Positions 1-64,000 of a DNA stretch of 64,000 bases are shown one piece after another. Positions within the stretch are counted from its first letter, which is position 1. The number at the start of each line of letters is the position of its first letter. Source of the stretch: Candidatus Babelota bacterium. GTDB lineage: Bacteria > Babelota > Babeliae > Babelales > RVW-14. The notes under the pieces were generated by a model. The model was not told the origin of the DNA. It did not search any database and saw only the letters and a program-made list of their open reading frames with translations. Where the stretch lies: assembly GCA_018266175.1 (NCBI GenBank), contig JAFEAY010000010.1, positions 53,942-117,941 on the forward strand, read 5' to 3'. Made by a program: the position numbers and the translations under genes.

Positions 1-89
1 AACGTGTATCAATTCAGGGAAACATTACATCTGAACAACGAAAAATTTTATTCCAAGAGCTCAATGCAAAACTTTTTGGAAACATATCG

Positions 90-3000
90 ATGCAAGACCA
101 ATTAGAAAATTTCCAACTACCCGTTAATAAATTGGCACGGCAATTAAAAGACTGGATCTATCTGGTCAAAACAGGAACACCGCAAGAAGCGCAAGAAGCT
201 CTTGCAAAGCTCTGGCTTGTATTTAACTTTATGCCGCCTCAAGCGGATTATGCTGAACGCATTCATCAGCTGCAAACATATGCTGCTCTGATTATTTCAA
301 ACCTGCTTGAAAACTTAACTATTAACTCAGGAGACGAAAATTATCTCGGAAAACGACTCTTCCCAATCCATTTTCTTGAAACAATCCTCTTTCAGCACCA
401 TAAAGACTCCGAAGGGCTTTATGGCGATTCTGTTATAAAACTGTGGACACAAATGAAAGAAGAGAAAAAGGGTAACGAAGCAGTAACAACAACAGATACA
501 TACGGGAAGCTAGCAGGGATTCTGACTTCTCGTGGATTAACTCAAGATCTCAAGGATACATGGAAAGTTTTTATAGATTCACTTGATAACACCGGTAAAT
601 CGATGCAAGAAATCATGAAAGTAAGCAAACTCCAGCGCCAGATTGCTTGGCTTGAAAAGAGTATGCAAGCTCTTAAACCTGGGAGTAAAAATGATGAACT
701 TCGACAGGAACTTCAAAAAGACTTAGATAAGGTAAAAGCAGAACTTGGAGCTCAAACTATTTCAGATGATGACAACAATAAAGCCAAGTTTTATCAAATG
801 CTCATAACGTTAGGCAAGCTTGATATGCTCGATTTATGGCTGCATACCTCATTTCCTAACGCTTTAAACGATTTAGCTCAATTAATTAAAGAATTTGATG
901 ATTCACAAGCATTTTTAATAGAACTTTTGAAATACAAACAGCTCATTGAAGATGTTAACGTAGCCGGCTTTGAAGATCCCACAACTTTTCTGAAAAATTG
1001 GAACGCCTTTCAAGCTGACCCAGGAAATATTTTAGATTATTTTATTCAAGACAACCTCTTTATGGAAAAGTTTAAGAATGCTCAAGGCCTTGGAAAGCTT
1101 GCAGCACTAGGTGTGATGGAAGAGCTGGTTACAAAATTTGATGCCGCGATCAAAGCGGTTACCGGCAGCACAAAATTTATAGTCACCGAACTTGCCGATG
1201 GTAAATCTTTTAATGCAGTTCGCGCAGATGAAGCATTGTTAAAAAAGCAAATCAGCACACAAAAAGATAAAATTTTTGCTTTTCATCTGATGCTTGAAAA
1301 ATATCTTAAACTGCTGCAAAAATGGTATCAACTTTCACTAGATAGCTCTATTCAGTGGATATTTGCAGGACAAAACCTCAATCAGAGTATAACATCACAA
1401 CTCGAAAAAGCAGACAAGCTGTTAAAAGAAACGCTCATAAAAAAAACGAATGACGCTGAACAGCTACAAGCAAAAGTTCATGCTGAAGGTTCTGCTATTG
1501 GTTCTACACAAGCAGGGCAAGCCGCAGACAGACTTGCCGCAAATACACATGAAGAACTTTTTACCTTCACCCATCAAAGCCTTCTGATTGTAATCACAAA
1601 ATTTATGAACCAATATGGTTTTAAAGATGAACAGCTACCACAAACAGTTCAAACACTTGATAAACATATTGCTGGTAAGAAAAAGAACTGGGGAATAATT
1701 GAAGGTGGATTGCAATATGGAAGTTATAGACCAAGCCTTGTTGGAACTCTCTTTAAAAATAATATACTCACACGAAAGTATAATTTCCCACAAGGGCTCC
1801 ATAGTGCCGCAGTAAAACTTATCTATAACACTAAAACAGAGCAATGCTCACTCACCTTCAGTATGTTTGGGGCAGACCACTATGCTCGATGGGAAAGATG
1901 TACAGATTATGTAGAATATGAAGGATTAAATCAAAACATAGGCGAAAAACCTCGTACTACTTTTATGACAAAAGGATTTGATGCTACATGGTCTCTTGAT
2001 AGCAAAAATCCAGAATCAACAATAATCAAACTACAAGCTATCATTCAAACTTTGTGCGCTATTGCTGGTGCTAATGATCAAAGCAGCGCCAGTCATTACT
2101 TTGATGATAGTCAGATGAATAAAGTGATAGAGCTTTGCGCAACCAAATACCCACGTATTCACTGCTTCTTTAATTTAGCCCTTGACAACTTAACTCAAGA
2201 TAATATTAGTAATAATACAATTAATCATCTCATGAAAATTGCAAGTAAACTTCTTGAACCAGGTGGGGAATACGCTCTTAATTCAGAAATTTATTTGTAC
2301 CGCTTGCCCTTAGCTCCTGATATGTATGGTGAAAATAAAGAAGTATTTTATGGTATTACCCCGAATAATTTCTATGAACTTGCAGGAACAGGAACACGTG
2401 ATATTAAAAGATATAAACATGCTAATATTCGAGCAATTCTTATAAAGCTTATTGAGCTAAAAGACGCATTAAACGCTGATCAAAAACTAGCATTTCTCAA
2501 CCTGATTGAAGCTCATCAAGAATATATCGTTGATCAGTGGGATACTATAAATATTCCGGAAACGCGAACTTACAATTATCAAAAACATCAATATGATACG
2601 ACACCCGAAGTTAGTTTCAAAGCATTTATTGATGCACTTCCTGCCGACCTACAAGCTCGCAAAACTGAAATACTCAGGCAATTGGTTACACAGAGCGATT
2701 ACGGCAATAACTCAGCTGTTTATAATGCCTATTACAGAAACGCTCCCTATGGTGATCCAAAAGTTCAACCACTTTCAGGCGCAGACCTAAAGCAATTTTT
2801 TGTACAACGAGGCAGTAACATTTTACGCACCCCTGCATGCACAGCTCTGTACCAAAAAGTCGAGAACACCATGAATCCAAAAGAAAAAGAAACTTTTGCT
2901 CGCCTGGTTGGAGATAGTCTTAGCCACAAAGATTATTTGATACGCGAAAATGCAAACACTTTATTTGCAACATTACAGCAAGACAATAGCCTTCAAAATA

Positions 3001-3845
3001 CACTTGCTCCATATCTTGAAAAAATTAATACCGTTAAGCTCAAGCAACTCGATACGCTTATTGCAAAAATAGCAACTGATGAAACTGATGATTCTTTTGA
3101 GAGAGCACTCAAGTTAATCGAAACAATAACCGGTATACTTGGTTATCGTAGCCTGCTCTCGTCTATTTTAGATCGTAGTGAAAACAAAAATATAAAAACG
3201 AATTTTGCTCAGTTCAAAAATAATCTCTCAAGCCCAGAGTGGCGAAATAAGTTAGATGACGTCGTTAAAGCTTACTTTCGTAAGAAGCTTGAAGATGGGT
3301 ACTTTATACCTAAACCTGCTTATAGTCGTTATAGTTCAAATACAACAAACCCTCTTATTTTGTACATAATCGAAACCATTTACCAAAAATTCCCTGATGA
3401 TCAGAATCTTATCAACTTGGCTGATAAGCAGCTTCTTGATTCAATCAAACATGATGTTCTTGATACTATTATTAAAACCAAGCAAGACGAAAAAGATCTA
3501 TTTGTACAACTCTGTGTCACTGCGCTTAGGAGAAAGAAGGCTTTGGAATTGGAAGGCTTTGCTAAGAATACTATGGCATCATATTCTATTACGCCCATTG
3601 AAAAACTATTTGCAACACTCATCTTCCTTGATGCAGAAGTTAGATCAGCAGAGTTTTTAAGAAGTTTAATTAATGAGGCAAAAGGAGTACTTTCAAACCT
3701 TTATTCTAACTATAGAGATAATGATCTGGCAAAAAAAGTACTTCAAAAGATCATATCAATCTGGGATCGTCTGAGTTTTATACAGACACCACCTGGATAT
3801 ACAAAAAAAATGCTCGAAGATCTCATTAACCCCCATGCATACTGA
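90..3845 (+). CDS. Very large (>=1251 aa) alpha-helical hypothetical protein, effector-like. The reading frame is open from nt 3 to 90, so the gene probably starts upstream of the window.
   Basis: Long uninterrupted ORF. It shares a ~70-aa module (HYARWERCTDYVEYEG...GFDATW...) with the 7686..9872 protein. No stop codon in frame between window start and the first Met. Confidence 0.6.
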   Translation: MQDQLENFQLPVNKLARQLKDWIYLVKTGTPQEAQEALAKLWLVFNFMPPQADYAERIHQLQTYAALIISNLLENLTINSGDENYLGKRLFPIHFLETILFQHHKDSEGLYGDSVIKLWTQMKEEKKGNEAVTTTDTYGKLAGILTSRGLTQDLKDTWKVFIDSLDNTGKSMQEIMKVSKLQRQIAWLEKSMQALKPGSKNDELRQELQKDLDKVKAELGAQTISDDDNNKAKFYQMLITLGKLDMLDLWLHTSFPNALNDLAQLIKEFDDSQAFLIELLKYKQLIEDVNVAGFEDPTTFLKNWNAFQADPGNILDYFIQDNLFMEKFKNAQGLGKLAALGVMEELVTKFDAAIKAVTGSTKFIVTELADGKSFNAVRADEALLKKQISTQKDKIFAFHLMLEKYLKLLQKWYQLSLDSSIQWIFAGQNLNQSITSQLEKADKLLKETLIKKTNDAEQLQAKVHAEGSAIGSTQAGQAADRLAANTHEELFTFTHQSLLIVITKFMNQYGFKDEQLPQTVQTLDKHIAGKKKNWGIIEGGLQYGSYRPSLVGTLFKNNILTRKYNFPQGLHSAAVKLIYNTKTEQCSLTFSMFGADHYARWERCTDYVEYEGLNQNIGEKPRTTFMTKGFDATWSLDSKNPESTIIKLQAIIQTLCAIAGANDQSSASHYFDDSQMNKVIELCATKYPRIHCFFNLALDNLTQDNISNNTINHLMKIASKLLEPGGEYALNSEIYLYRLPLAPDMYGENKEVFYGITPNNFYELAGTGTRDIKRYKHANIRAILIKLIELKDALNADQKLAFLNLIEAHQEYIVDQWDTINIPETRTYNYQKHQYDTTPEVSFKAFIDALPADLQARKTEILRQLVTQSDYGNNSAVYNAYYRNAPYGDPKVQPLSGADLKQFFVQRGSNILRTPACTALYQKVENTMNPKEKETFARLVGDSLSHKDYLIRENANTLFATLQQDNSLQNTLAPYLEKINTVKLKQLDTLIAKIATDETDDSFERALKLIETITGILGYRSLLSSILDRSENKNIKTNFAQFKNNLSSPEWRNKLDDVVKAYFRKKLEDGYFIPKPAYSRYSSNTTNPLILYIIETIYQKFPDDQNLINLADKQLLDSIKHDVLDTIIKTKQDEKDLFVQLCVTALRRKKALELEGFAKNTMASYSITPIEKLFATLIFLDAEVRSAEFLRSLINEAKGVLSNLYSNYRDNDLAKKVLQKIISIWDRLSFIQTPPGYTKKMLEDLINPHAY

Positions 3846-3969
3846 TATGGCAGTGGCTATTGGTAGCTGGTTGAGCTCTGGTTCTTATGGAAGCAGTTTT
3901 GGTAGCGGTAGTAGTGGGTATAATTGGTGATTATTGATTTTAATTATTGTTGATACAAGAATGAATAAA

Positions 3970-3997
3970 GGCCCCCAGGAATTACAACCCGGGGGCC
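3970..3997. repeat. GC-rich 28-bp palindromic hairpin element (ggcccccagg-aattacaa-cccgggggcc) followed by ttgaaatta; copy 1
   Basis: 10-bp GC stem (one mismatch) with 8-nt loop in an AT-rich context. A near-identical copy lies at 5509..5536. Sits between convergent genes, so it may also act as a bidirectional terminator. Confidence 0.7.
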
Positions 3998-4041
3998 TTG
4001 AAATTAGAATTATTTACTCTGTTGATGAGAAAATCGCTTTC

Positions 4042-5364
4042 CTAAATCATCGATGCCGGCAGAAAAAGTATTTTATTCTTTTCATCAAATGAAAGAGGCC
4101 CCATGTAACAAAAAACACCCAGCGATGCCTGAGGTGTAGCGGCCATAAAGCTTTTCAGATTATTGAATTTTTTCGTTTCAATCTGAGAAGAATAAGTAAT
4201 TTCGAATGGAATAATTCGCCTTCCAAGCGCAACAACAAAATCAACCTCAGCTCCCCCAGCAGTTCGCCAAAAATGAATTTGATGATTTTCTGATTGAGTA
4301 TCAAGCCACGTTTGTAACTCGTTAAGAAACCAGGTTTCAAGTCGATGACCTATCAATGCGGTACTTTTCAAAACGGTAATCTCATGAATACCAGTCAAGT
4401 AACTGACCAATCCGTTGTTAATCAAATAGCCCTTTGGTGATTTCACTAACCGCTTGATAGAACTTCTGATGTAAGGAAATAATTCAGTGTATTGCAGTGT
4501 GGCAAGTAAGTAGTCTCGATATTTTGAAAGGGTAGCTCTTGAGCAATGCAAGGCATCCATAATTTTTTTATCATCTCGAACAGATCCAGTAATTTCGGCA
4601 CAAATTTTCATCAGATTTTGATACATATTTAAATCGCCGATTGAATCAATAGCGCGAATGTCTTTTTCTAAATAAGTCTGCAAATAATCACCTAAATATT
4701 TTAAGCGCAACGATTCCGTTGCTGCCGCTATGACTTCTGGAAGGCCACCCCATACCAGATGGTTGTGTAATGATTCCTGCAAAATATTTTGAAAAGGACT
4801 CATCTGTACCATAAAATCTTTCAACGCTTGCACATCTTTTTCAGAAAAAATAAGGTCAAAGACATGGTGCGGTGGTAATGAAATTCCCTCATGCAAAAAA
4901 TGTGTCGTTTCTCTGAGGTTAAACTCACGCAAATTTAAAAGCTCAACTCTACCCGCTAAAGATTCTGCAGTTAATTTATGTAAATTAAGATGCGCTGATC
5001 CAGTAAGAAGAAATTTTATAGAGTCTCTCCCTTTATGGGTATCGTATATAATCTTTATTTGATCAAATAAAGCAGGGCATTTTTGTGCTTCATCAATAAA
5101 AACCCAGAGCTTTTTTTGCCCTCCAATTTTTTGAAGTGCAGCCTGCTCAATCATCAACTCAAGCTCTTCGGCTATAACTCTGTTTCTTTGGCTGAGCACG
5201 TCCATGTTCAAGTGAACCCACTTCTTCTCAGGATTAAGGTTCATGTAATATTCAAGCAGTGTTGTTTTTCCAACACGACGGGGGCCCAAAAGGGCACTGA
5301 TGAACGGCCGCTCAAACGACTCAAAAAGGAAGGCTTCATTAGCTCTTACAATGTATTTCTTCAT
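4042..5364 (-). CDS. AAA+ ATPase of the DUF4143/COG1373 type
   Basis: Walker A LLGPRRVGKTTLLEYY near the N-terminus, and DEAQ Walker B. Overall similarity to the 52595..53755 paralog. Start moved to the internal Met (MKKYIVRANEAF). Confidence 0.75.
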   Translation of the reverse strand: MKKYIVRANEAFLFESFERPFISALLGPRRVGKTTLLEYYMNLNPEKKWVHLNMDVLSQRNRVIAEELELMIEQAALQKIGGQKKLWVFIDEAQKCPALFDQIKIIYDTHKGRDSIKFLLTGSAHLNLHKLTAESLAGRVELLNLREFNLRETTHFLHEGISLPPHHVFDLIFSEKDVQALKDFMVQMSPFQNILQESLHNHLVWGGLPEVIAAATESLRLKYLGDYLQTYLEKDIRAIDSIGDLNMYQNLMKICAEITGSVRDDKKIMDALHCSRATLSKYRDYLLATLQYTELFPYIRSSIKRLVKSPKGYLINNGLVSYLTGIHEITVLKSTALIGHRLETWFLNELQTWLDTQSENHQIHFWRTAGGAEVDFVVALGRRIIPFEITYSSQIETKKFNNLKSFMAATPQASLGVFCYMGPLSFDEKNKILFLPASMI

Positions 5365-5508
5365 TTTTAAACTCAAAATAACGCTTTTGCATGACAAAAT
5401 TAACACCTTAATGTTAAAATTGCGACGCAAAAGTGTCAAGGCATTGTGAAAAAATCCTTCGGCGGGAGAAATTGCCTGGATAGACTTTTTTGGTCTATCA
5501 ATGAAATT

Positions 5509-5536
5509 GGCCCCCGGGTTGTAATTCCCGGGGGCC
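5509..5536. repeat. GC-rich palindromic hairpin element (ggcccccggg-ttgtaatt-cccgggggcc) flanked by TGAAATT direct repeats; copy 2
   Basis: Perfect 10-bp stem. The loop is the reverse complement of copy 1. Flanks: aaTGAAATT|hairpin|tTGAAATTa. Confidence 0.7.
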
Positions 5537-5555
5537 TTGAAATTAAAAACGTTTA

Positions 5556-7637
5556 TTATTTTTGTTTATCGAGTTCTTCTTTTAGATGATCCATGAGCGT
5601 CTTTTTAAAACCCATTTTAAGGCTATTTTTATGCTGATCATAAAATTCTTGGGCTTCTTCTTTAGCATTGTTATCAGCACGTGCAATAACTCTAAAATAA
5701 TTTTTTAAAATATTAGTATTCGAAGGATTACTAGAATCTGCGGCATAAGTTTTATGAGAAGCAGGATCAATTATAGTAAGCCGGTTTTCTCCTACCGGCA
5801 AGATAATTTGATGATCTTTAATTAATAGAAGACATCTCATAAGCTCTGCTACAACTTTAAGCTCATTAGTTTGCTGTATTCTTATGAACATATTCTGCAA
5901 TGTAGGTCCACTTGCAAGAATATTTCTGACAATCTTATCAGTATAACCTAGAAGCTCATTGAGCGATTTGTTAGAACGTAATTCGTTCGCATTAATATAC
6001 TGTAAAAGCCATCCAAGGTAATCAATAAATTTAAATGCTCTTACTCTTGCATCAGAATGCTTAGAAGCAGCATCAATAATGTCTTGATTACTATCTATCG
6101 CTGCAATCAACTTTATAACTTCAAGTAAGCCATTCAACTCAATCGATTGTTTTTCAACTACTTTAACTTCATCCTTAATTTCACTAATAGATTCATTAAA
6201 TAATCGATCCTCTTCTTCCTCACGTCGACGTTCATCTTCCTTACGAAGATTTTCTTCTTCTTCTTCTTTACGTTGACGACGTTCTTCTTCTTCTCGCTGA
6301 AAACGCTCTTGTGCTTCTTTTCGATCTTTTTCTTCAAGAGCAGCTAATCTTTTTTTCTCTTCTTCTAGGCGAATACGCTCTTTTTCTTCTAGCTGAAAAC
6401 GCTGTTCTTCTCGTTCACGTTGTTCATTCTCACGTCGCTTACGATCTTCTTCGTCACGCTGACGACGCACTTCTTTTTCATGACGCTTCTTAATACGAAT
6501 TACTTCTTGTTCGAGCCCTATTATCTCATCCATTAAAAATCGTGCATATAATGTTGCAAGAACTTCTGCTCGAACTTGTTGCCCTGTTAAACTATAACCC
6601 CTACCTAGATTTGCTTCAGTGAAAAAAACTTGATAGCTTACCCCATCTATAATTAATTCTTTTGCAGATTGCTTATCAGAAGGAATTGGCACAGCAGCTT
6701 CTCCTGGAAACCGTATTTTTTTACTGTTGGTATAATCTCTGCAAGCAAGCAAAATATTAGTTAAAGCATTTTGAGATGTGATTAAAGGCATTCTAAATTG
6801 CGTATGGCTCAATCCATTGAGAAGGTAATAAAGTGCCCCATCAAGCGAAGGCTGATATTGATTTTTAACTCCATGTCCTTGTCCGATATACCAGAGAATA
6901 GCTGTTGCAGCCCACCATAAAAAGTTTGGCTCGTAAAATCCATTTTCAAGAAGCGAAAATGCAAGGCGTGAGCCAGGACTTCTCCATCCAATTTTTGGAA
7001 GAATAGCTTTTAAAATTTCAGCATCTTGTTTTTGCCCATTTTCTATACAAGACTTTAAAACATCTGTATAAGACCTTATCGTATCCACTCCCACATCACT
7101 TGTGTCGTCAGAAATCCAACTAACAGCATGATGATAAGAATGTTGGTCTGCCAAAGATCTTTGCACTTTAAGAATTTTTGCATGGCTATACTTCTCAAGC
7201 AGGCTATTCACAAGCTTCTCACAAGCACTTTTAATCACCTGAATTGCTTGTTCAATATTTTGAGCATCAATATTTCTTAATGCATCTCGGTTATGACCAT
7301 CAATAAGAGAACTTCTAAATACTTTAACCTCGTTGACTAGATCAGCATCTTGCTGGGAAATATCATGCTCAAGAGTATTAAGTATTTCATTTACTTTTTG
7401 ACTAAAATTTCGATAATCAATTTTGGGTTCAATTTTTATCTCTTCAATCTCAACAGCATCACCGCGTAGATGCTGTGAAATAGCCTCAAGCCCATTCTTC
7501 AAGGCTTCAAGCTTAGCCCTCAACTGAACAAGGTTTTGATGCAATCCTTGAATGCGGTCGCTCAACTCATCAGCCGCCAGTGAGCATACCAAGCTCATGG
7601 TTATTGCCATTAAAAATATTTTACCATACTGCTTCAT
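5556..7637 (-). CDS. Secreted protein with an N-terminal conserved leucine-heptad module and a central E/R/K-rich charged single alpha-helix region
   Basis: Signal peptide MKQYGKIFLMAITMSLVCSLAA. Motif LHQNLVQLRAKLEALKNGL is shared with the 7686..9872 protein. ~110 aa of RRQRDEEDRKRRENEQREREEQ... residues. AGAGGAG ribosome-binding site upstream. Confidence 0.6.
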   Translation of the reverse strand: MKQYGKIFLMAITMSLVCSLAADELSDRIQGLHQNLVQLRAKLEALKNGLEAISQHLRGDAVEIEEIKIEPKIDYRNFSQKVNEILNTLEHDISQQDADLVNEVKVFRSSLIDGHNRDALRNIDAQNIEQAIQVIKSACEKLVNSLLEKYSHAKILKVQRSLADQHSYHHAVSWISDDTSDVGVDTIRSYTDVLKSCIENGQKQDAEILKAILPKIGWRSPGSRLAFSLLENGFYEPNFLWWAATAILWYIGQGHGVKNQYQPSLDGALYYLLNGLSHTQFRMPLITSQNALTNILLACRDYTNSKKIRFPGEAAVPIPSDKQSAKELIIDGVSYQVFFTEANLGRGYSLTGQQVRAEVLATLYARFLMDEIIGLEQEVIRIKKRHEKEVRRQRDEEDRKRRENEQREREEQRFQLEEKERIRLEEEKKRLAALEEKDRKEAQERFQREEEERRQRKEEEEENLRKEDERRREEEEDRLFNESISEIKDEVKVVEKQSIELNGLLEVIKLIAAIDSNQDIIDAASKHSDARVRAFKFIDYLGWLLQYINANELRSNKSLNELLGYTDKIVRNILASGPTLQNMFIRIQQTNELKVVAELMRCLLLIKDHQIILPVGENRLTIIDPASHKTYAADSSNPSNTNILKNYFRVIARADNNAKEEAQEFYDQHKNSLKMGFKKTLMDHLKEELDKQK

Positions 7638-7685
7638 ACCAACTCCTCTATAAATCAGTTATTTTTATACGCCCCAATTACTCAC

Positions 7686-9872
7686 TTAATTACTCGGTTT
7701 ATATTTCTCAACAAACTTCTCTTGATTGGAATCAATCGATGGATGTCGGATTGTTCTGAGATAATCAATCGCTTGTCGTGGCGACATCCCGTGCCGTGCA
7801 ATCAACCACACCGCAAGCATTGTTCCAGTACGACTTTGGCCAAACTGACAATGAACAACCGCCCTTTTTTTTGTCTTATGCGCTTGGTCAACCGCTTGCA
7901 AAAATTCTTGAATTTGAGCAGGTTCTGGTGTATCGCCACTTGGAATATAAAGAAATTTATCAACAACACTTGTTTGACCTTGTTTGCCCAATGTACCAGG
8001 CCACCAAGCTTCGTTATTTAAATCTTTATTTAACGAAACTATCAAGCCAATCCCCAACCATTCAAGCATTTTTATATCACGAGTACTGGCTGGCTGCTGC
8101 ATGCCGGCAAGAAGCTGAGGTGCAACCCAGGAAAAATTTTGTGTTGCAAGCCTGAATGCAAGTACCGCATCAAGCGCATGAAAATCATGACCCTGCTCTC
8201 GTAAATAATTAAGCGCTTCAAGGCATTGATCTATAAAATGAGTATATTTAAGATCTTTTTGATAAAGATGATTAAATTCTCGCTCTTTTTGTTGGTTCGT
8301 AAATGGACAAACGTCATAAATAAATTGAGTTAACGTTGCTGGCAGCTGTACCGGCTTAAGGGCTTGATATGCTTTTTTAAACAGATCAAGCGTTGGTTGC
8401 CGAGTAATTAAATCATGCGCTTGGTTTGCAAAAAATTGCTCCGCAAGAGCTTGAGCGTCTGGAACTGTACCTAAGCTGAGTGGCACATACAAAGCAGACA
8501 AACTGGTTGCATTTGCTTTGGTCAGGGCATCACCACGCGTCAGGCTATAGCCACCAACACTATCAATTATTTTTTTAACTTGATCTTTTAAATCGATAAT
8601 ACTTCCTGCTGCCTGTAGGATCACCTTAAGCTCGGTGCTTGCACCAAGACCAAATCTCCCCCAGCTTCCACGACGGGCAAAAAAGTCAGCATGCTGCTCA
8701 ATCAGGTTCAGCAAACCCACCCACGTTACTTGGCTGAACGTTTCATACCGCTTGTCTTTGACTATTTTTTGTACAATATTTTGAATCAGCCCTCCGCGAA
8801 AACTGCTCACCGCGCAAACTTTTTTTACCGGATCTTGAGTAACATCTTGATCGTACACATCGAGTTCATGCTCAGTTAACGTTTTGTAATCAGGGATAAC
8901 GACTTCGTCAGGGGTTTTGGCAAAGTCTATTGGTGATGGCGTATGACAGGCTTTAAAATAAAAAAGATCGGCTTGTGCTGCGTACTCTGGTTTTTGGAAA
9001 AATCGCTTGATGATTTCAAAAACTTTTTGCCAATCATTATTCCCGTCATCACTGGCCTTAATCACATCAAGGGCTTTTGTTAAAAAAAAGTTCGGGCGTT
9101 GACCATTCAGTGAACTATCCAAAATATAGCCTTTTAAACGCTCCACCAAGTTTGTATCTTTTATGATTTTTTTGAGTGCATCAAAAGCTTCACCGCTTTT
9201 TTTCATCACTGGACCCGCAACTATTTTTTCTTTGCCAGCAGAATCCGTAACTTTTTGTGTAAGACCTCCCGTTGCTTGAGCAAGTAATAAAGTAATTTTG
9301 GCCAGAACATCAAGCTGGGAGCTGTACCACTGATTCTCTTGAAATGGCCAAGCAAAGGTAACACCGTTATGGTCGATGCTCATAACCGCGCCACTTACAT
9401 CCATCAGTGCTGCAATCATCTGCGCATAGTCGGCAACTTTTTCCCAACGAGCATATTCGTTAGGGCCTGAATAGTGAATGGTAATGACGCCTTGCTTGGC
9501 AGCTCGATTGTGCTTAAATTCAAGCGTTGCTTGAGTTCCAGGCGTTAACTGATAGGTAATAGTTTGAGAAAATTCACCGGTTGTATCATCAAAAACATCG
9601 GAAGCTAGAGTAACCGTAACACCATCAACTTTAAGGTTAATAAACTTTTTAATGTTACTTGCAACAAAATAAGGAGCTTTGCCTTGATTCAAATTTTCGT
9701 AAATAGAGATTAGACCATTTTGAAGCGCTTGCAGCTTGTGCTTGAGGCTTGTCAAAGAGGCATGCAGATCTGCAAGCTTTGTAGGAAGGTCATCGGCAGC
9801 AGTCAGCGTGGGGCTGCATGCAAGGGTTATAAGAAAGAGTGTGGTGAGAACAGACTCATAGAGCTTGGCCAT
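7686..9872 (-). CDS. Secreted effector-like protein with a C-terminal dual-specificity (Cys-based) protein phosphatase domain
   Basis: Signal peptide followed by the shared module LHASLTSLKHKLQALQNGL. C-terminal motif VHCQFGQSRTG (CX5R P-loop) with an upstream Asp. NEYARWEKVADY module shared with the 90..3845 protein. Start set at MAKLYES, which has an AGGAGA ribosome-binding site. Confidence 0.65.
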   Translation of the reverse strand: MAKLYESVLTTLFLITLACSPTLTAADDLPTKLADLHASLTSLKHKLQALQNGLISIYENLNQGKAPYFVASNIKKFINLKVDGVTVTLASDVFDDTTGEFSQTITYQLTPGTQATLEFKHNRAAKQGVITIHYSGPNEYARWEKVADYAQMIAALMDVSGAVMSIDHNGVTFAWPFQENQWYSSQLDVLAKITLLLAQATGGLTQKVTDSAGKEKIVAGPVMKKSGEAFDALKKIIKDTNLVERLKGYILDSSLNGQRPNFFLTKALDVIKASDDGNNDWQKVFEIIKRFFQKPEYAAQADLFYFKACHTPSPIDFAKTPDEVVIPDYKTLTEHELDVYDQDVTQDPVKKVCAVSSFRGGLIQNIVQKIVKDKRYETFSQVTWVGLLNLIEQHADFFARRGSWGRFGLGASTELKVILQAAGSIIDLKDQVKKIIDSVGGYSLTRGDALTKANATSLSALYVPLSLGTVPDAQALAEQFFANQAHDLITRQPTLDLFKKAYQALKPVQLPATLTQFIYDVCPFTNQQKEREFNHLYQKDLKYTHFIDQCLEALNYLREQGHDFHALDAVLAFRLATQNFSWVAPQLLAGMQQPASTRDIKMLEWLGIGLIVSLNKDLNNEAWWPGTLGKQGQTSVVDKFLYIPSGDTPEPAQIQEFLQAVDQAHKTKKRAVVHCQFGQSRTGTMLAVWLIARHGMSPRQAIDYLRTIRHPSIDSNQEKFVEKYKPSN

Positions 9873-9975
9873 GATTTTAGCGTCTCCTGTTTTTATTGTT
9901 ACTAACATTTTATAAAAACATAGATCCAGGTAGCCACGCAAGATTCTAGCTGTATTCGTTTTCTTGAGCGGTTAA

Positions 9976-10143
9976 CACAAGAAAGATGATAAAGAAACAA
10001 TGGAACAATGCGCTAACCGCGCACTCGAGCAGATTAAAAATAAAAACTATGCAGTCGAGCTACAAGGCCAGGGCATTAAGAAGGTTGAGTTGTGGGGAAT
10101 TGCCTGTCACCACAAAGCAATACTCCTTATTTCTGAATCATAA
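9976..10143 (+). pseudogene. C-terminal remnant of a DUF1703 / PD-(D/E)XK AAA-ATPase-like family gene
   Basis: Short open frame translating to ...MEQCANRALEQIKNKNYAVELQGQGIKKVELWGIACHHKAILLISES*, which matches the typical C-terminus of that family. There is no upstream body. Confidence 0.35.
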
Positions 10144-10244
10144 ATAACGCGAACTCAAGCATTATAATGTATTGGATAGATTGATTAAGACACACGGTTG
10201 TGGCTGGTGACCTGATCAGACTCTCCAGCCACAAAATTATTGTA

Positions 10245-11072
10245 TCATTTACCTTTTTTTGGCTTGCTCCATTTTGCAAAGCCACGAGATTTTGCAATCG
10301 CATAAAAATCTTCTTCTGGCTGGTTTTCTTCTTCGTCATCTTCTTGGCTCTCGTATCCACCTTCTTGCTCATCATCCTCTGATTCATAGGCATCGTACTG
10401 ATCATCAGACCAAGAGAGACCCTGGGCATAATGATCAGCAAGCTGATCATCAATTTCTTGGATAAGCTCATCAAAGCGCGATTGGTCTTTTTCAAACTCA
10501 AGCTCTTGCTCCTCTAATTGCTCGAGCAATCTTCGTTCTTTTCTTCGTTGCTTATAAGCTCTTTTTCTTTGTGCTCTATCTTTTTTTGTTGCAAAAAACT
10601 CCCGCTCATCTTCCCATTCTTCTTCTAAATAATCTTGGTAGTCCTCTTGCATATGAAGACGAACATTTTGTTTATTTCCTGCTTGAGATAAAGAACTCCT
10701 TGCGCACTCATGCTGTTTACAAGACTGTAAGACCGATGAAATAACAAAATACCTCAAGCGTTTGACACGTTTTTTACTATTTTTACTCAATGCATCAAAT
10801 AAATTTTGCCTTGCACTCTCAATGATTTGATTGCAAGAGCTACAGTTTATGCATGGCAATAAGCTCTTAATCAAATGTTGAATAGTATCTTGTGTATGGT
10901 TTGGAGCAATAGTTTTAAGACGACCTCTTAGTATTTCTGCATACGCTTGACCGTTTAACCCACAAGACTTATAAGCGTTTTCCAATCTTTTTGGGCTTGC
11001 AAAAAGCAGCCCATCAAATGAGTACACTGCAAGTAACACTACGTTGAAAACCATGGAGTACAACAACTTCAT
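10245..11072 (-). CDS. Secreted hypothetical protein with basic KR-rich stretches and a strongly acidic D/E tail
   Basis: Signal-like N-terminus. KKRVKRLRY and KKDRAQRKRAYKQRRKERR basic blocks, then ESEDDEQEGGYESQEDDEEEN. Confidence 0.5.
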   Translation of the reverse strand: MKLLYSMVFNVVLLAVYSFDGLLFASPKRLENAYKSCGLNGQAYAEILRGRLKTIAPNHTQDTIQHLIKSLLPCINCSSCNQIIESARQNLFDALSKNSKKRVKRLRYFVISSVLQSCKQHECARSSLSQAGNKQNVRLHMQEDYQDYLEEEWEDEREFFATKKDRAQRKRAYKQRRKERRLLEQLEEQELEFEKDQSRFDELIQEIDDQLADHYAQGLSWSDDQYDAYESEDDEQEGGYESQEDDEEENQPEEDFYAIAKSRGFAKWSKPKKGK

Positions 11073-11098
11073 TATTTTTCCTTTTTAAAAATAAAGCG

Positions 11099-13654
11099 CT
11101 AGCTCATAACAATTTTATTATTTTGTTGATCAATTATAAACATTTTTTTATCAGGATTTTTTAACATCTCAACGGCCAATGGGCTTACCACGAGCTGCTG
11201 AACTGCTCGCTTGAGCGGGCGAGCACCAAACTCGGGTACATACCCCTGCTCAGCCAAGTAGGCGAGCGCAGCCTCTGAAAACGTCAGCTGAATGCCTTGA
11301 TCTTTGACCCGACTTTGTACCACATCAAGTTGAATGCGTACAATCGTTTTGATGTCGTTCAACGATAATGATTTAAAGAAAACGGTCTCATCAATACGAT
11401 TCAAAAATTCAGGCCTAAAGGTTGTCAGGAGCAATTTCTCAATTTCAGTACGCACTTTGGGCGTGATCTCTCCTGCCTGCAAAATAAGTGAACTACCGAT
11501 GTTTGAAGTCATAATAACAATGCAATTTTTGAATGAAACAGTACGACCTTGCGAATCGGTTAAATGACCTTCATCAAGAATTTGTAAGAACATGTTGAAA
11601 ACATCGGGATGCGCTTTTTCAATTTCATCAAACAGTAAAACACTGTAAGGATGCTTGCGCACCTGTTCGGTCAACTGACCACCTTCTTCGTACCCAACAT
11701 ATCCTGGAGGTGCTCCGACAAGGCGTGCAACGGCATGTTTTTCCATGTACTCAGACATGTCGATGCGGATCATTTTATGCTCGTCATCAAACAGATAATC
11801 GGCAAGCGTTTTTGCCACTTCGGTTTTTCCGACACCAGTTGGCCCTAAGAAAAGAAACGAACCGATCGGTTTGTTTTGGTCACCAATCCCGGCACGATGC
11901 ACACGAATGGTATTGGCAATTTTGGTAATTGCTTCGTCTTGCCCAACCACACGCGTATGCAGCTCGGTCTCCATATTCAAAAGCTTATGTCCTTCATCAG
12001 CTTTGAGCTTTTCAACCGGAACTTTGATCCAGCGCGAAAGTACTGCGGCAATATCATCTTCATCAACCTCTTCTTTGATCAGATGCGTTGTGAGCGATTT
12101 TAGTTTTTCCAGCTCATCGTTCAATTTCTTTTCAAGCTCAACAAGCTTGCCGTATTTGAGCATTGAAGCTTTGCTCAAGTCACCTTCACGCTCGGCTCGG
12201 GCAAAGTCGATATTTGCTTGTTCGATTTGTTCTTTAATTTTTTGAATTGATTCAAGCGGCTTACGCTCAGACTTCCATTGGTCAAGCAGTGCACGCTCTT
12301 CTTCTTTAAAATTACTCAACTCTTTTTCAAGATCGTGTAATCGTTTTTTTGAAAGATCATCTTTTTCTTTGCCCAGCGCAATTTTTTCGATCTCAAGCTG
12401 ACGCAGCTTACGCTCAAGTTTATCGAGTGTTTCAGGCTTTGAATCGATGGCCATTTTTACTTGCGAAGCCGCTTCGTCAATTAAATCAATTGCTTTGTCG
12501 GGTAAAAAACGATCGGGGATCAGGCGGGCAGAAAGCTTGACCGCTTTGACTAAAGCTTGATCTTTGATGCGAATGCCATGATGCAACTCGTAGCGCTCTT
12601 TCAGGCCGCGCAAAATTGAAATTGCATCGTCAAGCGTTGGCTCTTCAACCAGAACTTTTTGGAAGCGACGCTCAAGTGCTGCATCTTTTTCAATATATTT
12701 TTTGTATTCCATGACGGTTGTTGCACCAACGCAATGCAAGATTCCACGTGCAAGTGCCGGCTTGAGCAAGTTGGAGGCATCCATGCCTCCTCCGGTTGCA
12801 CCAGCACCTACAAGCATATGAAGCTCATCAATAAATAAAATTATTGCCTCATGCTCTTTTTCGATGGCATTTAAAATTGCCTTGAGCCGCTCTTCAAACT
12901 CGCCTCGGTATTTTGTTCCTGCAATGAGTGAGCCCATGTCCAGCGATAAGATGCGGCGGTTGCGCAAACTTTCTGGCACATCGTTGTCAACAATGCGCTG
13001 GGCAATGCCCTCAACAATTGCTGTTTTTCCGACACCGGGGTCACCCACCAGCACAGGATTATTTTTGGTACGGCGTGATAAAATTTGAAGCACATGACGG
13101 ATTTCATCATTACGGCCAATGACAGGGTCAAGCTTGCCCTGCTTGGCACGGGCGGTGAGATCTTGGCAATATTTTTCTAGAACTTGGTAGTTATTTTCAG
13201 CGTTTTGGTCTTTCACGGTTTCCCCCTTTCGTAACGATTGAACCCACGGTAAAACATTGTGATAATTTAAATTTTGGGAAAAGAAAGTGGTAATGCTTGA
13301 TGGAAGCGTTTTTGTTTTTGATAAGCCCAGCAGCAAAAGGTCAATACTGATGTACTGGTCACCGAGCTCTTTTGCAAGCGCTTGGCACTCACTAAAAAAT
13401 GTACTGAAGTTGTGGTCGATGCCGACTTGAGCACCGGTTACCTTGGGCAACCGATTGAGCTCGTTGAGCGTCAGCGCATCAAGCGATTTTATATCGACTT
13501 TTAAAGACTTAAAGCATGATTGAAATAATTGGTCGTCTGTTGCAACGGCAAGCAGATGAAGCGGCTGCAAGACAGCATGGCTATGCTCTTGCGCACAGGA
13601 AACCGCTTTTTGAAAAAGTTCCGCACTTGCATTGGTTAATTGTTCTTGGTTCAT
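11099..13654 (-). CDS. clpB: ClpB disaggregase chaperone (class I AAA+, two nucleotide-binding domains plus middle coiled-coil)
   Basis: [18 protein letters not shown] and [19 protein letters not shown] Walker A motifs. Long M-domain coiled coil. 851 aa. Confidence 0.95.
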
Positions 13655-13747
13655 AAATATCTCCTGAACATCACAGCAATAAACTGATGTTCAACTATTA
13701 TGCCGCAAAATTAACTCAATTCAAGTGCGTGAAAATGTATGGAGAAA

Positions 13748-14089
13748 TTATGGCTGCTTGCCCAACTCAGTCTTGAGATGCGTTAGCTGTCCTGCAAGTG
13801 ATCCAAGCTTTGACTTCAGTTCAGTGAGCTTTGTTTCTAAATCAGCGATTGTTGTTTGTAATACGCTTGGTTGAGTTACTTTTGCTGCTTCAGCTGCAGA
13901 TTTGTTAGTATTCTTAGTGCCTTTATTTCTCTTTTTCTTATTCCTATTCTTTCTTTCTTTTTTTTGCTGATGTTTTGATTTTTTCTCAGCAGCATAAACA
14001 CTTTCCTGTGCAACAAAACAGCTTGCTCCCGCAATCGCTACAAGAAGAGCAACTCTAAGCCCCAAGCATTTGATCATTCTTTGCATCAT
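13748..14089 (-). CDS. Small secreted lysine-rich protein with a C-terminal leucine-heptad coiled coil
   Basis: Signal peptide. KKSKHQQKKERKNRNKKKRNKGTKNTNK basic block. C-terminal ...IADLETKLTELKSKLGSLAGQLTHLKTEL. Confidence 0.45.
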   Translation of the reverse strand: MMQRMIKCLGLRVALLVAIAGASCFVAQESVYAAEKKSKHQQKKERKNRNKKKRNKGTKNTNKSAAEAAKVTQPSVLQTTIADLETKLTELKSKLGSLAGQLTHLKTELGKQP

Positions 14090-14227
14090 CACAAATCCCT
14101 CACCCGTTACATAATTTATTATAAACATCGAAACACAATTCATGGTATTCAAGAGAGCCCTAGGCTTTCAATAAATCAAAAAAATTGTCGTTATAAAACC
14201 AACTCTGAGTAAGCTGCGAAGTTTGAA

Positions 14228-15316
14228 TTAACTCAAAACGCTGAGCTTTGGTAGAGGAATGTAGCTCAAGTTGCGCGAGCGCGCCCAGGCTTTAAGAAAG
14301 TCCCAAATTTTGTAGGACTTGAGTGTGTTCATGGTACGAGGAAATGCAGGATCGATGCAAATCACCGACCGCGTTGCTCTGTTCCATCCAACAACAACCA
14401 TGAAATGGCCATTACGATAGGGCGTTGCACCACCACGCAAACTCCGTACACTGACTGCAACGGGAACTTTACGCTGAAGATATTGATACAAATCGTTAAA
14501 ACTGTTCAGGCGCTCGACACGGAAAAAAACATTCCCCTTGCTTGCATGATACGCATGCGCAACGTTGAGCAGCCAGTTACCATAAATATCCAGATATCCC
14601 TTGTCCAAAACTTTATCGGCAAAGTCAATGACATAATCGTGAAGATTGGTATTTACTTGAGCGCCGGGCTCTTTTTTCATGAAGTAATTAACAATTAAGC
14701 TGGTTGCGGTAGGGGAACAAAGATCTGCAAAACGTGGGTGCTTGAGCACCATTTGCGATTGCTTAGGAACACCGCTGACCAAAACAGTTGGATTATTCAC
14801 AGAAGGCCGTGCAAGATTAAACAACTTCATGTTCGATGCACAGGCAAAAAGCGCCTTGAGACTGTGATGGTCTGCACCACCTTCAAACGTTACTTTAACA
14901 CGAAAGCCACGCGCAAGAACATTGCGCTGCATTTCAACAAGTACATGCTTGGTATGAACAAATCGATCTAACTTATTAACAAATGTTTGTTGATGATCGG
15001 GCGACCACTGAGCAAGACGATGCCAACGCGACCAATCGCTATGCTTAACACTCACCCATATGGTCATTTTACCACGCTTGGGCCGATAGGCATTCCATGA
15101 CAGAATAAGCTCATTAAATGGTCCGGTATCAGTGCGCTCCCAAATTTTAACATCGGCGCCTTGGCCAGCTGTTTGAGGAAGAGGGTCATTAAAAAATTTT
15201 GAAAATGTTTTTGAAAAGTTGCATGAAAGGGGTGGTTGTACAACCGCATGTGCAGATGAAAGAGTAACGATGCATAGCACCATGTTCCAGCAGATAAGAC
15301 GTAACCAATAAGGCAT
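14228..15316 (-). CDS. Secreted papain-fold cysteine peptidase, C39-like domain
   Basis: Signal peptide. Nucleophile context DLCSPTATSLIVNYF, His in GHFMVVVGWN and a downstream Asp, as in C39-like peptidases. Confidence 0.6.
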   Translation of the reverse strand: MPYWLRLICWNMVLCIVTLSSAHAVVQPPLSCNFSKTFSKFFNDPLPQTAGQGADVKIWERTDTGPFNELILSWNAYRPKRGKMTIWVSVKHSDWSRWHRLAQWSPDHQQTFVNKLDRFVHTKHVLVEMQRNVLARGFRVKVTFEGGADHHSLKALFACASNMKLFNLARPSVNNPTVLVSGVPKQSQMVLKHPRFADLCSPTATSLIVNYFMKKEPGAQVNTNLHDYVIDFADKVLDKGYLDIYGNWLLNVAHAYHASKGNVFFRVERLNSFNDLYQYLQRKVPVAVSVRSLRGGATPYRNGHFMVVVGWNRATRSVICIDPAFPRTMNTLKSYKIWDFLKAWARSRNLSYIPLPKLSVLS

Positions 15317-15377
15317 AGTATTCCAGACTGTTTTCACTGCCCTGCTCCCCAACTTCCCCCTTTATGATACGGTTCCT

Positions 15378-16793
15378 TCACTTACCAACACAAAAAGAGC
15401 TAAAGACATGATCAAGCATCGCCTCGGTTACATTGCGACCGGTGAGTTCTGCTGTTTTTTCAAGAATCTCTTTGAGTTGATACGCTACCAATTCGTAGTG
15501 TACTCCATCAGCAAAGCCATTAACAATAAAATCCAATCTTGCTTCGATTTGAGCAAGGAGCTGACATTGTCGATGGTTTAGAAGATAGGGGGACGAGCAT
15601 TGTGCAAAGATATATTGAATTTTCTCTTCTATCATCACTTCAAGCGCTTCGATTCCTAAGCGCTCCTTAGCCGAAGTATATACCGTTTTATGACTTTGAG
15701 AATCCAGAATTTGTTTTAAAGCAAAATTAACAGGCTGAGCATCAACTTTGTTCACAACAATAATTACCTTGTCAGCATATTCCTGAAGTACCTCATGATA
15801 CTGAGCATCAAGATGCTGGTCGGCTGCATCAATCACGAGCAAGACAACGTCTGCCGAACGTGCTTCGTGCCAAGAACGCTCAATACCCTGCTTCTCGATG
15901 ACATCGCTGGTTGATCGTAGTCCGGCAGTATCAATGAACAATACAAAGTTTCCTTGGCGATAAATTGTTGTTTCAATGCTATCGCGCGTTGTCCCTGCAA
16001 TATCAGAAACAATTGCTCGGTCCTTGCGTATCAACGCATTAAAAAGTGTTGATTTACCAACGTTAACACTTCCAACAAGGGCTACACGTATCCCCTGCTT
16101 TATTTGCTGCTGCTGATTAAAATTTTCTTGCGCACTGCGCACATCACTACGCAACTGAATAAGTTTTTCTATAATAAGCTGATCGAAATCAAAGTCTCGC
16201 TGCTCTTCGTCAAGAAACTCAAAGCTGGCTTCAACAAGTCCAAGTACTGCAACAAATTCAGTTTGAATGCCTTGTAAAAATGAAGACAAACTGCCCTGAA
16301 GTTGCGCCATCGACTTGCGTAACGCAAGCTCAGTTTGAGCATGAATGACATCGTTAATAGCCTCAGCCTGAACAAGATCAAGCTTACCATTGAGAAATGC
16401 TCGCTTGGTAAATTCACCTCGTTGCGCATGGCGAGCGCCTGCTTTGATAGCAACATCAATAATTTGTTGAATAATAAATTGGTTATTGTGGCAACTTATT
16501 TCAACGGTATGTTGCCCAGTGAATGTTCTTGGTGCGTGCATCACAAAAAACAAGACTTCATCAATGGGACATGCAGTATCCTGAGGATCAACAACATGCC
16601 CATGATGAATAGTATGACTTGAAACATTATTCAATGATTGACCAGATGAAAGCTGAGCTATTTGAGCAGCAACAGCGAGTGCATGATCACCAGAGAGTCT
16701 GAGTAGGGCAATTGCACCATTTCCTTGCGGACTGCATTGCGCTACAATGACATCGTGTTCATCACTCTGAAGTGTCGGATGAACGCTTATCAT
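15378..16793 (-). CDS. mnmE: tRNA modification GTPase MnmE (TrmE)
   Basis: G-domain GSVNVGKSTLFNAL and DTAG motifs. Terminal CVGK motif. jag lies upstream. Confidence 0.9.
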   Translation of the reverse strand: MISVHPTLQSDEHDVIVAQCSPQGNGAIALLRLSGDHALAVAAQIAQLSSGQSLNNVSSHTIHHGHVVDPQDTACPIDEVLFFVMHAPRTFTGQHTVEISCHNNQFIIQQIIDVAIKAGARHAQRGEFTKRAFLNGKLDLVQAEAINDVIHAQTELALRKSMAQLQGSLSSFLQGIQTEFVAVLGLVEASFEFLDEEQRDFDFDQLIIEKLIQLRSDVRSAQENFNQQQQIKQGIRVALVGSVNVGKSTLFNALIRKDRAIVSDIAGTTRDSIETTIYRQGNFVLFIDTAGLRSTSDVIEKQGIERSWHEARSADVVLLVIDAADQHLDAQYHEVLQEYADKVIIVVNKVDAQPVNFALKQILDSQSHKTVYTSAKERLGIEALEVMIEEKIQYIFAQCSSPYLLNHRQCQLLAQIEARLDFIVNGFADGVHYELVAYQLKEILEKTAELTGRNVTEAMLDHVFSSFCVGK

Positions 16794-17508
16794 GTGCCCC
16801 AAGACCTTTGAACGAAATAACAATGTGATAGTTGTGAAATTTCTTTTTGTGCGTCTTTTTTAAGAACTGCATAAGCAAGTAAGCAAGACTCATGCTGATA
16901 GCACGCTCATCTTCAAGCTTAAATACACGCTCTTGAAAGCCGATGTAAAGAATTTTCTTATCAATTTTTGTTGCAAAATTAGTTGAAACTTCCATCAACG
17001 TGCAAAGCTCATTCAACCAGGGTGTGATCTGATCAACAAGTTCTTGTGTCCAAAAATCGCCCTGCACTGTTCCTCGATCATGACGAGCATTGATAGCATC
17101 AACGTGCGCGCGTTCTTGACGCTGAGCAAGCTGATTTGCACCTCTTTCGCCATCTCTTTGAACAACTCGTGCTGGCTGTTGTGCCGAACGCTGATTTTTA
17201 GCTTGCGACCTAGAATCTTTGGAGGCGGTAGCATTTGAATCAGGATACTGACGATTTTGCCTGCGATCGTCTGAACGTTCGTTTCGTTTTTGTTGAGCAA
17301 CCTTACGCTGCTCACGCTCTTGCCGCTCATTCAGCTTTTTGGGATCATAGGAAATTGATACAATAGCTGGGCGTTTGGTAAAACCAAAAAAGTTTTTTGC
17401 TCCCAGTTCTAAAATATTAATTGTAAACTCTTCAGGTTTACCCGACTCTACCCACGCTTTTTCGATTGCTTTTGCGACGGATGATGCTTCATGCAGCATT
17501 GATTTCAT
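16762..17508 (-). CDS. jag: Jag/KhpB RNA-binding protein (Jag_N plus KH/R3H)
   Basis: Jag_N-like N-terminus (AIEKAW...FGFTKRPAIVSISYD). Conserved jag-mnmE arrangement. Low-complexity R/Q-rich linker. Confidence 0.6.
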   Translation of the reverse strand: MKSMLHEASSVAKAIEKAWVESGKPEEFTINILELGAKNFFGFTKRPAIVSISYDPKKLNERQEREQRKVAQQKRNERSDDRRQNRQYPDSNATASKDSRSQAKNQRSAQQPARVVQRDGERGANQLAQRQERAHVDAINARHDRGTVQGDFWTQELVDQITPWLNELCTLMEVSTNFATKIDKKILYIGFQERVFKLEDERAISMSLAYLLMQFLKKTHKKKFHNYHIVISFKGLGAHDKRSSDTSE

Positions 17509-17815
17509 GTAAGAAAACCTTTCAATGGAAAGCCGAGAATACATGACAAATATTGAGAAATAATAGCTCTAAAACTCCGAAATTTTAAGGAAACGCCGTG
17601 TCACCCACCCCATACACCACGCTCGATATGGAAAATTGCCGAATTCACTGAAGCTTATGCTTTCAGCAAAAATCTAACAGAAAATTACTTCCTGTGCAAT
17701 CGGATTGTAATTTTAACCTTTAAAAGTCTGTAATTTTAAGGATGGGACGCTTCCCTCTTCGCTGATAAGCGCTATGACAAACAGCCTACATTTTTGGGTC
17801 GACCGTTTTGCTAGC

Positions 17816-17951
17816 TATAGCTTTCCAAGCCTGAAGGCATGGATAAACGAAGTTTGCCCGCCTACGTTAACTGCCATCGCTAAAAAGCTGTGACATTTGA
17901 ATTAACTTCGGCGTGGCATCCCGCCATAGCCTGAAAGGCGACGGCGGATGG
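17816..17951. repeat. Intergenic segment adjacent to the 3' end of tRNA-Gly carrying two sequence blocks that recur next to tRNA-Gln (29035..29112)
   Basis: 17922..17951 is the reverse complement of 29035..29064 (about 90% identity). 17816..17852 matches 29076..29112 in direct orientation (32 of 37 positions). Confidence 0.6.
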
Positions 17952-18023
17952 AGCGGGAAACGGGATTCGAACCCGCGACCCTTGCCTTGGCAAGGCAATG
18001 CTCTACCACTGAGCTATTCCCGC
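17949..18023 (-). tRNA. tRNA-Gly (anticodon GCC), CCA encoded
   Basis: Cloverleaf GCGGGAA...TTGCC-TTGCCAA-GGCAA...GGTTCGAATCC...TTCCCGC-T-CCA on the minus strand. Confidence 0.9.
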
Positions 18024-18045
18024 ATTAATTGAAAAGAACGACTAA

Positions 18046-18074
18046 AATGTAAACGTATTTGAGACAAATGTCAA
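18046..18074 (-). promoter_or_regulatory. Sigma70-like promoter for tRNA-Gly: TTGACA, 17-nt spacer, TACATT
   Basis: Minus-strand reading. The -10 element ends 22 nt upstream of the mature tRNA 5' end. Confidence 0.5.
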
Positions 18075-18130
18075 CATGTATCGCTTTGAATATTTTTACA
18101 AACACAACCCTTGGCTTCCAGCTTTGCAAG

Positions 18131-19972
18131 CTACATCTGAACCATGGTCACAACGCCATGCAGCTTATCGGGTGGCAATTTGTAAAATTGAACAAATGAT
18201 GGAACAAGCTTTTTAATGCTCGCAAAAACCTTCCAGAAGATATTGCGTGTCACAATTTCTTCCAAGCCATAAAAAATTACTTTGGCTTCTATGCCGGCAT
18301 TGTGCAAGATTTTATCAATATCAAGCACTTCCATATATCCCATATGAATCTCGAAAATGCGCAGTCCATCTGCAAGGTTGCCTTTAAAAAAGCCAATAAC
18401 ACCAAATGGATCATCCCGTGTAACCACAGAGATCATGATGTTATCTTCATAAATAATATTATTTTTAAAGATCGTCTGAGTAATGTAGGGCTGGACATTA
18501 TCGATGTCACGCACAAAGAAAAGCGCCGTGCCTTTTATTTTATTTGTCAGATTGTACACAGGAACATACTGCTCAAGAAAATCATTGAGGGACATTGGAT
18601 GAATTGCCTTAATCAAACGCTTTTGACCAAAAGTATAAATAATGAGCGTACTGAGCGGAATAAGCGCTATGGCTATAGACCAGCAAGCACCAGACTGCAG
18701 CTTACAACTTCCTGAAACCAAGAAGAGAAACGCAACCAACATAACACCAATTGCAATCGCCATTTTTGCATAGCAACGCCTGAGATAAAAAATCCAAGTC
18801 ATCATAACCGCGGTAAGCGTCATAGTTCCTGTTACTGCAAAGCCATAAGCGCTGGCTAAACTATGCGACTCTTGAAAATGAAAAATAATCATCAGCACAC
18901 TGATAAGCAAAAACCAGTTTACAAATCCAACATAAATCTGCGAACGCAGCTTGCTGGAGGTGTATTCAACGTGAAACATAGGAAGCATGTTGGTCATAAT
19001 GCCTTGATAGACAATAGAAAAAATGCCGCTAATCATAGCTTGCGAACCAATAACTGACGCCAATAAGCTTAAAATCAGGAATGGTATGTACAACAAACCC
19101 CACTGATGCAAGATCATTTCATATAAAACATACTTTGTTGCAGGATATAAAATTAAAAATGCACCCTGCCCTAAGTAGGTCAAAACAAGCACGCAGAAGA
19201 CAAAATACCATCCATGTAGAATTGGCTTTCGTCCCAAATGACCCATGTCTGCATAAAGCGCTTCGCCACCTGTTGCGCATAAAATAACTTCTGAGAGAAC
19301 AAAAAATCCGGTAAATCCATTGCGATATATAAAATTAAGAGCAAACCAAGGGTTAATTGCTTTCAAAACGAAAGGCGCCTGAAAAATACCTATGAACCCT
19401 GATATCGCAAGCACTACAAACCAAACGACCATAATTGGGCCAAAGGCTGTTGCAACACGCTCAACACCACGTTTTTGAAGCGTGAACAACATGATAGCAA
19501 TCAGGCTTGCAAAGCCTATCAAAATATAATGATTTATTGGGGGCAAACCCGGGATCAGCAGAATTCCTTCAACGGCACTCAAAATGCTCATTGCTGGAGT
19601 CAGCATACCGTCTCCCATTAAAAGAGAAATTCCTATAAATGATAAGAAGGTAGCAACCATCACCTGTCTTTGTGATTTAAGCAAAGGAACTAAAATTTCT
19701 TTTAAAACAATCGTTCCACCCTCGCCCTTTTTACCCAGACTCATGGCAAGCCATGCGTATTCAACGCCAACCAAAACCACCAATGTCCAAATTATCAGCG
19801 AAAGAACTCCGATAACATTTTCTACCGAAGGCATAATTAAAAGGAATGCGACCGAAAGTGTGTAAATGGGACTCGTTCCAATATCCCCAAACACCACTCC
19901 CAATGATTTAACCATCTCTTTAAATGGTTTAAATTGCTCAATATGCGTAAATGATAAAAGCCAATGATACAT
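18131..19972 (-). CDS. kup: KUP/HAK/KT family potassium uptake transporter
   Basis: GVVFGDIGTSPIYTL signature. ~12 TM helices plus cytosolic C-terminal domain. 613 aa. Confidence 0.9.
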   Translation of the reverse strand: MYHWLLSFTHIEQFKPFKEMVKSLGVVFGDIGTSPIYTLSVAFLLIMPSVENVIGVLSLIIWTLVVLVGVEYAWLAMSLGKKGEGGTIVLKEILVPLLKSQRQVMVATFLSFIGISLLMGDGMLTPAMSILSAVEGILLIPGLPPINHYILIGFASLIAIMLFTLQKRGVERVATAFGPIMVVWFVVLAISGFIGIFQAPFVLKAINPWFALNFIYRNGFTGFFVLSEVILCATGGEALYADMGHLGRKPILHGWYFVFCVLVLTYLGQGAFLILYPATKYVLYEMILHQWGLLYIPFLILSLLASVIGSQAMISGIFSIVYQGIMTNMLPMFHVEYTSSKLRSQIYVGFVNWFLLISVLMIIFHFQESHSLASAYGFAVTGTMTLTAVMMTWIFYLRRCYAKMAIAIGVMLVAFLFLVSGSCKLQSGACWSIAIALIPLSTLIIYTFGQKRLIKAIHPMSLNDFLEQYVPVYNLTNKIKGTALFFVRDIDNVQPYITQTIFKNNIIYEDNIMISVVTRDDPFGVIGFFKGNLADGLRIFEIHMGYMEVLDIDKILHNAGIEAKVIFYGLEEIVTRNIFWKVFASIKKLVPSFVQFYKLPPDKLHGVVTMVQM

Positions 19973-20109
19973 AAAAAATCCTACAACAAATCCAATAAGA
20001 TCTCTGCATCAGTTGTTTACAATCCCCAGATGTAAGGAGTAGGATAGCACAACCTTCCATGAGTTGTCATATAATTCACACCACTTGAATTATATTAACA
20101 ATTTTTGGG

Positions 20110-20138
20110 TTGACATTATGTCGATGAACAGGTACGAT
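20110..20138 (+). promoter_or_regulatory. Sigma70-like promoter for tRNA-Phe: TTGACA, 17-nt spacer, TACGAT
   Basis: The -10 element ends about 30 nt upstream of the tRNA 5' end. Same architecture as the tRNA-Gly promoter. Confidence 0.5.
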
Positions 20139-20168
20139 ACTGCACATAGATCATCTCTTTGAATTTGT

Positions 20169-20244
20169 GCCGAGGTAGCTCAGGTGGTAGAGCAGAAGAC
20201 TGAAAATCTTTGTGTCGCCGGTTCAACTCCGGCTCTCGGCACCA
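20169..20244 (+). tRNA. tRNA-Phe (anticodon GAA), CCA encoded
   Basis: GCCGAGG acceptor. Anticodon loop CTGAAAA. T-arm GCCGGTTCAACTCCGGC. ACCA end. Confidence 0.9.
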
Positions 20245-20395
20245 TAATTCTTCACTTTTTTTACTTTATTTTTTCTCAATATTATCGATATCACGCTGGC
20301 TTTTTAATTTGTCCTATCGCTTATTTTATGCTAGAGTCTAACAATTGATACAAGTTTCACGATGCACTCTATCAATAAAAATTATAGGTATCTGT

Positions 20396-21727
20396 ATGTT
20401 TGATTTTTTGTCTAAAAAGTTTTCCGGCGTTCTTGGCTGGCTCAAAGATCGTGGTCGCCTTTCTGAAGAGAATATTCAGCAGGCTTTAGATCAAGTTCGC
20501 GAAGCACTCCTTGAAGCTGACGTGCCACTTGAAATTACTACCGCCTTTCTTGAACAGATCAAAAACGATGTGCTTGGACAAAAAATTCAATCTTCCTTGA
20601 ATCCCGGTCAACATCTTATTAAAATTGTTCATGAAAAATTGCTCGATTTTTTGGGCGGGAAAAATGTCCTTGCTCAAGTAAATCTACCAATTCCATCGGT
20701 CGTTTTAGTTATGGGGCTACAAGGGTCTGGTAAAACAACAACGATTGCAAAACTTGCTCATTGGATACTCCAACAAGCTAAAATTCGTGGCAAAACACGC
20801 CGTATTTTAGTTGCCTCTGTCGACTTTTATCGACCAGCAGCGGTTGAGCAGCTCAGCATTCTTGCAAAACAAGTTGGTGTTGATTTTTATCGGGCTCAGA
20901 GCACAGACCCTGTTGCAGCAGCAGTTGAAATTGCACAGCATTTTAAAGCTCAGCACTATGAACACTTGCTTTTGGATACTGCAGGCAGACTTCATATCGA
21001 TGACCAAATGATGCAAGAGCTTGTACAAATTAATACGAAAATAGCTCCTAAATATAAATTTTTAGTCTTAGACTCAATGACGGGACAAGAATCCCTCCGT
21101 GTGGCTCAGGCCTTTGAGCAGGCGGTTGGGTTTAATTCTGCTATTTTAACTAAAATGGACAGTGATACCCGTGGCGGCGCGGCATTCGCCTTTAAATTTG
21201 CTCTTAAAAAGCCTATCTCTTTTGTTGGAGCAGGCGAAAAACCTGAAGACCTTGAAAGCTTTATTCCTGAACGTATGACCTCACGCATCCTTGGGATGGG
21301 TGATATTATGACACTTATTGAAAAAGCTCATGAAAATATCAGTCAGGATGAGCAAGAAGAAATAACCAAGAAAATGATTGATGGGAACTTTAGCCTGCAA
21401 GACTTTGCAAGCCAACTCACCCTCATTGATAAATTAGGGTCTTTACAAAAGATTGTTCGGTACCTGCCAGGTATGAACACCCTATCATCTGAAGATTTAG
21501 AGCGAGGTCAGCATGACATTAAAAGATTTAATGCTATTATTAGTTCTATGACCTCAAAAGAACGTATGTTTCCTCACCTGCTTGATGGGTCCAGGAAGAA
21601 GCGTGTAGCTTCCGGGTCTGGTACAACTGTGCAAGATATAAATCAGTTGTTACAAAGATTTGAACAAAGTAAGCAATTTGTTAAAATGTTTAAGAAACCT
21701 GGTAAATTTAAACGGTTTTTTAAGTAA
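20396..21727 (+). CDS. ffh: Signal recognition particle protein Ffh (SRP54)
   Basis: MFDFLSKKFSGVLGWL... N-domain. GLQGSGKTTT, DTAGR and TKMDSDTRGGAA G-domain motifs. Met-rich M-domain. Start moved from the upstream TTG to the ATG. Confidence 0.95.
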   Translation: MFDFLSKKFSGVLGWLKDRGRLSEENIQQALDQVREALLEADVPLEITTAFLEQIKNDVLGQKIQSSLNPGQHLIKIVHEKLLDFLGGKNVLAQVNLPIPSVVLVMGLQGSGKTTTIAKLAHWILQQAKIRGKTRRILVASVDFYRPAAVEQLSILAKQVGVDFYRAQSTDPVAAAVEIAQHFKAQHYEHLLLDTAGRLHIDDQMMQELVQINTKIAPKYKFLVLDSMTGQESLRVAQAFEQAVGFNSAILTKMDSDTRGGAAFAFKFALKKPISFVGAGEKPEDLESFIPERMTSRILGMGDIMTLIEKAHENISQDEQEEITKKMIDGNFSLQDFASQLTLIDKLGSLQKIVRYLPGMNTLSSEDLERGQHDIKRFNAIISSMTSKERMFPHLLDGSRKKRVASGSGTTVQDINQLLQRFEQSKQFVKMFKKPGKFKRFFK

Positions 21728-21816
21728 ACGTAGTTTTAAGACGAACAGACTTACTCTGAAAATCGAATTAATCGCGATTGACGCAGTTTTTTGTAGTTTT
21801 TGAAAGGATATTCTCA

Positions 21817-22050
21817 ATGGCAGTTAAGATTCGTCTAAGTCGTATTGGTAAAACAAACCGCCCCTACTGGCGTATTGTTGCAGTTGATGCACGTCGCAAA
21901 CGGGATGGTGCGTTCCTTGAAAATCTAGGAACCTATGACCCTATTAAGCATGAGCTTGTACAATTTCACACTGACAAGCTCGAAGCATGGGTTGCCCAGG
22001 GTGCTGTTTGCACACCAGCAGTTCTTAAGCTTATTAAACGCAGCACATAA
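21817..22050 (+). CDS. rpsP: 30S ribosomal protein S16
   Basis: MAVKIRLSRIGKTNRPYWRIVAVDARRKRDGAFLENLGTYDP. Confidence 0.9.
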   Translation: MAVKIRLSRIGKTNRPYWRIVAVDARRKRDGAFLENLGTYDPIKHELVQFHTDKLEAWVAQGAVCTPAVLKLIKRST

Positions 22051-22137
22051 GCTGTAAGAGATACTTTATTTCTCATTTTTCGATTCAACGTTTATGCACA
22101 AAAATTGACGAGATGATTATTGCTTGGGAGAGTAAGC

Positions 22138-22371
22138 ATGCTAAAAGAATTAGTTGAACATATTGTAAAGAAGCTTGTTGATAAGCCGGAAAACGTAGCT
22201 GTTTCAGAAATTAGTGGCGAACAGGCAACTATTATTGAACTGCGCGTTGCCCCAGAAGATCTTGGAAAAGTAATTGGAAAAGAAGGCAGAACAGCTCGAT
22301 CAATTCGTACACTTGTTCATGCAGCTGCGTCTAAAGAACACAAACGCGTTGTACTTGAAATTTTAGAATAG
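22138..22371 (+). CDS. KH-domain RNA-binding protein (YlqC/UPF0109 family)
   Basis: [18 protein letters not shown] motif. Located between rpsP and trmD as in many bacteria. Confidence 0.75.
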
Positions 22372-22398
22372 TCTTTCTCAGTAAAATGAGTGGTCTGG

Positions 22399-22425
22399 AG
22401 GCTGGCTTTACCGCCAGCCTTTTTG
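22399..22425 (+). terminator. Rho-independent terminator/attenuator between the KH gene and trmD
   Basis: aggctggc-tttacc-gccagcct followed by ttttt. Lies upstream of the true trmD ATG. Confidence 0.55.
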
Positions 22426-22449
22426 CACTTTAACCCAAATAGCTTTGCC

Positions 22450-23850
22450 ATGAAAATTTCGATTATTTCTGTCTTTCCCGAATTTCACCAATCAATCAAT
22501 GCACTCAGTATTATTGGTAAGGCCGTACAACAAGGGCTTGTTTCATTTGATTTCATTAGATTTTCAGATCTATGCGAGCCAAAAGAACGGATTGATGAGC
22601 CAACTTGTGGGCCTGGAGCTGGAATGATCTTGAAGCCTGTGGTTGTTCAAAAAGCAATTGAACTTGCTGAGCAACGATGGGGACAAGGCTTTAAAGTTTT
22701 CTTCTCACCTCATGGCACTGTTTTGACACAGCCAATTTTGCGACAATATGCTGCGCAGTTTTTTGCACAATCTAATCAGCCCGCTCTCTCTGGGTATCCC
22801 GTCGAAGCTTTAGCGAAGACGGATGTATCGAAGGGTATGAGCGTAAATCACCTTATCTTGGTCTGTGGCCGCTACGAGGGAATCGATGAACGTGTTGAGC
22901 GACACTACGCCGATGCGCTCATCTCAATTGGTGATTATGTTTTGATGGGTGGCGACTTGCCTGCTCAAGTATTTCTTGAAGGACTTTTAAGGCTGTTACC
23001 TGGTGTTATTGGCAACCAAGAATCGGTTGAACAAGAATCGTTTGAAAGCGCATTTCTTGATCACCCACACTACGGATTACCGGCGGAATGGAATGGCATG
23101 AAAATTCCTGATGTCCTACGATCAGGGAATCATGCAGCAATCGACGCGTGGCGAAAAGATGCTGCGGCCAAGCGAACGGTACACAATCGCTTTGATTGGT
23201 TTGTGCGTGCCCAACCAAACCCTCCAAGCATTGCGCTTGCCAAAAAATTCATTCCTGTGCACTATGTTGCAGTAATGCATACCCAGGTAATCATTAAAGG
23301 TGGAACTGTTGGACAAACTTCAATTCCTTCAATTGATATCCATGACATCGCACGCGCTTGTGCATCGTACGGCATTAAAAACTTCTTCATCGTCAGTCCA
23401 TTACTTGATCAACAAAAAATTGTTGCCACATTTATGGAATTTTGGCTTTCTGCTGACGGTGCAAAATACAATGAAAACAGGCATCAGGCTATTTCAAGTA
23501 TAAGACCCGTTTTGTCGTACCAGGAAATGATTGATCTGATTGTCCGAGAAGAAGGGCAAGAACCACTGATTGTGTGCACATCGGCTCGAAATGTTGAACA
23601 CAAACAACACATCGATTATTTCAGCCAGAAAATTGTCTGGTCACAAGAAAAACCTGTTCTTTTCTTGTTTGGAACAGGACAAGGACTCAGTGATGAACTT
23701 GTTCAAAAAAGTGATTTTGTACTTGCTCCAATTGAAGGGCTAACCGATTACAACCACTTATCGGTACGATCCGCAGTATCCATAATCCTTGACCGGTGGC
23801 TTGGACTTTCGCCCCGTCTTGGTTCAAGCAAGAAAGCCCCTGTAAGTTAA
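22450..23850 (+). CDS. trmD: tRNA (guanine37-N1)-methyltransferase TrmD fused in frame to a C-terminal SpoU/TrmH-like SPOUT methyltransferase domain
   Basis: N-terminal ~270 aa: CGRYEGIDERV, GDYVLMGGDLPAQVFLEGLLRLLPGVIG, SGNHAAIDAWR (TrmD). C-terminal ~210 aa: IHDIARACASYGIKNFFIV, LFLFGTGQGLSDEL, APIEGLTDYNHLSVRSAVSIILDRW (SpoU-class motifs). Confidence 0.8.
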   Translation: MKISIISVFPEFHQSINALSIIGKAVQQGLVSFDFIRFSDLCEPKERIDEPTCGPGAGMILKPVVVQKAIELAEQRWGQGFKVFFSPHGTVLTQPILRQYAAQFFAQSNQPALSGYPVEALAKTDVSKGMSVNHLILVCGRYEGIDERVERHYADALISIGDYVLMGGDLPAQVFLEGLLRLLPGVIGNQESVEQESFESAFLDHPHYGLPAEWNGMKIPDVLRSGNHAAIDAWRKDAAAKRTVHNRFDWFVRAQPNPPSIALAKKFIPVHYVAVMHTQVIIKGGTVGQTSIPSIDIHDIARACASYGIKNFFIVSPLLDQQKIVATFMEFWLSADGAKYNENRHQAISSIRPVLSYQEMIDLIVREEGQEPLIVCTSARNVEHKQHIDYFSQKIVWSQEKPVLFLFGTGQGLSDELVQKSDFVLAPIEGLTDYNHLSVRSAVSIILDRWLGLSPRLGSSKKAPVS

Positions 23851-23949
23851 CGGAATTTGGTGTTGATCAAAGAGAAAAAAGCTTATATACTTGGATAAAC
23901 ACGATTTTTCAGAAAATCATATGACCTTTGGTAAAATTTTGAGGACGCA

Positions 23950-24342
23950 ATGAAAGCAAATTGTTTAACACGCGAAACTATTTTGGATCTTGGAACTGAA
24001 CGAAAACTTCCTAGTTTTCGTGTTGGCGATACCGTTGAAGTATCTCAGTTAGTCTCTGAAGGAGACAAAGAACGTATTCAGCTTTTTGAAGGCGATGTTA
24101 TTTGTATGCACAAAAACGGCATCTCATCAACATTCACTGTTCGCCGCATGGGCGCAAACGGCATCGGAGTTGAACGTATTTTCCCTTTCTATTCTATAAA
24201 AATCAGTGCGCTTCGCGTTGTAAAACGTGGTGATGTTCGTCGAGCAAAACTCAGCTATCTTCGTGATCGCCTTGGTAAAGCAGCTCGTATCGATGAAAAA
24301 ATTCTCACCAAAGAGCAAAAAGCTGCTCTTGATAGAGAGTAA
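23950..24342 (+). CDS. rplS: 50S ribosomal protein L19
   Basis: FRVGDTVEV...ERIQLFEGDVI...TVRRMGANGIGVERIFPFYSIKI...VRRAKLSYLRDRLGKAARI. Confidence 0.9.
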   Translation: MKANCLTRETILDLGTERKLPSFRVGDTVEVSQLVSEGDKERIQLFEGDVICMHKNGISSTFTVRRMGANGIGVERIFPFYSIKISALRVVKRGDVRRAKLSYLRDRLGKAARIDEKILTKEQKAALDRE

Positions 24343-24352
24343 TTCACTCGCT

Positions 24353-24934
24353 ATGTTTCGACGTATCGAAAAAATTATTTGTACCATAGTTACTTTAGTA
24401 GCTATGGTACTTTTAGTTTCGTGTGGAAAGAAAAGATCTTATCACCAAGGAGATCTTGATATCGCCAGCACAAGCAAGGCTTCTTCAGACCCTCAAAATG
24501 TCCCGGTGCTCAATCATCCTCGTTCTTTTGATGATTTAGATAGTGACACCCCAGAGTTTGATTCGATCAAGCGCTTTTCTTATGAAGCATTCACTAAAAA
24601 AATAGTCCCACTCACAGCAACGCTTGATTTCCCAATCCCTGTAAATTTCACACTCCAGGCCTCTCCTGTTAAAAAATCTGAAACAAAAGGGGCTTGCTTA
24701 ATTTACGAGGGGGATCTTTCACAAAAAAAAATTGTTTCTTTTTATCTTCACGAAATGCGCAAGGCCGGTTGGTCTGTTAAAAATTTATCGACTAGTCGAG
24801 AAGGCCTTTTGGTTTGCTCCCGCAAAGCTACACAGGTTGTTGTTTCATTGCGCAAAGCTCGAACAATCAGCAGTAACAATCATGTCGAGCCCAAGAAAAC
24901 GCAGCTGTTATTATTTTTCACCAAAGAATCTTGA
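24353..24934 (+). CDS. Putative lipoprotein, function unknown
   Basis: MFRRIEKIICTIVTLVAMVLLVSCGK lipobox. Start set at the ATG just after the rplS stop, rejecting the overlapping upstream start. Confidence 0.5.
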   Translation: MFRRIEKIICTIVTLVAMVLLVSCGKKRSYHQGDLDIASTSKASSDPQNVPVLNHPRSFDDLDSDTPEFDSIKRFSYEAFTKKIVPLTATLDFPIPVNFTLQASPVKKSETKGACLIYEGDLSQKKIVSFYLHEMRKAGWSVKNLSTSREGLLVCSRKATQVVVSLRKARTISSNNHVEPKKTQLLLFFTKES

Positions 24935-25200
24935 TTGGAGTATTTGTGATCTGGTTTATTACACGTACCATTCTTTTTTTTATACTTGTCTTAATCTCAT
25001 GCCCAATAATTTTTTTCTCACTCGTTTACGGACTGGGCAGATTTTTTAATCTCACAATTGATCCATCATCGCTTGCTGCTGGCTACTTACGTCGCAGGTA
25101 ATTGACTAAACGCTCACAGACTTAACACATAGTCATACTAAACGCTAAATGACTTAACACTTGGTAAAGATTATAAGCCAAAATTTTGACTGCAAATCCG

Positions 25201-25262
25201 ATTTTCAACCAAATCATGGTTGTTTTACAAACCAGTTTTAACCATAACTTGGTTGAAAATCA
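25201..25262. other. Long imperfect hairpin in a ~440-bp intergenic region
   Basis: gattttcaaccaa (25201..25213) pairs with ttggttgaaaatc (25250..25262). Inner atggtt/aaccat pairing. Confidence 0.5.
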
Positions 25263-25516
25263 AACATACTCAGTTTTCTCTACCCAACCCCAAAGATTGT
25301 CTTTAATGCACTTTTACGCTATTCTAGCAATGTAAAGTTATATTTTAGTCCCATTAACCGAACCCGGGGACCCTATGAAAGCTTCATTTATCTCTTAAGT
25401 TACTGACACCATGGATAAAGCCCATGGACGCTCCAGTACTTTCCTCATTACTTCACTCAAACGCCCGTACCGTTGGGCACATTATTTTTTTAACTTTTTG
25501 AAAAAAAGGTACACAC

Positions 25517-26113
25517 ATGTTTTATGCTTATCGCATAATGCTTTTGTCATGCTTTTGTATCGGCATGATAACAATTAATACCTGTATCAATAAAAAGACT
25601 GAACTCAATCTTGAAAGAATAAAAACCGTGAATAATCATGAATCACGTCAAAAATCTGAAGCCCCAAACAGCCTCTTGATCGCACACGATAAATTAGGTG
25701 ATCAAGTTATTTTAGAATGGAAGCAAACAAACCTGCTCGCACCTGATTTTGCACAAGCCATGAGCAGCGTATGGGAGCCTATTTCGCGCCAAGCGTACAC
25801 ACCGGTTGAAATGCAATTTCTAAAAGCGTTTCCCAATGTGGTAACAAGTGAGCCTTACTTTAAACCATTTGAAGCGCTCTTTAAAGATGGCATAGAAAAA
25901 GTCGATTGGAACGCTGCTGAGCTCATCATGGAAACGATCTTGAAATCGCATTTCATTTTTGATACTTCACTTTTGAGCGAAGAGATGAAAAAAAAGTTTG
26001 CACAAGACAGCTGCTTTATAGACAAATCTCGTACTGTAAATCGAGAAATGTTGATTTGCAGTACCATCTGGGCTCGTCGCTCTACTGCAGCAAGAAGCCG
26101 CAACAATAAGTAA
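25517..26113 (+). CDS. Hypothetical protein with a hydrophobic N-terminus
   Basis: ORF only. No recognisable motif. Confidence 0.4.
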   Translation: MFYAYRIMLLSCFCIGMITINTCINKKTELNLERIKTVNNHESRQKSEAPNSLLIAHDKLGDQVILEWKQTNLLAPDFAQAMSSVWEPISRQAYTPVEMQFLKAFPNVVTSEPYFKPFEALFKDGIEKVDWNAAELIMETILKSHFIFDTSLLSEEMKKKFAQDSCFIDKSRTVNREMLICSTIWARRSTAARSRNNK

Positions 26114-26192
26114 ACGCTCTTGATTTCACCCCTATCTTTAGTAATATCTGTTCAAGAGTAGATTTTAGAAAAAAGAGGGAGAAGAAAATTCT

Positions 26193-26849
26193 ATGAAACT
26201 ATTTCAATTTATTACATTTACAGCACTCTGCATCACCACCTTATCACTGCATGCACAATATCCTGAATTCAATATTGGGGAGGGCATTAATGAATGCGTA
26301 CTTTCCCCTGATGGCAAATTTTTGGTAAATACAAATCAAGATGACCGAGCTACGAAGCTTTGGAATGCTCACACTGGTCAACTTTTGAACACATTTAAAA
26401 CCCGGGGACAATTATTTTTTTCATCTGATAGCACGACGCTCTGCGCGCTGAAGAGGAATAAAATTCAACGCTACCACATTTCAGAATCTGAAATTATTCC
26501 TCAAGAGCCCATCGCTCTTACTGACCATGGTTTTTTGACTTATCCAAAAGGATCTTTCGTCTGTAAAAACATCGATTCTGAACCTATTTTTACATGTCTG
26601 AAAACATCTGATAATGCATGTCGTTTTAGCTGGGGCCTTTTTCTTTCAACACTTTTACCAGATGGCTCAACAAAAACAGTGGAATTTAAGCGAGAGAACA
26701 TCCGTTTTTACATCCATTCCACACAGGCCAATACAATGACACCTGATGGAAAAAAAATAGCGATTGCGTGTGAAAAATGCTCATATGGCGTCCCATACAT
26801 TCATGTTGTTGATGTAGAAACTCAACAACTACTCATAATTATAAATTGA
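26193..26849 (+). CDS. Secreted WD40/beta-propeller-like protein, N-terminal part; probably continues into 26846..27157 after a +1 frame change
   Basis: Signal peptide. SPDGKFLVNTNQDDRATKLWNAHTGQLLNTF is a WD-like repeat. Confidence 0.45.
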   Translation: MKLFQFITFTALCITTLSLHAQYPEFNIGEGINECVLSPDGKFLVNTNQDDRATKLWNAHTGQLLNTFKTRGQLFFSSDSTTLCALKRNKIQRYHISESEIIPQEPIALTDHGFLTYPKGSFVCKNIDSEPIFTCLKTSDNACRFSWGLFLSTLLPDGSTKTVEFKRENIRFYIHSTQANTMTPDGKKIAIACEKCSYGVPYIHVVDVETQQLLIIIN

Positions 26850-27157
26850 GCGAAGATATAAGCTTAATTAATTTTTCCCCAGATCAAACCAAGCTCGTGA
26901 TAGCAGCAGAATACAATTCACCAGGTTGTCATGAATACTGGTTTATCGTAATCGATTTGATCACCAATCAATCATCTTGGTTCAAGCAGGAAAAAAGAAT
27001 TAAATACGCAGCATTTGCTGACAATTCAACCATACTTTTTATTCTTCAAGACGGAGCCGTTTCATTTCAAGAATTAACTGCTGAAAACTTGGAAAATAAT
27101 CGTGTAACAAATATAAGAAAATTCAACGTGATAGAAAAAGCAGACGATTGTGATTAA
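26846..27157 (+). CDS. WD40/beta-propeller-like protein, C-terminal part; possibly the frameshifted continuation of 26193..26849
   Basis: INFSPDQTKLVIAAEY repeat-like. Overlaps the previous ORF by 4 nt in another frame, with TTG as the only start. Confidence 0.35.
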   Translation: MSEDISLINFSPDQTKLVIAAEYNSPGCHEYWFIVIDLITNQSSWFKQEKRIKYAAFADNSTILFILQDGAVSFQELTAENLENNRVTNIRKFNVIEKADDCD

Positions 27158-27204
27158 ATCAACTGCTAAGACTATCCATAAGACTGGCAGAAACTATCTT
27201 TAAT

Positions 27205-27669
27205 TTACCTAATCCTTTTATAAACAAAAAATTCAAATTCTGGATAATCGGTGTGCTCAGCGACTTCCCAATCGGACCAATTGACCGCTGGAAAAAATAC
27301 ATCGCCTTCATAATTGTGCTTGATGTAACTCAAGTATAAATAATCGGCGATAGGTAAGAATTGCGCATAGGTGTACGCACCGCCGATAATAAAAATATCT
27401 TTGGTATCCGCTTGTGCAATCCGCAATGCATCATCAACTGAGTGGCACACATCCACATTTTCAATTTTCAGACCAGGTTGACCCAAAACAATATTGTGCC
27501 GGTTAGGCAGAGGCCTGCCAATTGATTCGAAGGTACGGCTTCCCATGATGATTGGGTGCCCTTGCGTTAATTTTCTAAAATTTTTTAGTTCATCGGGAAT
27601 ATTCCAGGGCAACGCATTCCCCTTACCAATCACTCCCTGCTTGGTCATTGCCGCAATAATCTTAATCAT
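27205..27669 (-). CDS. folA: Dihydrofolate reductase
   Basis: MIKIIAAMTKQGVIGKGNALPWNIPDELKNF...IMGSRTFESIG. Confidence 0.9.
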   Translation of the reverse strand: MIKIIAAMTKQGVIGKGNALPWNIPDELKNFRKLTQGHPIIMGSRTFESIGRPLPNRHNIVLGQPGLKIENVDVCHSVDDALRIAQADTKDIFIIGGAYTYAQFLPIADYLYLSYIKHNYEGDVFFPAVNWSDWEVAEHTDYPEFEFFVYKRIR

Positions 27670-28538
27670 ACCGCAATCTCAAATTTAATAGTTGGATGAC
27701 TTACGTAGTTTATGACTTGTGAATTTTGATACGACCAATCAAAAATAGAAGAAAATGGTTCAGTAATAATTTGAGGAAGCGGATAAAGTAATGGATTGCG
27801 TTCAAGCTGCAGGCGTGCACCATCGATATGATTGACATAAATATGCACATCAGCCAAAAAGCCAATCAATTTACCTTCTTTCAAGCCCACTTCTTTTGCA
27901 AGCAGGTGAAGGAGCAAGGCGTAGCTTGCAATATTAAATGGCAAGCCAAGCATGACATCAACGGAGCGCTGGTTCCATAATAAATTGAGATAACCATTGC
28001 TAACCGTTACCTGAAAAGCATAATGGCATGGAGGCAACGCCATCTCAGATAAGTCCATTGGATTCCACGCTGAAACAATCATTCGACGATCAAGCGGATT
28101 AGTTTTGAGCGTCTGCACAAGTGCTTTCAGCTGATCACAACCTTGATTGGTGTAATCGGCATCAAAAGAACTATACTGGGCCCCAAAGTGCCGCCACTGA
28201 AAACCATAGATTGCGCCCAAATCTTGCTCTTCAAGCATCTGTTTTTTAGCCTGTTCGCTGTGGCCATAAGGTGCTTTTTTGGGATACGCCCACTCATCCC
28301 AAATATGATTATTCTGCTCTTGTAACCATCTTTTGTTCGTAATCCCTTTAATAAAAAATTCAAGCTCAGAAGCAACAAGCCTGAAGGGGACTTTTTTGGT
28401 CGTCAAAAGCGGAAAACCATCGGCCATGTCATGTTCAAACATCCGCCCAACCACGGCAATCGCATCGGTTGCCGTTCTGTTTTTTTTGAGTACGCCATGC
28501 TCAAGAATGTGGCGTACAATATCCAAATATGCTTTCAT
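27666..28538 (-). CDS. thyA: Thymidylate synthase (ThyA type)
   Basis: MKAYLDIVRHILEHG...RTATDAIAVVGRMFEHD...FPLLTTKKV. 4-nt overlap with folA. Confidence 0.95.
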   Translation of the reverse strand: MKAYLDIVRHILEHGVLKKNRTATDAIAVVGRMFEHDMADGFPLLTTKKVPFRLVASELEFFIKGITNKRWLQEQNNHIWDEWAYPKKAPYGHSEQAKKQMLEEQDLGAIYGFQWRHFGAQYSSFDADYTNQGCDQLKALVQTLKTNPLDRRMIVSAWNPMDLSEMALPPCHYAFQVTVSNGYLNLLWNQRSVDVMLGLPFNIASYALLLHLLAKEVGLKEGKLIGFLADVHIYVNHIDGARLQLERNPLLYPLPQIITEPFSSIFDWSYQNSQVINYVSHPTIKFEIAV

Positions 28539-28652
28539 GGGTTAATTTCTTTCAAGCAACAAATAAAGATAATTTTTCCCAAATAATATCAAGATTGGCT
28601 CAACAGTACCATAAAAAATAAACATCCCAAAAGTATGGGGTACCAATCCTCA

Positions 28653-28856
28653 TTAATGATGCTTTTTATTTTTAAAATATCGCTTCACCCAGAGCCAACT
28701 CTTCTTCCCCCAACGTACAGCAGGTTTGCACCCCAATAACCCAAGACCTATAACAATCAAAGCAACTCCGGGAATGATGGGAAAAAAGAGCCCGAATATC
28801 CCTGTAATTAGACAAATTAAACCCAAAAGTTTGTATAAAAAACTTTCTAAAATCAT
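28653..28856 (-). CDS. Small two-TM membrane protein (PGPGW-like); start uncertain
   Basis: LGLICLITGIFGLFFPIIPGVALIVIGLGLLG. The first 75 codons of the longer ORF overlap tRNA-Gln and its promoter, so the start was moved to an internal Met. Confidence 0.4.
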   Translation of the reverse strand: MILESFLYKLLGLICLITGIFGLFFPIIPGVALIVIGLGLLGCKPAVRWGKKSWLWVKRYFKNKKHH

Positions 28857-28909
28857 TCCGAAAGAATGAAAAAATGCCACAATAAACCCTCCTGTACGTT
28901 CTTTTGATC

Positions 28910-28937
28910 TTGCAAAAAATATGGTTTTTGCTATAAA
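28910..28937 (+). promoter_or_regulatory. Candidate promoter for tRNA-Gln: TTGCAA, 16-nt spacer, TATAAA
   Basis: Located 26 nt upstream of the tRNA 5' end. Confidence 0.4.
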
Positions 28938-28963
28938 TAACGGTATCAAATTAATGCATGTAA

Positions 28964-29037
28964 TGGGAAGTCGTCTAGCGGCAGGACCCTGGATTCTGGA
29001 TCCAGTTACATAGGTTCGAATCCTATCTTCCCAGCCA
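28964..29037 (+). tRNA. tRNA-Gln (anticodon CUG), U1-A72 pair, G73 discriminator, CCA encoded
   Basis: TGGGAAG acceptor paired with CTTCCCA. Anticodon arm CTGGA-TTCTGGA-TCCAG. T-arm TAGGTTCGAATCCTA. Confidence 0.8.
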
Positions 29038-29112
29038 TCCGCCGTCGCCCTTTGGGCTATGGCGCGATGTCTCGTCATAGCTTGCCAAGCCGGAAGGCGT
29101 GGATAAGCGTAG
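29035..29112. repeat. Element immediately 3' of tRNA-Gln, homologous to the element 3' of tRNA-Gly; contains a 10-bp hairpin
   Basis: Hairpin GGCTATGGCG-CGATGTCT-CGTCATAGCT. See 17816..17951. Confidence 0.6.
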
Positions 29113-29134
29113 ACGGACAGCTTTCGCTTCCAAT

Positions 29135-29587
29135 TTATTTTTTTCTTTTTATACGCTGAATCATTTCTTCAAATACTTGTAAAAAACGAGATCGATCTTT
29201 TGGGGAAAAAGTAGCGTTATAACTCGGACCTTCACCCGTTTCACGCAAATGAGCACGTAACTCGCGTATCGCTTTTGCTACACCAATATTATCATCATTA
29301 AAAACTCTGCCTGTTGAACTTATTGCACTTGCTCCATTTTTCAGGCAGCGCTCAGCAAGCAATATGTCTATGGTGATTACAATATCCCCCGCTCCAGCAT
29401 GTTCCACAATCCAATCATCTGCAGCATCGGCGTCAGAGCCAACCACTATTTTATGAACGTTTATATCAACCGGCATATTCAAGCGACTGTTGCTTACCAA
29501 GTAGACCTGTATGTTGTGGCGCGTGGCCACTCGAAAAATTTCTTCTTTTACCGGACACGCATCGGCATCTACGTATATGTCTAACAT
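29135..29587 (-). CDS. yaiI: YaiI/YqgE-type UPF0178 (DUF188) protein
   Basis: MLDIYVDADACPVKEEI...GDIVITIDILLAERCLKNGA. Confidence 0.8.
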   Translation of the reverse strand: MLDIYVDADACPVKEEIFRVATRHNIQVYLVSNSRLNMPVDINVHKIVVGSDADAADDWIVEHAGAGDIVITIDILLAERCLKNGASAISSTGRVFNDDNIGVAKAIRELRAHLRETGEGPSYNATFSPKDRSRFLQVFEEMIQRIKRKK

Positions 29588-29634
29588 TCCCAACCTGATT
29601 AATTTCTTTTGTTGCGTTAAAAATTCTATTTCAT
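29582..29634. repeat. 53-bp perfect direct repeat, copy 1 (yaiI 5' region)
   Basis: taacattcccaacctgattaatttcttttgttgcgttaaaaattctatttcat; identical to 30378..30430. Confidence 0.9.
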
Positions 29635-29656
29635 ATTTTAAATCAAGTCTTGCTTA

Positions 29657-30055
29657 TCAAGAAGGAATACGAACGAGCTTCATCAAAATATTTAAAACCT
29701 TTCCCGCTGCAGTTATCGCATCAAGAGCCTCGCTTTGATCGATAGAAAATTGATCATCAGGATAACGAGTACGCATCTCGTAAGGACTTAGATAATCGAT
29801 ATATTTTTCAAGTACCATTAAATGCTGATCATACTTTTTGCACTCTTCTAAGAGTCCTTCTAAGTCATGAGTTTTTGGAATTTTTTGATGTTGATACACC
29901 AAAAACGCTTTTAATGCTTTCTCTGCACACTGATGAGCATGATAAGCTACTATACCCAATATTTCATTATCATTCTCTTCATCACCGGCAACTAGCTTCT
30001 GCGCTGCCCTTAAATCACCTCGTGCTTTTATAATCCAATCTCTATGCCCTGGCAT
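29657..30055 (-). CDS. hepT: HEPN-domain protein (toxin component of an MNT-HEPN module)
   Basis: IVAYHAHQCAEKALKAFLV HEPN signature. Overlaps the upstream NTase gene by 14 nt. Confidence 0.8.
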   Translation of the reverse strand: MPGHRDWIIKARGDLRAAQKLVAGDEENDNEILGIVAYHAHQCAEKALKAFLVYQHQKIPKTHDLEGLLEECKKYDQHLMVLEKYIDYLSPYEMRTRYPDDQFSIDQSEALDAITAAGKVLNILMKLVRIPS

Positions 30056-30383
30056 ATAAGCACTTTCCTTCTTTGTTTACATAATAGGGAAGCGTTGCAA
30101 TCTCATTAATGCGTTCTGCAAATTCATCTTTGGTATATACTGCTAAGTCTTTGTATATCCCCAAACCTCGTAACGCTGCATAACCAGCTCTTACTCTTGC
30201 ATGACTTCTCTCTTCGGAGCTCTCAACGACTACAAGAAGATCAAGGTCACTATCTTCGCGTTGATCTCCACGGGCATAAGAACCAAAAAGATATATCTCT
30301 AGCGGATCATAGGTACGTACTAAACGCCTTACTACTTCTTCAATAATTTCCGGTGTAATCATACTATCCTCACAGCGTAACAT
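30042..30383 (-). CDS. mntA: Minimal nucleotidyltransferase (MNT), antitoxin/AMPylase partner of the HEPN protein
   Basis: LFGSYARGDQREDSDLDLLVVV nucleotidyltransferase motif (GS-x9-13-DxD). Confidence 0.8.
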   Translation of the reverse strand: MLRCEDSMITPEIIEEVVRRLVRTYDPLEIYLFGSYARGDQREDSDLDLLVVVESSEERSHARVRAGYAALRGLGIYKDLAVYTKDEFAERINEIATLPYYVNKEGKCLYARA

Positions 30384-30430
30384 TCCCAACCTGATTAATT
30401 TCTTTTGTTGCGTTAAAAATTCTATTTCAT
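30378..30430. repeat. 53-bp perfect direct repeat, copy 2 (mntA 5' region)
   Basis: Identical to 29582..29634, including the first codons (TTG-GGA-ATG-TTA). Confidence 0.9.
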
Positions 30431-30498
30431 GCGCATCAATACTGTATAATGAAAGTGTATCGTTTTACATAAATTTTTGAATAAAATTAGATTTTCTT

Positions 30499-31035
30499 AT
30501 GTGCTCACAAAACAACACGCTCTTAAGCAACATTCATCCCGACCTACTTGCAGCCCAAGCACTTGTATATGAACCAAGCGGGCTGACTTGTACATTAATA
30601 GACCAAGAAATAGAAAGTAAAGAGTATGGCGCGTGTAATCTGAAAATAAATAACTCCAGCGTTAAATTTCGCGTAGGCAAAATTACACCAACAAAGATTG
30701 GTCAATTTGTTACGTTATGGAAGCGAATTGGTAATGGACCAATTCAACCTTACGACATAGCAGACCCTGTTGATTTATTTGTTGTTAGTGTTCGCAATAC
30801 TGACCACTTCGGTCAATTTGTTTTTCCAAAAATCGTGTTGTACCAAAAAGGCGTTATATCAAAAGATTGCATAGGCGGAAAGCGAGCAATGCGAGTCTAT
30901 CCACCGTGGGATAAAGTTGATAATCAACAGGCAGAAAAAACTCAGCATTGGCAACTTTTCTACTTTTTTGAAATTCATCCAGGCGAGGTTGATACTGCTC
31001 GTATCCAGAAATTATACCCTATAAAATCGTTATAA
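30499..31035 (+). CDS. MepB-like family protein (DUF1093), function unknown
   Basis: GQFVTLWKR, GKRAMRVYPPWD and TQHWQLFYFF resemble MepB-family conserved blocks. This is from memory and was not searched. Confidence 0.45.
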   Translation: MCSQNNTLLSNIHPDLLAAQALVYEPSGLTCTLIDQEIESKEYGACNLKINNSSVKFRVGKITPTKIGQFVTLWKRIGNGPIQPYDIADPVDLFVVSVRNTDHFGQFVFPKIVLYQKGVISKDCIGGKRAMRVYPPWDKVDNQQAEKTQHWQLFYFFEIHPGEVDTARIQKLYPIKSL

Positions 31036-31069
31036 AATCTGCAATTCTTAAACAAACTCACGTCAACAC

Positions 31070-31867
31070 TTATTGGGTAGTTGTAACATCAATTCCAATA
31101 CCTTGTGCATACTCAATTTGTTCTGTTATTAATTCAAGCAAACTTCGATTATCGACCGGGGTCGCATTTACAGAATGATCATGAGCATTCAACTGAATGG
31201 TTGGCAATTCAAACCCAATATTTATTGCATGCTCAATTTGCTGCTCTAGTTCGTTTTGCAATCTGGTATTAAGCAAATATTCTCCGCGAAGAATCGTCCA
31301 TGGTTGACCGCTCTTAGATTGCCCTTGAACAGATAAACTTTCTTGATTTAAACTTGATGAAACTTGTGTTGATTCTGCAGAATTTTGCTGAGTATTATTA
31401 AGATTTTCATGGTGTGATAATGCTGCACCACCAGATTTTTTTACATTGCCCTGAGTTTCTTGAGAAGGAAAAAAGCCATTCCATTTGAGCATATTACCAA
31501 GCTGGTATACCAAATAAAACAAACCTATCGCCACACCCGCTGCAAGGGCAATTTGCCCTACAAAAAGATAATTACTCCACCGGGCTTCAGCATTTTTTTG
31601 CCTATAAAATTCTTCTGATTCTTTACTGCCCATCATAATATTTATGATATCGCTCCGTGAATATCGTTCATTCAAAAGGTCATAAATTTTAACACCAAGC
31701 TCATGAACTTTCTCAGGATCTTCATGACTGCAATTCAGGCTTGCGATAATTTCAGCAACTACATGTGTATATTCATCAACGCTCTGTGCAGACAGGGTTG
31801 AATTATCAGCCGTAACAATAAAATACGTCAAAGAAAGAAGGAGATATTTTTTAAGATATACTTTCAT
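31070..31867 (-). CDS. Secreted/membrane hypothetical protein
   Basis: Signal peptide MKVYLKKYLLLSLTYFIVTA. One TM helix (IALAAGVAIGLFYLVYQL). Start chosen to avoid overlap with the upstream gene. Confidence 0.45.
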   Translation of the reverse strand: MKVYLKKYLLLSLTYFIVTADNSTLSAQSVDEYTHVVAEIIASLNCSHEDPEKVHELGVKIYDLLNERYSRSDIINIMMGSKESEEFYRQKNAEARWSNYLFVGQIALAAGVAIGLFYLVYQLGNMLKWNGFFPSQETQGNVKKSGGAALSHHENLNNTQQNSAESTQVSSSLNQESLSVQGQSKSGQPWTILRGEYLLNTRLQNELEQQIEHAINIGFELPTIQLNAHDHSVNATPVDNRSLLELITEQIEYAQGIGIDVTTTQ

Positions 31868-31878
31868 TTTATTACCCT

Positions 31879-33501
31879 TCATGCAGCTATGCGAGCCAAA
31901 TCTCTGGCCCACTGAACTCGTACTTTTTCCCACAGCTCTGCCTGCTGTAAACTTTTCATTGCTTGATCAAGTGCAGTTTGCGCAATTTCACCCGTAAGCT
32001 GCTTAGGCTCCTGTCGGCGAGCTTGCACAACCATTTCTTGCGCAATAAATTTAATCGCTCGTGGGCAAACACCTTCAAGAAGGTCCGCATAGATTGAAAG
32101 ATTTTCTAAGACATCTTGATGCAGGTCAACAACTGCTTCACTATTTTCTTGTGCAAATTTTTCAAGGTATGATGCAAGAATTTTTTCTCGCTCCGCCTTT
32201 TCTGGCAACGTAAACTCAATATTCATACCAATGCGATCTATAATTGCATCATCAAGTTTAAAGGGATGATTGGTTGCAAAAATAAACATTAAGTTTTTTT
32301 GTGATTTTTCCGGAACGAGTGCCAGAAATGTATTAATAAAATCTTGAATGCCTTGGGATGTTGTAGGAAGCTTTCGATTTGCAAACAATGATTCAGCTTC
32401 ATCAATAAAGACGATCAACCCTTTTTCTGAATTTTTTGCCCAATCTAAAAGCTTGCGGAATTCACTATTTGCAAGATTTAGATCGGTAATTTTTGCAAAT
32501 TCTGAACCAGAGGTTAATGCATAGTCAATATCTAAATAATAGGCCAGCTCCTTGGCAAATGCAGTTTTTCCCGTTCCTGAAGCACCAAAAAAAAGAACAT
32601 TGGGGAGATTTTCGTTATACATTTTTGCAAATTGTACGCGCAGTACAAGATCAAAAAGTTGCTTATGCAATTCTGGAGTAAAAATTAAATCCTTAAGACA
32701 ACTCACGCGCGGGGGCTTACTCCATCCAAACCAACCCTTTTTTGAGGTTTCACTGATGACCTTTGGTTGTGTAAAATAATTCATTACCAGAGGAATACCA
32801 TACTGAGCAGCATAGACACCTAAAGCAATTGCTGTTACGGCAATAACAATTTTTATTATACGCTTTGGACTATCTATCATCTTTTGAATTGTATTCCATT
32901 TTATTTTTTCAACATCTGTAGCAGCTTGAGCCTTAATCTTTTCTTCTTGCTCAAAAATACCCAACCGCTGTTTTTCATGAATCTCTGCTCTTTGAAGTTG
33001 AATTCTGGTTTCACGATCAAACTCATTATGAATCCGTGCATCGTTTGCCCGTACAGCTTCATTTCGTATAACCTCTTGAGCTAAAGCATCTTTTAGACGA
33101 TTAAATTCAGTTTCCAAAGTTGCCGTCGCAGTCTGTGCATACTGTCTCATTTGTGCATGCAACTCTCGAGATTCCTCAATTTGAGTTGCTACTTGATTTG
33201 CTTGCGCCAATGCCTGAGTTGATACCTGAAACGCTTCAATTGATTTATCATTTGAGTGATGAGCAAGTGCAATAGACTGATTTAATCTTACAATGCCATT
33301 ATTAACAACCTCACGAAGGTAATTTGCTCGTTGCGTTACAGCTTCCACTTGCTGGAGAGCTTCGCCTACAGTTGTTGCTTGTCCTCGAACTTGAGACCTC
33401 TGAGGCTGCATTGATATAAGAGGTAATACATTAAAAAGATTGATGATCAAAAATAGATAAAATTGGTTTTTTTTCATCATGAACATCACTCCCCCCCACA
33501 A
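31879..33501 (-). CDS. ATAD3-like membrane-anchored AAA+ ATPase (coiled coil, TM helix, AAA domain)
   Basis: Blocks NVLFFGASGTGKTAFAKELAYYLDIDYALTSGSEFA, GLIVFIDEAESLF and NLMFIFATNHPFKLDDAIIDRIGMNIEFTLPEKAEREKIL align well with eukaryotic ATAD3 ([20 protein letters not shown]..., GLLLFVDEADAF, NQPEQFDWAINDRI...FDLPGQEERERL). N-terminal coiled coil plus TM as in ATAD3. Confidence 0.8.
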   Translation of the reverse strand: MWGGVMFMMKKNQFYLFLIINLFNVLPLISMQPQRSQVRGQATTVGEALQQVEAVTQRANYLREVVNNGIVRLNQSIALAHHSNDKSIEAFQVSTQALAQANQVATQIEESRELHAQMRQYAQTATATLETEFNRLKDALAQEVIRNEAVRANDARIHNEFDRETRIQLQRAEIHEKQRLGIFEQEEKIKAQAATDVEKIKWNTIQKMIDSPKRIIKIVIAVTAIALGVYAAQYGIPLVMNYFTQPKVISETSKKGWFGWSKPPRVSCLKDLIFTPELHKQLFDLVLRVQFAKMYNENLPNVLFFGASGTGKTAFAKELAYYLDIDYALTSGSEFAKITDLNLANSEFRKLLDWAKNSEKGLIVFIDEAESLFANRKLPTTSQGIQDFINTFLALVPEKSQKNLMFIFATNHPFKLDDAIIDRIGMNIEFTLPEKAEREKILASYLEKFAQENSEAVVDLHQDVLENLSIYADLLEGVCPRAIKFIAQEMVVQARRQEPKQLTGEIAQTALDQAMKSLQQAELWEKVRVQWARDLARIAA

Positions 33502-33700
33502 CTATAAAAACAAAATAGAAATTCATTATGATTATTATATTTAAAAAAATAAACTTATTGCAATTAATTAGATATCGTATTCAATAAAACTTTATATAAA
33601 AAAAGGCAACCTCTAGTTTTTTTCAGATTTATTCATTACTTTTGTTCCTAGAGATAGAAAAACAGCCAAAATATAACTATGTTAAAGGAGCTCTAGAGCC

Positions 33701-33904
33701 ATGGCTTATACCGTTAAATCCAAAAAAAGTGGAAAAATGTACTCTTTACATTCAAAAGAAGTAAAGCTTGCTGGCGATCGTAAACAAAGAATTTATTACT
33801 TTGCAGGCGAAGCTGGACCAGATGCACTTGATACATTGCCTGCTGGATATGAAGTTATAGAAAATGCGCGCACAGGCTTGCCTATGTTGCGTAAAAAGAA
33901 ATAA
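33701..33904 (+). CDS. Small hypothetical protein (67 aa)
   Basis: AAAGGAG ribosome-binding site 11 nt upstream of the ATG. No recognisable family. Confidence 0.4.
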   Translation: MAYTVKSKKSGKMYSLHSKEVKLAGDRKQRIYYFAGEAGPDALDTLPAGYEVIENARTGLPMLRKKK

Positions 33905-34103
33905 CAGTTCCACATTGCGATAAGCAAAATTAAATAAGGGCTCGGTACATTGTTACCGGGCCTTTATTATTTTATAGAAACATACTCACTCAACAGGTTT
34001 TTTTCCACGCTATTTCATAAACTCACCCCTCTATTTTCTTGAACTCACCTCAGTACAACCTCTCCTTATTGCTCAAAATTCCCAATTTTGTCGATATTGA
34101 TTA

Positions 34104-34119
34104 TTTTTGTCGACAAAAA
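34104..34119. promoter_or_regulatory. Candidate GntR-family operator: perfect 16-bp palindrome TTTTTGTCGACAAAAA with two flanking TTGTCG half-sites spaced about 20 bp apart
   Basis: Lies 56 to 71 bp upstream of the GntR gene start. Fits the GT-Nx-AC core of GntR/FadR operators. Confidence 0.5.
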
Positions 34120-34174
34120 TATAATTTGTCGCTAATATGGGTTTAGAATAAGAATTTTAAAGAAAGGGCTTTCT

Positions 34175-34879
34175 ATGAACACTGCATGTATAAAAAAGAC
34201 ACTTATAACGACAGAAAAAGACAATACGCTGGCTTTACAGTGCTATGAGCAGCTCCAAGAAGATATCATCAATGGTACCTTTGCTCCGGGGCAAAAGCTC
34301 AAGATAGAACTCCTCAAGCAGCGACTTGATGTTGGCCAAAGCCCCATTCGAGAAGCATTGTCTCGCTTGGTTGCTTCAGGCCTAGTCGAGACACAAGACA
34401 ATAAAGGTTTTCGGGTTGCTCAAGTTTCTGAAGCAAATATTCGTGATATCTATCGCACCTTCTTCCAGATTGAGCTTTTAGCACTTAACCAAGCAATGGA
34501 ACTGGGCGATGATGCATGGGAGGCATCAGTTGCCGCGGCGCTGCATCACCTGGCACTGGTTGAAACCAGGCAAGAACCGGTATCGTACCAAGTCTGGGCT
34601 CAGCGGAATTATGCCTTTCACGTCGCGCTGATATCGGGTTGCAATTCTCCTCTTTTGCTTCAGATTCGAGCCAATGTCTATCACCGTTTTGATCGGTACT
34701 GCCGCATCGCATTTAACCTTTCTAATACACAACTGCATCTCAATCACGATGAGCATAAAAAACTTGCTGATGCTGTCCTTGAAAGAAATACAAAAAAAGT
34801 ACATGAGCTCTTGGAGTACCACATTTTTGGAGCATTAGAAGATGTTATTGCAACCCTTCAAAAAAATAACTTGTTATAA
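34175..34879 (+). CDS. GntR-family transcriptional regulator (FadR/FCD subfamily)
   Basis: N-terminal wHTH ...LDVGQSPIREALSRLVASGLVETQDNKGFRV. All-alpha C-terminal FCD-like domain. Confidence 0.85.
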   Translation: MNTACIKKTLITTEKDNTLALQCYEQLQEDIINGTFAPGQKLKIELLKQRLDVGQSPIREALSRLVASGLVETQDNKGFRVAQVSEANIRDIYRTFFQIELLALNQAMELGDDAWEASVAAALHHLALVETRQEPVSYQVWAQRNYAFHVALISGCNSPLLLQIRANVYHRFDRYCRIAFNLSNTQLHLNHDEHKKLADAVLERNTKKVHELLEYHIFGALEDVIATLQKNNLL

Positions 34880-34903
34880 AAATAATTCTTACAAAGGATA
34901 ATC

Positions 34904-36676
34904 ATGAAAACAAAGAGACCATTAAAACAGTTAATGCATTATATGCTGCGCCATAAGGGCTCATTGCTGTTAGCTGTCTTGAGTTCAATACTCAATAAAT
35001 TATGTGACATTGTTCCGGAAATTTTAATCGGTATCGCTATTGATGTCATCGTCAACCAACAACACTCAACGGTTGCACGTCTTACAAATATACAAGATCC
35101 ATACATGCAATTATATCTCGTTGCAGGGCTCACCGCACTGCTTTGGATTGGCGAATCAATATTTGAATATTGCTACCTCATTCTCTGGAAAAACCTTGCA
35201 CATACTATTCAACACACCTTGCGTTTAAGCACCTATGCACACATGCAACAGTTGGATACCGCTTATTTTGAAAACAAAACCACAGGGGGTTTACTTTCCA
35301 TCATCAATGATGACATCAATCAGTTGGAACTTTTTCTCAGTGAAGGCCCCAATGCCATCATTCAACTTGTTGTTAACATCATTATCATGGGTGGAATCTT
35401 TACGTACATCTCGCCCATGCTTGCGGTGCTGACGCTACTCCCGGTGCCGTTTGTCATCATGATCGCTTATTATTTTCAAAACCGTTTGGCAACCCTGTAT
35501 GGGGCGGTACGCGAGCGCGTTGAAGCACTAGGAAGCCATATAGCAAGCAGACTCATCGGCATTACCACCATCAAGAGTTATACTTGCGAACAATACGAAA
35601 TTGATTGCTTAGCTCAAGAAAGTTTAGCGTATAAACAAGAAAGCCAACGTGCAAGCCATGTTAACGCTGCTTACATCCCAATAGTTCGTATGGGTATTTT
35701 GTGTGGATTTATTATGAGCATGATCGCAGGCGGAATTTTGGCACTCAATGGAACACTGCCTATCAGCTTTTATGCGGTATTGGTTTTTTTAACGCAGCGT
35801 TTTTTATGGCCATTCACCACATTGACCACCATAACCGATATGTACGAACGTGCTATGGCATCGGCACGTCGTGTTTTTACTATTTTGGCTCAGCACTCCA
35901 AGATTATTGATGGCAAGCAAAGCTTGGAGCTGGGTAAAGTTAAGGGCGCTTTGACGTTTAACAATGTCTCTTTTGCCTACAACAATGGAGTAAGTATTTT
36001 TAAAAATCTATCGTTCACTATTGCGGCCAACAGTACTGTTGCATTTGTCGGCTCTACGGGCTCAGGCAAAAGCACCATCATTAAATTGATTTTACGATTC
36101 TACGACAGCATGCAAGGCTCAATTTCTCTTGATGACACCGACATCAAGACCTTACAAACATCCGCACTTCGCCAAGCTATTGCGCTGGTAAGCCAGGAGG
36201 TCTATTTAGTTAATGGCACAATTGCTGACAACATTGCATATGGAAGCACCAATGCATCACGCCAAGAGATTATACATGCAGCGCAACTAGCTCAAGCGGA
36301 TAACTTTATTACACAGTTACCACACGGGTATGATGCTTTGGTTGGTGAAAATGGAAAAAATCTTTCTGGAGGGCAACGACAAAGAATTTCTATTGCTCGA
36401 GCTATCCTTAAAAATCCACCTATTTTTATTTTCGATGAAGCAACATCAGCACTTGATAACGAAACAGAAGCGATCGTTCAACGCTCTATGACAACACTTG
36501 CACAAAATCACACAATGGTTATTATTGCTCACCGATTATCAACCGTACGTCATGCTGATACCATTTTTGTTATGGAAAAAGGGGCAATTGTTGAATCTGG
36601 AAACCATGATGAACTCATCATAAAAAACGGTGTCTATGCTGGATTGTGGAAAATTCAAACAGGAGAGCTTTCTTAA
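34904..36676 (+). CDS. ABC exporter, fused permease and ATP-binding protein (MsbA-like)
   Basis: Six TM helices. GSTGSGKST Walker A, LSGGQRQRISIARA signature and IFDEATSALD Walker B. Confidence 0.9.
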   Translation: MKTKRPLKQLMHYMLRHKGSLLLAVLSSILNKLCDIVPEILIGIAIDVIVNQQHSTVARLTNIQDPYMQLYLVAGLTALLWIGESIFEYCYLILWKNLAHTIQHTLRLSTYAHMQQLDTAYFENKTTGGLLSIINDDINQLELFLSEGPNAIIQLVVNIIIMGGIFTYISPMLAVLTLLPVPFVIMIAYYFQNRLATLYGAVRERVEALGSHIASRLIGITTIKSYTCEQYEIDCLAQESLAYKQESQRASHVNAAYIPIVRMGILCGFIMSMIAGGILALNGTLPISFYAVLVFLTQRFLWPFTTLTTITDMYERAMASARRVFTILAQHSKIIDGKQSLELGKVKGALTFNNVSFAYNNGVSIFKNLSFTIAANSTVAFVGSTGSGKSTIIKLILRFYDSMQGSISLDDTDIKTLQTSALRQAIALVSQEVYLVNGTIADNIAYGSTNASRQEIIHAAQLAQADNFITQLPHGYDALVGENGKNLSGGQRQRISIARAILKNPPIFIFDEATSALDNETEAIVQRSMTTLAQNHTMVIIAHRLSTVRHADTIFVMEKGAIVESGNHDELIIKNGVYAGLWKIQTGELS

Positions 36677-36706
36677 AAGCTCCAAAAACGACGAAAGACT
36701 AAAATT

Positions 36707-37696
36707 ATGAACGCAATACTACAACGGTACTTACTTCTCGCATTATTCATCACGAGCGTTGCCCCGCAGAAAACATTCGCCATGCAACGCCAACCGACAC
36801 ATCAAGTAACAGCTCCGTTTGTATCGATTTTTTACCCACATAACAATCCAAAAAGATATACCGTTTCGCAAAAATTTTATATCGATAGCAAGATTGATAA
36901 CGATGAGTACTATCAAATGCATCAATACTTGTACGGCAATACAGTAAAACTCGTAGGCAACGAAGCGTGCGGAAGTGATGGCTCATTTGGTTATGTTTCG
37001 TCAACAGACGACAGCCAATTTGCTAAGATTATGGTCAAATCAGAATTTTCAACTCCTGTTATTGTTTGTGCCGCAACAGCGCAAATTTTTTATGATGACC
37101 TCTCGCCTGCGCTTATCATACCAATGGGCTCTTTGCTTTACGTCCAAAATAGTAGCGATCCTGATTATTTTAAGTTTCTTGATCCAAGCGGATCAACCAT
37201 GCTCATCTCCAGAAAAAATGTTAACGCTGTTGAAGATCTTGAGCAGCTCGATGAACACTACTTGCGTGCAAAAATTATTGCACAGGCAAAAAAGCTGATT
37301 GGATATCCCTACCAATGGGGCGGACTGTGCGCATGTGAAGGAAGTGGATTTGATTGTGCGGGTTTTGTACAAACCGTATATCGATCATGTGGTAAAAAAA
37401 TCGAACGATGTGTTAATCGTCAATTCTCGAGAAGCAAACAAGTAGAACCATCAGCATTACGTGCTGGTGATCTTATTTTTTTCTATCAAAGTAGACAAAG
37501 CTTTAACAAGGCAGACCATGTTTGCCTGTATGAGGGTGATGAGATGATCATTGAAGCATCACCATTTACAGGAGCTGTAACCAAGGTTAAATCTGAAGAT
37601 TTGCTCGGTAAAAAAATTATTGATTTTCAAAACAATGAGCCAATTTCATTTGCCGGTGTAACATATTTAATTTCGTTCCGCTCATTACTGAATTAA
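36707..37696 (+). CDS. Secreted NlpC/P60-family cell-wall peptidase
   Basis: Signal peptide. YQWGGLCACEGSGFDCAGFV catalytic Cys block and downstream His. Confidence 0.85.
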   Translation: MNAILQRYLLLALFITSVAPQKTFAMQRQPTHQVTAPFVSIFYPHNNPKRYTVSQKFYIDSKIDNDEYYQMHQYLYGNTVKLVGNEACGSDGSFGYVSSTDDSQFAKIMVKSEFSTPVIVCAATAQIFYDDLSPALIIPMGSLLYVQNSSDPDYFKFLDPSGSTMLISRKNVNAVEDLEQLDEHYLRAKIIAQAKKLIGYPYQWGGLCACEGSGFDCAGFVQTVYRSCGKKIERCVNRQFSRSKQVEPSALRAGDLIFFYQSRQSFNKADHVCLYEGDEMIIEASPFTGAVTKVKSEDLLGKKIIDFQNNEPISFAGVTYLISFRSLLN

Positions 37697-37799
37697 ACTA
37701 AAACTGTGGGTACTAACAATCAGCAGTACCCACCTTTCAACAAGAATAAATATTCATCTCAGTACTATAAAATATCAACCTTTTACAAACGTTAGGTTC

Positions 37800-38687
37800 T
37801 TACGTAACTTTTAATTTTTTAAAAACATTGTCCCATCCATTTTTTCCCCTGGTATGCTGAGCAACTGCTTGATGAACATCTTTGATAAAGAAATGTTTTA
37901 CGTTTTTAATATTCCAAGCTCTTTTAAATTCTGGAGTATCATTCATAACAACCAAGGTATACTTGATCTTAGGAAACTTTTTTTGAATAAGATTATTAAG
38001 CTTAATCGCCTCTTGTTTTTTAATTTTTGTTCGAAAAAAATAAATATGTTTCCCAAGCTTCAAAGCGCGATAAAAACGATCAATACGACGATAGTACTTA
38101 TCTCTCACTTGCTCATAATCATAGAGCGGCGTACTATCATTTTTAAAATCGTGAATGAAATTAATTCTATAACCTTTATCAAAAACTCCGTGATTCACTA
38201 AGGGCAAAGCACGCGGTGTAACAACAAGATTTTCTAATTTTAAAAAATCTTTAAAATCGCTTTTTAATGCCTTATAAATCGAAGAGAATTCTGAAATAGC
38301 CCAATCAAATGGAAAAAATGCCTCAGTAATTTTATTTTTCTCAAAATTAATAGCAGGCCCACAATTCATACCCAAGCTTATAAAAATACTATTTTTTTTG
38401 AACTCGGCTTTATTCTCTTTTTCTGCGTTAAGCCAAAGAGGAGCTCGCATCGCATCATGATCACGAAGCTTTTCTAATTCATGGTAGAGTTGGCCAACTT
38501 CAATATCTTCGCGCTCAGACATAAAAACTGCAGAATCATCAAGTATATTTTTTGTATCCTGATTTGAATAAACAGGCACCATAAAGCTACACCATAAAAG
38601 GGTAGTACTCAGGAGCAAGCTTACATTTTTCTTGGGCAAGTATAATGACATCTCAAAGTCCTTTCTCTCGGTCTTACAAATACTCAT
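37800..38687 (-). CDS. Secreted protein, paralog A of a GxNC / HDF-motif family (possibly the DUF1796 putative papain-like peptidase family)
   Basis: IFISLGMNCGPAINFEKNKITEAFFPFDW, FIHDF and YDYEQVRDKYYRRIDRFYRAL are shared, with about 50% identity, with 47509..48420. Confidence 0.6.
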   Translation of the reverse strand: MSICKTERKDFEMSLYLPKKNVSLLLSTTLLWCSFMVPVYSNQDTKNILDDSAVFMSEREDIEVGQLYHELEKLRDHDAMRAPLWLNAEKENKAEFKKNSIFISLGMNCGPAINFEKNKITEAFFPFDWAISEFSSIYKALKSDFKDFLKLENLVVTPRALPLVNHGVFDKGYRINFIHDFKNDSTPLYDYEQVRDKYYRRIDRFYRALKLGKHIYFFRTKIKKQEAIKLNNLIQKKFPKIKYTLVVMNDTPEFKRAWNIKNVKHFFIKDVHQAVAQHTRGKNGWDNVFKKLKVT

Positions 38688-38824
38688 TACTTCTTATACG
38701 CATACCATTATCAAGCCACCATTTTCAAGAATGCCTTTATTTTTCAAAAACGATTTTTATAGAATAAACAAAACTATTTTTAATTTTTTTTAAAAACAAT
38801 CGACACCGTAAAAAAAGAAAACGT

Positions 38825-39781
38825 ATGAACAAAAAAATACATTCATTCTGCTTGATAATCTTTATTTTCATTACTGCATCCCTTAGAGCCAGCGGTTATC
38901 GCGTTTCAGTTGAAATCTCATTAAATCAAGAAGAAATAGTGAACCCGCTTAAAGACAAACAAAGTGCTATAAAAAAATTTTTCCGTACCATAGCCAACCC
39001 AATAACAGCTTTAGACCAAGTATACAAACAAAAGCTCAAGAGCATTCTTGAGATGCTTGCTTCAAATGGATTAGGAAAAAAGGGTTGGGGAACATTGAAT
39101 CAAACGAATAAACCCTTTCACATTACATTGGCCTATATTGATGACCTTCTTGATCAAAAAGACCTCACAGAGTTTAAGCAAGTTTTAGAAGGAGCGGCTC
39201 AACAAATCGCTGTTCAATTTCCAAATGGATTAGGTGATTTTTGTATCCAGGGAGTCCCAGAGTTTATTGGCGACAAGGGCTGGATTGCATATCAAAATAT
39301 CAGTGACCCTTATGGGAAACTCAAAAAAGTTGCTCGCATAATATCTGATAAACTCAAAGCCAAAACTCATCATCGTATCAATAAAGATCACCCACTATTT
39401 CTAGCACATGTTTCAATAGGGCTCGTTGGAGATATGCTGTACCCACCAAAAGCACCTCAAAAGACAAACCCTTTTTATCTTCAATTACTTCAAAACCATG
39501 CGGCTAAACCGCATAACTCACTTTTATCAGGCATACAAAATGCAATGGTCACCAAAGGACTCATTGATAGTAAAATTAAATTTAATATCAAAAGCTTTAC
39601 GTTAAAAATAGCCGATCTTCGCAATCCTGATAGAATAGAGCACTCTGAAATCATCTATGAATTGCCATCAGGTCTTGCCGCACAGCTTATTATTCTGAAA
39701 AGCAAACTTGAACTTTTGAAATCAAAGCTTATATCGCTCAAAGAGCAGCTCAAAAAACTCACGAAACAACTTATACAATAA
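38825..39781 (+). CDS. Secreted 2H-phosphoesterase-fold protein (LigT-like) with a C-terminal leucine-heptad coiled coil
   Basis: Two H-x-T/S-x motifs (FHITLAY and AHVSIG). Signal peptide. C-terminal LKSKLELLKSKLISLKEQLKKL. Confidence 0.6.
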   Translation: MNKKIHSFCLIIFIFITASLRASGYRVSVEISLNQEEIVNPLKDKQSAIKKFFRTIANPITALDQVYKQKLKSILEMLASNGLGKKGWGTLNQTNKPFHITLAYIDDLLDQKDLTEFKQVLEGAAQQIAVQFPNGLGDFCIQGVPEFIGDKGWIAYQNISDPYGKLKKVARIISDKLKAKTHHRINKDHPLFLAHVSIGLVGDMLYPPKAPQKTNPFYLQLLQNHAAKPHNSLLSGIQNAMVTKGLIDSKIKFNIKSFTLKIADLRNPDRIEHSEIIYELPSGLAAQLIILKSKLELLKSKLISLKEQLKKLTKQLIQ

Positions 39782-39874
39782 GCTCAGGCTTTTTTGCTCT
39801 GGCAAAAATATGCTAGAATCAAACTCTCCTCAAATAACCCTCAATTAATAATTTTTAAAATGTAAAAATAAAAA

Positions 39875-40642
39875 ATGAATAAACCATGTCTCACAACCTA
39901 TCAAAAACTCTGTACCGAGTTTTATGACTTGATCGAGCATCCATACTCCCAGCAAGCTCTACGCCTGTACATGAACTATGCAGCTCAAGCTCAAGGACCA
40001 ATTTTAGAGCCAATGTGTGGAACCGGTCGCTTTCTCATTCCCATGCTCCAAGCAGGTTTTGATGCTTATGGCTTTGATGCCTCAGAGCACATGCTTGATG
40101 GGTTAAAGCAAAAGTTTGCGGCTCTGAGCAATAAGCCTGCTCCGGTGTGGCAAGCGTTTGTGGAAAATTTTAGCAGCGATACACGGTATCAATTAATCTT
40201 TGTCCCCTATGGGTCGTGGGGGTTAATAACCAATCTTGAAAACTGTAAAAACGGTCTTGAAATTATGTATCATCACCTGGAACCCGGTGGAAAGTTTGTT
40301 CTTGAAATAGAAACGGTTGCATCACTACCTCAACCTTGTGGCATCGAGCGACGCGGTGTGCAAACAAGGGCTGATGGCTCAAAAATTGTTCTTACCACTA
40401 TGACTTCGTATAATCCAGAATCACAAGTTTTCAGCTCTCAATGTCGATACGACTCTATTATTGACAATCAGATTACCAATACTGAGCACGAAGAGTTTAA
40501 ACAGTATCTTTATAACTTTGATGAAATGGATCAATTATTGACAAATGCTGGCTTTATTCATATCAAAAAATATCAAGACCATGCATTGAATGGTGCAATA
40601 GACCGGAGTACACACATACTCATCTATGAATGTACCAAATAG
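39875..40642 (+). CDS. Class I SAM-dependent methyltransferase
   Basis: EPMCGTGRFLIPMLQAGFDAYGFDASEHM motif I. Confidence 0.7.
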   Translation: MNKPCLTTYQKLCTEFYDLIEHPYSQQALRLYMNYAAQAQGPILEPMCGTGRFLIPMLQAGFDAYGFDASEHMLDGLKQKFAALSNKPAPVWQAFVENFSSDTRYQLIFVPYGSWGLITNLENCKNGLEIMYHHLEPGGKFVLEIETVASLPQPCGIERRGVQTRADGSKIVLTTMTSYNPESQVFSSQCRYDSIIDNQITNTEHEEFKQYLYNFDEMDQLLTNAGFIHIKKYQDHALNGAIDRSTHILIYECTK

Positions 40643-40705
40643 AAGTGTACTTATTTCTATTCTTATTTATATTGAACCAATAACGATAACCGATGGGGAG
40701 TCTTC

Positions 40706-41302
40706 ATGATTAATTTCTTTTCTTTCATTAAAGAAACACCAGACCTTGTTTTTTGGGCAACGGCACTCTTTGGTACGACACTTTTTTTCTTACGATTATG
40801 CGCAACCATTATAGGCGGCACAACCGATGATATGACTGAAATTGATCATACATTTGGAGATGATGGAGAAATGCATCATAGTTCAACAGGATCCTTTAAA
40901 CTCTTTACCGTACATTCAATTTCCGGCTTCTTCATGATGTTTGGTTGGGTTGGACTTGCATGCATTAAACAGTTGGGGTACAGTCACCCGGTTTCCATAG
41001 TTACAGCATTGATAGCTGGAACTATTACCATGGTACTTACTGGTCTTATCTTTAAAGGTGCCATGCTCCTGGTAAGCTCCGGCACCCACTTTGATATCAA
41101 AAAAACGGTCGGCCTTGTTGGTACGGTATATCAACGGATCCCCCACAATGGGCAGGGGAAAATTCAACTCGTTGTCGACGGTGTAACACGAGAAGTACTT
41201 GCTCAATCGCTTGATCAATGCGCAATTGATTCATTCAGATTAGTTAAAGTTATAAAATTTCTTGATCACGAAATTGTGGTCGTTCAAGAAATTAATTCAT
41301 AA
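40706..41302 (+). CDS. nfeD: NfeD-family membrane protein (partner of an SPFH protein)
   Basis: N-terminal TM helices. C-terminal OB-like GKIQLVVDGVTREVLA...EIVVV. Directly upstream of a flotillin gene. Confidence 0.7.
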   Translation: MINFFSFIKETPDLVFWATALFGTTLFFLRLCATIIGGTTDDMTEIDHTFGDDGEMHHSSTGSFKLFTVHSISGFFMMFGWVGLACIKQLGYSHPVSIVTALIAGTITMVLTGLIFKGAMLLVSSGTHFDIKKTVGLVGTVYQRIPHNGQGKIQLVVDGVTREVLAQSLDQCAIDSFRLVKVIKFLDHEIVVVQEINS

Positions 41303-41320
41303 AAAAGAAAGAATCATACG

Positions 41321-42673
41321 ATGTTCGATTACATTTTAATTGCTTGTGCGCTCTTTGCACTCTTCATTTTTTTCACGTTCTTCTTCCTTGCAAGCTGTTA
41401 TAAACGCTGTTCATCGAACAAAATTTTAGCAGTTTACGGAAAGATAGCCGGTGAGCGATCGGTTAAATGTTACCACGGTGGTGGTGCGTTTATTTGGCCA
41501 CTCATTCAAGATTATTCATTCCTTGATTTGACACCAATGACATTGCACATTCCACTCAAGTCTGCGTTGTCTCAACAGAACATCCGTATCAACGTACCAA
41601 GTACCTTTACGGTTGCTATTGATACAACACCAGAAGCGATGAATAATGCTGCTGTTCGCTTGCTTTCGCTTTCACGCAAAGATATCGAACTCATGGCATC
41701 TGAAATCATCATCGGTCAATTACGCTTGACCGTTGCCTCATTGATGATTGAAGAAATTAACCAAGATCGCGAACGCTTCTTGCTTGAAATCAGAAATCAT
41801 ATCGAATCTGAGCTCAAGAAAATTGGACTCATGCTCTTGAACGTTAACATAACCGATATCACCGATGAGTCTGGTTACATCGAAAGCATTGGTCGCAAGT
41901 CGGTTGCAACAGCGCTTAATCAAGCAAAAATTGATGTCGCAAATCAAGAAAAAACTGGTGAAATTGGTCGAGCAGAAGCTGAGCAAGAACGAAGAACGCA
42001 AGTTGCCAACTATAATGCACAAGCTGTTGAAGGTGAAAACGAAGCAAAAGCAAAAATTGCAAGTGTTAATGCAGCATTGCTTGAACAAGAAGCTGAAGCG
42101 GCACAACGAGGTCAAATTGCGCAACAAAATGCGTATGCTCAAATTAACAAAGCAAAAAGCTTAGCTGAACTACAACGCCTTGAAGCTGAAGAAATTGTAC
42201 CCAAAGAAATCCAGCGTCGCATCATTGAAATTGCAGCTGCTGCAGATGCAGCTAAGCAACGCTTAGAAGCAGAAGGTAAAGCTGCTGCAATATTACAAGT
42301 CAAAGAAGCAGAAGCAGAAGGTATCCGTAAAGTTCTTACCGCTCAAGCTGACGGTTACAAATTATTGGTACAAGCATGCGGGAATAACAGTCAAGATGCT
42401 GCAACTATGCTCATGATTGAAAAGCTCCAAGAGATTGCAAAAATCCAGGCTGAAGCAATCAAAAATCTTAAGATTGATAAGATTACCGTTTGGGATAGCG
42501 GCTCTTCTGAAAAAGGAAGTTCAACCGCTCACTTTGTAAGCAGCATGGTAAAGTCATTACCGCCGCTGCATGAAATTGCTGCGATGTCAGGCATTAATTT
42601 GCCAGCTTATTTGGGCGATTTAAACAACCCAAATAATTCATCTAATACATTGAACAAAACAAATATCCAATAA
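41321..42673 (+). CDS. SPFH/band-7 flotillin-like protein (YqiK/FloT type)
   Basis: N-terminal TM. SPFH domain. Long EA-rich coiled coil (EAEAEGIRK). Confidence 0.85.
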   Translation: MFDYILIACALFALFIFFTFFFLASCYKRCSSNKILAVYGKIAGERSVKCYHGGGAFIWPLIQDYSFLDLTPMTLHIPLKSALSQQNIRINVPSTFTVAIDTTPEAMNNAAVRLLSLSRKDIELMASEIIIGQLRLTVASLMIEEINQDRERFLLEIRNHIESELKKIGLMLLNVNITDITDESGYIESIGRKSVATALNQAKIDVANQEKTGEIGRAEAEQERRTQVANYNAQAVEGENEAKAKIASVNAALLEQEAEAAQRGQIAQQNAYAQINKAKSLAELQRLEAEEIVPKEIQRRIIEIAAAADAAKQRLEAEGKAAAILQVKEAEAEGIRKVLTAQADGYKLLVQACGNNSQDAATMLMIEKLQEIAKIQAEAIKNLKIDKITVWDSGSSEKGSSTAHFVSSMVKSLPPLHEIAAMSGINLPAYLGDLNNPNNSSNTLNKTNIQ

Positions 42674-42690
42674 TAATTTGATACTCTAAA

Positions 42691-42731
42691 AATAAGCCCT
42701 GACTATTCAAGAGTTGGGGCTTATTTTTTTT
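42691..42731 (+). terminator. Rho-independent terminator after the flotillin gene
   Basis: aataagccc...gggcttatt followed by a run of eight T. Confidence 0.7.
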
Positions 42732-42911
42732 GCTTAAGAATTCGAGTTTGCCACTCAATAAATCTCAGCTCCCATTATCCAAAACCTTCACATATTGACA
42801 ATTCGAATATCACAACTATACTCCTTGTCCCCTCAACAACATCATATAAACAACATTATTCATTGTTAATAAAATTTAATTCAATAATAAGAAAATAAAA
42901 AGGAAGGCTTT

Positions 42912-45524
42912 ATGCTTTTATCTAACCAAGGCTTGGTCACCAAAAGCTTTGTTCTTATAAGCCTCTATCTTGTACTCGTAGTAAGTGATGCTTACTCAAT
43001 GGACGCGAATAATAATAACTTTTTTACGCCTCCAGTTTCGCCCCTCAAACGTAAGGCAGATGATACTACTCAAAGCCCTTCCAAGCATCTGAAAAAAAAT
43101 CTTGATTCTTCATGCTTTGCTTCACCTGAAAGAGAATTCCCTAGTTCGCCAACGCGCTTAACACCCTCAATGAAAGATATAAAACTTTACTCTCCTGTTG
43201 GATTAAAGACTCCAAAAAAATATGTAAATACAAAGCCAACATCTGAAATTTTGAAACTTTTCATTACCAATTTTCTTCATTATGATGAGCAATCTTCATT
43301 AACTCCGCTCATTAAATTTCTTTTTTTATTGGATCAAAATAGTGGGGAGCTCCAACGAAGCTGCGCCGTACTTGACCAACAACGAGATCCTCATGCTCTA
43401 TTTCCTCAATTTTTGTGGTCAGAAATGAATGAAGATTTTTTTGACACGCTGCTAAAAAAATATCATCAAATGATTAAAGTACTTGAATTTCAACAATCAC
43501 TGAGGGCTTGCAAAACCGACAAAGAACGATCAAATAAAGAAAAAACTCTTAAAGCTCAAATAGCCCACATAGAAAAGCAACTACAAAGTTATTTTGACGA
43601 TCAAGATCTGATTAAACAAAAAGAAACCCTTCAAGAAATGTTGAAGGTAATTCCTCGAAAAGTTCCTGAAATCAAGATCCTTAACCTGGTTAAAAAGCAT
43701 CTATTCGAAAAAATAGATACGATCTTAGATGAAAAATATCGCTTAGAAAATTGTGGCAACGCTTGCATCGAAAAGCCCCTAAAAGTAAAACGTTGTAACA
43801 CATGCTCTCAATTTAATATATCAGCTGTTCAAAAAAAATGGCTCGAAACTCTTTTAAAACATTTGATTACTATTTACGAAGAACAGGATAGGACGCTTTG
43901 TAATCGCTATCAAAAAATTGCACGTTACCTTTTAGGATTCTATTTGTATCCATGGAAGCCTCAATGTAAATTGCGCTATGCTCAAATATTAAGTTTTTCT
44001 TCAGATGATGAAGATATTGACGATCAAGATATTATTCCTGCACCATTTGACCTAATTCCTGCAGCATTAAAGTTGTTAAGTCATAATGCCGCTCATTCAG
44101 ACTTCATAAACCTTCTGCCTGAAAGAGGTATACTATTAAAGTTCAGTAACGCCGAACTCATTGAAGATTGCATTCAGCAATCACCTCTTTATTACTTGCT
44201 TTGTTTTAATATGCAGGAACAAAAAATAATTGAACGCATCGAAAATATTTGCACAGGTCGTTATGAACCAATAGATTCATCCAAAAATAGTATGATGCTC
44301 AGTGAATTAGTAAATATCATGATAGAAGACTATAAGAACAGCCTAGAAGAATTTACTCAATCTCCTCCAAGCGCTTCTTTATTGAGCAAAGTAAAATATG
44401 CAAAATATGTATTAACCAAAACATTTGAGTTAATTACCAATCATCTCACTCAGCCTTGCCAAGATACTCATAAACCCCACATAATGCTGCCTGACTGTAG
44501 CAATTTATGTTCGTATAGCTTCAAAGATTTGATACGTACAGCACTCATGATAAAAAATGTCCTCCAGCTTCAGAATAGTTTTCTTGATAATCTCATCATG
44601 GTAAAAAATCACCACATTGAGCAAGTGACCTATGAACTTCATGAAACCAAAAAAGTCTATCAACTTGGTGGTGGACATTTAGATTGTGCACTCCCCTATA
44701 ACCTTACGACAAATCACGGCGAACACACTGTTTGTGAAGTTTCCAGACTCGCATCTAATCCCACAACGGGAGTTAGTTTTTGTGACTGGTCAATTTATGA
44801 TGATCAAAAAAAATACGCTTCGCATAAAAGCTCAACAGTCTTCCCCTCCTGTTTTAATCAAGAATTTTGGTCTCAATATGTTTTGAAACTCCTTTCACAA
44901 AATGCAGATGACCGTGATTTTTGCTTGTATGATTCTGGAAATCGTATGCACGAAAAAGATGGCGTATGCAAGCGTATGATTATTTTCCAACACAAGCACA
45001 CACTCGGATGCAAGAGTCATAACTGCTTGTGTGACCAAAATTCTTTAATGTATATTGCTGCTATCATTCGAGAAGAGGTCATCGACAAGTCAGAAGATTA
45101 TGGCGATCAAGCTAATATCTTGCGTTCGCTGATATCGCTCTATCCGTTATCCGCTTACTGCTTAGATTATGATGGCAATCAGGATTGCTTTTTTTTAAAT
45201 GGTGAAAAGATTGACGATGATGATCAGTTAAATAATGCAATACCAAATTACTTAGGGAAAACAAGTAATCACACGCAACTAAAACTTGATCAGGATGGTA
45301 AACCGATACATACAATTAATTTTCTTTCATGTTCCGCGATATATGAAGTCTTATTGACTGCTCGGGAAAAAGTAGCGGCAACCAACCCACTTGCAAATAG
45401 CGGCGATATCAATACGTCAATAATCGAAATTACCAATCCTGCTACGCACGACACATACGTTTTAGTTAAAGTTGCTCAGGGTATTGTTGTTAAAATGCTC
45501 AAAACCGATCTCTTAAAAATATAA
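42912..45524 (+). CDS. Large secreted Cys-rich hypothetical protein, effector-like, with N-terminal S/T-P plus basic motifs
   Basis: Signal peptide. TPPVSPLKRK, SPEREFPSSPTRLTPSMK and SPVGLKTPKK motifs. Many Cys residues (CGNACIEKPLKVKRCNTC). Confidence 0.55.
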   Translation: MLLSNQGLVTKSFVLISLYLVLVVSDAYSMDANNNNFFTPPVSPLKRKADDTTQSPSKHLKKNLDSSCFASPEREFPSSPTRLTPSMKDIKLYSPVGLKTPKKYVNTKPTSEILKLFITNFLHYDEQSSLTPLIKFLFLLDQNSGELQRSCAVLDQQRDPHALFPQFLWSEMNEDFFDTLLKKYHQMIKVLEFQQSLRACKTDKERSNKEKTLKAQIAHIEKQLQSYFDDQDLIKQKETLQEMLKVIPRKVPEIKILNLVKKHLFEKIDTILDEKYRLENCGNACIEKPLKVKRCNTCSQFNISAVQKKWLETLLKHLITIYEEQDRTLCNRYQKIARYLLGFYLYPWKPQCKLRYAQILSFSSDDEDIDDQDIIPAPFDLIPAALKLLSHNAAHSDFINLLPERGILLKFSNAELIEDCIQQSPLYYLLCFNMQEQKIIERIENICTGRYEPIDSSKNSMMLSELVNIMIEDYKNSLEEFTQSPPSASLLSKVKYAKYVLTKTFELITNHLTQPCQDTHKPHIMLPDCSNLCSYSFKDLIRTALMIKNVLQLQNSFLDNLIMVKNHHIEQVTYELHETKKVYQLGGGHLDCALPYNLTTNHGEHTVCEVSRLASNPTTGVSFCDWSIYDDQKKYASHKSSTVFPSCFNQEFWSQYVLKLLSQNADDRDFCLYDSGNRMHEKDGVCKRMIIFQHKHTLGCKSHNCLCDQNSLMYIAAIIREEVIDKSEDYGDQANILRSLISLYPLSAYCLDYDGNQDCFFLNGEKIDDDDQLNNAIPNYLGKTSNHTQLKLDQDGKPIHTINFLSCSAIYEVLLTAREKVAATNPLANSGDINTSIIEITNPATHDTYVLVKVAQGIVVKMLKTDLLKI

Positions 45525-45549
45525 ATCATTTATTATTACTTTTTGCTTG

Positions 45550-45582
45550 AAGAGCCCTTGAGTTATTCAAGGGCTCTTTTCA
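45550..45582 (+). terminator. Rho-independent terminator (12-bp perfect stem) between the convergent 870-aa gene and bcp
   Basis: aagagcccttga-gttat-tcaagggctctt followed by tt. Confidence 0.6.
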
Positions 45583-45593
45583 TACAATAAACT

Positions 45594-46115
45594 TTATTGA
45601 GATTCTTTTTCCTGAACAATTTTCAGCACTTCTTGTGCATGGCTTGCAACATCAACATTTGGTAAGATTGAAGAAATTTTGCCTTGAGGGTCAATTACAA
45701 AAGTCATGCGATACGGAACCGGAATAAACCACCAATTTTTTGCACCATATTTTTTTGCGGTTACTTTGTCTTTGTCGCTCAAAAGAATAAACGGCAAGTG
45801 GTATTTTTCTTTAAATTTTTTATGCGAATCAGGTGAATCATAATTAATGCCCAAGACAACAATATCCTGCTTTTCAAACTCTCCGAAATTATCTCTCAAC
45901 TGGCAGGCCTGCTTTCTGCAACCGGGAGTGTCATCTTTTGGATAAAAATATAAAACAACGTATTTACCCTTAAATTCAGTCAACGTACGGATTTTGTGAT
46001 CTTGGTCTGGTAGCATAAACTCTGGTGCTTGATTTCCTATTGATAAGGCGTTAACCCCAAATATCCCTATGCTCATTACTATTCCTAACAAACTGTTTTT
46101 TATAGTTTTCATCAA
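45594..46115 (-). CDS. bcp: Periplasmic/secreted peroxiredoxin, Bcp/PrxQ type
   Basis: Signal peptide. YFYPKDDTPGCRKQACQLRD peroxidatic Cys motif. Confidence 0.85.
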   Translation of the reverse strand: MMKTIKNSLLGIVMSIGIFGVNALSIGNQAPEFMLPDQDHKIRTLTEFKGKYVVLYFYPKDDTPGCRKQACQLRDNFGEFEKQDIVVLGINYDSPDSHKKFKEKYHLPFILLSDKDKVTAKKYGAKNWWFIPVPYRMTFVIDPQGKISSILPNVDVASHAQEVLKIVQEKESQ

Positions 46116-46316
46116 TACACCTTTTCACAAGACTGAGTAACCCGACATTGTCTTTTTTACGAAATCAACGAACTTTCCATCTGAAATCTTGTAATAGTTA
46201 CTGATTCCGGTTGTAAGTATAACAACCAAAAGTAAATTATCTTGGGTAAAATACATCTCTTTAAAATAAGACTTATCAACCGATATTACATCGAAACATG
46301 GATATGGAACTTCACT

Positions 46317-46709
46317 CTATAAATCATCTATTAATCCAATATATTTGAAGCTCTCCTTTTCAAATAAAATTGCAGCAGTATTTCCATTTGAAGAAACTTG
46401 AATATCCAAAATAGTACTTTGAAATAAACAATCTCGCAGAGACAATCTGTAACGCGCAATCCAAGAATCATATGATCTTTGATAATTTATTTTCTTTACT
46501 TCAACCTTATCGTTTTGCAAAAAAACAACTGCAAGTTTGTTTTTTTGATAGGCAACAAGGACTTTATTTGAATTTGGAATTTGAACTTGAAGCAAGATCT
46601 CGGGCAGGCCAAATGCTCTATTTGCTTGCTGAAGATTAAAATCCATTGCCTGGCAAAAAGCAACGCTTGTCCCTATGAGGATAGTAAAATAGCGTAAAAT
46701 TTTCTTCAT
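46317..46709 (-). CDS. Secreted hypothetical protein
   Basis: Signal peptide only. Confidence 0.4.
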   Translation of the reverse strand: MKKILRYFTILIGTSVAFCQAMDFNLQQANRAFGLPEILLQVQIPNSNKVLVAYQKNKLAVVFLQNDKVEVKKINYQRSYDSWIARYRLSLRDCLFQSTILDIQVSSNGNTAAILFEKESFKYIGLIDDL

Positions 46710-46803
46710 TTTTTATATTCCTTAATATTAGAGGTATAATCTATTCATACGTTTTATACCCTACCTAAACAAACATAACAAATAGCACGAAACAAACAAA
46801 ATT

Positions 46804-47421
46804 ATGCGCGTTAGAACACTCCTCAACCCTCTCAGCTGCCCTCAACGATTTTCAAAACAAAAATGGGCCGAAATATTTCCCCATTTCACCGGCACTCTTG
46901 ATGTCGAAGTTGGATTTGGAACCGGTAGTTTTTTAGATCAGTATGGTAAAGCAAACCCCACTCATGCGTTAGTAGGATTTGAGATACGAAAAAAATTGGT
47001 TGATGCTGCTCAAGAGCTCATCACCACAAGTAAATTAGACAATGTCTTTTTGGTCTGGGGCAATGCAAGCTTTGGACTTCACGATATGTTTGATGACAAC
47101 AGCATTGATCGAATTTTTGTCTTTCATCCAGACCCATGGCCAAAGAGGACACATCACAAACGACGCGTTATTAACCAAGATTTTCTAACGTTAGTTCAAA
47201 AAAAGCTCAAGCATAATGGTTGTCTTTATATCGCAACCGACGTACCAGAGCTTTGGGATGTCATGCTTAAAACAGTAAGTACTTCCGAAAAGTTTAAACC
47301 TGTTCAGGATGACTACTTCTGGGCAACGTTCTATAAAACTCGATGGAAAGAAATGAGCGAAGAGCACAATCGCACACTCTATTTTGGAACATTTCAAGCT
47401 CGAATGCAACCGCAACGATAA
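46804..47421 (+). CDS. trmB: tRNA (guanine46-N7)-methyltransferase
   Basis: LDVEVGFGTGSFL and FHPDPWPKRTHHKRR motifs. Confidence 0.85.
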   Translation: MRVRTLLNPLSCPQRFSKQKWAEIFPHFTGTLDVEVGFGTGSFLDQYGKANPTHALVGFEIRKKLVDAAQELITTSKLDNVFLVWGNASFGLHDMFDDNSIDRIFVFHPDPWPKRTHHKRRVINQDFLTLVQKKLKHNGCLYIATDVPELWDVMLKTVSTSEKFKPVQDDYFWATFYKTRWKEMSEEHNRTLYFGTFQARMQPQR

Positions 47422-47508
47422 TAGCTTCGAATATAATCACTTTCTTGAGATTGCATCATCTTGTTATCTATGCTTATGATTTCACTAGGCATCATACAAG
47501 AGGTATTA

Positions 47509-48420
47509 ATGAAGCTATTACAACTTTATAAAAAAGTTATCCACTGTTTACTTGGGGCTCTTTTTCTTGTAAACCCTATTTTTCCGGCTCAAGAAGAACA
47601 GAACAAAGACCTTTTCAACAACAAATTCAGCAACCATGTTACTGTTTTAAATAATGAGTACCATGCACTTGAAATATTACGGGAAGAAGAAAGTTCTCCA
47701 GTTCTTGAATGGCACAATACAGAACGGGAAAATCAGCTTGGTCTGACTAAACCAATAATTTTTATTAGCCTTGGAGCAAACTGCGCTCCTGCTCGACATT
47801 TTGAAAGAAACCATCTCACTGAAGCCTTTTTCCCTTTTGATTGGTGCATTTCAGAAGTTGAATCAGTGTACAAAGCGTTGGAAGAAGATTTTCATGGCTA
47901 TCTCAAACAAGAAAACTTAAAAATTTTTGAACTTGCGCCAAATGTAACACATCGCACCTTTCGCGATACATACTACAAAATAATTTATCCGCATGATTTT
48001 AGTCGAGATAAAGAACCATTGCATGATTATGAACAAATCAGAAACAAATATTATCGTCGTATTGATCGATTCTATCGAGCACTTTCTCTTGGTAAAAAGG
48101 TTTATTTTTTCAGAACCGGGATAACAAAAGAAGAAGCAAAAAAGCTTAATGCCCTTATAAGAAACAAATTCCCAAACCTGAATTACACTTTAATTGTTAT
48201 CAGTGACACTGAGGATTTTAAAAAACAATGGAAAATCAAGCGGCTAAGAAATTTTTTCATACAGGGCTTTCAAGACGCCACAATTTTGAATCGTAAACTT
48301 TTGCAAGACTGGGATGCCGTTTTTCAAAATCTCAAGATCATTCCAAAACCACAACAAAAAAAGCGTGGACTAACCCATTTACAACAAAGGAGAAGGATTT
48401 CTCGCTTGAATCAGTGCTAA
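47509..48420 (+). CDS. Secreted protein, paralog B of the GxNC / HDF-motif family
   Basis: IIFISLGANCAPARHFERNHLTEAFFPFDW, IIYPHDF and HDYEQIRNKYYRRIDRFYRAL. Signal peptide from the internal ATG. Confidence 0.6.
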   Translation: MKLLQLYKKVIHCLLGALFLVNPIFPAQEEQNKDLFNNKFSNHVTVLNNEYHALEILREEESSPVLEWHNTERENQLGLTKPIIFISLGANCAPARHFERNHLTEAFFPFDWCISEVESVYKALEEDFHGYLKQENLKIFELAPNVTHRTFRDTYYKIIYPHDFSRDKEPLHDYEQIRNKYYRRIDRFYRALSLGKKVYFFRTGITKEEAKKLNALIRNKFPNLNYTLIVISDTEDFKKQWKIKRLRNFFIQGFQDATILNRKLLQDWDAVFQNLKIIPKPQQKKRGLTHLQQRRRISRLNQC

Positions 48421-48488
48421 TTCTGCTTATCATTTTTCAAATTTTTCTTTGCTATCAGCTATAAACCGTGGAACAACTAAACTCATTT

Positions 48489-50279
48489 TCAACTCAAAAT
48501 GCAATCAAGACGCTCTTCACAACCAATCAAACAATCAACCGCCTCTTGAAATGAAATATTTTTCAATAGCATGACACTTGCAATTTTAACAGTTGATGGT
48601 AAGTATATCGATTGTGTTGTTTCAATATACTTTCTTTGAGCTTGAACCTTTTCTACCATTATGTTCACTTCATCATAAGAAGGCACAACCTTTGCAGGAG
48701 CTTGCAACGCATACACCTCTCGAATAATGCGCACGGTTCTATCAAAAAGTTTTTTATTTGATGCGCACACATCAATCATCAAATTTCCGCATACTTTACC
48801 CATCTTGATCATCGCAGCATTGGAAATGAGATTAAGTATTTGCTTAGTTGCCATCGACTGCACGCATGGCGATAATATACCTCCAAGGAAAATGCTCGTA
48901 TTGACCATCTTTTCTAATGAAGCTGGTTTGAGTCCAGACGATACCTGAATCAACGCAGTTTGACCACCTCGTTGCTGCAACTCTAGCACTGCATTTTCAA
49001 TGATCTTTTTATCATCAGCATCGTTCACAACAACTATGACAATATTTCCAACTCCTACTGGTCGCGCTAAAAAGCTTTCTTGTGCACCTTGGTTCACACC
49101 GCCTAAAATTACGTCAGCCACATCTTTAAGCTCTTCATCAGTCAACACGCGATTAGAAACCCGTTGCCACGCATCAGCATTGCTCTCAGCACCCAGAATA
49201 AATGCTCTGAATTCAGGGCGCTTGCCAACTTCATTGCTCCCACGCGTAGGGTTAATTGAAAATGTTGGACTGAGCTCAACACTGTCAGTAATAATTTCAC
49301 GTAAAAAGTTCATGCCAAGATAGGTAATGTACCCACAATTGGTCTCATCTTTAATTTTTCTGAAATTGGCATGCGGGGATGAAAGCACCAGAACAACACC
49401 TTCAATAATTTTTGCAATCTCTGGAATAATGGTGCGTATTTCCAGACAGGCTTTTTCAAAATCAATAATCAGTTGATCCGCAATTTTTTGAGCTGTGTCT
49501 TCTTTACCTGCAAGCTGATCTACAACAGCAAGCAACGTCATACTTAGAGCAACGTTGGTTGCTGTTGCAGCTTGCAGACGCGTTGAGCCTTTAATTGCTT
49601 GAGGCTGAGTGGCAATTTTGACGGGAATAATTCCTTGTGCAAAAAGCGCTTCAGCTTTGGGCAATGTTTCCGGAACATTAAGAATGTGATAACAAAGGGC
49701 ACCGCACTGTAAGGCGGCCAGCGCTGCGCCATGATTAAATGCGGCTGATCCACTTGCTGAAAGCAAAAAGACTGTATCGTTTGCGTTAAGATTGCGCGAA
49801 GTAAGTGCCAACGCACCCTCTTGCTCAGAATCTTCAAAACCTTCTTTTGCACGAATAAAAGCACGCAACCCACCAGCAATAATGCCAATAACTCGATTTT
49901 GATATTCACCAAATTTTGGGTTTCTTGATCTTTTGCATAACTCATTCCACTGCGCCGTCAGATTAAGCGCAATACGTCCACTGGAGCCAGATCCTAAAAA
50001 AAAGATTCGTCCATTATTTTGTATAGTTTTTATAATTTGAGTAACAATATTTTGATACTGCTCTGCTTGAAAAGTACGTAAGCTAGAGATAACCGAGTAA
50101 TCAATGTCATTCAATAGACGTAACCCATCTTCGGTATTGCTCATTAAAACAGAACTCAAATTTTTTGTCTTAGGATGCGCCTGCTCGGTAACAAGATCGG
50201 CATAATCAAGCGGCCGTACCATCACAGTGCTGTTCACAAGCATGAATAACATCACTACAAAAAAATTATTCTTCATCAT
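48489..50279 (-). CDS. GCKR-like double-SIS-domain protein (MurQ-like etherase fold, tandem) with an N-terminal signal-like sequence
   Basis: GRIFFLGSGSSGRIAL and SASGSAAFNHGAALAAL SIS motifs. MurQ-like C-terminus GKVCGNLMIDVCASNKKLFDRTVRI. At 596 aa it is about twice MurQ length. Confidence 0.7.
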   Translation of the reverse strand: MMKNNFFVVMLFMLVNSTVMVRPLDYADLVTEQAHPKTKNLSSVLMSNTEDGLRLLNDIDYSVISSLRTFQAEQYQNIVTQIIKTIQNNGRIFFLGSGSSGRIALNLTAQWNELCKRSRNPKFGEYQNRVIGIIAGGLRAFIRAKEGFEDSEQEGALALTSRNLNANDTVFLLSASGSAAFNHGAALAALQCGALCYHILNVPETLPKAEALFAQGIIPVKIATQPQAIKGSTRLQAATATNVALSMTLLAVVDQLAGKEDTAQKIADQLIIDFEKACLEIRTIIPEIAKIIEGVVLVLSSPHANFRKIKDETNCGYITYLGMNFLREIITDSVELSPTFSINPTRGSNEVGKRPEFRAFILGAESNADAWQRVSNRVLTDEELKDVADVILGGVNQGAQESFLARPVGVGNIVIVVVNDADDKKIIENAVLELQQRGGQTALIQVSSGLKPASLEKMVNTSIFLGGILSPCVQSMATKQILNLISNAAMIKMGKVCGNLMIDVCASNKKLFDRTVRIIREVYALQAPAKVVPSYDEVNIMVEKVQAQRKYIETTQSIYLPSTVKIASVMLLKNISFQEAVDCLIGCEERLDCILS

Positions 50280-50385
50280 ACAATATTCCCTTAATAGCTT
50301 TAAAAATAACGTTTATCCTAAAAGATAAGATAAAAAAATATATCTTGCTATAACTATAAGACGTTAATTTTCAAAGGAAAAAGTA

Positions 50386-51810
50386 ATGAAATATTTAAAA
50401 AATTTTTTTTTATTAGTGGTATTTATGATGAAAAACATTGCATGCACTGAGCATAAAAAAGTGGTTGTTATCGGCGCTGGTATAGCAGGCTTAACAACGG
50501 CATACCGTCTTGCTCAAAATGGTATTGACGTTCACCTTTACGAAGCAAAGCCCCGTGTTGGAGGTCGAATACTCACCGCACTTGTTGATGGCCATATCGC
50601 TGAGCTTGGTGGACAAAATATTTTTGACGGTGCACCCGCTACAAATATGATCAACTTAATCAACGAGCTCGGGCTCACACTCAACTATGACAAGATCCAC
50701 TTTGCCCCCCATTACGTTGATAATAACAAACTGACCGCATTGTCTGAACTTTTGAGTAAGCATAACTTGAACCTAGAAAAGCTTGAAGTACAATTAAATG
50801 AACTGGCACTCTCGTCAAGCTCACTGCGCGTAGTACTTGATCAACTTTTGAACCCAGAAGACCCGGTCAACAAGTGTGTAAGTACCATGATTGCTGGATA
50901 CGAAGGCACTCCTCTTGAAAATCTATCACCACGGTATACTGAAACACTTATGCACATGCTCCTGGGCGGTGTCTGCACAGCTCACTCTTTTGAAGAAATC
51001 GACAATAACCGTTACTTCGATCATCTGACCATCACGGGAGGCAATAGCCTCTTGCCACAGGCGCTTGCGCAACAGCTTGATGATCGAGTTCATCTAAACA
51101 TGCCTTTAAAATGGGTTTCGCAAAGTGCTTCTGGCCAATACCAACTTACATTTCAAGACGGACAAGTAGTTCACGCAGATGTGCTCGTACTTGCAAACCC
51201 TTGCTCAACATACGGTGATATTAATTTTGAATCGAATGTTATACCCGAAAGTAAGCTGACTGCAATTCGCCACGTGCAGTACGGTACTAATGCAAAGATT
51301 CTTGTGCCACTCACCGGAAACTACCAAACTAAAGTTCAAACAATTGGTGATGACATTGGAACACATTTTAATGCCGATGAAACAGTGCTCACCATTTACT
51401 GTACAAAAGATTTAGGTTTTTATACGGCACAAAACATAGCGGAGTTGTACACGTCAAAGCTACCCCATTTAAAACTTATTTATGATGAAGAGAATTTACC
51501 AACATCTACACCTACCATTGCACGCGATGAGCCTTTTGCTCAGTATAAAACTCCTGTTGGGCACAGTTGGCCAAATGATCCTTATATCAAAGGTTCGTAT
51601 CACAACATTGCACCAGGACAAGAAGAAGTACTCACCGCACTTCAGGAGCTCGATCGCGAAATGGTCAAAACACTTTTTGCACCCATTGATGGCAAACTCT
51701 TTTTTGCCGGCGAGCATGCATCAATTCTTATGGATGTTCCCGGAACACTTGAAGCTGCTTGTGAGTCAGGAGAGCGCACAGCTCGAATGATTCAAAGGTT
51801 GATTTCTTAG
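50386..51810 (+). CDS. Flavin-containing amine oxidase family oxidoreductase, secreted
   Basis: KVVVIGAGIAGLTTAYRLAQNGIDVHLYEAKPRVGGR dinucleotide-binding motif. Signal-like N-terminus. Confidence 0.8.
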   Translation: MKYLKNFFLLVVFMMKNIACTEHKKVVVIGAGIAGLTTAYRLAQNGIDVHLYEAKPRVGGRILTALVDGHIAELGGQNIFDGAPATNMINLINELGLTLNYDKIHFAPHYVDNNKLTALSELLSKHNLNLEKLEVQLNELALSSSSLRVVLDQLLNPEDPVNKCVSTMIAGYEGTPLENLSPRYTETLMHMLLGGVCTAHSFEEIDNNRYFDHLTITGGNSLLPQALAQQLDDRVHLNMPLKWVSQSASGQYQLTFQDGQVVHADVLVLANPCSTYGDINFESNVIPESKLTAIRHVQYGTNAKILVPLTGNYQTKVQTIGDDIGTHFNADETVLTIYCTKDLGFYTAQNIAELYTSKLPHLKLIYDEENLPTSTPTIARDEPFAQYKTPVGHSWPNDPYIKGSYHNIAPGQEEVLTALQELDREMVKTLFAPIDGKLFFAGEHASILMDVPGTLEAACESGERTARMIQRLIS

Positions 51811-51880
51811 ATCTACATACGGTAATTTTGTTACAAGAAAAGTTTATTTATCAGATAGCCATAACGAGGGAGAAAAAGTC

Positions 51881-52537
51881 ATGAAGTACATACCGTATTT
51901 ATTTCTTTGCGTAATAACTATTTTTAGCAGTGTGTTTGGAGACATAGTTGTACACGATGGAACACTTGAAGACTGGGAGGCTTGCTGCCAGATTGCACAA
52001 ACAATGCATATACCACTGATCAATGAACTCAAAGATACGCTCCCATGGCTAGTAGTAAAAGCGTTCGGTTTATCAAATCCCGAAAAACATATGACAAAGC
52101 GACTCAATCTGGCAAAAGAAGAAATATTTTCCAAAAAAACCACTAAGCTCTTTGTTCTCCATGAGACTAATCAAGACGATAACAATCCAAAAATTCTAGG
52201 CTTCTTTTCATTCACTATAAACAGTCAGGATAGCAACATTGCTCATACCAGCAGATATGGTTATATCGAGCAAGAGATAAGCCCTGAAGCCTTTAGCACA
52301 GCCTGCAAAGAGTATTTTGTTAGTGATGAAAAGTACAACAATATAAAGCATCTCCTTACTGTTGATCTCTATCCTTCAGCACAAGGGGAAATAATGAACA
52401 AATACAGAGCTCAAACCGAATCATTCGGTTTTAAGAAATGCCAACACGCACGAGGACTTGATCACTTGCCGTTTTTAATGAAAATACCAGCGGAATATCT
52501 TTTTGGGGCTCAGGTATACATTCTTGATTTAGAATAA
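51881..52537 (+). CDS. Secreted hypothetical protein
   Basis: Good ribosome-binding site (GGGAGAAAAAG). Signal peptide. Confidence 0.45.
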   Translation: MKYIPYLFLCVITIFSSVFGDIVVHDGTLEDWEACCQIAQTMHIPLINELKDTLPWLVVKAFGLSNPEKHMTKRLNLAKEEIFSKKTTKLFVLHETNQDDNNPKILGFFSFTINSQDSNIAHTSRYGYIEQEISPEAFSTACKEYFVSDEKYNNIKHLLTVDLYPSAQGEIMNKYRAQTESFGFKKCQHARGLDHLPFLMKIPAEYLFGAQVYILDLE

Positions 52538-52594
52538 CTGAAGCAACAAATTCAGTAGTTCACATGTCGCATTTTAAGAAGATTATCCTGTTTT

Positions 52595-53755
52595 TCATGA
52601 AGATAATGGAGCATTGGGACAAATTATTTTAAGAAAATCTTCGCATGGCAGACAAAGCACATTATTCTTCAGCAACCGCTCCTTGCCTCGATAAAGCAAA
52701 ATAACTTTTGCCTCGGGATAATCTTCTTGAAATTCGACAAGAGATTTAAGATCTTCAGAGCGTATCTTTTCAGCATTTTTAACTTCTATTGCCCAAAAAC
52801 CAAGTGCCCCAAAAACAACAAAATCGACTTCAAGACCCGATCTTGTACGCCAAAAGCTTATCTCATGTTTTTCAGATGTATAATCTTTCCATGCCATGAG
52901 ATGCTGCAGAACAAGCCCCTCCAGACCAGCACCATTAACTTCTGATTCGCTATCTTTTATAGACCTTGGTCGCAATGCACGATAAACACCCACATCAAAA
53001 AGATAAAATTTAGGATGTGCACTTAACTCTCGCTTAGCTCTCTGGGTAAAAACATTAATCTGATAACAAATGAGAAGGTCTTCTAAAATAGAAATCCAGT
53101 CACTTACGGTGGTTCGTTTTACATGACATTCACGAGCAATGTTTGTGATATTCAAAATAGATCCATGTGAAAGACTCATAATATGAAGAAATCGAGTAAA
53201 CGATTCGTAATGACGAATCAACCCCTCCATCTTGACCTCTTCTTCTAGATAAAGACTGATATAAGCTTGAAGCGTTTCAAGTGCATCTTCATGAGCAAAA
53301 CGAAGAGGAAGAAGTCCATAAGATAAAGCTTGCTCAAGATTAAAATGCTGCTTAAGCTCAGATGCCATAAATGGATGTAGTACCTTTCTTAATGCACGAC
53401 CTCCAAGCAAATCTACGCCCTGCCGCTTGAGCTTTCGCGCGCTAGAACCGGTAAGAATGAATCTCCATTTGCGCTTCTTTTCAATGAGCATATGAACAAT
53501 AGAAAGGAGCTCTGGAATCTTTTGAATTTCATCGATAATGATAGTAGCACCATCTGGCTGTGCACTTACAAGTTCAGTAAGATGATCTGGATTTGCTGAA
53601 AGTCGATAGCGAACATCGGCAAGGCGTAAATCGATTAAAAGAGCATCAGGATTGTTTTTCACGGTCATGGTCGATTTTCCAGTACCCCGAGGTCCGAAGA
53701 GAAAATAGCTCTGTTCTGGTTCCTTAAAAGCTCTTTTTATATACTTAAAATCCAT
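52595..53755 (-). CDS. AAA+ ATPase of the DUF4143/COG1373 type, paralog 2
   Basis: FLFGPRGTGKSTM Walker A and IIDEIQK Walker B. Similar to 4042..5364. Confidence 0.75.
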   Translation of the reverse strand: MDFKYIKRAFKEPEQSYFLFGPRGTGKSTMTVKNNPDALLIDLRLADVRYRLSANPDHLTELVSAQPDGATIIIDEIQKIPELLSIVHMLIEKKRKWRFILTGSSARKLKRQGVDLLGGRALRKVLHPFMASELKQHFNLEQALSYGLLPLRFAHEDALETLQAYISLYLEEEVKMEGLIRHYESFTRFLHIMSLSHGSILNITNIARECHVKRTTVSDWISILEDLLICYQINVFTQRAKRELSAHPKFYLFDVGVYRALRPRSIKDSESEVNGAGLEGLVLQHLMAWKDYTSEKHEISFWRTRSGLEVDFVVFGALGFWAIEVKNAEKIRSEDLKSLVEFQEDYPEAKVILLYRGKERLLKNNVLCLPCEDFLKIICPNAPLSS

Positions 53756-53796
53756 GTTAACCCTTAAACTTATGCCAAACTAACCTCGCTTTAAAC

Positions 53797-53857
53797 GCAA
53801 AATGACGGCGCTACCGTCAATTTGCGTCTCATTATGACGGTAGCGCCGTCATTTTGC
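53797..53857. repeat. 23-bp perfect inverted repeat (gcaaaatgacggcgctaccgtca / tgacggtagcgccgtcattttgc) with a 15-nt loop, upstream of the DUF4143 gene
   Basis: GC-rich hairpin. No flanking T-run on either strand. Confidence 0.8.
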
Positions 53858-53920
53858 AAGAAAATTACCCTGAACATACCTAAAACCATGTAAAATCTCA
53901 TAAATCAGGAGAGCGCACAG

Positions 53921-55777
53921 CTATGAAGCTACTTGGCAAAAACCTGCGGGTTGCTTATTAAGATTGTTATGAATATAGAGATCAATCACTTCTTCTAGAA
54001 CCACGAGTGGAGCTGCACCCAGTGTTAAAATAACATCATGAAATTCACGAATATCAAAATCATTGCCCAGCGCAGAGCGAGCACGCTGACGAAGTTCAAG
54101 AATTTTAAGTTGCCCAATTTTATAAGCGCATGCTTGACCTGGCCATACAAAATAGCGCTCTACTTCAGTAACAATTGAATCTTGATGGTAACCAGTTGCT
54201 TCTTTCATGTAGGCAATTGCTTGTTCCCTGGTCCAGCGCTTCTTATGAATGCCAGTATCAACAACAAGCCGCGCTGCGCGCAACAGCTCATCTTGAAGAT
54301 GACCAAGCTTTGCTGCAACTGAAGAATAAAAATTCTCTTCGTATGCAAGTTTTTCTACATACAAAGCCCACCCTTCAATAAAAGCAGTATACGTTCCTAA
54401 CTTACGCTGTAACGGAATATCCATTTCCATTTGAAGCGAGAGCTGAAAATGGTGCCCAGGCTCTGCTTCATGCACCGTAAGCGTTTCCATTTCATACCGA
54501 GGAAGCTCTTTCATCGAGCGAAGGTTAACAAAAAAAGTTCCTGGGCGAACACCGTCAATACTTGGCCTTGCGTAATATGCTCCGGCCATTCCATCTTCTT
54601 CATGCAGAGGGACCGCTTTGATGTGCACCAATTTTTTAGGCTTACAATTAAATAAATGAGAAAGTTGTCTTCGACACCTGGCTAAAATTGTTTCAAATTC
54701 AGCCAAGCAAGCAGCTCGACCTGCAGCAGTTTCAGGATAATAAAAGTCAGGATTCCGGCTATAAATTTGCATGAGCTTTCCAACACTACTCCTTGAATCT
54801 ACAACTCCTTCTTGGGTGAGTAAAACTCTCATTTCTTTATGTATTTTATACACTTCTTGCAACCCAAGTTCATGAATTTCATCAGCTGACAATGGTACTG
54901 TTGTATGCTTTTCAAGCATATATTCATAGTATCGATCACCATCAGGAAGAGCCCACACTCCGTGATGAGAATGCGATGCACGTAAAATTTTAGTACAGCA
55001 TTCCTTTAAACGTTCATACGCTTGGTAAACAGAGGTTTCAATGACAATTTGAGCGCGCTCAAGATAGAAACTTTTCTGCTTTGAATTGATAGTTTCAATC
55101 AGCTTTGCAAAATGCGAATAAAAGATGTTCTCCGTTATCAAACGAGGAGTCATTTTTTTAATTATGTTGATCACTTTTTCCATTGCAAAAGCAGGAAGCA
55201 TAATCCCTTTACTCTTTTGATAATCAAGAAGTTCTATGGTTTGCTCAAGGTATTCTGGAATTATCTTGAGACGTGCAAGATACGACTCAACGTCGCGCGA
55301 ACTCTTAAGCGAATGAATACTGGTAAAAAGAGAGGTTATATTTGAGAGGATTCCAAAAATCTGCGTAACTCGATATTCATGAAACAAAAAACTTTCTCCT
55401 GCAACAGCTCTCCTTAATTCCCAATGAAATATTTTATAAGAAATCCGATCTTGCAAAGAAATCATCTTGCTTTCATTTTTTTCTAAGGTCTTGAGTAATT
55501 CTTTTTTACGCTCAAAACCTTGAAGTATATTTTTACAAGAGACATCATTAAGCAACGTATTTTGCTGATAGTTTGCAAACTGATCGAAAAAACCACGGTG
55601 CGGCAGCCATTGGTAACTATCAAGAGTATCTGCTGCAAAGAGTTGATTAAACCAAGAATTTTGAGTCCCATGGTCTTGTGAAAATCCTGAGAAAAAAAGA
55701 GTTGATAAGCACGTAAAAATTATACATTTACCATAAATTGGTTGTAACATTCCCTCAGCCTCTCTATGCGCTCTCAA
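53921..55777 (-). CDS. DUF885-family protein (HExxPGHH motif), probably secreted
   Basis: HEAEPGHHFQLSLQ motif. ~600 aa typical of DUF885. Confidence 0.65.
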   Translation of the reverse strand: MRAHREAEGMLQPIYGKCIIFTCLSTLFFSGFSQDHGTQNSWFNQLFAADTLDSYQWLPHRGFFDQFANYQQNTLLNDVSCKNILQGFERKKELLKTLEKNESKMISLQDRISYKIFHWELRRAVAGESFLFHEYRVTQIFGILSNITSLFTSIHSLKSSRDVESYLARLKIIPEYLEQTIELLDYQKSKGIMLPAFAMEKVINIIKKMTPRLITENIFYSHFAKLIETINSKQKSFYLERAQIVIETSVYQAYERLKECCTKILRASHSHHGVWALPDGDRYYEYMLEKHTTVPLSADEIHELGLQEVYKIHKEMRVLLTQEGVVDSRSSVGKLMQIYSRNPDFYYPETAAGRAACLAEFETILARCRRQLSHLFNCKPKKLVHIKAVPLHEEDGMAGAYYARPSIDGVRPGTFFVNLRSMKELPRYEMETLTVHEAEPGHHFQLSLQMEMDIPLQRKLGTYTAFIEGWALYVEKLAYEENFYSSVAAKLGHLQDELLRAARLVVDTGIHKKRWTREQAIAYMKEATGYHQDSIVTEVERYFVWPGQACAYKIGQLKILELRQRARSALGNDFDIREFHDVILTLGAAPLVVLEEVIDLYIHNNLNKQPAGFCQVAS

Positions 55778-55811
55778 CTTCTTTTTAAAAAATCCTAAAA
55801 AGGATAACTAC

Positions 55812-56513
55812 TTACCGAATTAAGCGAACAAAGAACTGCACAATCGCAATAACTAAATCATAAAAGGCCCCAAAGATACCTTCAACTGCATCCAAAATTC
55901 CACGCTGAACGCTTTGCTTTTTTGCTTGCTTGGAAAATTCAACTTGCTGCTCAAGAGCTTTCTGATTCAACTCTTTAGTTGATTCTTTTTTAACTTTTGA
56001 TGTCTTGGGTGGTTTGACACCTGATTCAATAACTAACTTGGTGAGCTTACTGAAAAGCCACGCACGTTCAATTTGTGTTGCTTCTTCAACACCGCAAATT
56101 ACAATATTTTTAGGAATAAGCAGATTATCAACAGTTGCTCCATTATTAGTCGTAATACTTGCCAGTGTGAATTCTTGGTCACTAAAACGCTTGCTTTGAA
56201 AAATAGGTTTGATGATGCGAATTTCTTTTACTTTAGAAAGCTTAAGCTGCATAATTGAATCATCTTTTTCTGAGCGTATTCCACCAATAGATGTTCTACC
56301 AGAAAATGAGATATCTTTAATCGTAAGAGCAGTGTTATCGTCATAAATTTTCACAACATAACTTCCCTGCCCCTCTTCCAGTGGAACAAACTTAGGTTCT
56401 AAGACCCCACTGGTCCGCACAGCCCCCTCACCAAAAGCCTGCAGCCCTAACCCTTGAGATAAACAAAAAATAGATACCAGCATCAGATGTGATGCATATC
56501 GTGCAGTTATCAT
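55812..56513 (-). CDS. Secreted hypothetical protein
   Basis: Signal peptide. Confidence 0.4.
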   Translation of the reverse strand: MITARYASHLMLVSIFCLSQGLGLQAFGEGAVRTSGVLEPKFVPLEEGQGSYVVKIYDDNTALTIKDISFSGRTSIGGIRSEKDDSIMQLKLSKVKEIRIIKPIFQSKRFSDQEFTLASITTNNGATVDNLLIPKNIVICGVEEATQIERAWLFSKLTKLVIESGVKPPKTSKVKKESTKELNQKALEQQVEFSKQAKKQSVQRGILDAVEGIFGAFYDLVIAIVQFFVRLIR

Positions 56514-56778
56514 CCTATTTCTCCTATTTTCTTTTCAAAAGCACTTGATACGTTATAGCTTGTACTATAGCCATAGAGACAGAAGAATTACAAGCATTTA
56601 TACCTCTACTTGCGCTCATGGCTTAAGCACAAGCCATGCATCTTCTTGTGAGCAAAATATTTCACATTGAATATACACATTCGCTTTTAGTTGACATTTG
56701 GGTATAATCCCAAATACTAAACGATACTTAGATGAAAATTTTTTATAAAAAAGCGACCCGTCACATATGAGGTGTTTA

Positions 56779-57618
56779 ATGAATCAGCATTTTTCTTTTA
56801 TACTGGCACAAACACTGAGCCTATTTTTTGTGTGTGAGCTTGGAGCGCAAATCACAGGTATTCCTTCTTCAAATAACGCTGTAATATCTGATGCATTAAA
56901 ACCTGTTGTTATCCAAGAACAAACAAATACAACAGCAATACTCCCTCTCTCCCCACTTGTTTTTGCACAAGAAGTTAACTTGAGAGACAAACTCACTCCA
57001 TTATTGTCTTGCTTAGGACATAATGAACTACAAAAGCTTTCTCCAGAAATACTCGATTATTTAAATCGGATAGCAAGCATTGAGGTTATTGTTGCAAGCT
57101 ATCTTTTAGTACTCACACTCAAAAGCATCATTCATTGCCAAATAAGTCAGCCAGTACCAACACGCTCACCATACAGCTCACTTGATACCTATGAAACAAA
57201 TGCTACCACTGCTCAAGATTTGACCATGAACGACGTAGAACAAAAAATATCAATCGCTGAAATTATCGATCTCCTTGAGCATGTTCAACAAGACTTAGCT
57301 CGTATTGAAGAACTTGATCGCCATGATAAAAAAGAGATTATGAATATTTTACTTGATCGCCAACAGCAGCTTCAACGTAAACTTAAACAACTCGGAATTC
57401 TCCACTATTCATCACAATCATCGCTTTGGAATTCTTCTTTGCCTTGGGCAGTTGCAGGTCTTTTCTTGGGCCTAACCATACTCACCGTTGCTCTTGCAAG
57501 CATCGATTCAGACACTGCTCAGACGACAGTACAATTTCCATCTGTTGATCTATTAGCTAAGAATTTAGGGTATAGACAACAGCCAGCACCTGTGCCAGTA
57601 CCAGATCCTGCAGTCTAG
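56779..57618 (+). CDS. Hypothetical secreted/membrane protein (C-terminal TM)
   Basis: GAGGTG ribosome-binding site. Signal peptide and C-terminal hydrophobic helix. Confidence 0.4.
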   Translation: MNQHFSFILAQTLSLFFVCELGAQITGIPSSNNAVISDALKPVVIQEQTNTTAILPLSPLVFAQEVNLRDKLTPLLSCLGHNELQKLSPEILDYLNRIASIEVIVASYLLVLTLKSIIHCQISQPVPTRSPYSSLDTYETNATTAQDLTMNDVEQKISIAEIIDLLEHVQQDLARIEELDRHDKKEIMNILLDRQQQLQRKLKQLGILHYSSQSSLWNSSLPWAVAGLFLGLTILTVALASIDSDTAQTTVQFPSVDLLAKNLGYRQQPAPVPVPDPAV

Positions 57619-57628
57619 ACTAAAACGG

Positions 57629-58105
57629 TTACTTGTGCTCGATCATTTTAGTCGTAAAAGCATAAACAAGATCAAGTTTGCACCATGCAGGAATGAGCTC
57701 AGTAAGTGGTTCTGGTAAAAGATTTATGGAACTAAGACTTTCAAGCGGAGCCCAAGCAAATGCAACATGCTCTTCTTTTTGAGCAGGTATTACACCGGCT
57801 TTAAGTTCGGGTGATGTTGCAAGAAATAAGAAATTATACTCATGGGTATGACACACTCGAGCTCCCAGATTGGGTTGAAATGAATATTCTAAGCAACCCA
57901 CAAATCTTTGTAGTGTAAAAGCAATCCCCATCTCTTCATCAAGCTCACGTAGTACAGTCTGCTGCGCGCTTTCTCCATGTTCAATATGCCCACCAGGCAG
58001 ATAGTAGTGCCCTTGCTTCCAGCTTGGGTGATGAGCCAGCAAAATATGTCCTTGGTCAATAATAACAGCACGGGCAAGCGTGTGAATGTTTGTATTTTCG
58101 CTCAT
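57629..58105 (-). CDS. Nudix hydrolase
   Basis: Nudix box GGHIEHGESAQQTVLRELDEEMGI. Confidence 0.85.
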   Translation of the reverse strand: MSENTNIHTLARAVIIDQGHILLAHHPSWKQGHYYLPGGHIEHGESAQQTVLRELDEEMGIAFTLQRFVGCLEYSFQPNLGARVCHTHEYNFLFLATSPELKAGVIPAQKEEHVAFAWAPLESLSSINLLPEPLTELIPAWCKLDLVYAFTTKMIEHK

Positions 58106-58122
58106 GAAATTCTTTTTTTATT

Positions 58123-58722
58123 TTATGGTGTTTCTATCTTTTTCAAAAGCACGTAAGCTTCTTTAACTTTTTTCTCACGCTCAATCTTCCAACTCACGGT
58201 AATCTCAGGTCGTGAAGCATTCGGGTTTGCAGCTACAAAGCGCTGAATAAAACTCAAGTAGGCCCATTCTTGCTTGGGGCATATTGTATTCGCTTTTCGT
58301 GCTTCTTCCCAAAAATCTGCAAATTCTTGATACGTTGGTGGTTTACCCTCAAGCCATCGCGCCCTGATCCAATCGTGCCCAACCGCAGTAAAGTGGAAGT
58401 GCTCGCCAATGAACTTTTTAAAAAAGAGACGTGTCGCCAAGTCGTTTTTATGACTGCCGTATAAAATCAAGCTTTCTGGTTTGAGCAACACAACTTGATG
58501 CTTTTTTGCTCGAGAAATGTCGGGGATTACAGGCTCCGCTAAAATTTTTCCAGTTTCTATAAAATGCATAATTCGGGCAATAATGGCAGCTTTCATACCC
58601 GCATGAGGAAGCTTGAGAGCTAAACAGACATGTTTAAGCTCAGCCATGCTCATGTAATGCTGCGCATCATTAAGAGCTTGTTGATCATGCTTGCTTAAAA
58701 GTGGAAACTTTTTCATTATCAA
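58123..58722 (-). CDS. SAP-domain-containing hypothetical protein
   Basis: N-terminal MSMAELKHVCLALKLPHAGMKAAIIARIMHF fits the SAP bihelical motif. The rest is uncharacterised. Confidence 0.5.
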   Translation of the reverse strand: MIMKKFPLLSKHDQQALNDAQHYMSMAELKHVCLALKLPHAGMKAAIIARIMHFIETGKILAEPVIPDISRAKKHQVVLLKPESLILYGSHKNDLATRLFFKKFIGEHFHFTAVGHDWIRARWLEGKPPTYQEFADFWEEARKANTICPKQEWAYLSFIQRFVAANPNASRPEITVSWKIEREKKVKEAYVLLKKIETP

Positions 58723-59117
58723 ATACTCAGTGTATTTTCAACTTTTTGAAGAGCTTGTTCTAAGATAGGATAATACAGTTTAATGTGTGCATAAATTTCA
58801 TCTGCAAGGTTTTCATCATAAGTATGCGACGTCAAGTTTCGGTCTCTTAACATTTTAAGCCACATCTTGTCATCGTCGATGAGCCCACCAGCATACGCTT
58901 CCTGCAAAACATCTTTAGGATATCTTACCTCAACACCTTTTGCTTCTAAAATGCGTTTTAACAGTTTCCAGAAAAGCTCAATCGTAAATTCAAATCGTTG
59001 AATCGATGCATCAATATTTCCTCGATCTTCATCCATGGGCTTACGGACCATGACACCAAGTGCTTGTAGGGCTTTTTTTGCCTGTTGCAAAGATTGTTCT
59101 ATGCGACTGTCTCTCAT
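58719..59117 (-). CDS. Nucleotidyltransferase substrate-binding protein, HI0074 family (HEPN fold)
   Basis: FEFTIELFWKLLKRILEAKGV...RDRNLTSHTYDE. 4-nt overlap with the upstream NTase gene. Confidence 0.8.
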   Translation of the reverse strand: MRDSRIEQSLQQAKKALQALGVMVRKPMDEDRGNIDASIQRFEFTIELFWKLLKRILEAKGVEVRYPKDVLQEAYAGGLIDDDKMWLKMLRDRNLTSHTYDENLADEIYAHIKLYYPILEQALQKVENTLSI

Positions 59118-59440
59118 TTTTTTTCCTTTTGATAAAGAATCACCCCATCAGAAACTATAGACTTTTTCAATGGATTATTATCGGCAAGTCGATCAAACCT
59201 CACGCAATCAATTTTAAGCAAAGTATCCGCCTTATCAACAAGATCAAGTACTAAATACCAATCATCATCGCTTGCTTGAGGACAGACAACTGCAAGGTCT
59301 ATATCAGATCTATTCTTATGATCTCCACGAGCTCGAGAGCCATAAAGATAAATTATTTCGATAAACGGAAGCTTAGTTAAATCTTTAAAAAATTGTAACG
59401 ATCTAATTTCTTCTTGATAAGAGGTCATACTATTCCTCAA
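59114..59440 (-). CDS. Minimal nucleotidyltransferase, HI0073-like
   Basis: LYGSRARGDHKNRSDIDLAVV nucleotidyltransferase motif. Confidence 0.8.
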   Translation of the reverse strand: MRNSMTSYQEEIRSLQFFKDLTKLPFIEIIYLYGSRARGDHKNRSDIDLAVVCPQASDDDWYLVLDLVDKADTLLKIDCVRFDRLADNNPLKKSIVSDGVILYQKEKK

Positions 59441-59852
59441 TAATCTCAGGATATTTCTGAGGTTGCGCTAAACAATATTCAACACCAAAACTTCCCTCTG
59501 GATGTTCCGCTTTTTCAACAAAGATACGATTTGAAAAACCACCCCGCTCATTGTATCTTTTCGCCTGAGCATGGGCTATCTGTTCAGACGTAATGCCATG
59601 CAAAATACAAAGAGCTTCAACAACATCAAGGACATCGGCAAGCTCTGCAATAAGCTCCTCACCAGATTGTGCTTCAACCACTTCTTGGGCTTCTTCTACT
59701 AACTTAAGCTGAAGCTGTTGGCTGTACTGGGCATCGTCAAGTCGTCTCCAATGCATAACAGAGCCATGTTTCTCCATCTTTTCAACCGCTTTATCGCGCC
59801 ATAACTTATTTTGATAAAATGTTCGCATTTTCATGAGATAATCCTTATTCAT
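59430..59852 (-). CDS. MazG-like all-alpha nucleoside triphosphate pyrophosphohydrolase
   Basis: LVEEAQEVVEA...EELIAELADVLDVVEAL (EExxE...ExxxD metal-binding pattern). Confidence 0.7.
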   Translation of the reverse strand: MNKDYLMKMRTFYQNKLWRDKAVEKMEKHGSVMHWRRLDDAQYSQQLQLKLVEEAQEVVEAQSGEELIAELADVLDVVEALCILHGITSEQIAHAQAKRYNERGGFSNRIFVEKAEHPEGSFGVEYCLAQPQKYPEIIEE

Positions 59853-60141
59853 CTCTTTATCAATTTCCTGTTCTTACGCAGAGCATACAGCAACTAAAAA
59901 TTTGGAAAAGGGGAAGCCTGTAATAAGCAATTTTGCTCTTAATTGAGTCATAGATTTTTAGATGATGCGCTTGAACGATTGCAATTTAGACCAATGATAT
60001 GCTCTTTTCAGCACAGGAATTTCGCTTATAAAAGGGATCACAAAATCACCATCTTGCGCTTCTACTATTGTTTTTTAACTTTATCAAACTAGACTTGCTA
60101 TCAAAACGCAAATAATAGTATTTTCATTGCAGGAATCGTTT

Positions 60142-60444
60142 ATGCAAATCAAATGCCGTAACAAAAAATGTGGTCGACTCATGGGTGTGAGAGAATTTTT
60201 AGTGTATGTTTCTTGCCACCTTGGGAAATTCGTTTTGCCAAGCCTTGTACCGTTAATAGTTGCCAAGCTTAAAGAATACTGGGAAACACCAACAAAGGGT
60301 TGGATCGACGAGTCTATGACTGCATATGCAAATTTTATGTCTCTGACTTGCCCTGGCTGCAAAAAAATGAAATGGGATCCTTATCCTTGTGATTCTAAAG
60401 ACGAAATACAAAAAAACTACCTCAAAGATGATAGCAAAAAATAA
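60142..60444 (+). CDS. Small Cys-containing hypothetical protein (CxxC...CPGC)
   Basis: AGGAA ribosome-binding site. Preferred over the overlapping antisense ORF 60084..60362. Confidence 0.35.
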   Translation: MQIKCRNKKCGRLMGVREFLVYVSCHLGKFVLPSLVPLIVAKLKEYWETPTKGWIDESMTAYANFMSLTCPGCKKMKWDPYPCDSKDEIQKNYLKDDSKK

Positions 60445-60480
60445 TCCTGTAGAGTAGTAAGTTTAAGGCGAAGGTAGAAT

Positions 60481-60945
60481 ATGAAGTTCTTAAAAGTCAT
60501 TACAACCTTTTTGTTTATTACGTATTCACATGTCCATTGCTTGGATAATACTATACCTAATAAGGCAGCAACGCCAACCAGTGAGGAAACTGCCCAACTT
60601 GATCGATTCAGTATCTTTACAACGTATTTGGACAAACTTAAAAGTGCTGCAATAGAATTTGATAATAAACAAGGTAAGGCATGTCCGAAACTTCAATGCA
60701 TGCAATGCAAAAAAGAAAAAATCACATGGGCATACGTTCATGGACATCTTATTGGATCGAGCATGAAATCTATTGCGAATGAAGTAGAATTCAACAAAAT
60801 GAAAAACGTCATGGACGAATTTATAACAGTACTGGCACAATCAGATCTGCAAAAGATTTCAAATTGTATGCTTCAGATTGCACAAGATCTTAAAATTCCA
60901 TGCATTAATTGTAATGCATCATCCTGGAAAATAACTTCTCAATAA
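60481..60945 (+). CDS. Secreted Cys-containing hypothetical protein
   Basis: Signal peptide. CxxC pairs (CMQC, CINC). Confidence 0.4.
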   Translation: MKFLKVITTFLFITYSHVHCLDNTIPNKAATPTSEETAQLDRFSIFTTYLDKLKSAAIEFDNKQGKACPKLQCMQCKKEKITWAYVHGHLIGSSMKSIANEVEFNKMKNVMDEFITVLAQSDLQKISNCMLQIAQDLKIPCINCNASSWKITSQ

Positions 60946-61097
60946 TTAAAAAACAACCTTTGAGTAGCGCAATCACTATACCCTAAATCATCCACACGGG
61001 AAAAAAAAGAATCCTTTTTTTTCTTCAAAATCAAGCAGCCCCATATAGCAAAAAAAACATACTGAAAGTTGCAAGTGAAAACCTGATATTGCTTGAA

Positions 61098-61433
61098 TCA
61101 ATGAAGTTTCATTCCATTTGGTACTTTTGAGTCAACGGTTACCAAGCAAATAGCACCCTGCTCATCTGAAAAACCAACCAAAAGAAATTGTGAAAGAAAT
61201 CCTGCAATGTTTTTTTCTCCCAAGTTAACACAACCAACAATTGACTTACCAACCAATGATTCGGGAGTGTAATGTACCGTCACTTGAGCTGACGTTTGAA
61301 GCACGCCAATGTCAGGACCAAAATCTGCCCATACTTTGTAAGCAGGCTTTTTTGCGCGTAAGAACTCTTCAACTTTGATTACGGTACCCGAGCGTAAATC
61401 AACTTTCTCGAAATCTTCATACGAAATTGGCAT
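61098..61433 (-). CDS. csaA: tRNA-binding-domain protein (CsaA/YgjH-like)
   Basis: ISYEDFEKVDLRSGTVIKVEEF...VGCVNLGEKNIAGFLSQ. GGAAGGGA ribosome-binding site before the internal Met. Confidence 0.75.
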   Translation of the reverse strand: MPISYEDFEKVDLRSGTVIKVEEFLRAKKPAYKVWADFGPDIGVLQTSAQVTVHYTPESLVGKSIVGCVNLGEKNIAGFLSQFLLVGFSDEQGAICLVTVDSKVPNGMKLH

Positions 61434-61592
61434 ATTTGTCCCTTCCATGAACGGTTTTACTTTTTTGATTGATCACGCACGCAGTAAGGTATCAAAGATC
61501 TTTGGGGATCACAATCCAATTTTTGAGTTCTTATTATTTTCGAAAATAAAGCTCCATGCACACATAATCCAGTCAGCAATTCTGATAAAACT

Positions 61593-62291
61593 TCAGCAAA
61601 GCAAATATAACTGCCTCTGATTTTCGGGAAATTTTTCAATCGCATAGCGCAGCATCGTTCGGGGCATATGGCGCGCATGCTTATCAAGGAATGCGATAAG
61701 TTTACTTTGATTCTTTTTCCCCGCTTCACGCAGCATCCAACCAACTGCTTTGTGAATGAGGTCATGCGTATCTTGTAATAAGATTACAGCGAGTTTAAAC
61801 GTATCTTCTAGATCGTTATGACGAATGAAATACCATGTTGAAACTATTGCAATACGGCGCGCCCACATGAGCTCTGATTGTGCAAGCGAAAAGAGTATTG
61901 CCCTATCACGCTTGAGTAAATGTGCTCCAATAATCAAATGCGCTGAAGCGTCGACAAGGTTCCAGTTATTTACCCGCTTCAAATTGCTCACGTAAAATTG
62001 ATACAGCTCATCTTTTAAATTGTCTTTTGCTTTTTGATACTGCCCGACCAAAATAAATAAGGCGAGAAGCCGTTCTTCATTGATTGGTGAGTCAAACAAA
62101 ACTTGTATTTCAGATAAAGATAAGTTGTTATAACTTTTGGCAATTATCCGTAATGTTGGAACCTTCACGCCAATAAATTGATCATGCTCCGCATAGTGCC
62201 CAACACCTGTTTTAAAAAAAGCTGAATGCCGTTCCTTGGGAATGCTAATCGATTGTTGCAGAAGATTTTTTATAGCGATTATATTGGTCAT
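61593..62291 (-). CDS. alkD: DNA alkylation repair protein (AlkD/AlkC-like HEAT-repeat glycosylase)
   Basis: All-helical, ~230 aa. 4-nt overlap with ogt. Typical N-terminal block ...FFKTGVGHYAEHDQFIGVKVPTLR. Confidence 0.7.
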   Translation of the reverse strand: MTNIIAIKNLLQQSISIPKERHSAFFKTGVGHYAEHDQFIGVKVPTLRIIAKSYNNLSLSEIQVLFDSPINEERLLALFILVGQYQKAKDNLKDELYQFYVSNLKRVNNWNLVDASAHLIIGAHLLKRDRAILFSLAQSELMWARRIAIVSTWYFIRHNDLEDTFKLAVILLQDTHDLIHKAVGWMLREAGKKNQSKLIAFLDKHARHMPRTMLRYAIEKFPENQRQLYLLC

Positions 62292-62920
62292 TTATTTTTT
62301 CTTTCATGCTCAAGAAGCCATGTTTTACGACCAATACCACCACCATATCCACCTAATTTTCCATCACTATTAATAATGCGGTGGCATGGAATCACGATAG
62401 CAATTTGATTAGCTCCATTGGCATTGGCGACAGCTCGACTTGCTGATGGCTTACCAATCTGAATTGCTTGCGCTAAATAACTTCTCGTCTCTCCATATGG
62501 AATGAGCGTTAACATCTCCCAAGCAAGTTTTTGAAATGGACTTCCCAAAAGAAATATTGGTGTTTCAAAAATTTTTAGCGTACCGTCAAAGTATAACTTA
62601 AGCTCTCTTTGGATAGAAGTAATTGGATCTGTAGTTCCAGCGATAATAGCAGACTTCGTTGTGATACACAGCCTTTCTACCTCTCGCTCGAGACCTCGAC
62701 ATTCAAGAAATTCCAAGAGGTATAGAAACCGTTCATCGGCAATTGCAAGCATTGGACCAAGCGGCGTGTCTAACGAAGATGCCTTAAGAATATTAGTATG
62801 CTTGCCAAAATGCGTGGGTACTGCTCTAATAATTTTAGAAAATGCATCACTCAATCCGCTTCTTGATTCATACCCAGCGTTCACCCGATAAAATTCATGC
62901 TTTTTTTCTTCTGATAACAT
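62288..62920 (-). CDS. ogt: Methylated-DNA-protein-cysteine methyltransferase
   Basis: Active site IPCHRIINSDGKLGGYGGG. Confidence 0.85.
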   Translation of the reverse strand: MLSEEKKHEFYRVNAGYESRSGLSDAFSKIIRAVPTHFGKHTNILKASSLDTPLGPMLAIADERFLYLLEFLECRGLEREVERLCITTKSAIIAGTTDPITSIQRELKLYFDGTLKIFETPIFLLGSPFQKLAWEMLTLIPYGETRSYLAQAIQIGKPSASRAVANANGANQIAIVIPCHRIINSDGKLGGYGGGIGRKTWLLEHERKNK

Positions 62921-63029
62921 TTTGGCCCCGCGCGACAGCGATTTGTAATTTTAATATTATGATGTTCATCATTATAACGCATTTATTAGAACATGCGGCT
63001 GAAAATCAGGCACTGATTTTAATTAACGC

Positions 63030-64000
63030 GAACTCGATAATTAAAAGCCATTGATTTGTGCTACAGGACAAGCATAAATTGATGGCTTTCTAGAATCAAA
63101 CTTATAAGCGCATAACGTCGCAAGTAAATGTCCAAGAAAATTATCTTTTGATCGATGCCGAGAGTGTTCTAAATGATAGGATTCTTTGAGCTTTGAAAAT
63201 ACAGATTCTATCACTGCTCGCTTTCGTAAAAGCATTTTTTCTTCAAAATCCATAAGCTTATTTTTCATATTTTTTCTAATTTTTGTAATCAATTTGATCC
63301 CCTTGTTCCAGAGATTTTTGAAATTTTTTGTCGAAAGATATCCTCGATCACCAACGAGTTTACCTGTTAATCCTGTTGTTAATTTGTCTATAACTTTTTC
63401 GTTGGCGTCGTGGATATTGCCGGGTGTTAAGTAAAAACTAACAATTTCCCCGTACATGTTGATAATCAGGTGAAGCTTCATTCCGAAAAACCACCCCGTA
63501 GATGTTTTTCCCTTTTGCGAAAATCCATCAAATACTTTGTGGCTTGATGCTCTATAAATGTTGCATACTTCGTATGAAGTTGAGTCGATAAAATTTACTG
63601 GCGTTGGCTTTCCTAAGCATCTTGAACAAAGAAATCCCAATATTTCCTGCAGCATTTTTCCGATTAACTCAAGGATCTATTATAGCTCACCACGCAATCA
63701 AAAGCTGATTTTAACCACCCTAAGACATCCATTTCATAGTAATCTTTGAATGTTGAGCGCTTAGAAAAATTATAAAAAATAAGAATTGTTATCGCATCAG
63801 CTTTTGTCATTTTTTGTTTTCTGCCGAGGTTTTTTTGCTCTTCACGGGCCAATATTCGACTTCTAAAATCAGCTTTTTTTAAAAAATCATAAACTTCACA
63901 AAAAATTTTTGTTAACATCATTACGCTTCCCTTTCTTGTTTGAGGTTGTGATTATCCTCTAGGGAAGCATATTTTTTTTGTTTTTCAAATTATCGAGTTC
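63030..64000 (-). mobile_element. IS982-family insertion sequence, truncated by the window end; terminal inverted repeat GAACTCGATAATT at 63030..63042 and 63988..64000
   Basis: 13-bp inverted repeats at both ends. The internal transposase carries DSTxxxC...GWFFGMKLHLIIN...TPGNIHD...GDRGY...EHSRHRS. Confidence 0.75.
63041..63921 (-). pseudogene. IS982-family DDE transposase split by a frameshift into two ORFs (63664..63921 and 63041..63655)
   Basis: The N-terminal 85-aa ORF and the C-terminal 204-aa ORF are in different frames, separated by a stop codon. Confidence 0.7.

Follow-up and report, generated by a model that had tools for sequence, protein, structure and literature searches.

The window, i.e., the whole stretch of 64,000 nucleotides analysed here, carries on its reverse strand a gene for an ATAD3-like AAA ATPase, followed by a gene for a membrane protein (Table 1). 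Counted by the ORF finder from a TTG start, the ORF encodes 540 aa, and its product matches, at 100% identity and with 99% of its length covered, the 533-aa NCBI protein P0001, which is named 'AAA family ATPase [Candidatus Dependentiae bacterium]'. Judging from the sequence, translation more probably begins at ATG 33480, the first codon of P0001, or at ATG 33486 than at the TTG. Upstream of the gene, the AT-rich intergenic region of 200 bp contains a promoter-like site; it counts as weak evidence since it represents a consensus match only, the scan having yielded 16 such sites compared to 13.7 expected.

The second gene begins 11 nt past the ATPase stop codon, and the gap holds an AGGG Shine-Dalgarno-like sequence. 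Its product is predicted to consist of a signal peptide, a small periplasmic helical domain, a transmembrane helix (residues 99-125), a Q/S/N-rich stretch and two EQIxYAxxIG motifs, and yielded no match in Pfam or NCBIfam. The original prediction had named this co-oriented neighbour as a possible partner but had placed it upstream. It lies downstream; the proposed partnership itself gained ground, as a protein of this kind, combining a signal peptide with one transmembrane helix, follows 20 of the 29 close family copies counted on other Dependentiae contigs and in the window. We thus regard the neighbour as a likely partner of the ATPase and, because its predicted cytoplasmic tail bears two conserved EQIxYAxxIG motifs, as a candidate adaptor or substrate.

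The gene is probably native to a Dependentiae (TM6) bacterium, its composition being like that of the rest of the window. Its GC content is 0.386 compared to 0.389 for the window, and in codon-usage divergence it ranks 8th among 14 ORFs of similar size, so that the codon check which had been proposed gave no sign of a foreign origin. Searching the window by tblastn with the whole ATPase matched only the gene itself, with no paralogues in the window. On its Dependentiae contig, the operon is flanked by genes for ClpB, Ffh, MnmE, TrmD and Kup.

Table 1: Coordinates of the ATPase gene, its putative local signals and protein segments, and the neighbouring gene.
Feature	Position	Strand	Basis or remark
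Promoter-like site TTGCAA-18-TATAAT	33534..33563	(-)	10/12 consensus matches
Purine-rich Shine-Dalgarno-like run GGGGGGGAG	33489..33497	(-)	Precedes ATG 33486 and ATG 33480; sequence reading
ATAD3-like AAA ATPase gene	31879..33501	(-)	Stop TGA at 31879-31881
Predicted Sec-type signal peptide MMKKNQFYLFLIINLFNVLPLISM, followed by Q	33409..33480	(-)	Hydropathy peak, residues 13-32
Putative periplasmic coiled coil, ~20 nm	32965..33366	(-)	Modelled as one helix of 134 aa, P0001 residues 39-172
Single transmembrane helix IVIAVTAIALGVYAAQYGIPLVMNY with ATAD3-type GVYxA motif	32776..32850	(-)	Hydropathy; aligns with the ATAD3A transmembrane helix
AAA ATPase core	32209..32598	(-)	Pfam PF00004, 7.4e-21
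Lid subdomain and C-terminal helix	31882..32208	(-)	AlphaFold2 model, profile and motif alignments
Partner membrane-protein gene, 265 aa	31070..31867	(-)	Downstream of the ATPase gene, predicted same operon

Predicted layout of the ATPase

The AlphaFold2 model of the ATPase (mean pLDDT 84.5) consists, in this order, of a continuous helix at residues 39-172 (pLDDT 74-90), a transmembrane helix, the AAA domain and a C-terminal helix. The long helix is predicted to form a coiled coil. Its hydrophobicity showed a period of exactly 3.5 residues in a Fourier test, with a power that a single one of 1000 shuffles attained for the query and none of 1000 for the family columns, and the coiled-coil region contains no proline and 3 glycines among 170 residues. 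A crude heptad test of the hydrophobic a/d positions was uninformative (z = 0.37).

Hydropathy analysis revealed one strong hydrophobic segment (residues 213-237), and the transmembrane helix is followed by a P-K-V-I-S-E-T-S linker, which aligns with the KPSLVRETS linker of ATAD3A. The motifs of the AAA core are all intact, comprising Walker A (G306-T313 with K312), Walker B (D367/E368), the sensor-1 residue N411 and the Arg finger R423; K312, D367/E368, N411 and R423 are invariant across the 59-member family alignment. In the lid, R481 within a 'PRA' sequence represents the sensor-2 arginine, and the long C-terminal helix has a conserved Trp; both features are ATAD3-like. The protein ends after the lid and the C-terminal helix, and a peptidase M41 domain was absent in the Pfam scan. 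At the other end of the protein, signal-peptide-like N-termini are present in 81 of 111 family members and in 61 of 78 more distant bacterial relatives. The cleavable-looking Sec signal peptide predicted for the query distinguishes it from vertebrate ATAD3, where no such N-terminus was found (0/109).

Similarity to ATAD3

On sequence evidence, the product of the ORF is a true ATAD3-family relative in a bacterium. In BLASTP, it matched a human-type ATAD3A sequence (99% identical to Pan troglodytes ATAD3A) with 139 bits, an E value of 2e-39 and 29% identity over 333 aa. This identity, calculated for the aligned region, is similar to the 29.6% reported from a global alignment for the accepted Plasmodium homologue and human ATAD3A (PMC13249166). 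Comparing the bacterial family by hhalign with a set of animal, green-algal and related unnamed ATAD3 sequences resulted in a probability of 100% and an E value of 1.2e-56 over 320 columns, the match spanning the transmembrane helix to the C-terminal helix. The family HMM scored ATAD3A with 194.6 bits and Arabidopsis ATAD3 with 195.3 bits, nearly the whole model being covered, compared to 63.9 bits for E. coli FtsH, where only the AAA core was matched, and 67-88 bits for other AAA domains. Outside its own family the ATPase is closest to eukaryotic ATAD3 proteins, and its assignment as ATAD3-like rather than a generic bacterial AAA protein, as originally predicted, was clearly confirmed by the HMM scores and the hhalign result.

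The similarity extends to individual motifs. At the transmembrane-AAA junction, ALGVYAAQ...QPKVISETS of the query aligns with AVGVYSAK...KPSLVRETS of ATAD3A. The GVYxA(K/Q) motif in the transmembrane helix, the (K/Q)PxxxxETS linker, the DYA(I/L)xxG and LxDWA motifs and the sensor-2 arginine are common to the query and ATAD3 and missing in FtsH. Unlike FtsH, both proteins are devoid of the aromatic residue in pore loop 1, and in the second region of homology both show a two-residue deletion, reading AIxDRI instead of the ALLRPGRFD of FtsH. The two differ in Walker A, which is GPPGTGKT in ATAD3 and GASGTGKT in the query.

The eukaryotic proteins (human ATAD3A/B, C. elegans ATAD-3, plant ATAD3 and PfATAD3) likewise comprise a coiled coil, a single transmembrane helix, an AAA domain and a C-terminal helix. 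Their predicted orientation is equivalent, with the ATPase on the matrix or cytoplasmic side and the coiled coil between two membranes. The architecture had been described as identical; this is correct for the domain order, whereas the additional signal-peptide-like segment at the N-terminus had gone unmentioned. Further differences concern the genetic setting, as ATAD3 is eukaryotic, nuclear-encoded and located in the inner mitochondrial membrane, from where it reaches towards the outer one, whereas the query is encoded in a bacterial operon with a Shine-Dalgarno-like sequence and a dedicated membrane partner, and belongs to a multi-copy family with three tandem copies at one locus.

The N-terminal region was compared with ATAD3_N (PF12037) by Pfam scans, as an ATAD3_N HMM derived from one algal and 12 vertebrate sequences lacked the breadth to label the bacterial members. 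PF12037 was not matched by the query in the Pfam scan, even at E values up to 1, and was outside the top 25 families for the 59-sequence alignment, which means that at most 3 members match. Four relatives with 44-55% identity exceed the 25-bit cut-off of PF12037, namely P0086, P0089, P0119 (~200 profile positions) and P0096 (~115); P0270 and P0294 also exceed it, only at the transmembrane-proximal end of the model (positions 219-265). The hhalign alignment with ATAD3 stops short of the N-terminal coiled coil. Since the coiled coil of the query is thus neither detectably homologous to ATAD3_N nor aligned by hhalign, the N-terminal architecture common to the query and ATAD3 could be partly convergent.

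The bacterial family and its tree

Over 100 sequence clusters belong to the query family, which has two or three paralogues in a genome bin. In a bacterial species-genome collection, the closest 28 of 34 loci are found in bins labelled Dependentiae, Babeliales, TM6 or generic, with one labelled Parachlamydiales, and several bins carry 2-3 family copies. In neighbour-joining trees with FtsH and multi-AAA outgroups, the family formed an all-bacterial clade with 99-100% bootstrap support, apart from the clade of animal and plant ATAD3 (74.5%). Bootstrap values of the backbone were below 10-40% and ingroup support was 32-56%; owing to this low backbone support, we make no claim on rooting or on the direction of transfer. 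One tree took in the algal sequences P0375 and P0379 as fragments only, which did not affect the clades cited here.

Cluster names supplied a taxon or eukaryotic-source label for 3 of 20 representatives, and gene neighbourhoods proved more telling; as judged by these, the contigs of the remoter relatives are clearly bacterial. Other bacterial ATAD3-like subfamilies (e.g., P0270, P0294, P0276, P0305, P0334 and P0324) likewise possess a signal peptide, a helical region, a transmembrane helix and an AAA domain, and their contigs carry ribosomal, translation and ATP/ADP-translocase genes, the P0294 contig (L037) being of uncertain origin. The P0276 cluster includes a protein named Candidatus Babeliales. 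These subfamilies are nearer to eukaryotic ATAD3 than the query is, P0270 and P0294 having 35-36% identity to the animal and plant proteins compared to 27-29% for the query. The partner gene is absent beside these more distant subfamilies. Pairwise identity between bacterial subfamilies amounts to 26-40% compared to 42% between animals and plants, and the eukaryotes represent one clade among many bacterial subfamilies. Scanning viral contigs with P0294 retrieved no relatives in a mode which finds close relatives only and which giant-virus homologues may escape.

These findings bear on the suggestion that a bacterial copy points to acquisition from a host. The query is not a lone copy, and in view of the large and separate bacterial clade and of a GC content and codon usage like those of the window, that conclusion is not upheld; any gene transfer between bacteria and eukaryotes would therefore be ancient. 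Membership in a widespread bacterial clade had been expected to speak against the ATAD3 assignment in combination with a similarity to ATAD3 no higher than to other AAA domains. The clade is indeed widespread, but the similarity to ATAD3 is about three times that to FtsH or p97.

Proposed role, alternative readings and meaning

Taken together, the protein is on balance probably a catalytically intact classical AAA ATPase of the ATAD3 branch which is anchored in the inner membrane of Dependentiae and, with a periplasmic coiled coil and its partner, acts as an organiser or bridge of the envelope. As predicted from the sequence, the Sec signal peptide would export the N-terminal part with its heptad coiled coil of ~20 nm to the periplasm, and the single transmembrane helix would stop the transfer, so that the AAA domain remains in the cytoplasm with its supply of ATP. 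The arrangement would correspond to that of mitochondrial ATAD3, in which the coiled coil is located in the intermembrane space, the helix in the inner membrane and the ATPase in the matrix. The ATPase and its partner, a membrane protein for which an identical orientation is predicted, would share one transcript. Like other classical AAA proteins, the ATPase may oligomerise in the inner membrane, and the stalk of periplasmic length, interacting with the partner, might organise the envelope or bridge it from the inner to the outer membrane, rather than the ATPase serving as a substrate-threading unfoldase. The function of ATAD3 itself is unsettled, and for this reason the statement that the protein works like ATAD3 predicts little.

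A derivation from FtsH or another generic bacterial AAA protein by loss of the protease domain, with a convergent resemblance to ATAD3, might be considered, as FtsH and protease-less FtsH-like proteins (FtsHi/Ycf2 motor) are classical AAA proteins, too, which are anchored in a membrane and have their N-terminal part outside the cytoplasm, and the predicted order of hydrophobic N-terminus, periplasmic domain, transmembrane helix and AAA domain is FtsH-like. The PDB structure search with the ATPase retrieved generic AAA folds only, with proteasomal Rpt subunits, FtsH/FtsHi and p97 as best matches; the best sequence matches among solved structures were to CDC48/p97 (~44 bits per domain), and weak sub-threshold NCBIfam matches to CdvC, PAN and FtsH were obtained, FtsH scoring 41.9 bits against a cut-off of 600. 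However, a structure of an ATAD3 AAA domain, which might have been matched, is missing from the PDB. The same HMM clearly separates FtsH, with a score about three times lower and confined to the AAA core, from ATAD3, the shared deletion and motifs outside the AAA core link the query specifically to ATAD3, and the query has neither the M41 protease nor the aromatic pore loop of FtsH, from which it also differs in sensor 2 and in the second region of homology (RPGRFD in FtsH). The assignment to an FtsH-derived family is thus refuted, and we give this origin hardly any credence; an FtsH-like deep ancestry of the whole ATAD3 branch is possible and would be compatible with the envelope role proposed above.

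Acquisition from the host may be considered in two forms. A recent horizontal transfer from the current protist host, irrespective of function, would be in line with the finding that the nearest relatives beyond the bacterial family are eukaryotic, and eukaryote-like genes of intracellular bacteria have usually passed from the host to the parasite. It is nevertheless very improbable and largely refuted, as GC content and codon usage are indistinguishable from those of neighbouring genes, the identity to animal and plant ATAD3 is well below that between animals and plants, the query falls into an all-bacterial clade (99% bootstrap) outside the eukaryotes, and the synteny with the bacterial partner is kept across many genome bins. 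Alternatively, a host-derived mimic could be exported as an effector which enters mitochondrial membranes or contact sites of the host and manipulates mitochondria. Dependentiae are obligate intracellular parasites of protists, the ATPase is a real ATAD3 homologue with an N-terminal signal-like segment, and Chromulinavorax destructans is reported to wrap itself in the mitochondrion This species has a Sec system and signal peptides in 44% of its coding sequences, and its authors searched for proteins manipulating mitochondria (PMC6561590). However, with a stop-transfer helix behind its signal peptide, the protein would be expected to stay in the inner membrane of the bacterium with the ATPase facing the bacterial cytoplasm, no mitochondrial targeting feature was identified, and the operon links the gene to another predicted bacterial membrane protein. 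A multi-copy family with deep divergence within the phylum and native composition fits a housekeeping envelope component better, and we consider an effector unlikely. Export of the ATPase beyond the bacterial envelope is possible, since the Dependentiae secretome is rich in Sec-signal proteins and remodelling of host mitochondria is known from at least one species (PMC6561590).

In the searchable literature, ATAD3 is treated as restricted to eukaryotes (PMC13249166), and no paper linking it to bacteria was found there. The family described here looks like a large and old bacterial group, apparently built for its own cell envelope, rather than a recently stolen host gene. With considerable reserve, we suggest that ATAD3 might not be a eukaryotic invention, but that an envelope-spanning bacterial ATPase was ancestral and that an intracellular bacterium similar to Dependentiae donated the gene to an early eukaryote. 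Such a bacterial donor is tenable because the bacterial radiation is deeper than the split of animals and plants and the eukaryotes make up a single clade beside numerous bacterial subfamilies, in a tree whose backbone and root have low support. Animals and Plasmodium cannot do without ATAD3, which is also linked to human disease and whose mechanism is poorly understood. A bacterial family with the transmembrane-to-AAA module and a predicted equivalent placement between two membranes provides an outgroup for ATAD3 and raises the question of the donor, the recipient and the time of the transfer; its intronless proteins and their operon partner may be easier to handle in structural and biochemical studies of how ATAD3 works. 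For the Dependentiae, whose cell biology is almost uncharacterised and of which at least one member remodels host mitochondria, the ATPase represents a candidate component of the envelope or of the host interface.

Relationship of the protein to ATAD3

The product of the AAA ATPase gene is 100% identical to a 533-aa NCBI protein, "AAA family ATPase [Candidatus Dependentiae bacterium]" (P0001), whose residue numbering is used here. Pfam recognised only the generic AAA domain PF00004 (residues 302-431), and NCBIfam gave only far-sub-threshold matches to CdvC, PAN, FtsH and CDC48. The PDB holds no structure of an ATAD3 AAA domain; the best sequence matches there were to CDC48/p97 (~44 bits per domain) and the best fold matches to Rpt subunits, FtsH/FtsHi and p97, with 18-25% identity. 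BLASTP was performed against human ATAD3A, using a sequence validated by its 99% identity to Pan troglodytes ATAD3A, and yielded a match of 139 bits (E 2e-39, 29% identity, 333 residues) reaching from the transmembrane helix to the C-terminus. Profile-profile comparison, with 59 aligned sequences representing the bacterial family and animal, green-algal and related unnamed sequences representing ATAD3, resulted in a probability of 100% (E 1.2e-56, 320 columns). With an HMM of the bacterial family, built from the transmembrane helix to the C-terminus, the matches to Pan ATAD3A (194.6 bits) and to the ATAD3 of Arabidopsis (195.3 bits) spanned practically the full model length, whereas E. coli FtsH (63.9 bits) and unrelated multi-AAA proteins (67-88 bits) were matched in the ATPase core only. 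The original prediction, which had placed the AAA domain nearer to eukaryotic ATAD3 than to generic AAA proteins, is borne out by these scores; on sequence grounds, the protein is ATAD3-like.

Features that the query and its family have in common with ATAD3A and that FtsH lacks, read from a multiple alignment
Feature	Query/family	ATAD3A	FtsH
Transmembrane-helix motif	GVYxA(Q)	GVYxA(K)	absent
Linker after helix	QPKVISETS	KPSLVRETS	absent
Motif after Walker A	DYALTSG	DYAIMTG	FFTISG
Pore loop 1 aromatic-hydrophobic-Gly	absent	absent	MFVG
Motif before Walker B	LLDWA	LFDWA	MFEQA
Second region of homology	AIIDRI	AINDRI	ALLRPGRFD, two residues longer
Sensor 2	PRA (family SPR)	SGR	SGA

The query has an intact Walker A (K312), Walker B (D367/E368), sensor 1 (N411) and arginine finger (R423), all of them invariant across the family. 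For comparison, PfATAD3, whose global identity to the human protein is 29.6%, has been accepted as the ATAD3 homologue of Plasmodium (PMC13249166, 2026). Automatic annotation already picks up the similarity, in the ATAD3A/B names given by JGI and in precomputed matches of a few relatives to PF12037 (ATAD3_N); the bare likeness to ATAD3 is thus latent in the databases.

Gene, protein architecture and downstream candidate partner

The N-terminus of P0001 corresponds to an ATG at 33480; a further ATG is located at 33486, and the run GGGGGGGAG lies 5′ of both. Upstream of the gene is an AT-rich intergenic stretch of 200 bp.

Coordinates of the features
Feature	Position	Strand	Remarks
ATAD3-like AAA ATPase gene	31879..33501	minus	540 aa from ORF-finder TTG start
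Predicted signal peptide of the ATPase	33409..33480
Promoter-like match TTGCAA-18-TATAAT	33563..33534	minus	consensus match; such matches not enriched in upstream region
Partner gene	31070..31867	minus	downstream, start 11 nt after ATPase stop codon
Two EQIxYA(K/Q)xIG(L/I) motifs of partner	31070..31270	minus	C-terminus, predicted cytoplasmic tail; conserved across loci
Overlapping small ORFs	29657..30389	minus	132 aa and 115 aa
Phosphatase-domain protein	7686..9941	minus	751 aa
SPFH/Band-7 protein	41321..42673	plus	450 aa, ~8 kb from ATAD3-like operon
DUF1796 papain-like peptidase	37800..38687	minus
DUF1796 papain-like peptidase	47461..48420	plus
AAA_14/DUF4143 ATPase	4042..5439	minus
AAA_14/DUF4143 ATPase	52595..53755	minus
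TrmD/PF09936 fusion	22390..23850	plus
TrmD/PF09936 fusion, contig L038	13691..14343
Three tandem ATAD3-like genes, contig L006	3594..8961		635, 603 and 507 aa; no partner gene in between

The AlphaFold2 model (mean pLDDT 84.5) consists of an unbroken long helix (residues 39-172), a second helix (176-203), a helix including the transmembrane segment (205-237), the AAA fold, the lid and a long C-terminal helix (497-532). Hydrophobicity along the long helix, which measures ~20 nm (0.15 nm per residue), has a period of exactly 3.5 residues, the heptad signature, and not the 3.6 expected of a plain amphipathic helix. The power at 3.5 residues was matched by one of 1000 shuffles for the query and by none of 1000 for the family column means, and the register is kept from about residue 39 to 136. 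The predicted order of coiled coil, one transmembrane helix and AAA domain was therefore right, but a hydrophobic signal-peptide-like N-terminus, MMKKNQFYLFLIINLFNVLPLISM↓Q (arrow, predicted end), had been missed. By a simple hydropathy criterion, such N-termini occur in 81 of 111 full-length members of the query's family and 61 of 78 more distant representatives, and in none of 109 vertebrate ATAD3 sequences. In the query and in relatives including P0251, P0252, P0270, P0333, P0334 and P0338, the predicted signal peptides very often end (F/L/Y)(G/A/S)-M before Q/E/N (LISM↓QPQ, CLGM↓EP, LFGM↓QQ). Signal peptidase I would not normally cleave after Met (-1), so this may represent a lineage-specific cleavage or sorting motif.

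No match to PF12037 was obtained for the query's N-terminal coiled coil, even with an E-value limit of 1, and PF12037 is absent from the top 25 when families are ranked by how many of the 59 aligned members they match. Four relatives with 44-55% identity, in contrast, exceed its curated cut-off, over ~200 profile positions in P0086, P0089 and P0119 and ~115 in P0096, so that homology of the N-terminal half to ATAD3 is plausible for the family, on the evidence of these relatives and not of the query itself.

A co-oriented membrane protein encoded upstream had been proposed as a partner. The gene is in fact located downstream, with its own AGGG Shine-Dalgarno-like sequence, but the idea of a partner gains support: in 20 of the 29 close family copies, the one in the window included, inspection of ORFs revealed a protein of 190-380 aa and of like design within a few bases after the ATPase gene, often overlapping it, and in 12 other loci tblastn detected a weakly similar gene (E < 0.01) directly 3′ of the ATPase gene. 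The partner, which has no Pfam or NCBIfam match, comprises a signal peptide, a small periplasmic helical domain with IYDLL...DEI repeats, a SEEFYAxKN motif, one transmembrane helix, a GFxPG motif, a low-complexity stretch and the two C-terminal EQIxYA(K/Q)xIG(L/I) motifs, possibly short linear motifs by which the protein docks onto the ATPase. Beside the more distant bacterial subfamilies the partner is absent.

Distribution and ancestry of the bacterial family

A word-indexed search retrieved more than 100 clusters with 42-80% identity to the query, the named ones being Candidatus Dependentiae, Babeliales or TM6. Scanning one genome per species of bacteria and archaea yielded 34 loci. The 28 closest belong to bins labelled Dependentiae, Babeliales, TM6 or in generic terms, one of the 28, on a short contig, being labelled Parachlamydiales; weaker matches came from bins labelled Oligoflexales and Parachlamydiaceae, and three (Spirochaetia, Opitutales, Metamycoplasmataceae) were rejected as generic AAA proteins outside the family. 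Several bins carry two or three ATAD3-like copies, which are tandem in L006 and dispersed in several others. In the window, no second copy or further match was found.

Exhaustive phmmer over 1.84 billion representatives gave 139 at E <= 1e-30. Gene neighbourhoods were inspected for five of the more distant relatives, and four were clearly bacterial (RNase P, L34, ATP/ADP translocase and PBP; L19 and the TrmD fusion that the window also carries; NusA, IF2 and an ankyrin protein; S1, NDK, NusB and EF-P), while the gene content of the fifth, L037, was uninformative. One further distant cluster includes a protein named Babeliales. The fusion of TrmD (tRNA m1G methyltransferase) to a second SAM-dependent RNA methyltransferase domain (PF09936), which adjoins the distant ATAD3-like gene in L038, is common to that contig and the window and suggests that L038 also derives from a Dependentiae bacterium. 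Six proteins of 1,500-2,350 aa with 5-6 tandem classical AAA domains (P0259, P0261, P0265, P0273, P0296, P0348), among the top summed phmmer scores, served solely as outgroups.

The query shares 27-29% identity with animal and plant ATAD3, which share 42% with each other; some distant bacterial subfamilies come nearer to eukaryotic ATAD3, with 35-36% identity to both groups for P0270 and P0294. In neighbour-joining trees (313-318 columns, 100-200 bootstrap replicates, outgroups FtsH and the multi-AAA domains), the query fell inside an all-bacterial clade (99-100% bootstrap), apart from a clade of animal and green-plant ATAD3 (74.5%), so that the gene is not a recent host capture. The trees do not fix the root or the branching order of the eukaryote clade and a dozen or so bacterial subfamilies, and an ancestral transfer may have run from eukaryote to bacterium or in reverse.

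Composition gives no sign of recent import either, the gene having a GC content of 0.386 (window 0.389) and ranking 8 of 14 similar-size ORFs in codon-usage divergence. The window is otherwise ordinary bacterial (ClpB, MnmE, Kup, Ffh, the TrmD fusion, thymidylate synthase, an ABC transporter, a GntR regulator). It also encodes overlapping small ORFs that we read tentatively, from their translations, as a nucleotidyltransferase/HEPN toxin-antitoxin pair, with homologues (54% and 33% identity) ~2.4 kb downstream of an ATAD3-like gene in contig L007. The phosphatase-domain protein, a possible host-directed effector, combines a C-terminal dual-specificity phosphatase domain (PTP-SAK/DSPc) with 600 N-terminal residues without a family match. 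SPFH/Band-7 proteins (prohibitin/stomatin superfamily) are another membrane-scaffold family, also with mitochondrial inner-membrane members. The DUF1796 peptidases are paralogous.

Possible role in the cell envelope

The aromatic pore loop used by threading unfoldases is missing in both ATAD3 and the bacterial family, which argues for scaffolding or remodelling over protein unfolding. As an AAA domain requires ATP, it must face the cytoplasm in a bacterium. A Sec signal peptide would export the N-terminal part, placing the coiled coil in the periplasm, and the single stop-transfer helix would leave the AAA domain cytoplasmic. This predicted orientation matches the topology published for ATAD3A, in which the transmembrane helix crosses the inner membrane, the ATPase lies in the matrix and the coiled coil extends towards the outer membrane (PMC13249166). 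Images of a Dependentiae cell display inner and outer membranes with periplasmic material in between (PMC6561590), a gap that the stalk could plausibly cross.

We therefore lean, with some reserve, towards a native oligomeric inner-membrane ATPase that, together with its operon partner, would organise or bridge the cell envelope; we infer its oligomeric state, its contact with the outer membrane and its binding of the partner. The main rival, an exported effector acting on host mitochondria, appears unlikely: Chromulinavorax reshapes the mitochondrion of its host and exports numerous proteins bearing Sec signals (PMC6561590), but the predicted anchoring in the membrane, the partner gene in the operon and the deep, multi-copy radiation of the family in bacteria speak against it. 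Acquisition from the host, as originally suggested, is largely excluded as a recent event, being contradicted by the all-bacterial clade and the native composition. A generic or FtsH-type AAA protein is likewise largely excluded, and eukaryotic contamination was ruled out, as the gene lies in an operon and is flanked by bacterial genes.

In the literature searched, no paper naming both ATAD3 and any Dependentiae/TM6 name was found, "TM6" co-occurrences not falling under Dependentiae terms; a wider search for bacterial ATAD3 homologues found nothing, and the Plasmodium ATAD3 paper (PMC13249166, 2026) contains no word beginning "bacteria" or "prokaryot". New here are the scale and age of the bacterial ATAD3-like family, the question which domain of life invented ATAD3, the predicted Sec-dependent topology mirroring that of mitochondria and the conserved partner gene.

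Follow-up and report, generated by a model that had tools for sequence, protein, structure and literature searches.

The locus described here raises the question of whether five tightly packed genes encode the components of one functional module or are neighbors of separate origin and function. The genes are found in the window, i.e., the entire 64,000-nucleotide stretch of a Candidatus Babelota contig that was analyzed, and encode a MazG-like NTP pyrophosphohydrolase, a minimal nucleotidyltransferase (NTase), an HI0074-type HEPN protein, a SAP-domain protein and a Nudix hydrolase (Table 1). The evidence discussed below indicates that three independent units have probably come to lie side by side in this lineage, at a variable spot of the Dependentiae chromosome; it does not support a functional module of five components.

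Table 1. Genes and ORFs of the cluster and its surroundings (positions in the window)
Feature	Position	Strand	Details
MazG-like NTP pyrophosphohydrolase	59430-59852	minus	140-aa ORF; probable start 59834, giving 134 aa
Minimal nucleotidyltransferase (NTase; MNT/MntA-like)	ORF 59114-59440; ATG start 59428	minus	104 aa from ATG
HI0074-type HEPN (HepT-like)	58719-59117	minus	132 aa
SAP + DUF6434 protein	ORF 58123-58722; ATG start 58716	minus	197 aa
Nudix hydrolase	57629-58105	minus	158 aa
alkD	61593-62291	minus	PF08713 DNA_alkylation, on the identical gene in contig L081
ogt	62288-62920	minus	TIGR00589, 1e-30
IS982-family transposase ORF	63041-63655	minus	NF033520, 8.5e-55; model positions 68-241 of 243 only
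ORF just upstream of the IS982 ORF	63664-63921	minus	85 aa; no family match

An earlier note on this DNA described five co-oriented genes of these families, separated by overlaps of 11, 4 and 4 nt and one 17-nt gap. The ORFs are found exactly at the minus-strand coordinates of Table 1 and profile searches uphold each family. The 17-nt gap and one of the 4-nt overlaps also stand; the 11-nt overlap and the other 4-nt overlap, which are seen between the longest ORFs, depend on TTG starts. Database gene calls and the N-termini of the respective families favor the ATG starts of the NTase and SAP genes and, probably, the later start of the MazG-like gene. With these starts the spacings from MazG to Nudix are +1, -4 (ATGA), +2 and +17 nt, i.e., the cluster remains very compact, and because the five genes are so tightly packed they are probably co-transcribed. 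Shine-Dalgarno-like sequences precede the starts of the NTase (GAGGAA) and HEPN (AAGGA) genes. A terminator scan revealed no terminator-like hairpin between the five genes, and a promoter scan gave no more promoter-like matches in the cluster region than expected from shuffled sequence; as neither count exceeds that of shuffled sequence, the scans are uninformative on internal promoters. An Rfam scan of positions 56000-64000 gave no RNA family.

The NTase and HEPN genes are best read as a putative class I HEPN/MNT (HepT/MntA, type VII) toxin-antitoxin (TA) pair, and the TA-like character proposed earlier is borne out by HI0074 models, motifs and solved toxin and antitoxin homologues. The NTase matches the Polbeta/NTP_transf_2 profile (6.8e-16), its GSX10DXD motif reads GSRARGDHKNRSDIDL, and the closest solved chains include the MntA/MNT antitoxins 5yep, 7ae2 and 8xeh. 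The HEPN protein scores 124 bits against TIGR01987 (HI0074; 2.9e-36, cut-off 55.8 bits) and also matches PF08780 (NTase_sub_bind, 1e-31); its PDB matches are 1wty (4e-25), the L. pneumophila HEPN toxin 8xdj (1e-16) and HI0074 itself (1jog, 2e-11). The RX4HXY motif, in which the Tyr is the AMP acceptor (PMC11586414), reads RNLTSHTY, and HEPN residues Q40 and E43 fall, when aligned, on Q44 and E47, which are catalytic in the Legionella toxin (AMPylation and the function of these residues are described in PMC11586414 and PMC7641770). The HEPN ATG overlaps the NTase stop codon (ATGA, 59114-59117) downstream of the AAGGA sequence, i.e., the genes are adjacent, co-directional and arranged for translational coupling. 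By analogy with characterized homologues, the NTase would AMPylate the Tyr of the HEPN RX4HXY motif and thereby keep an RNase toxin switched off. Because the scores against the MntA_antitoxin model NF047752 (54.7 bits, 7.7e-15) and the HepT equivalog NF047751 (20.4 bits) both fall short of their 60-bit cut-offs, profile scoring places the pair in the HI0074 subfamily and not in the strict MntA/HepT equivalog.

In comparison with known type VII systems (Shewanella SO_3165/3166, Aphanizomenon HEPN-MNT, Legionella pneumophila HEPN-MNT and the founding HI0073/HI0074), the window pair displays the same small GSX10DXD MNT upstream of an overlapping ~130-aa RX4HXY HEPN, the homology to solved toxins and antitoxins, and the Q and E residues of the Legionella catalytic site. 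It differs in being embedded in a longer co-oriented cluster instead of a two-gene operon. The pair is also kept in the related loci L001 and L088. In contrast, HEPN copies without an NTase (L086, L108 and L157) carry an E-to-K substitution at the position that matches E47 of the Legionella toxin (Fisher p = 0.048), as would be expected if an unguarded toxin becomes inactivated. This coincidence of NTase loss and substitution at the presumed catalytic site constitutes a natural experiment that supports the TA logic for the HI0074 subfamily.

The MazG-like protein scores just above the Pfam cut-offs for PRA-PH (2.7e-5, 24.9 bits) and MazG (7.8e-5, 23.3 bits). Both the EExxE...ExxD metal-binding motif and the helical-bundle fold of the all-alpha NTP pyrophosphohydrolase superfamily are present, and E53, E54, E57, E70 and D73 are invariant in an alignment of 40 homologues, for which the JGI label is "house-cleaning noncanonical NTP pyrophosphatase". 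The best fold matches of the AF2 model (pLDDT 94) are HisE, MazG, YpjD and RS21-C6 (1y6x, 1yvw, 1vmg, 2gta, 2oig), at probabilities of up to 1.0 and weak E-values, i.e., the fold is like that of nucleotide-pool sanitation enzymes (DCTPP1/RS21-C6, YpjD and other all-alpha NTP-PPases). At both termini the family has additional conserved segments that these solved relatives lack (N-terminal KLWRDK; C-terminal GGF...EHP.GSFG..YCL..P.KYPE). Identity with HisE, which the earlier note had named beforehand as a possible refutation, is rejected by the score against TIGR03188 (20.4 bits; cut-off 42.7 bits), and no his genes are located nearby. The many sub-threshold repeat matches to TAL effectors, the only matches in PDB sequence and profile searches, are spurious.

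The neighbors of this protein in other genomes are informative. Among 80 MazG-anchored loci, ogt is found in 9 (immediately adjacent in 7), alkD in 3 and a Nudix gene in 12 (immediately adjacent in 5), and the ogt/alkD linkage extends over at least 7 lineages outside the window clade, with MazG proteins that are at most 70% identical between lineages. Rough P values are about 1e-11 for ogt/alkD beside MazG and, from a binomial test, 4e-12 for ogt and 5e-4 for Nudix; the null model assumes gene copy numbers, and accessory islands inflate all co-occurrence counts. These recurrent partners, i.e., ogt, alkD and Nudix, point to damage sanitation, not defense. The association resembles a combination of nucleotide-pool sanitation with Ogt/AlkD repair, and ogt and alkD flank the window cluster too.

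The Nudix hydrolase of the window matches PF00293 (2.2e-18) and has an intact Nudix box (GX5EX7REUXEEXGU), which reads GGHIEHGESAQQTVLRELDEEMGI. The closest solved chains are the CTP pyrophosphohydrolase 2rrk and MutT-type proteins, and the score stays under the cut-off of every specific equivalog model (MutT, NudG, RppH and others); in sequence it recalls the MutT/MTH1 sanitation enzymes that act beside Ogt/AlkD. MTH1, itself a Nudix enzyme, clears O6-methyl-dGTP by hydrolysis (PMC7152754). In related genomes the Nudix gene belongs to a syntenic backbone together with genes for a 283-aa protein, a 233-aa protein and DUF885. The MazG-like and Nudix proteins would thus make up a second unit of house-cleaning pyrophosphohydrolases, which with ogt and alkD may define a DNA- and nucleotide-damage sanitation neighborhood; their substrates would be aberrant (d)NTPs, e.g., alkylated or oxidized ones. 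The multi-lineage and statistically strong linkage of the MazG-like house-cleaning family to ogt, alkD and Nudix suggests a substrate hypothesis in which damaged, possibly alkylated, (d)NTPs are hydrolyzed. The more specific proposal, of a pyrophosphatase family devoted to alkylated (d)NTPs and coupled genetically to Ogt/AlkD, is less likely than not.

The SAP protein, when translated from its ATG (two codons into the 199-aa ORF), matches a deposited Dependentiae protein at 100% identity, and a profile search reveals a SAP domain and a weak DUF6434 match. It is predicted to bind DNA. The family is well conserved and confidently modeled, and a search of the literature for DUF6434 returned nothing. 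Comparison with phage, plasmid and PHROGs collections did not link the protein to mobile elements in any meaningful way. The SAP gene has no fixed partner in 79 distant genomes, where GNAT, CPT, APH, Cass2 and TetR genes are its immediate neighbors; MazG is nearby in 3 of these loci, each time within 2 kb (P ~1e-3), and HEPN in 3, in two of which it adjoins SAP (P ~0.04), frequencies that are slightly above a crude null. The third unit would therefore be a stand-alone gene for a DNA-binding protein that circulates among intracellular and host-associated bacteria. Like the linkage of MazG to ogt, alkD and Nudix and the natural experiment on NTase loss, the recognition of SAP/DUF6434 as a conserved family common to intracellular bacteria of several phyla is a by-product of modest value.

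A direct view of how the cluster holds together is given by the same locus in related genomes. The complete five-gene order is found in the same-species contigs L081-L085 only. In L086, where the SAP protein is 83% identical to that of the window, an in-frame deletion of ~290 bp removes the NTase, such that MazG is followed directly by an NTase-less HEPN (an arrangement also seen in the unrelated lineage L157), and an opposite-strand gene is located between SAP and Nudix. L001 (69% identical) has the order ogt-NTase-HEPN-SAP-Nudix without MazG, and L088 has neither MazG nor Nudix. A gene for a 680-aa ankyrin protein separates SAP from Nudix in L087. In L089 a different HEPN family is found upstream of MazG-ogt-SAP, and an IS200 element precedes Nudix. 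Hence, the expectation that MazG-NTase-HEPN-SAP-Nudix recurs across genomes did not hold: close relatives lose the NTase, lack MazG or have SAP and Nudix split apart.

One adjacency that survives most of these rearrangements is that of HEPN and SAP: five lineages of the clade (the window, L086, L088, L001 and probably L087) retain it, with a gap or overlap of 0-2 nt. A clade-restricted three-gene system, in which the HEPN/MNT pair has SAP/DUF6434 as an additional component, e.g., a DNA-binding regulator or co-effector, would account for this order and for the adjoining HEPN and SAP genes of the distant loci L017 and L033. However, the general synteny, i.e., the backbone of 283-aa, 233-aa and DUF885 genes, is also conserved at 69-83% identity, and the adjacency may for that reason simply have been inherited. 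Furthermore, HEPN and NTase genes are absent from the 6 kb around 76 of the 79 distant SAP genes, SAP follows ogt in L089, and the characterized type VII TA systems need two genes only (PMC7641770, PMC11586414). A three-gene system is therefore considered improbable.

The earlier note saw in the cluster a composite module for defense or stress: MazG and Nudix would modulate HEPN/NTase by breaking down nucleotides or by clearing what the NTase makes, with SAP as a DNA-binding component. The compact, co-oriented arrangement is in line with this proposal, and the tight packing implies co-expression and is compatible with functional coupling, which counts against the three-unit reading. The catalytic motifs are also intact in all proteins, and MazG-HEPN, MazG-NTase and MazG-Nudix adjacencies occur occasionally elsewhere (L157, L117, L146, L126). 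A search of PADLOC-DB v2 yielded generic, family-level matches to the single-gene candidates PDC-S09 (NTase, 1e-12), PDC-S07 (Nudix, 6e-14) and PDC-M05A, but any MNT or Nudix protein is expected to match PDC-S09 or PDC-S07 at such a level; MazG, HEPN and SAP gave no matches in this database, and no defined multi-gene system was recovered. A literature search on the combined families, distinct from that on DUF6434, returned a general survey but no description of the gene order, in agreement with the earlier statement that it is not a described system.

Against a five-gene module stands, above all, that the set is confined to one species, an outcome that the earlier note itself had named as refuting its proposal: it is found at none of the 79 distant SAP loci and none of the 80 MazG loci, which also hold no SAP gene at all, as scanned with HMMs that were built from local matches and that very divergent NTases could escape. 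Single members are lost in close relatives while the rest are retained, inserted or opposite-strand genes split off Nudix in L086, L087 and L089, and the Nudix proteins encoded beside MazG elsewhere are just 24-34% identical to that of the window. In chemical terms, a Nudix or MazG enzyme would find no pyrophosphate bond to cleave in Tyr-AMP or oligo-AMP linkages. A defense-island setting is rejected as well, as the neighbors are repair, housekeeping, ankyrin and unfamiliar genes, with no recognized defense genes nearby. The composite module is thus very unlikely. Likewise highly unlikely is that the HEPN/MNT pair recruited its neighbors into an extended type VII system in the Dependentiae clade, where SAP would be a DNA-binding third component and the MazG-like and/or Nudix proteins would tune the supply of nucleotides on which AMPylation draws, or replace the NTase (cf. 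MazG-HEPN in L086 and L157). As a lead to a defense system the locus carries little weight, and because the sole demonstrable system is a standard (putative) HEPN/MNT TA pair, the cluster does not merit pursuit as a novel system of several genes.

A precedent for linking MazG to a TA pair is the E. coli mazE-mazF-mazG operon, where the pair is co-transcribed with the MazG NTP pyrophosphatase. In the window, too, a TA pair probably shares its transcription unit with the gene for an all-alpha NTP pyrophosphohydrolase, but the TA family is MazEF in E. coli and HEPN/MNT here, mazG is located downstream there and upstream here, the E. coli enzyme has tandem domains whereas that of the window is a single-domain protein of ~134 aa, and the MazG-TA linkage is not conserved here. 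That MazG acts in a corresponding manner, i.e., lowers ATP or an alarmone to tune NTase-dependent neutralization, or partners HEPN where the NTase is missing, would fit its position immediately upstream of the TA pair and the NTase-less MazG-HEPN loci L086 and L157, but is very unlikely given that an HI0074-type HEPN occupies just 1 of 123 MazG neighbor slots (P = 0.22), that the dominant MazG partners are ogt, alkD and Nudix, and that the E-to-K substitution in the NTase-less HEPNs suggests inactivation, not a new partnership.

In the juxtaposition of three units, the HEPN/MNT pair would have been inserted into the sanitation neighborhood. The accessory setting beside ogt-alkD and an IS982 element, as noted earlier, was confirmed by identification of ogt, alkD and the IS982 transposase ORF (Table 1), and a CsaA-like tRNA-binding gene is also found in this neighborhood. 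The N-terminal ~67 residues of the family model have no counterpart in the transposase ORF, which together with the 85-aa ORF just upstream may represent one split or frameshifted gene.

Compared with known HEPN/MNT toxin–antitoxin (TA) modules, the cluster at 57629–59852 is best read as containing an HI0074-type pair, lodged among house-cleaning genes. An earlier note on this DNA had described five co-oriented open reading frames, all of which were recovered at exactly the claimed coordinates, and profile searches upheld the family proposed for each gene (see table). The 11-nt and one of the 4-nt overlaps described there stem from TTG starts in the longest ORFs. Deposited gene calls on identical DNA and conserved family N-termini favor ATG starts for the NTase (59428) and SAP (58716) genes, and the MazG-like gene probably starts at the ATG at 59834. 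The intergenic spacings with ATG starts are +1, −4 (ATGA), +2 and +17 nt, i.e., the cluster is very compact even so. The NTase and HEPN genes are each preceded by SD-like sequences, the intergenic stretches of the cluster contain no terminator-like hairpin, and no Rfam families are present in 56000–64000. Promoter-like matches in the cluster are no more numerous than the shuffled expectation and thus uninformative.

Features of the cluster, its surroundings and related loci (L-numbers, loci in other genomes, contigs or metagenomes)
Feature	Position	Strand	Matches or remarks
MazG-like ORF	59430–59852	−	PRA-PH 2.7e-5, MazG 7.8e-5
NTase ORF	59114–59440	−	Polbeta 6.8e-16, NTP_transf_2 2.5e-8
HEPN ORF	58719–59117	−	NTase_sub_bind 1e-31, TIGR01987 (HI0074 subfamily) 2.9e-36
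SAP ORF	58123–58722	−	SAP_new25 2.5e-8, SAP 9e-6, DUF6434 weak
Nudix ORF	57629–58105	−	NUDIX 2.2e-18
ogt	62288–62920		with alkD, 1.7 kb upstream of MazG gene
alkD	61593–62291		with ogt, 1.7 kb upstream of MazG gene
IS982-family transposase ORF with the 85-aa ORF upstream	63041–63921		transposase ORF 204 aa
Two small Cys-rich ORFs	60127–60945	+	105 aa and 154 aa
L086 HEPN	2904–3338		
L108 HEPN	387–860		
L157 HEPN	1269–1715		
L088 HEPN	5228–5626		
L089 locus	2785–6740		
L108 TA-like genes	953–1644		HigB/RelE-like killer, HTH antitoxin
L107 TA-like gene	1187–1501		HicB-like
L146 locus	4563–8622		4 kb

The NTase bears the GSX10DXD signature (GSRARGDHKNRSDIDL), and the solved structures nearest to it include the MntA/MNT antitoxins 5yep, 7ae2 and 8xeh. 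Homologues of the HEPN protein among solved structures are TTHA0048 (1wty, 4e-25), a Legionella pneumophila HEPN toxin (8xdj, 1e-16) and HI0074 (1jog). Its RX4HXY motif reads RNLTSHTY, and the retained residues Q40 and E43 correspond in the alignment to Legionella Q44 and E47; in the Legionella toxin these two residues are needed for RNase activity and the Tyr of the RX4HXY motif is the AMP acceptor (PMC11586414; see also PMC7641770). At the level of sequence, the NTase–HEPN pair shows all the features that define class I HEPN/MNT (type VII) modules. It falls short of the strict equivalog cut-offs for MntA and HepT and is therefore filed under the HI0074/HI0073 subfamily.

The MazG-like protein scores barely over the Pfam cut-offs for both PRA-PH and MazG. 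Residues E53, E54, E57, E70 and D73 are invariant among 40 homologues, for which the JGI name is [quoted passage not shown], and the top fold matches of the confident AF2 model (pLDDT 94) are HisE, MazG, YpjD, AF1178 and RS21-C6. A PDB search by sequence found no solved relative, and TAL-effector matches were discarded as summed sub-threshold repeat matches. HisE, which the earlier note had named as the identity that would speak against its own proposal, was rejected at 20 bits versus a cut-off of 42.7 bits.

All five genes are identical in five same-species contigs (L081–L085). In clade relatives the downstream backbone (Nudix, 283-aa, 233-aa and DUF885 genes) remains syntenic while the five-gene block breaks up. 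In L086 (SAP 83% identical) an in-frame deletion of ~290 bp leaves 11 codons from the NTase start fused to HEPN, and a 203-aa gene on the opposite strand separates SAP from Nudix; in L087 the latter two are kept apart by a 680-aa ankyrin gene plus one further gene. The order in L001 (69%) is ogt-NTase-HEPN-SAP-(150 nt)-Nudix, with MazG absent, while in L088 NTase-HEPN-SAP is followed by unrelated genes, with MazG and Nudix absent. The L089 locus reads GNAT, NTase, HEPN (PF05168), MazG, ogt, SAP, IS200 (opposite strand), Nudix, where ogt is directly upstream of SAP, as part of the cluster as in L001, and the IS200-type Y1 transposase gene precedes a fragmented Nudix gene. This HEPN/MNT pair belongs to a different HEPN family and sits in another slot of the locus, as expected of mobile TA cassettes entering a permissive region. 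By appearance, the L089 locus is a hotspot for small insertions.

Iteratively built HMMs were applied to 80 species-level genomes with a SAP/DUF6434 homologue (Dependentiae, Chlamydiota, Rickettsiales, Legionellales/Coxiellaceae and others). The complete five-gene set was found in none of the 79 distant genomes; near SAP, MazG occurs in 3/79, HI0074-type HEPN in 3/79 and Nudix genes (0.85–5.5 kb away, either strand) in 7/79. The immediate SAP neighbours vary, i.e., they encode GNAT acetyltransferases (13), chloramphenicol-phosphotransferase-like proteins (5), APH, alpha/beta-hydrolases, Cass2/GyrI-like proteins or TetR regulators. In 80 metagenome loci with a MazG-like gene as the anchor, SAP genes are absent, while four loci have HEPN and five NTase. 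Because distant SAP loci and MazG loci are without the set, the five genes stand together as a juxtaposition at the species level and not as a recurrent module. The composite module proposed in the earlier note has no conserved order outside the species, and a lack of co-localisation in other genomes is what the note itself had named as refuting it.

In the same 80 MazG-anchored loci, ogt is the most consistent neighbour (9 loci, immediately adjacent in 7); Nudix genes occur in 12 (5 immediately adjacent) and alkD in 3. Under a crude null (1–2 ogt and 8–15 Nudix genes per 1500 genes, 123 neighbour slots), P is ~4e-12 to 5e-10 for ogt–MazG adjacency and 5e-4 to 8e-3 for Nudix–MazG adjacency, while HEPN–MazG adjacency does not reach significance (P = 0.22). 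The ogt/alkD-linked MazG genes represent at least 7 lineages outside the clade of the window, with ≤70% identity between them, and ogt is found upstream, downstream or divergent relative to MazG, so that repeated selection for linkage is favored over shared ancestry. Because the MazG-ogt/alkD/Nudix linkage recurs, the flanking enzymes fit a theme of nucleotide-pool and DNA-damage sanitation, and a role of the MazG-like family in clearing damaged, possibly alkylated, nucleotides is suggested; MTH1, a Nudix enzyme that hydrolyses O6-methyl-dGTP (PMC7152754), provides a precedent. Loci with ogt and/or alkD linked to MazG were seen in the window (59430–59852 with 61593–62920) and in L100, L101, L107, L108, L109, L116, L137, L144, L156 and L158. 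TA-like genes adjoin ogt/alkD-MazG in L108 and L107, i.e., in distant genomes TA cassettes repeatedly lodge near the repair/sanitation cluster. At the L146 locus NTP-pyrophosphatase genes are unusually dense: three MazG-like paralogues lie together with one Nudix gene, and a small NTase gene is encoded on the opposite strand.

In HEPNs without an NTase (L086, L108 and L157), Lys replaces the catalytic Glu in 3/3, the segments being THRFKL or QRFKY versus IQRFEF; the L086 protein also carries Q-to-H at the position of Legionella Q44 in addition to Lys at that of E47. The Glu is kept in 5/6 distinct NTase-paired copies, the counter-example being L123, with K at this site yet an NTase present. 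The NTase-paired HEPN of L088 has H-to-Y within the RX4H motif. Fisher's exact test for NTase absence versus Lys gives p 0.048, from very small numbers. The substitutions in NTase-less HEPNs support the prediction of a real toxin–antitoxin logic.

The reading that we consider fairly probable, inferred enzyme functions included, is that of a TA pair among sanitation genes. By analogy with characterised homologues, the NTase would AMPylate the HEPN Tyr, silencing the RNase toxin, while the MazG-like and Nudix proteins would hydrolyse aberrant (d)NTPs, aiding Ogt/AlkD repair, and the SAP protein may bind DNA. The link between NTase/HEPN activity and nucleotide degradation put forward in the earlier note is not supported. 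In chemical terms, a Nudix or MazG enzyme would find no pyrophosphate bond in a Tyr-AMP or oligo-AMP linkage. A clade-restricted three-gene system of HEPN/MNT and SAP, to which the HEPN–SAP adjacency kept in five clade lineages would point, is unlikely given the distant-genome data and the E-to-K exchange in unguarded HEPNs. The same two observations weaken a five-gene composite module, which is more doubtful still despite the tight packing. They also make mazEF-mazG-like modulation or a MazG–HEPN partnership the least probable reading, even with two independent MazG–HEPN pairs without NTase (L086, L157).

PADLOC, proposed as a check for prior classification, returned only family-level matches, to PDC-S09 and PDC-S07, which are single-gene candidates. 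The ogt-alkD and IS982 neighbourhood was found as described. The cluster is not in a defence island, because it is surrounded by genes for repair, housekeeping and ankyrin proteins, by unknown genes and by an incomplete IS982 ORF.

By-products of note are the linkage of MazG with ogt/alkD, the natural variants that have lost the NTase and the widely shared, uncharacterised SAP/DUF6434 family. The SAP protein matches a deposited Candidatus Dependentiae bacterium protein with 100% identity. Its model is confident (pLDDT 91.6), and structural relatives (DEK, PIAS1, Ku70, FAN1, SLX4, Rho-N) match the N-terminal SAP domain only; the structural search gave no interpretable match for the conserved DUF6434 part, and a literature search found no paper mentioning DUF6434. 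The family (58123–58716; L001–L080) has the invariant core YKND..TR..F..LIG.HFH.T..G.DW...RW..G.PPTY..F...W and occurs in Dependentiae/Babeliales, Chlamydiota, Rickettsiales (including Midichloriaceae and Megaera), Legionellales/Coxiellaceae and some Verrucomicrobia and Bdellovibrionota MAGs. Its conservation, with 44–55% identity, in intracellular or host-associated bacteria of several phyla suggests horizontal sharing; PHROGs, phage and plasmid searches with the SAP protein gave no link to mobile elements. The Nudix protein has a canonical Nudix box and reaches no equivalog cut-offs; its nearest structures are CTP pyrophosphohydrolase and MutT-type.

The IS982 ORF lacks the N-terminal ~67 residues, since it matches only model positions 68–241 of 243. 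An 85-aa ORF directly upstream has no family match, and the element is possibly frameshifted or split. The two plus-strand ORFs between the csaA-like and MazG genes have no NCBIfam match; the 154-aa one has a signal-peptide-like N-terminus, and both are also called in the identical contigs L081–L085.
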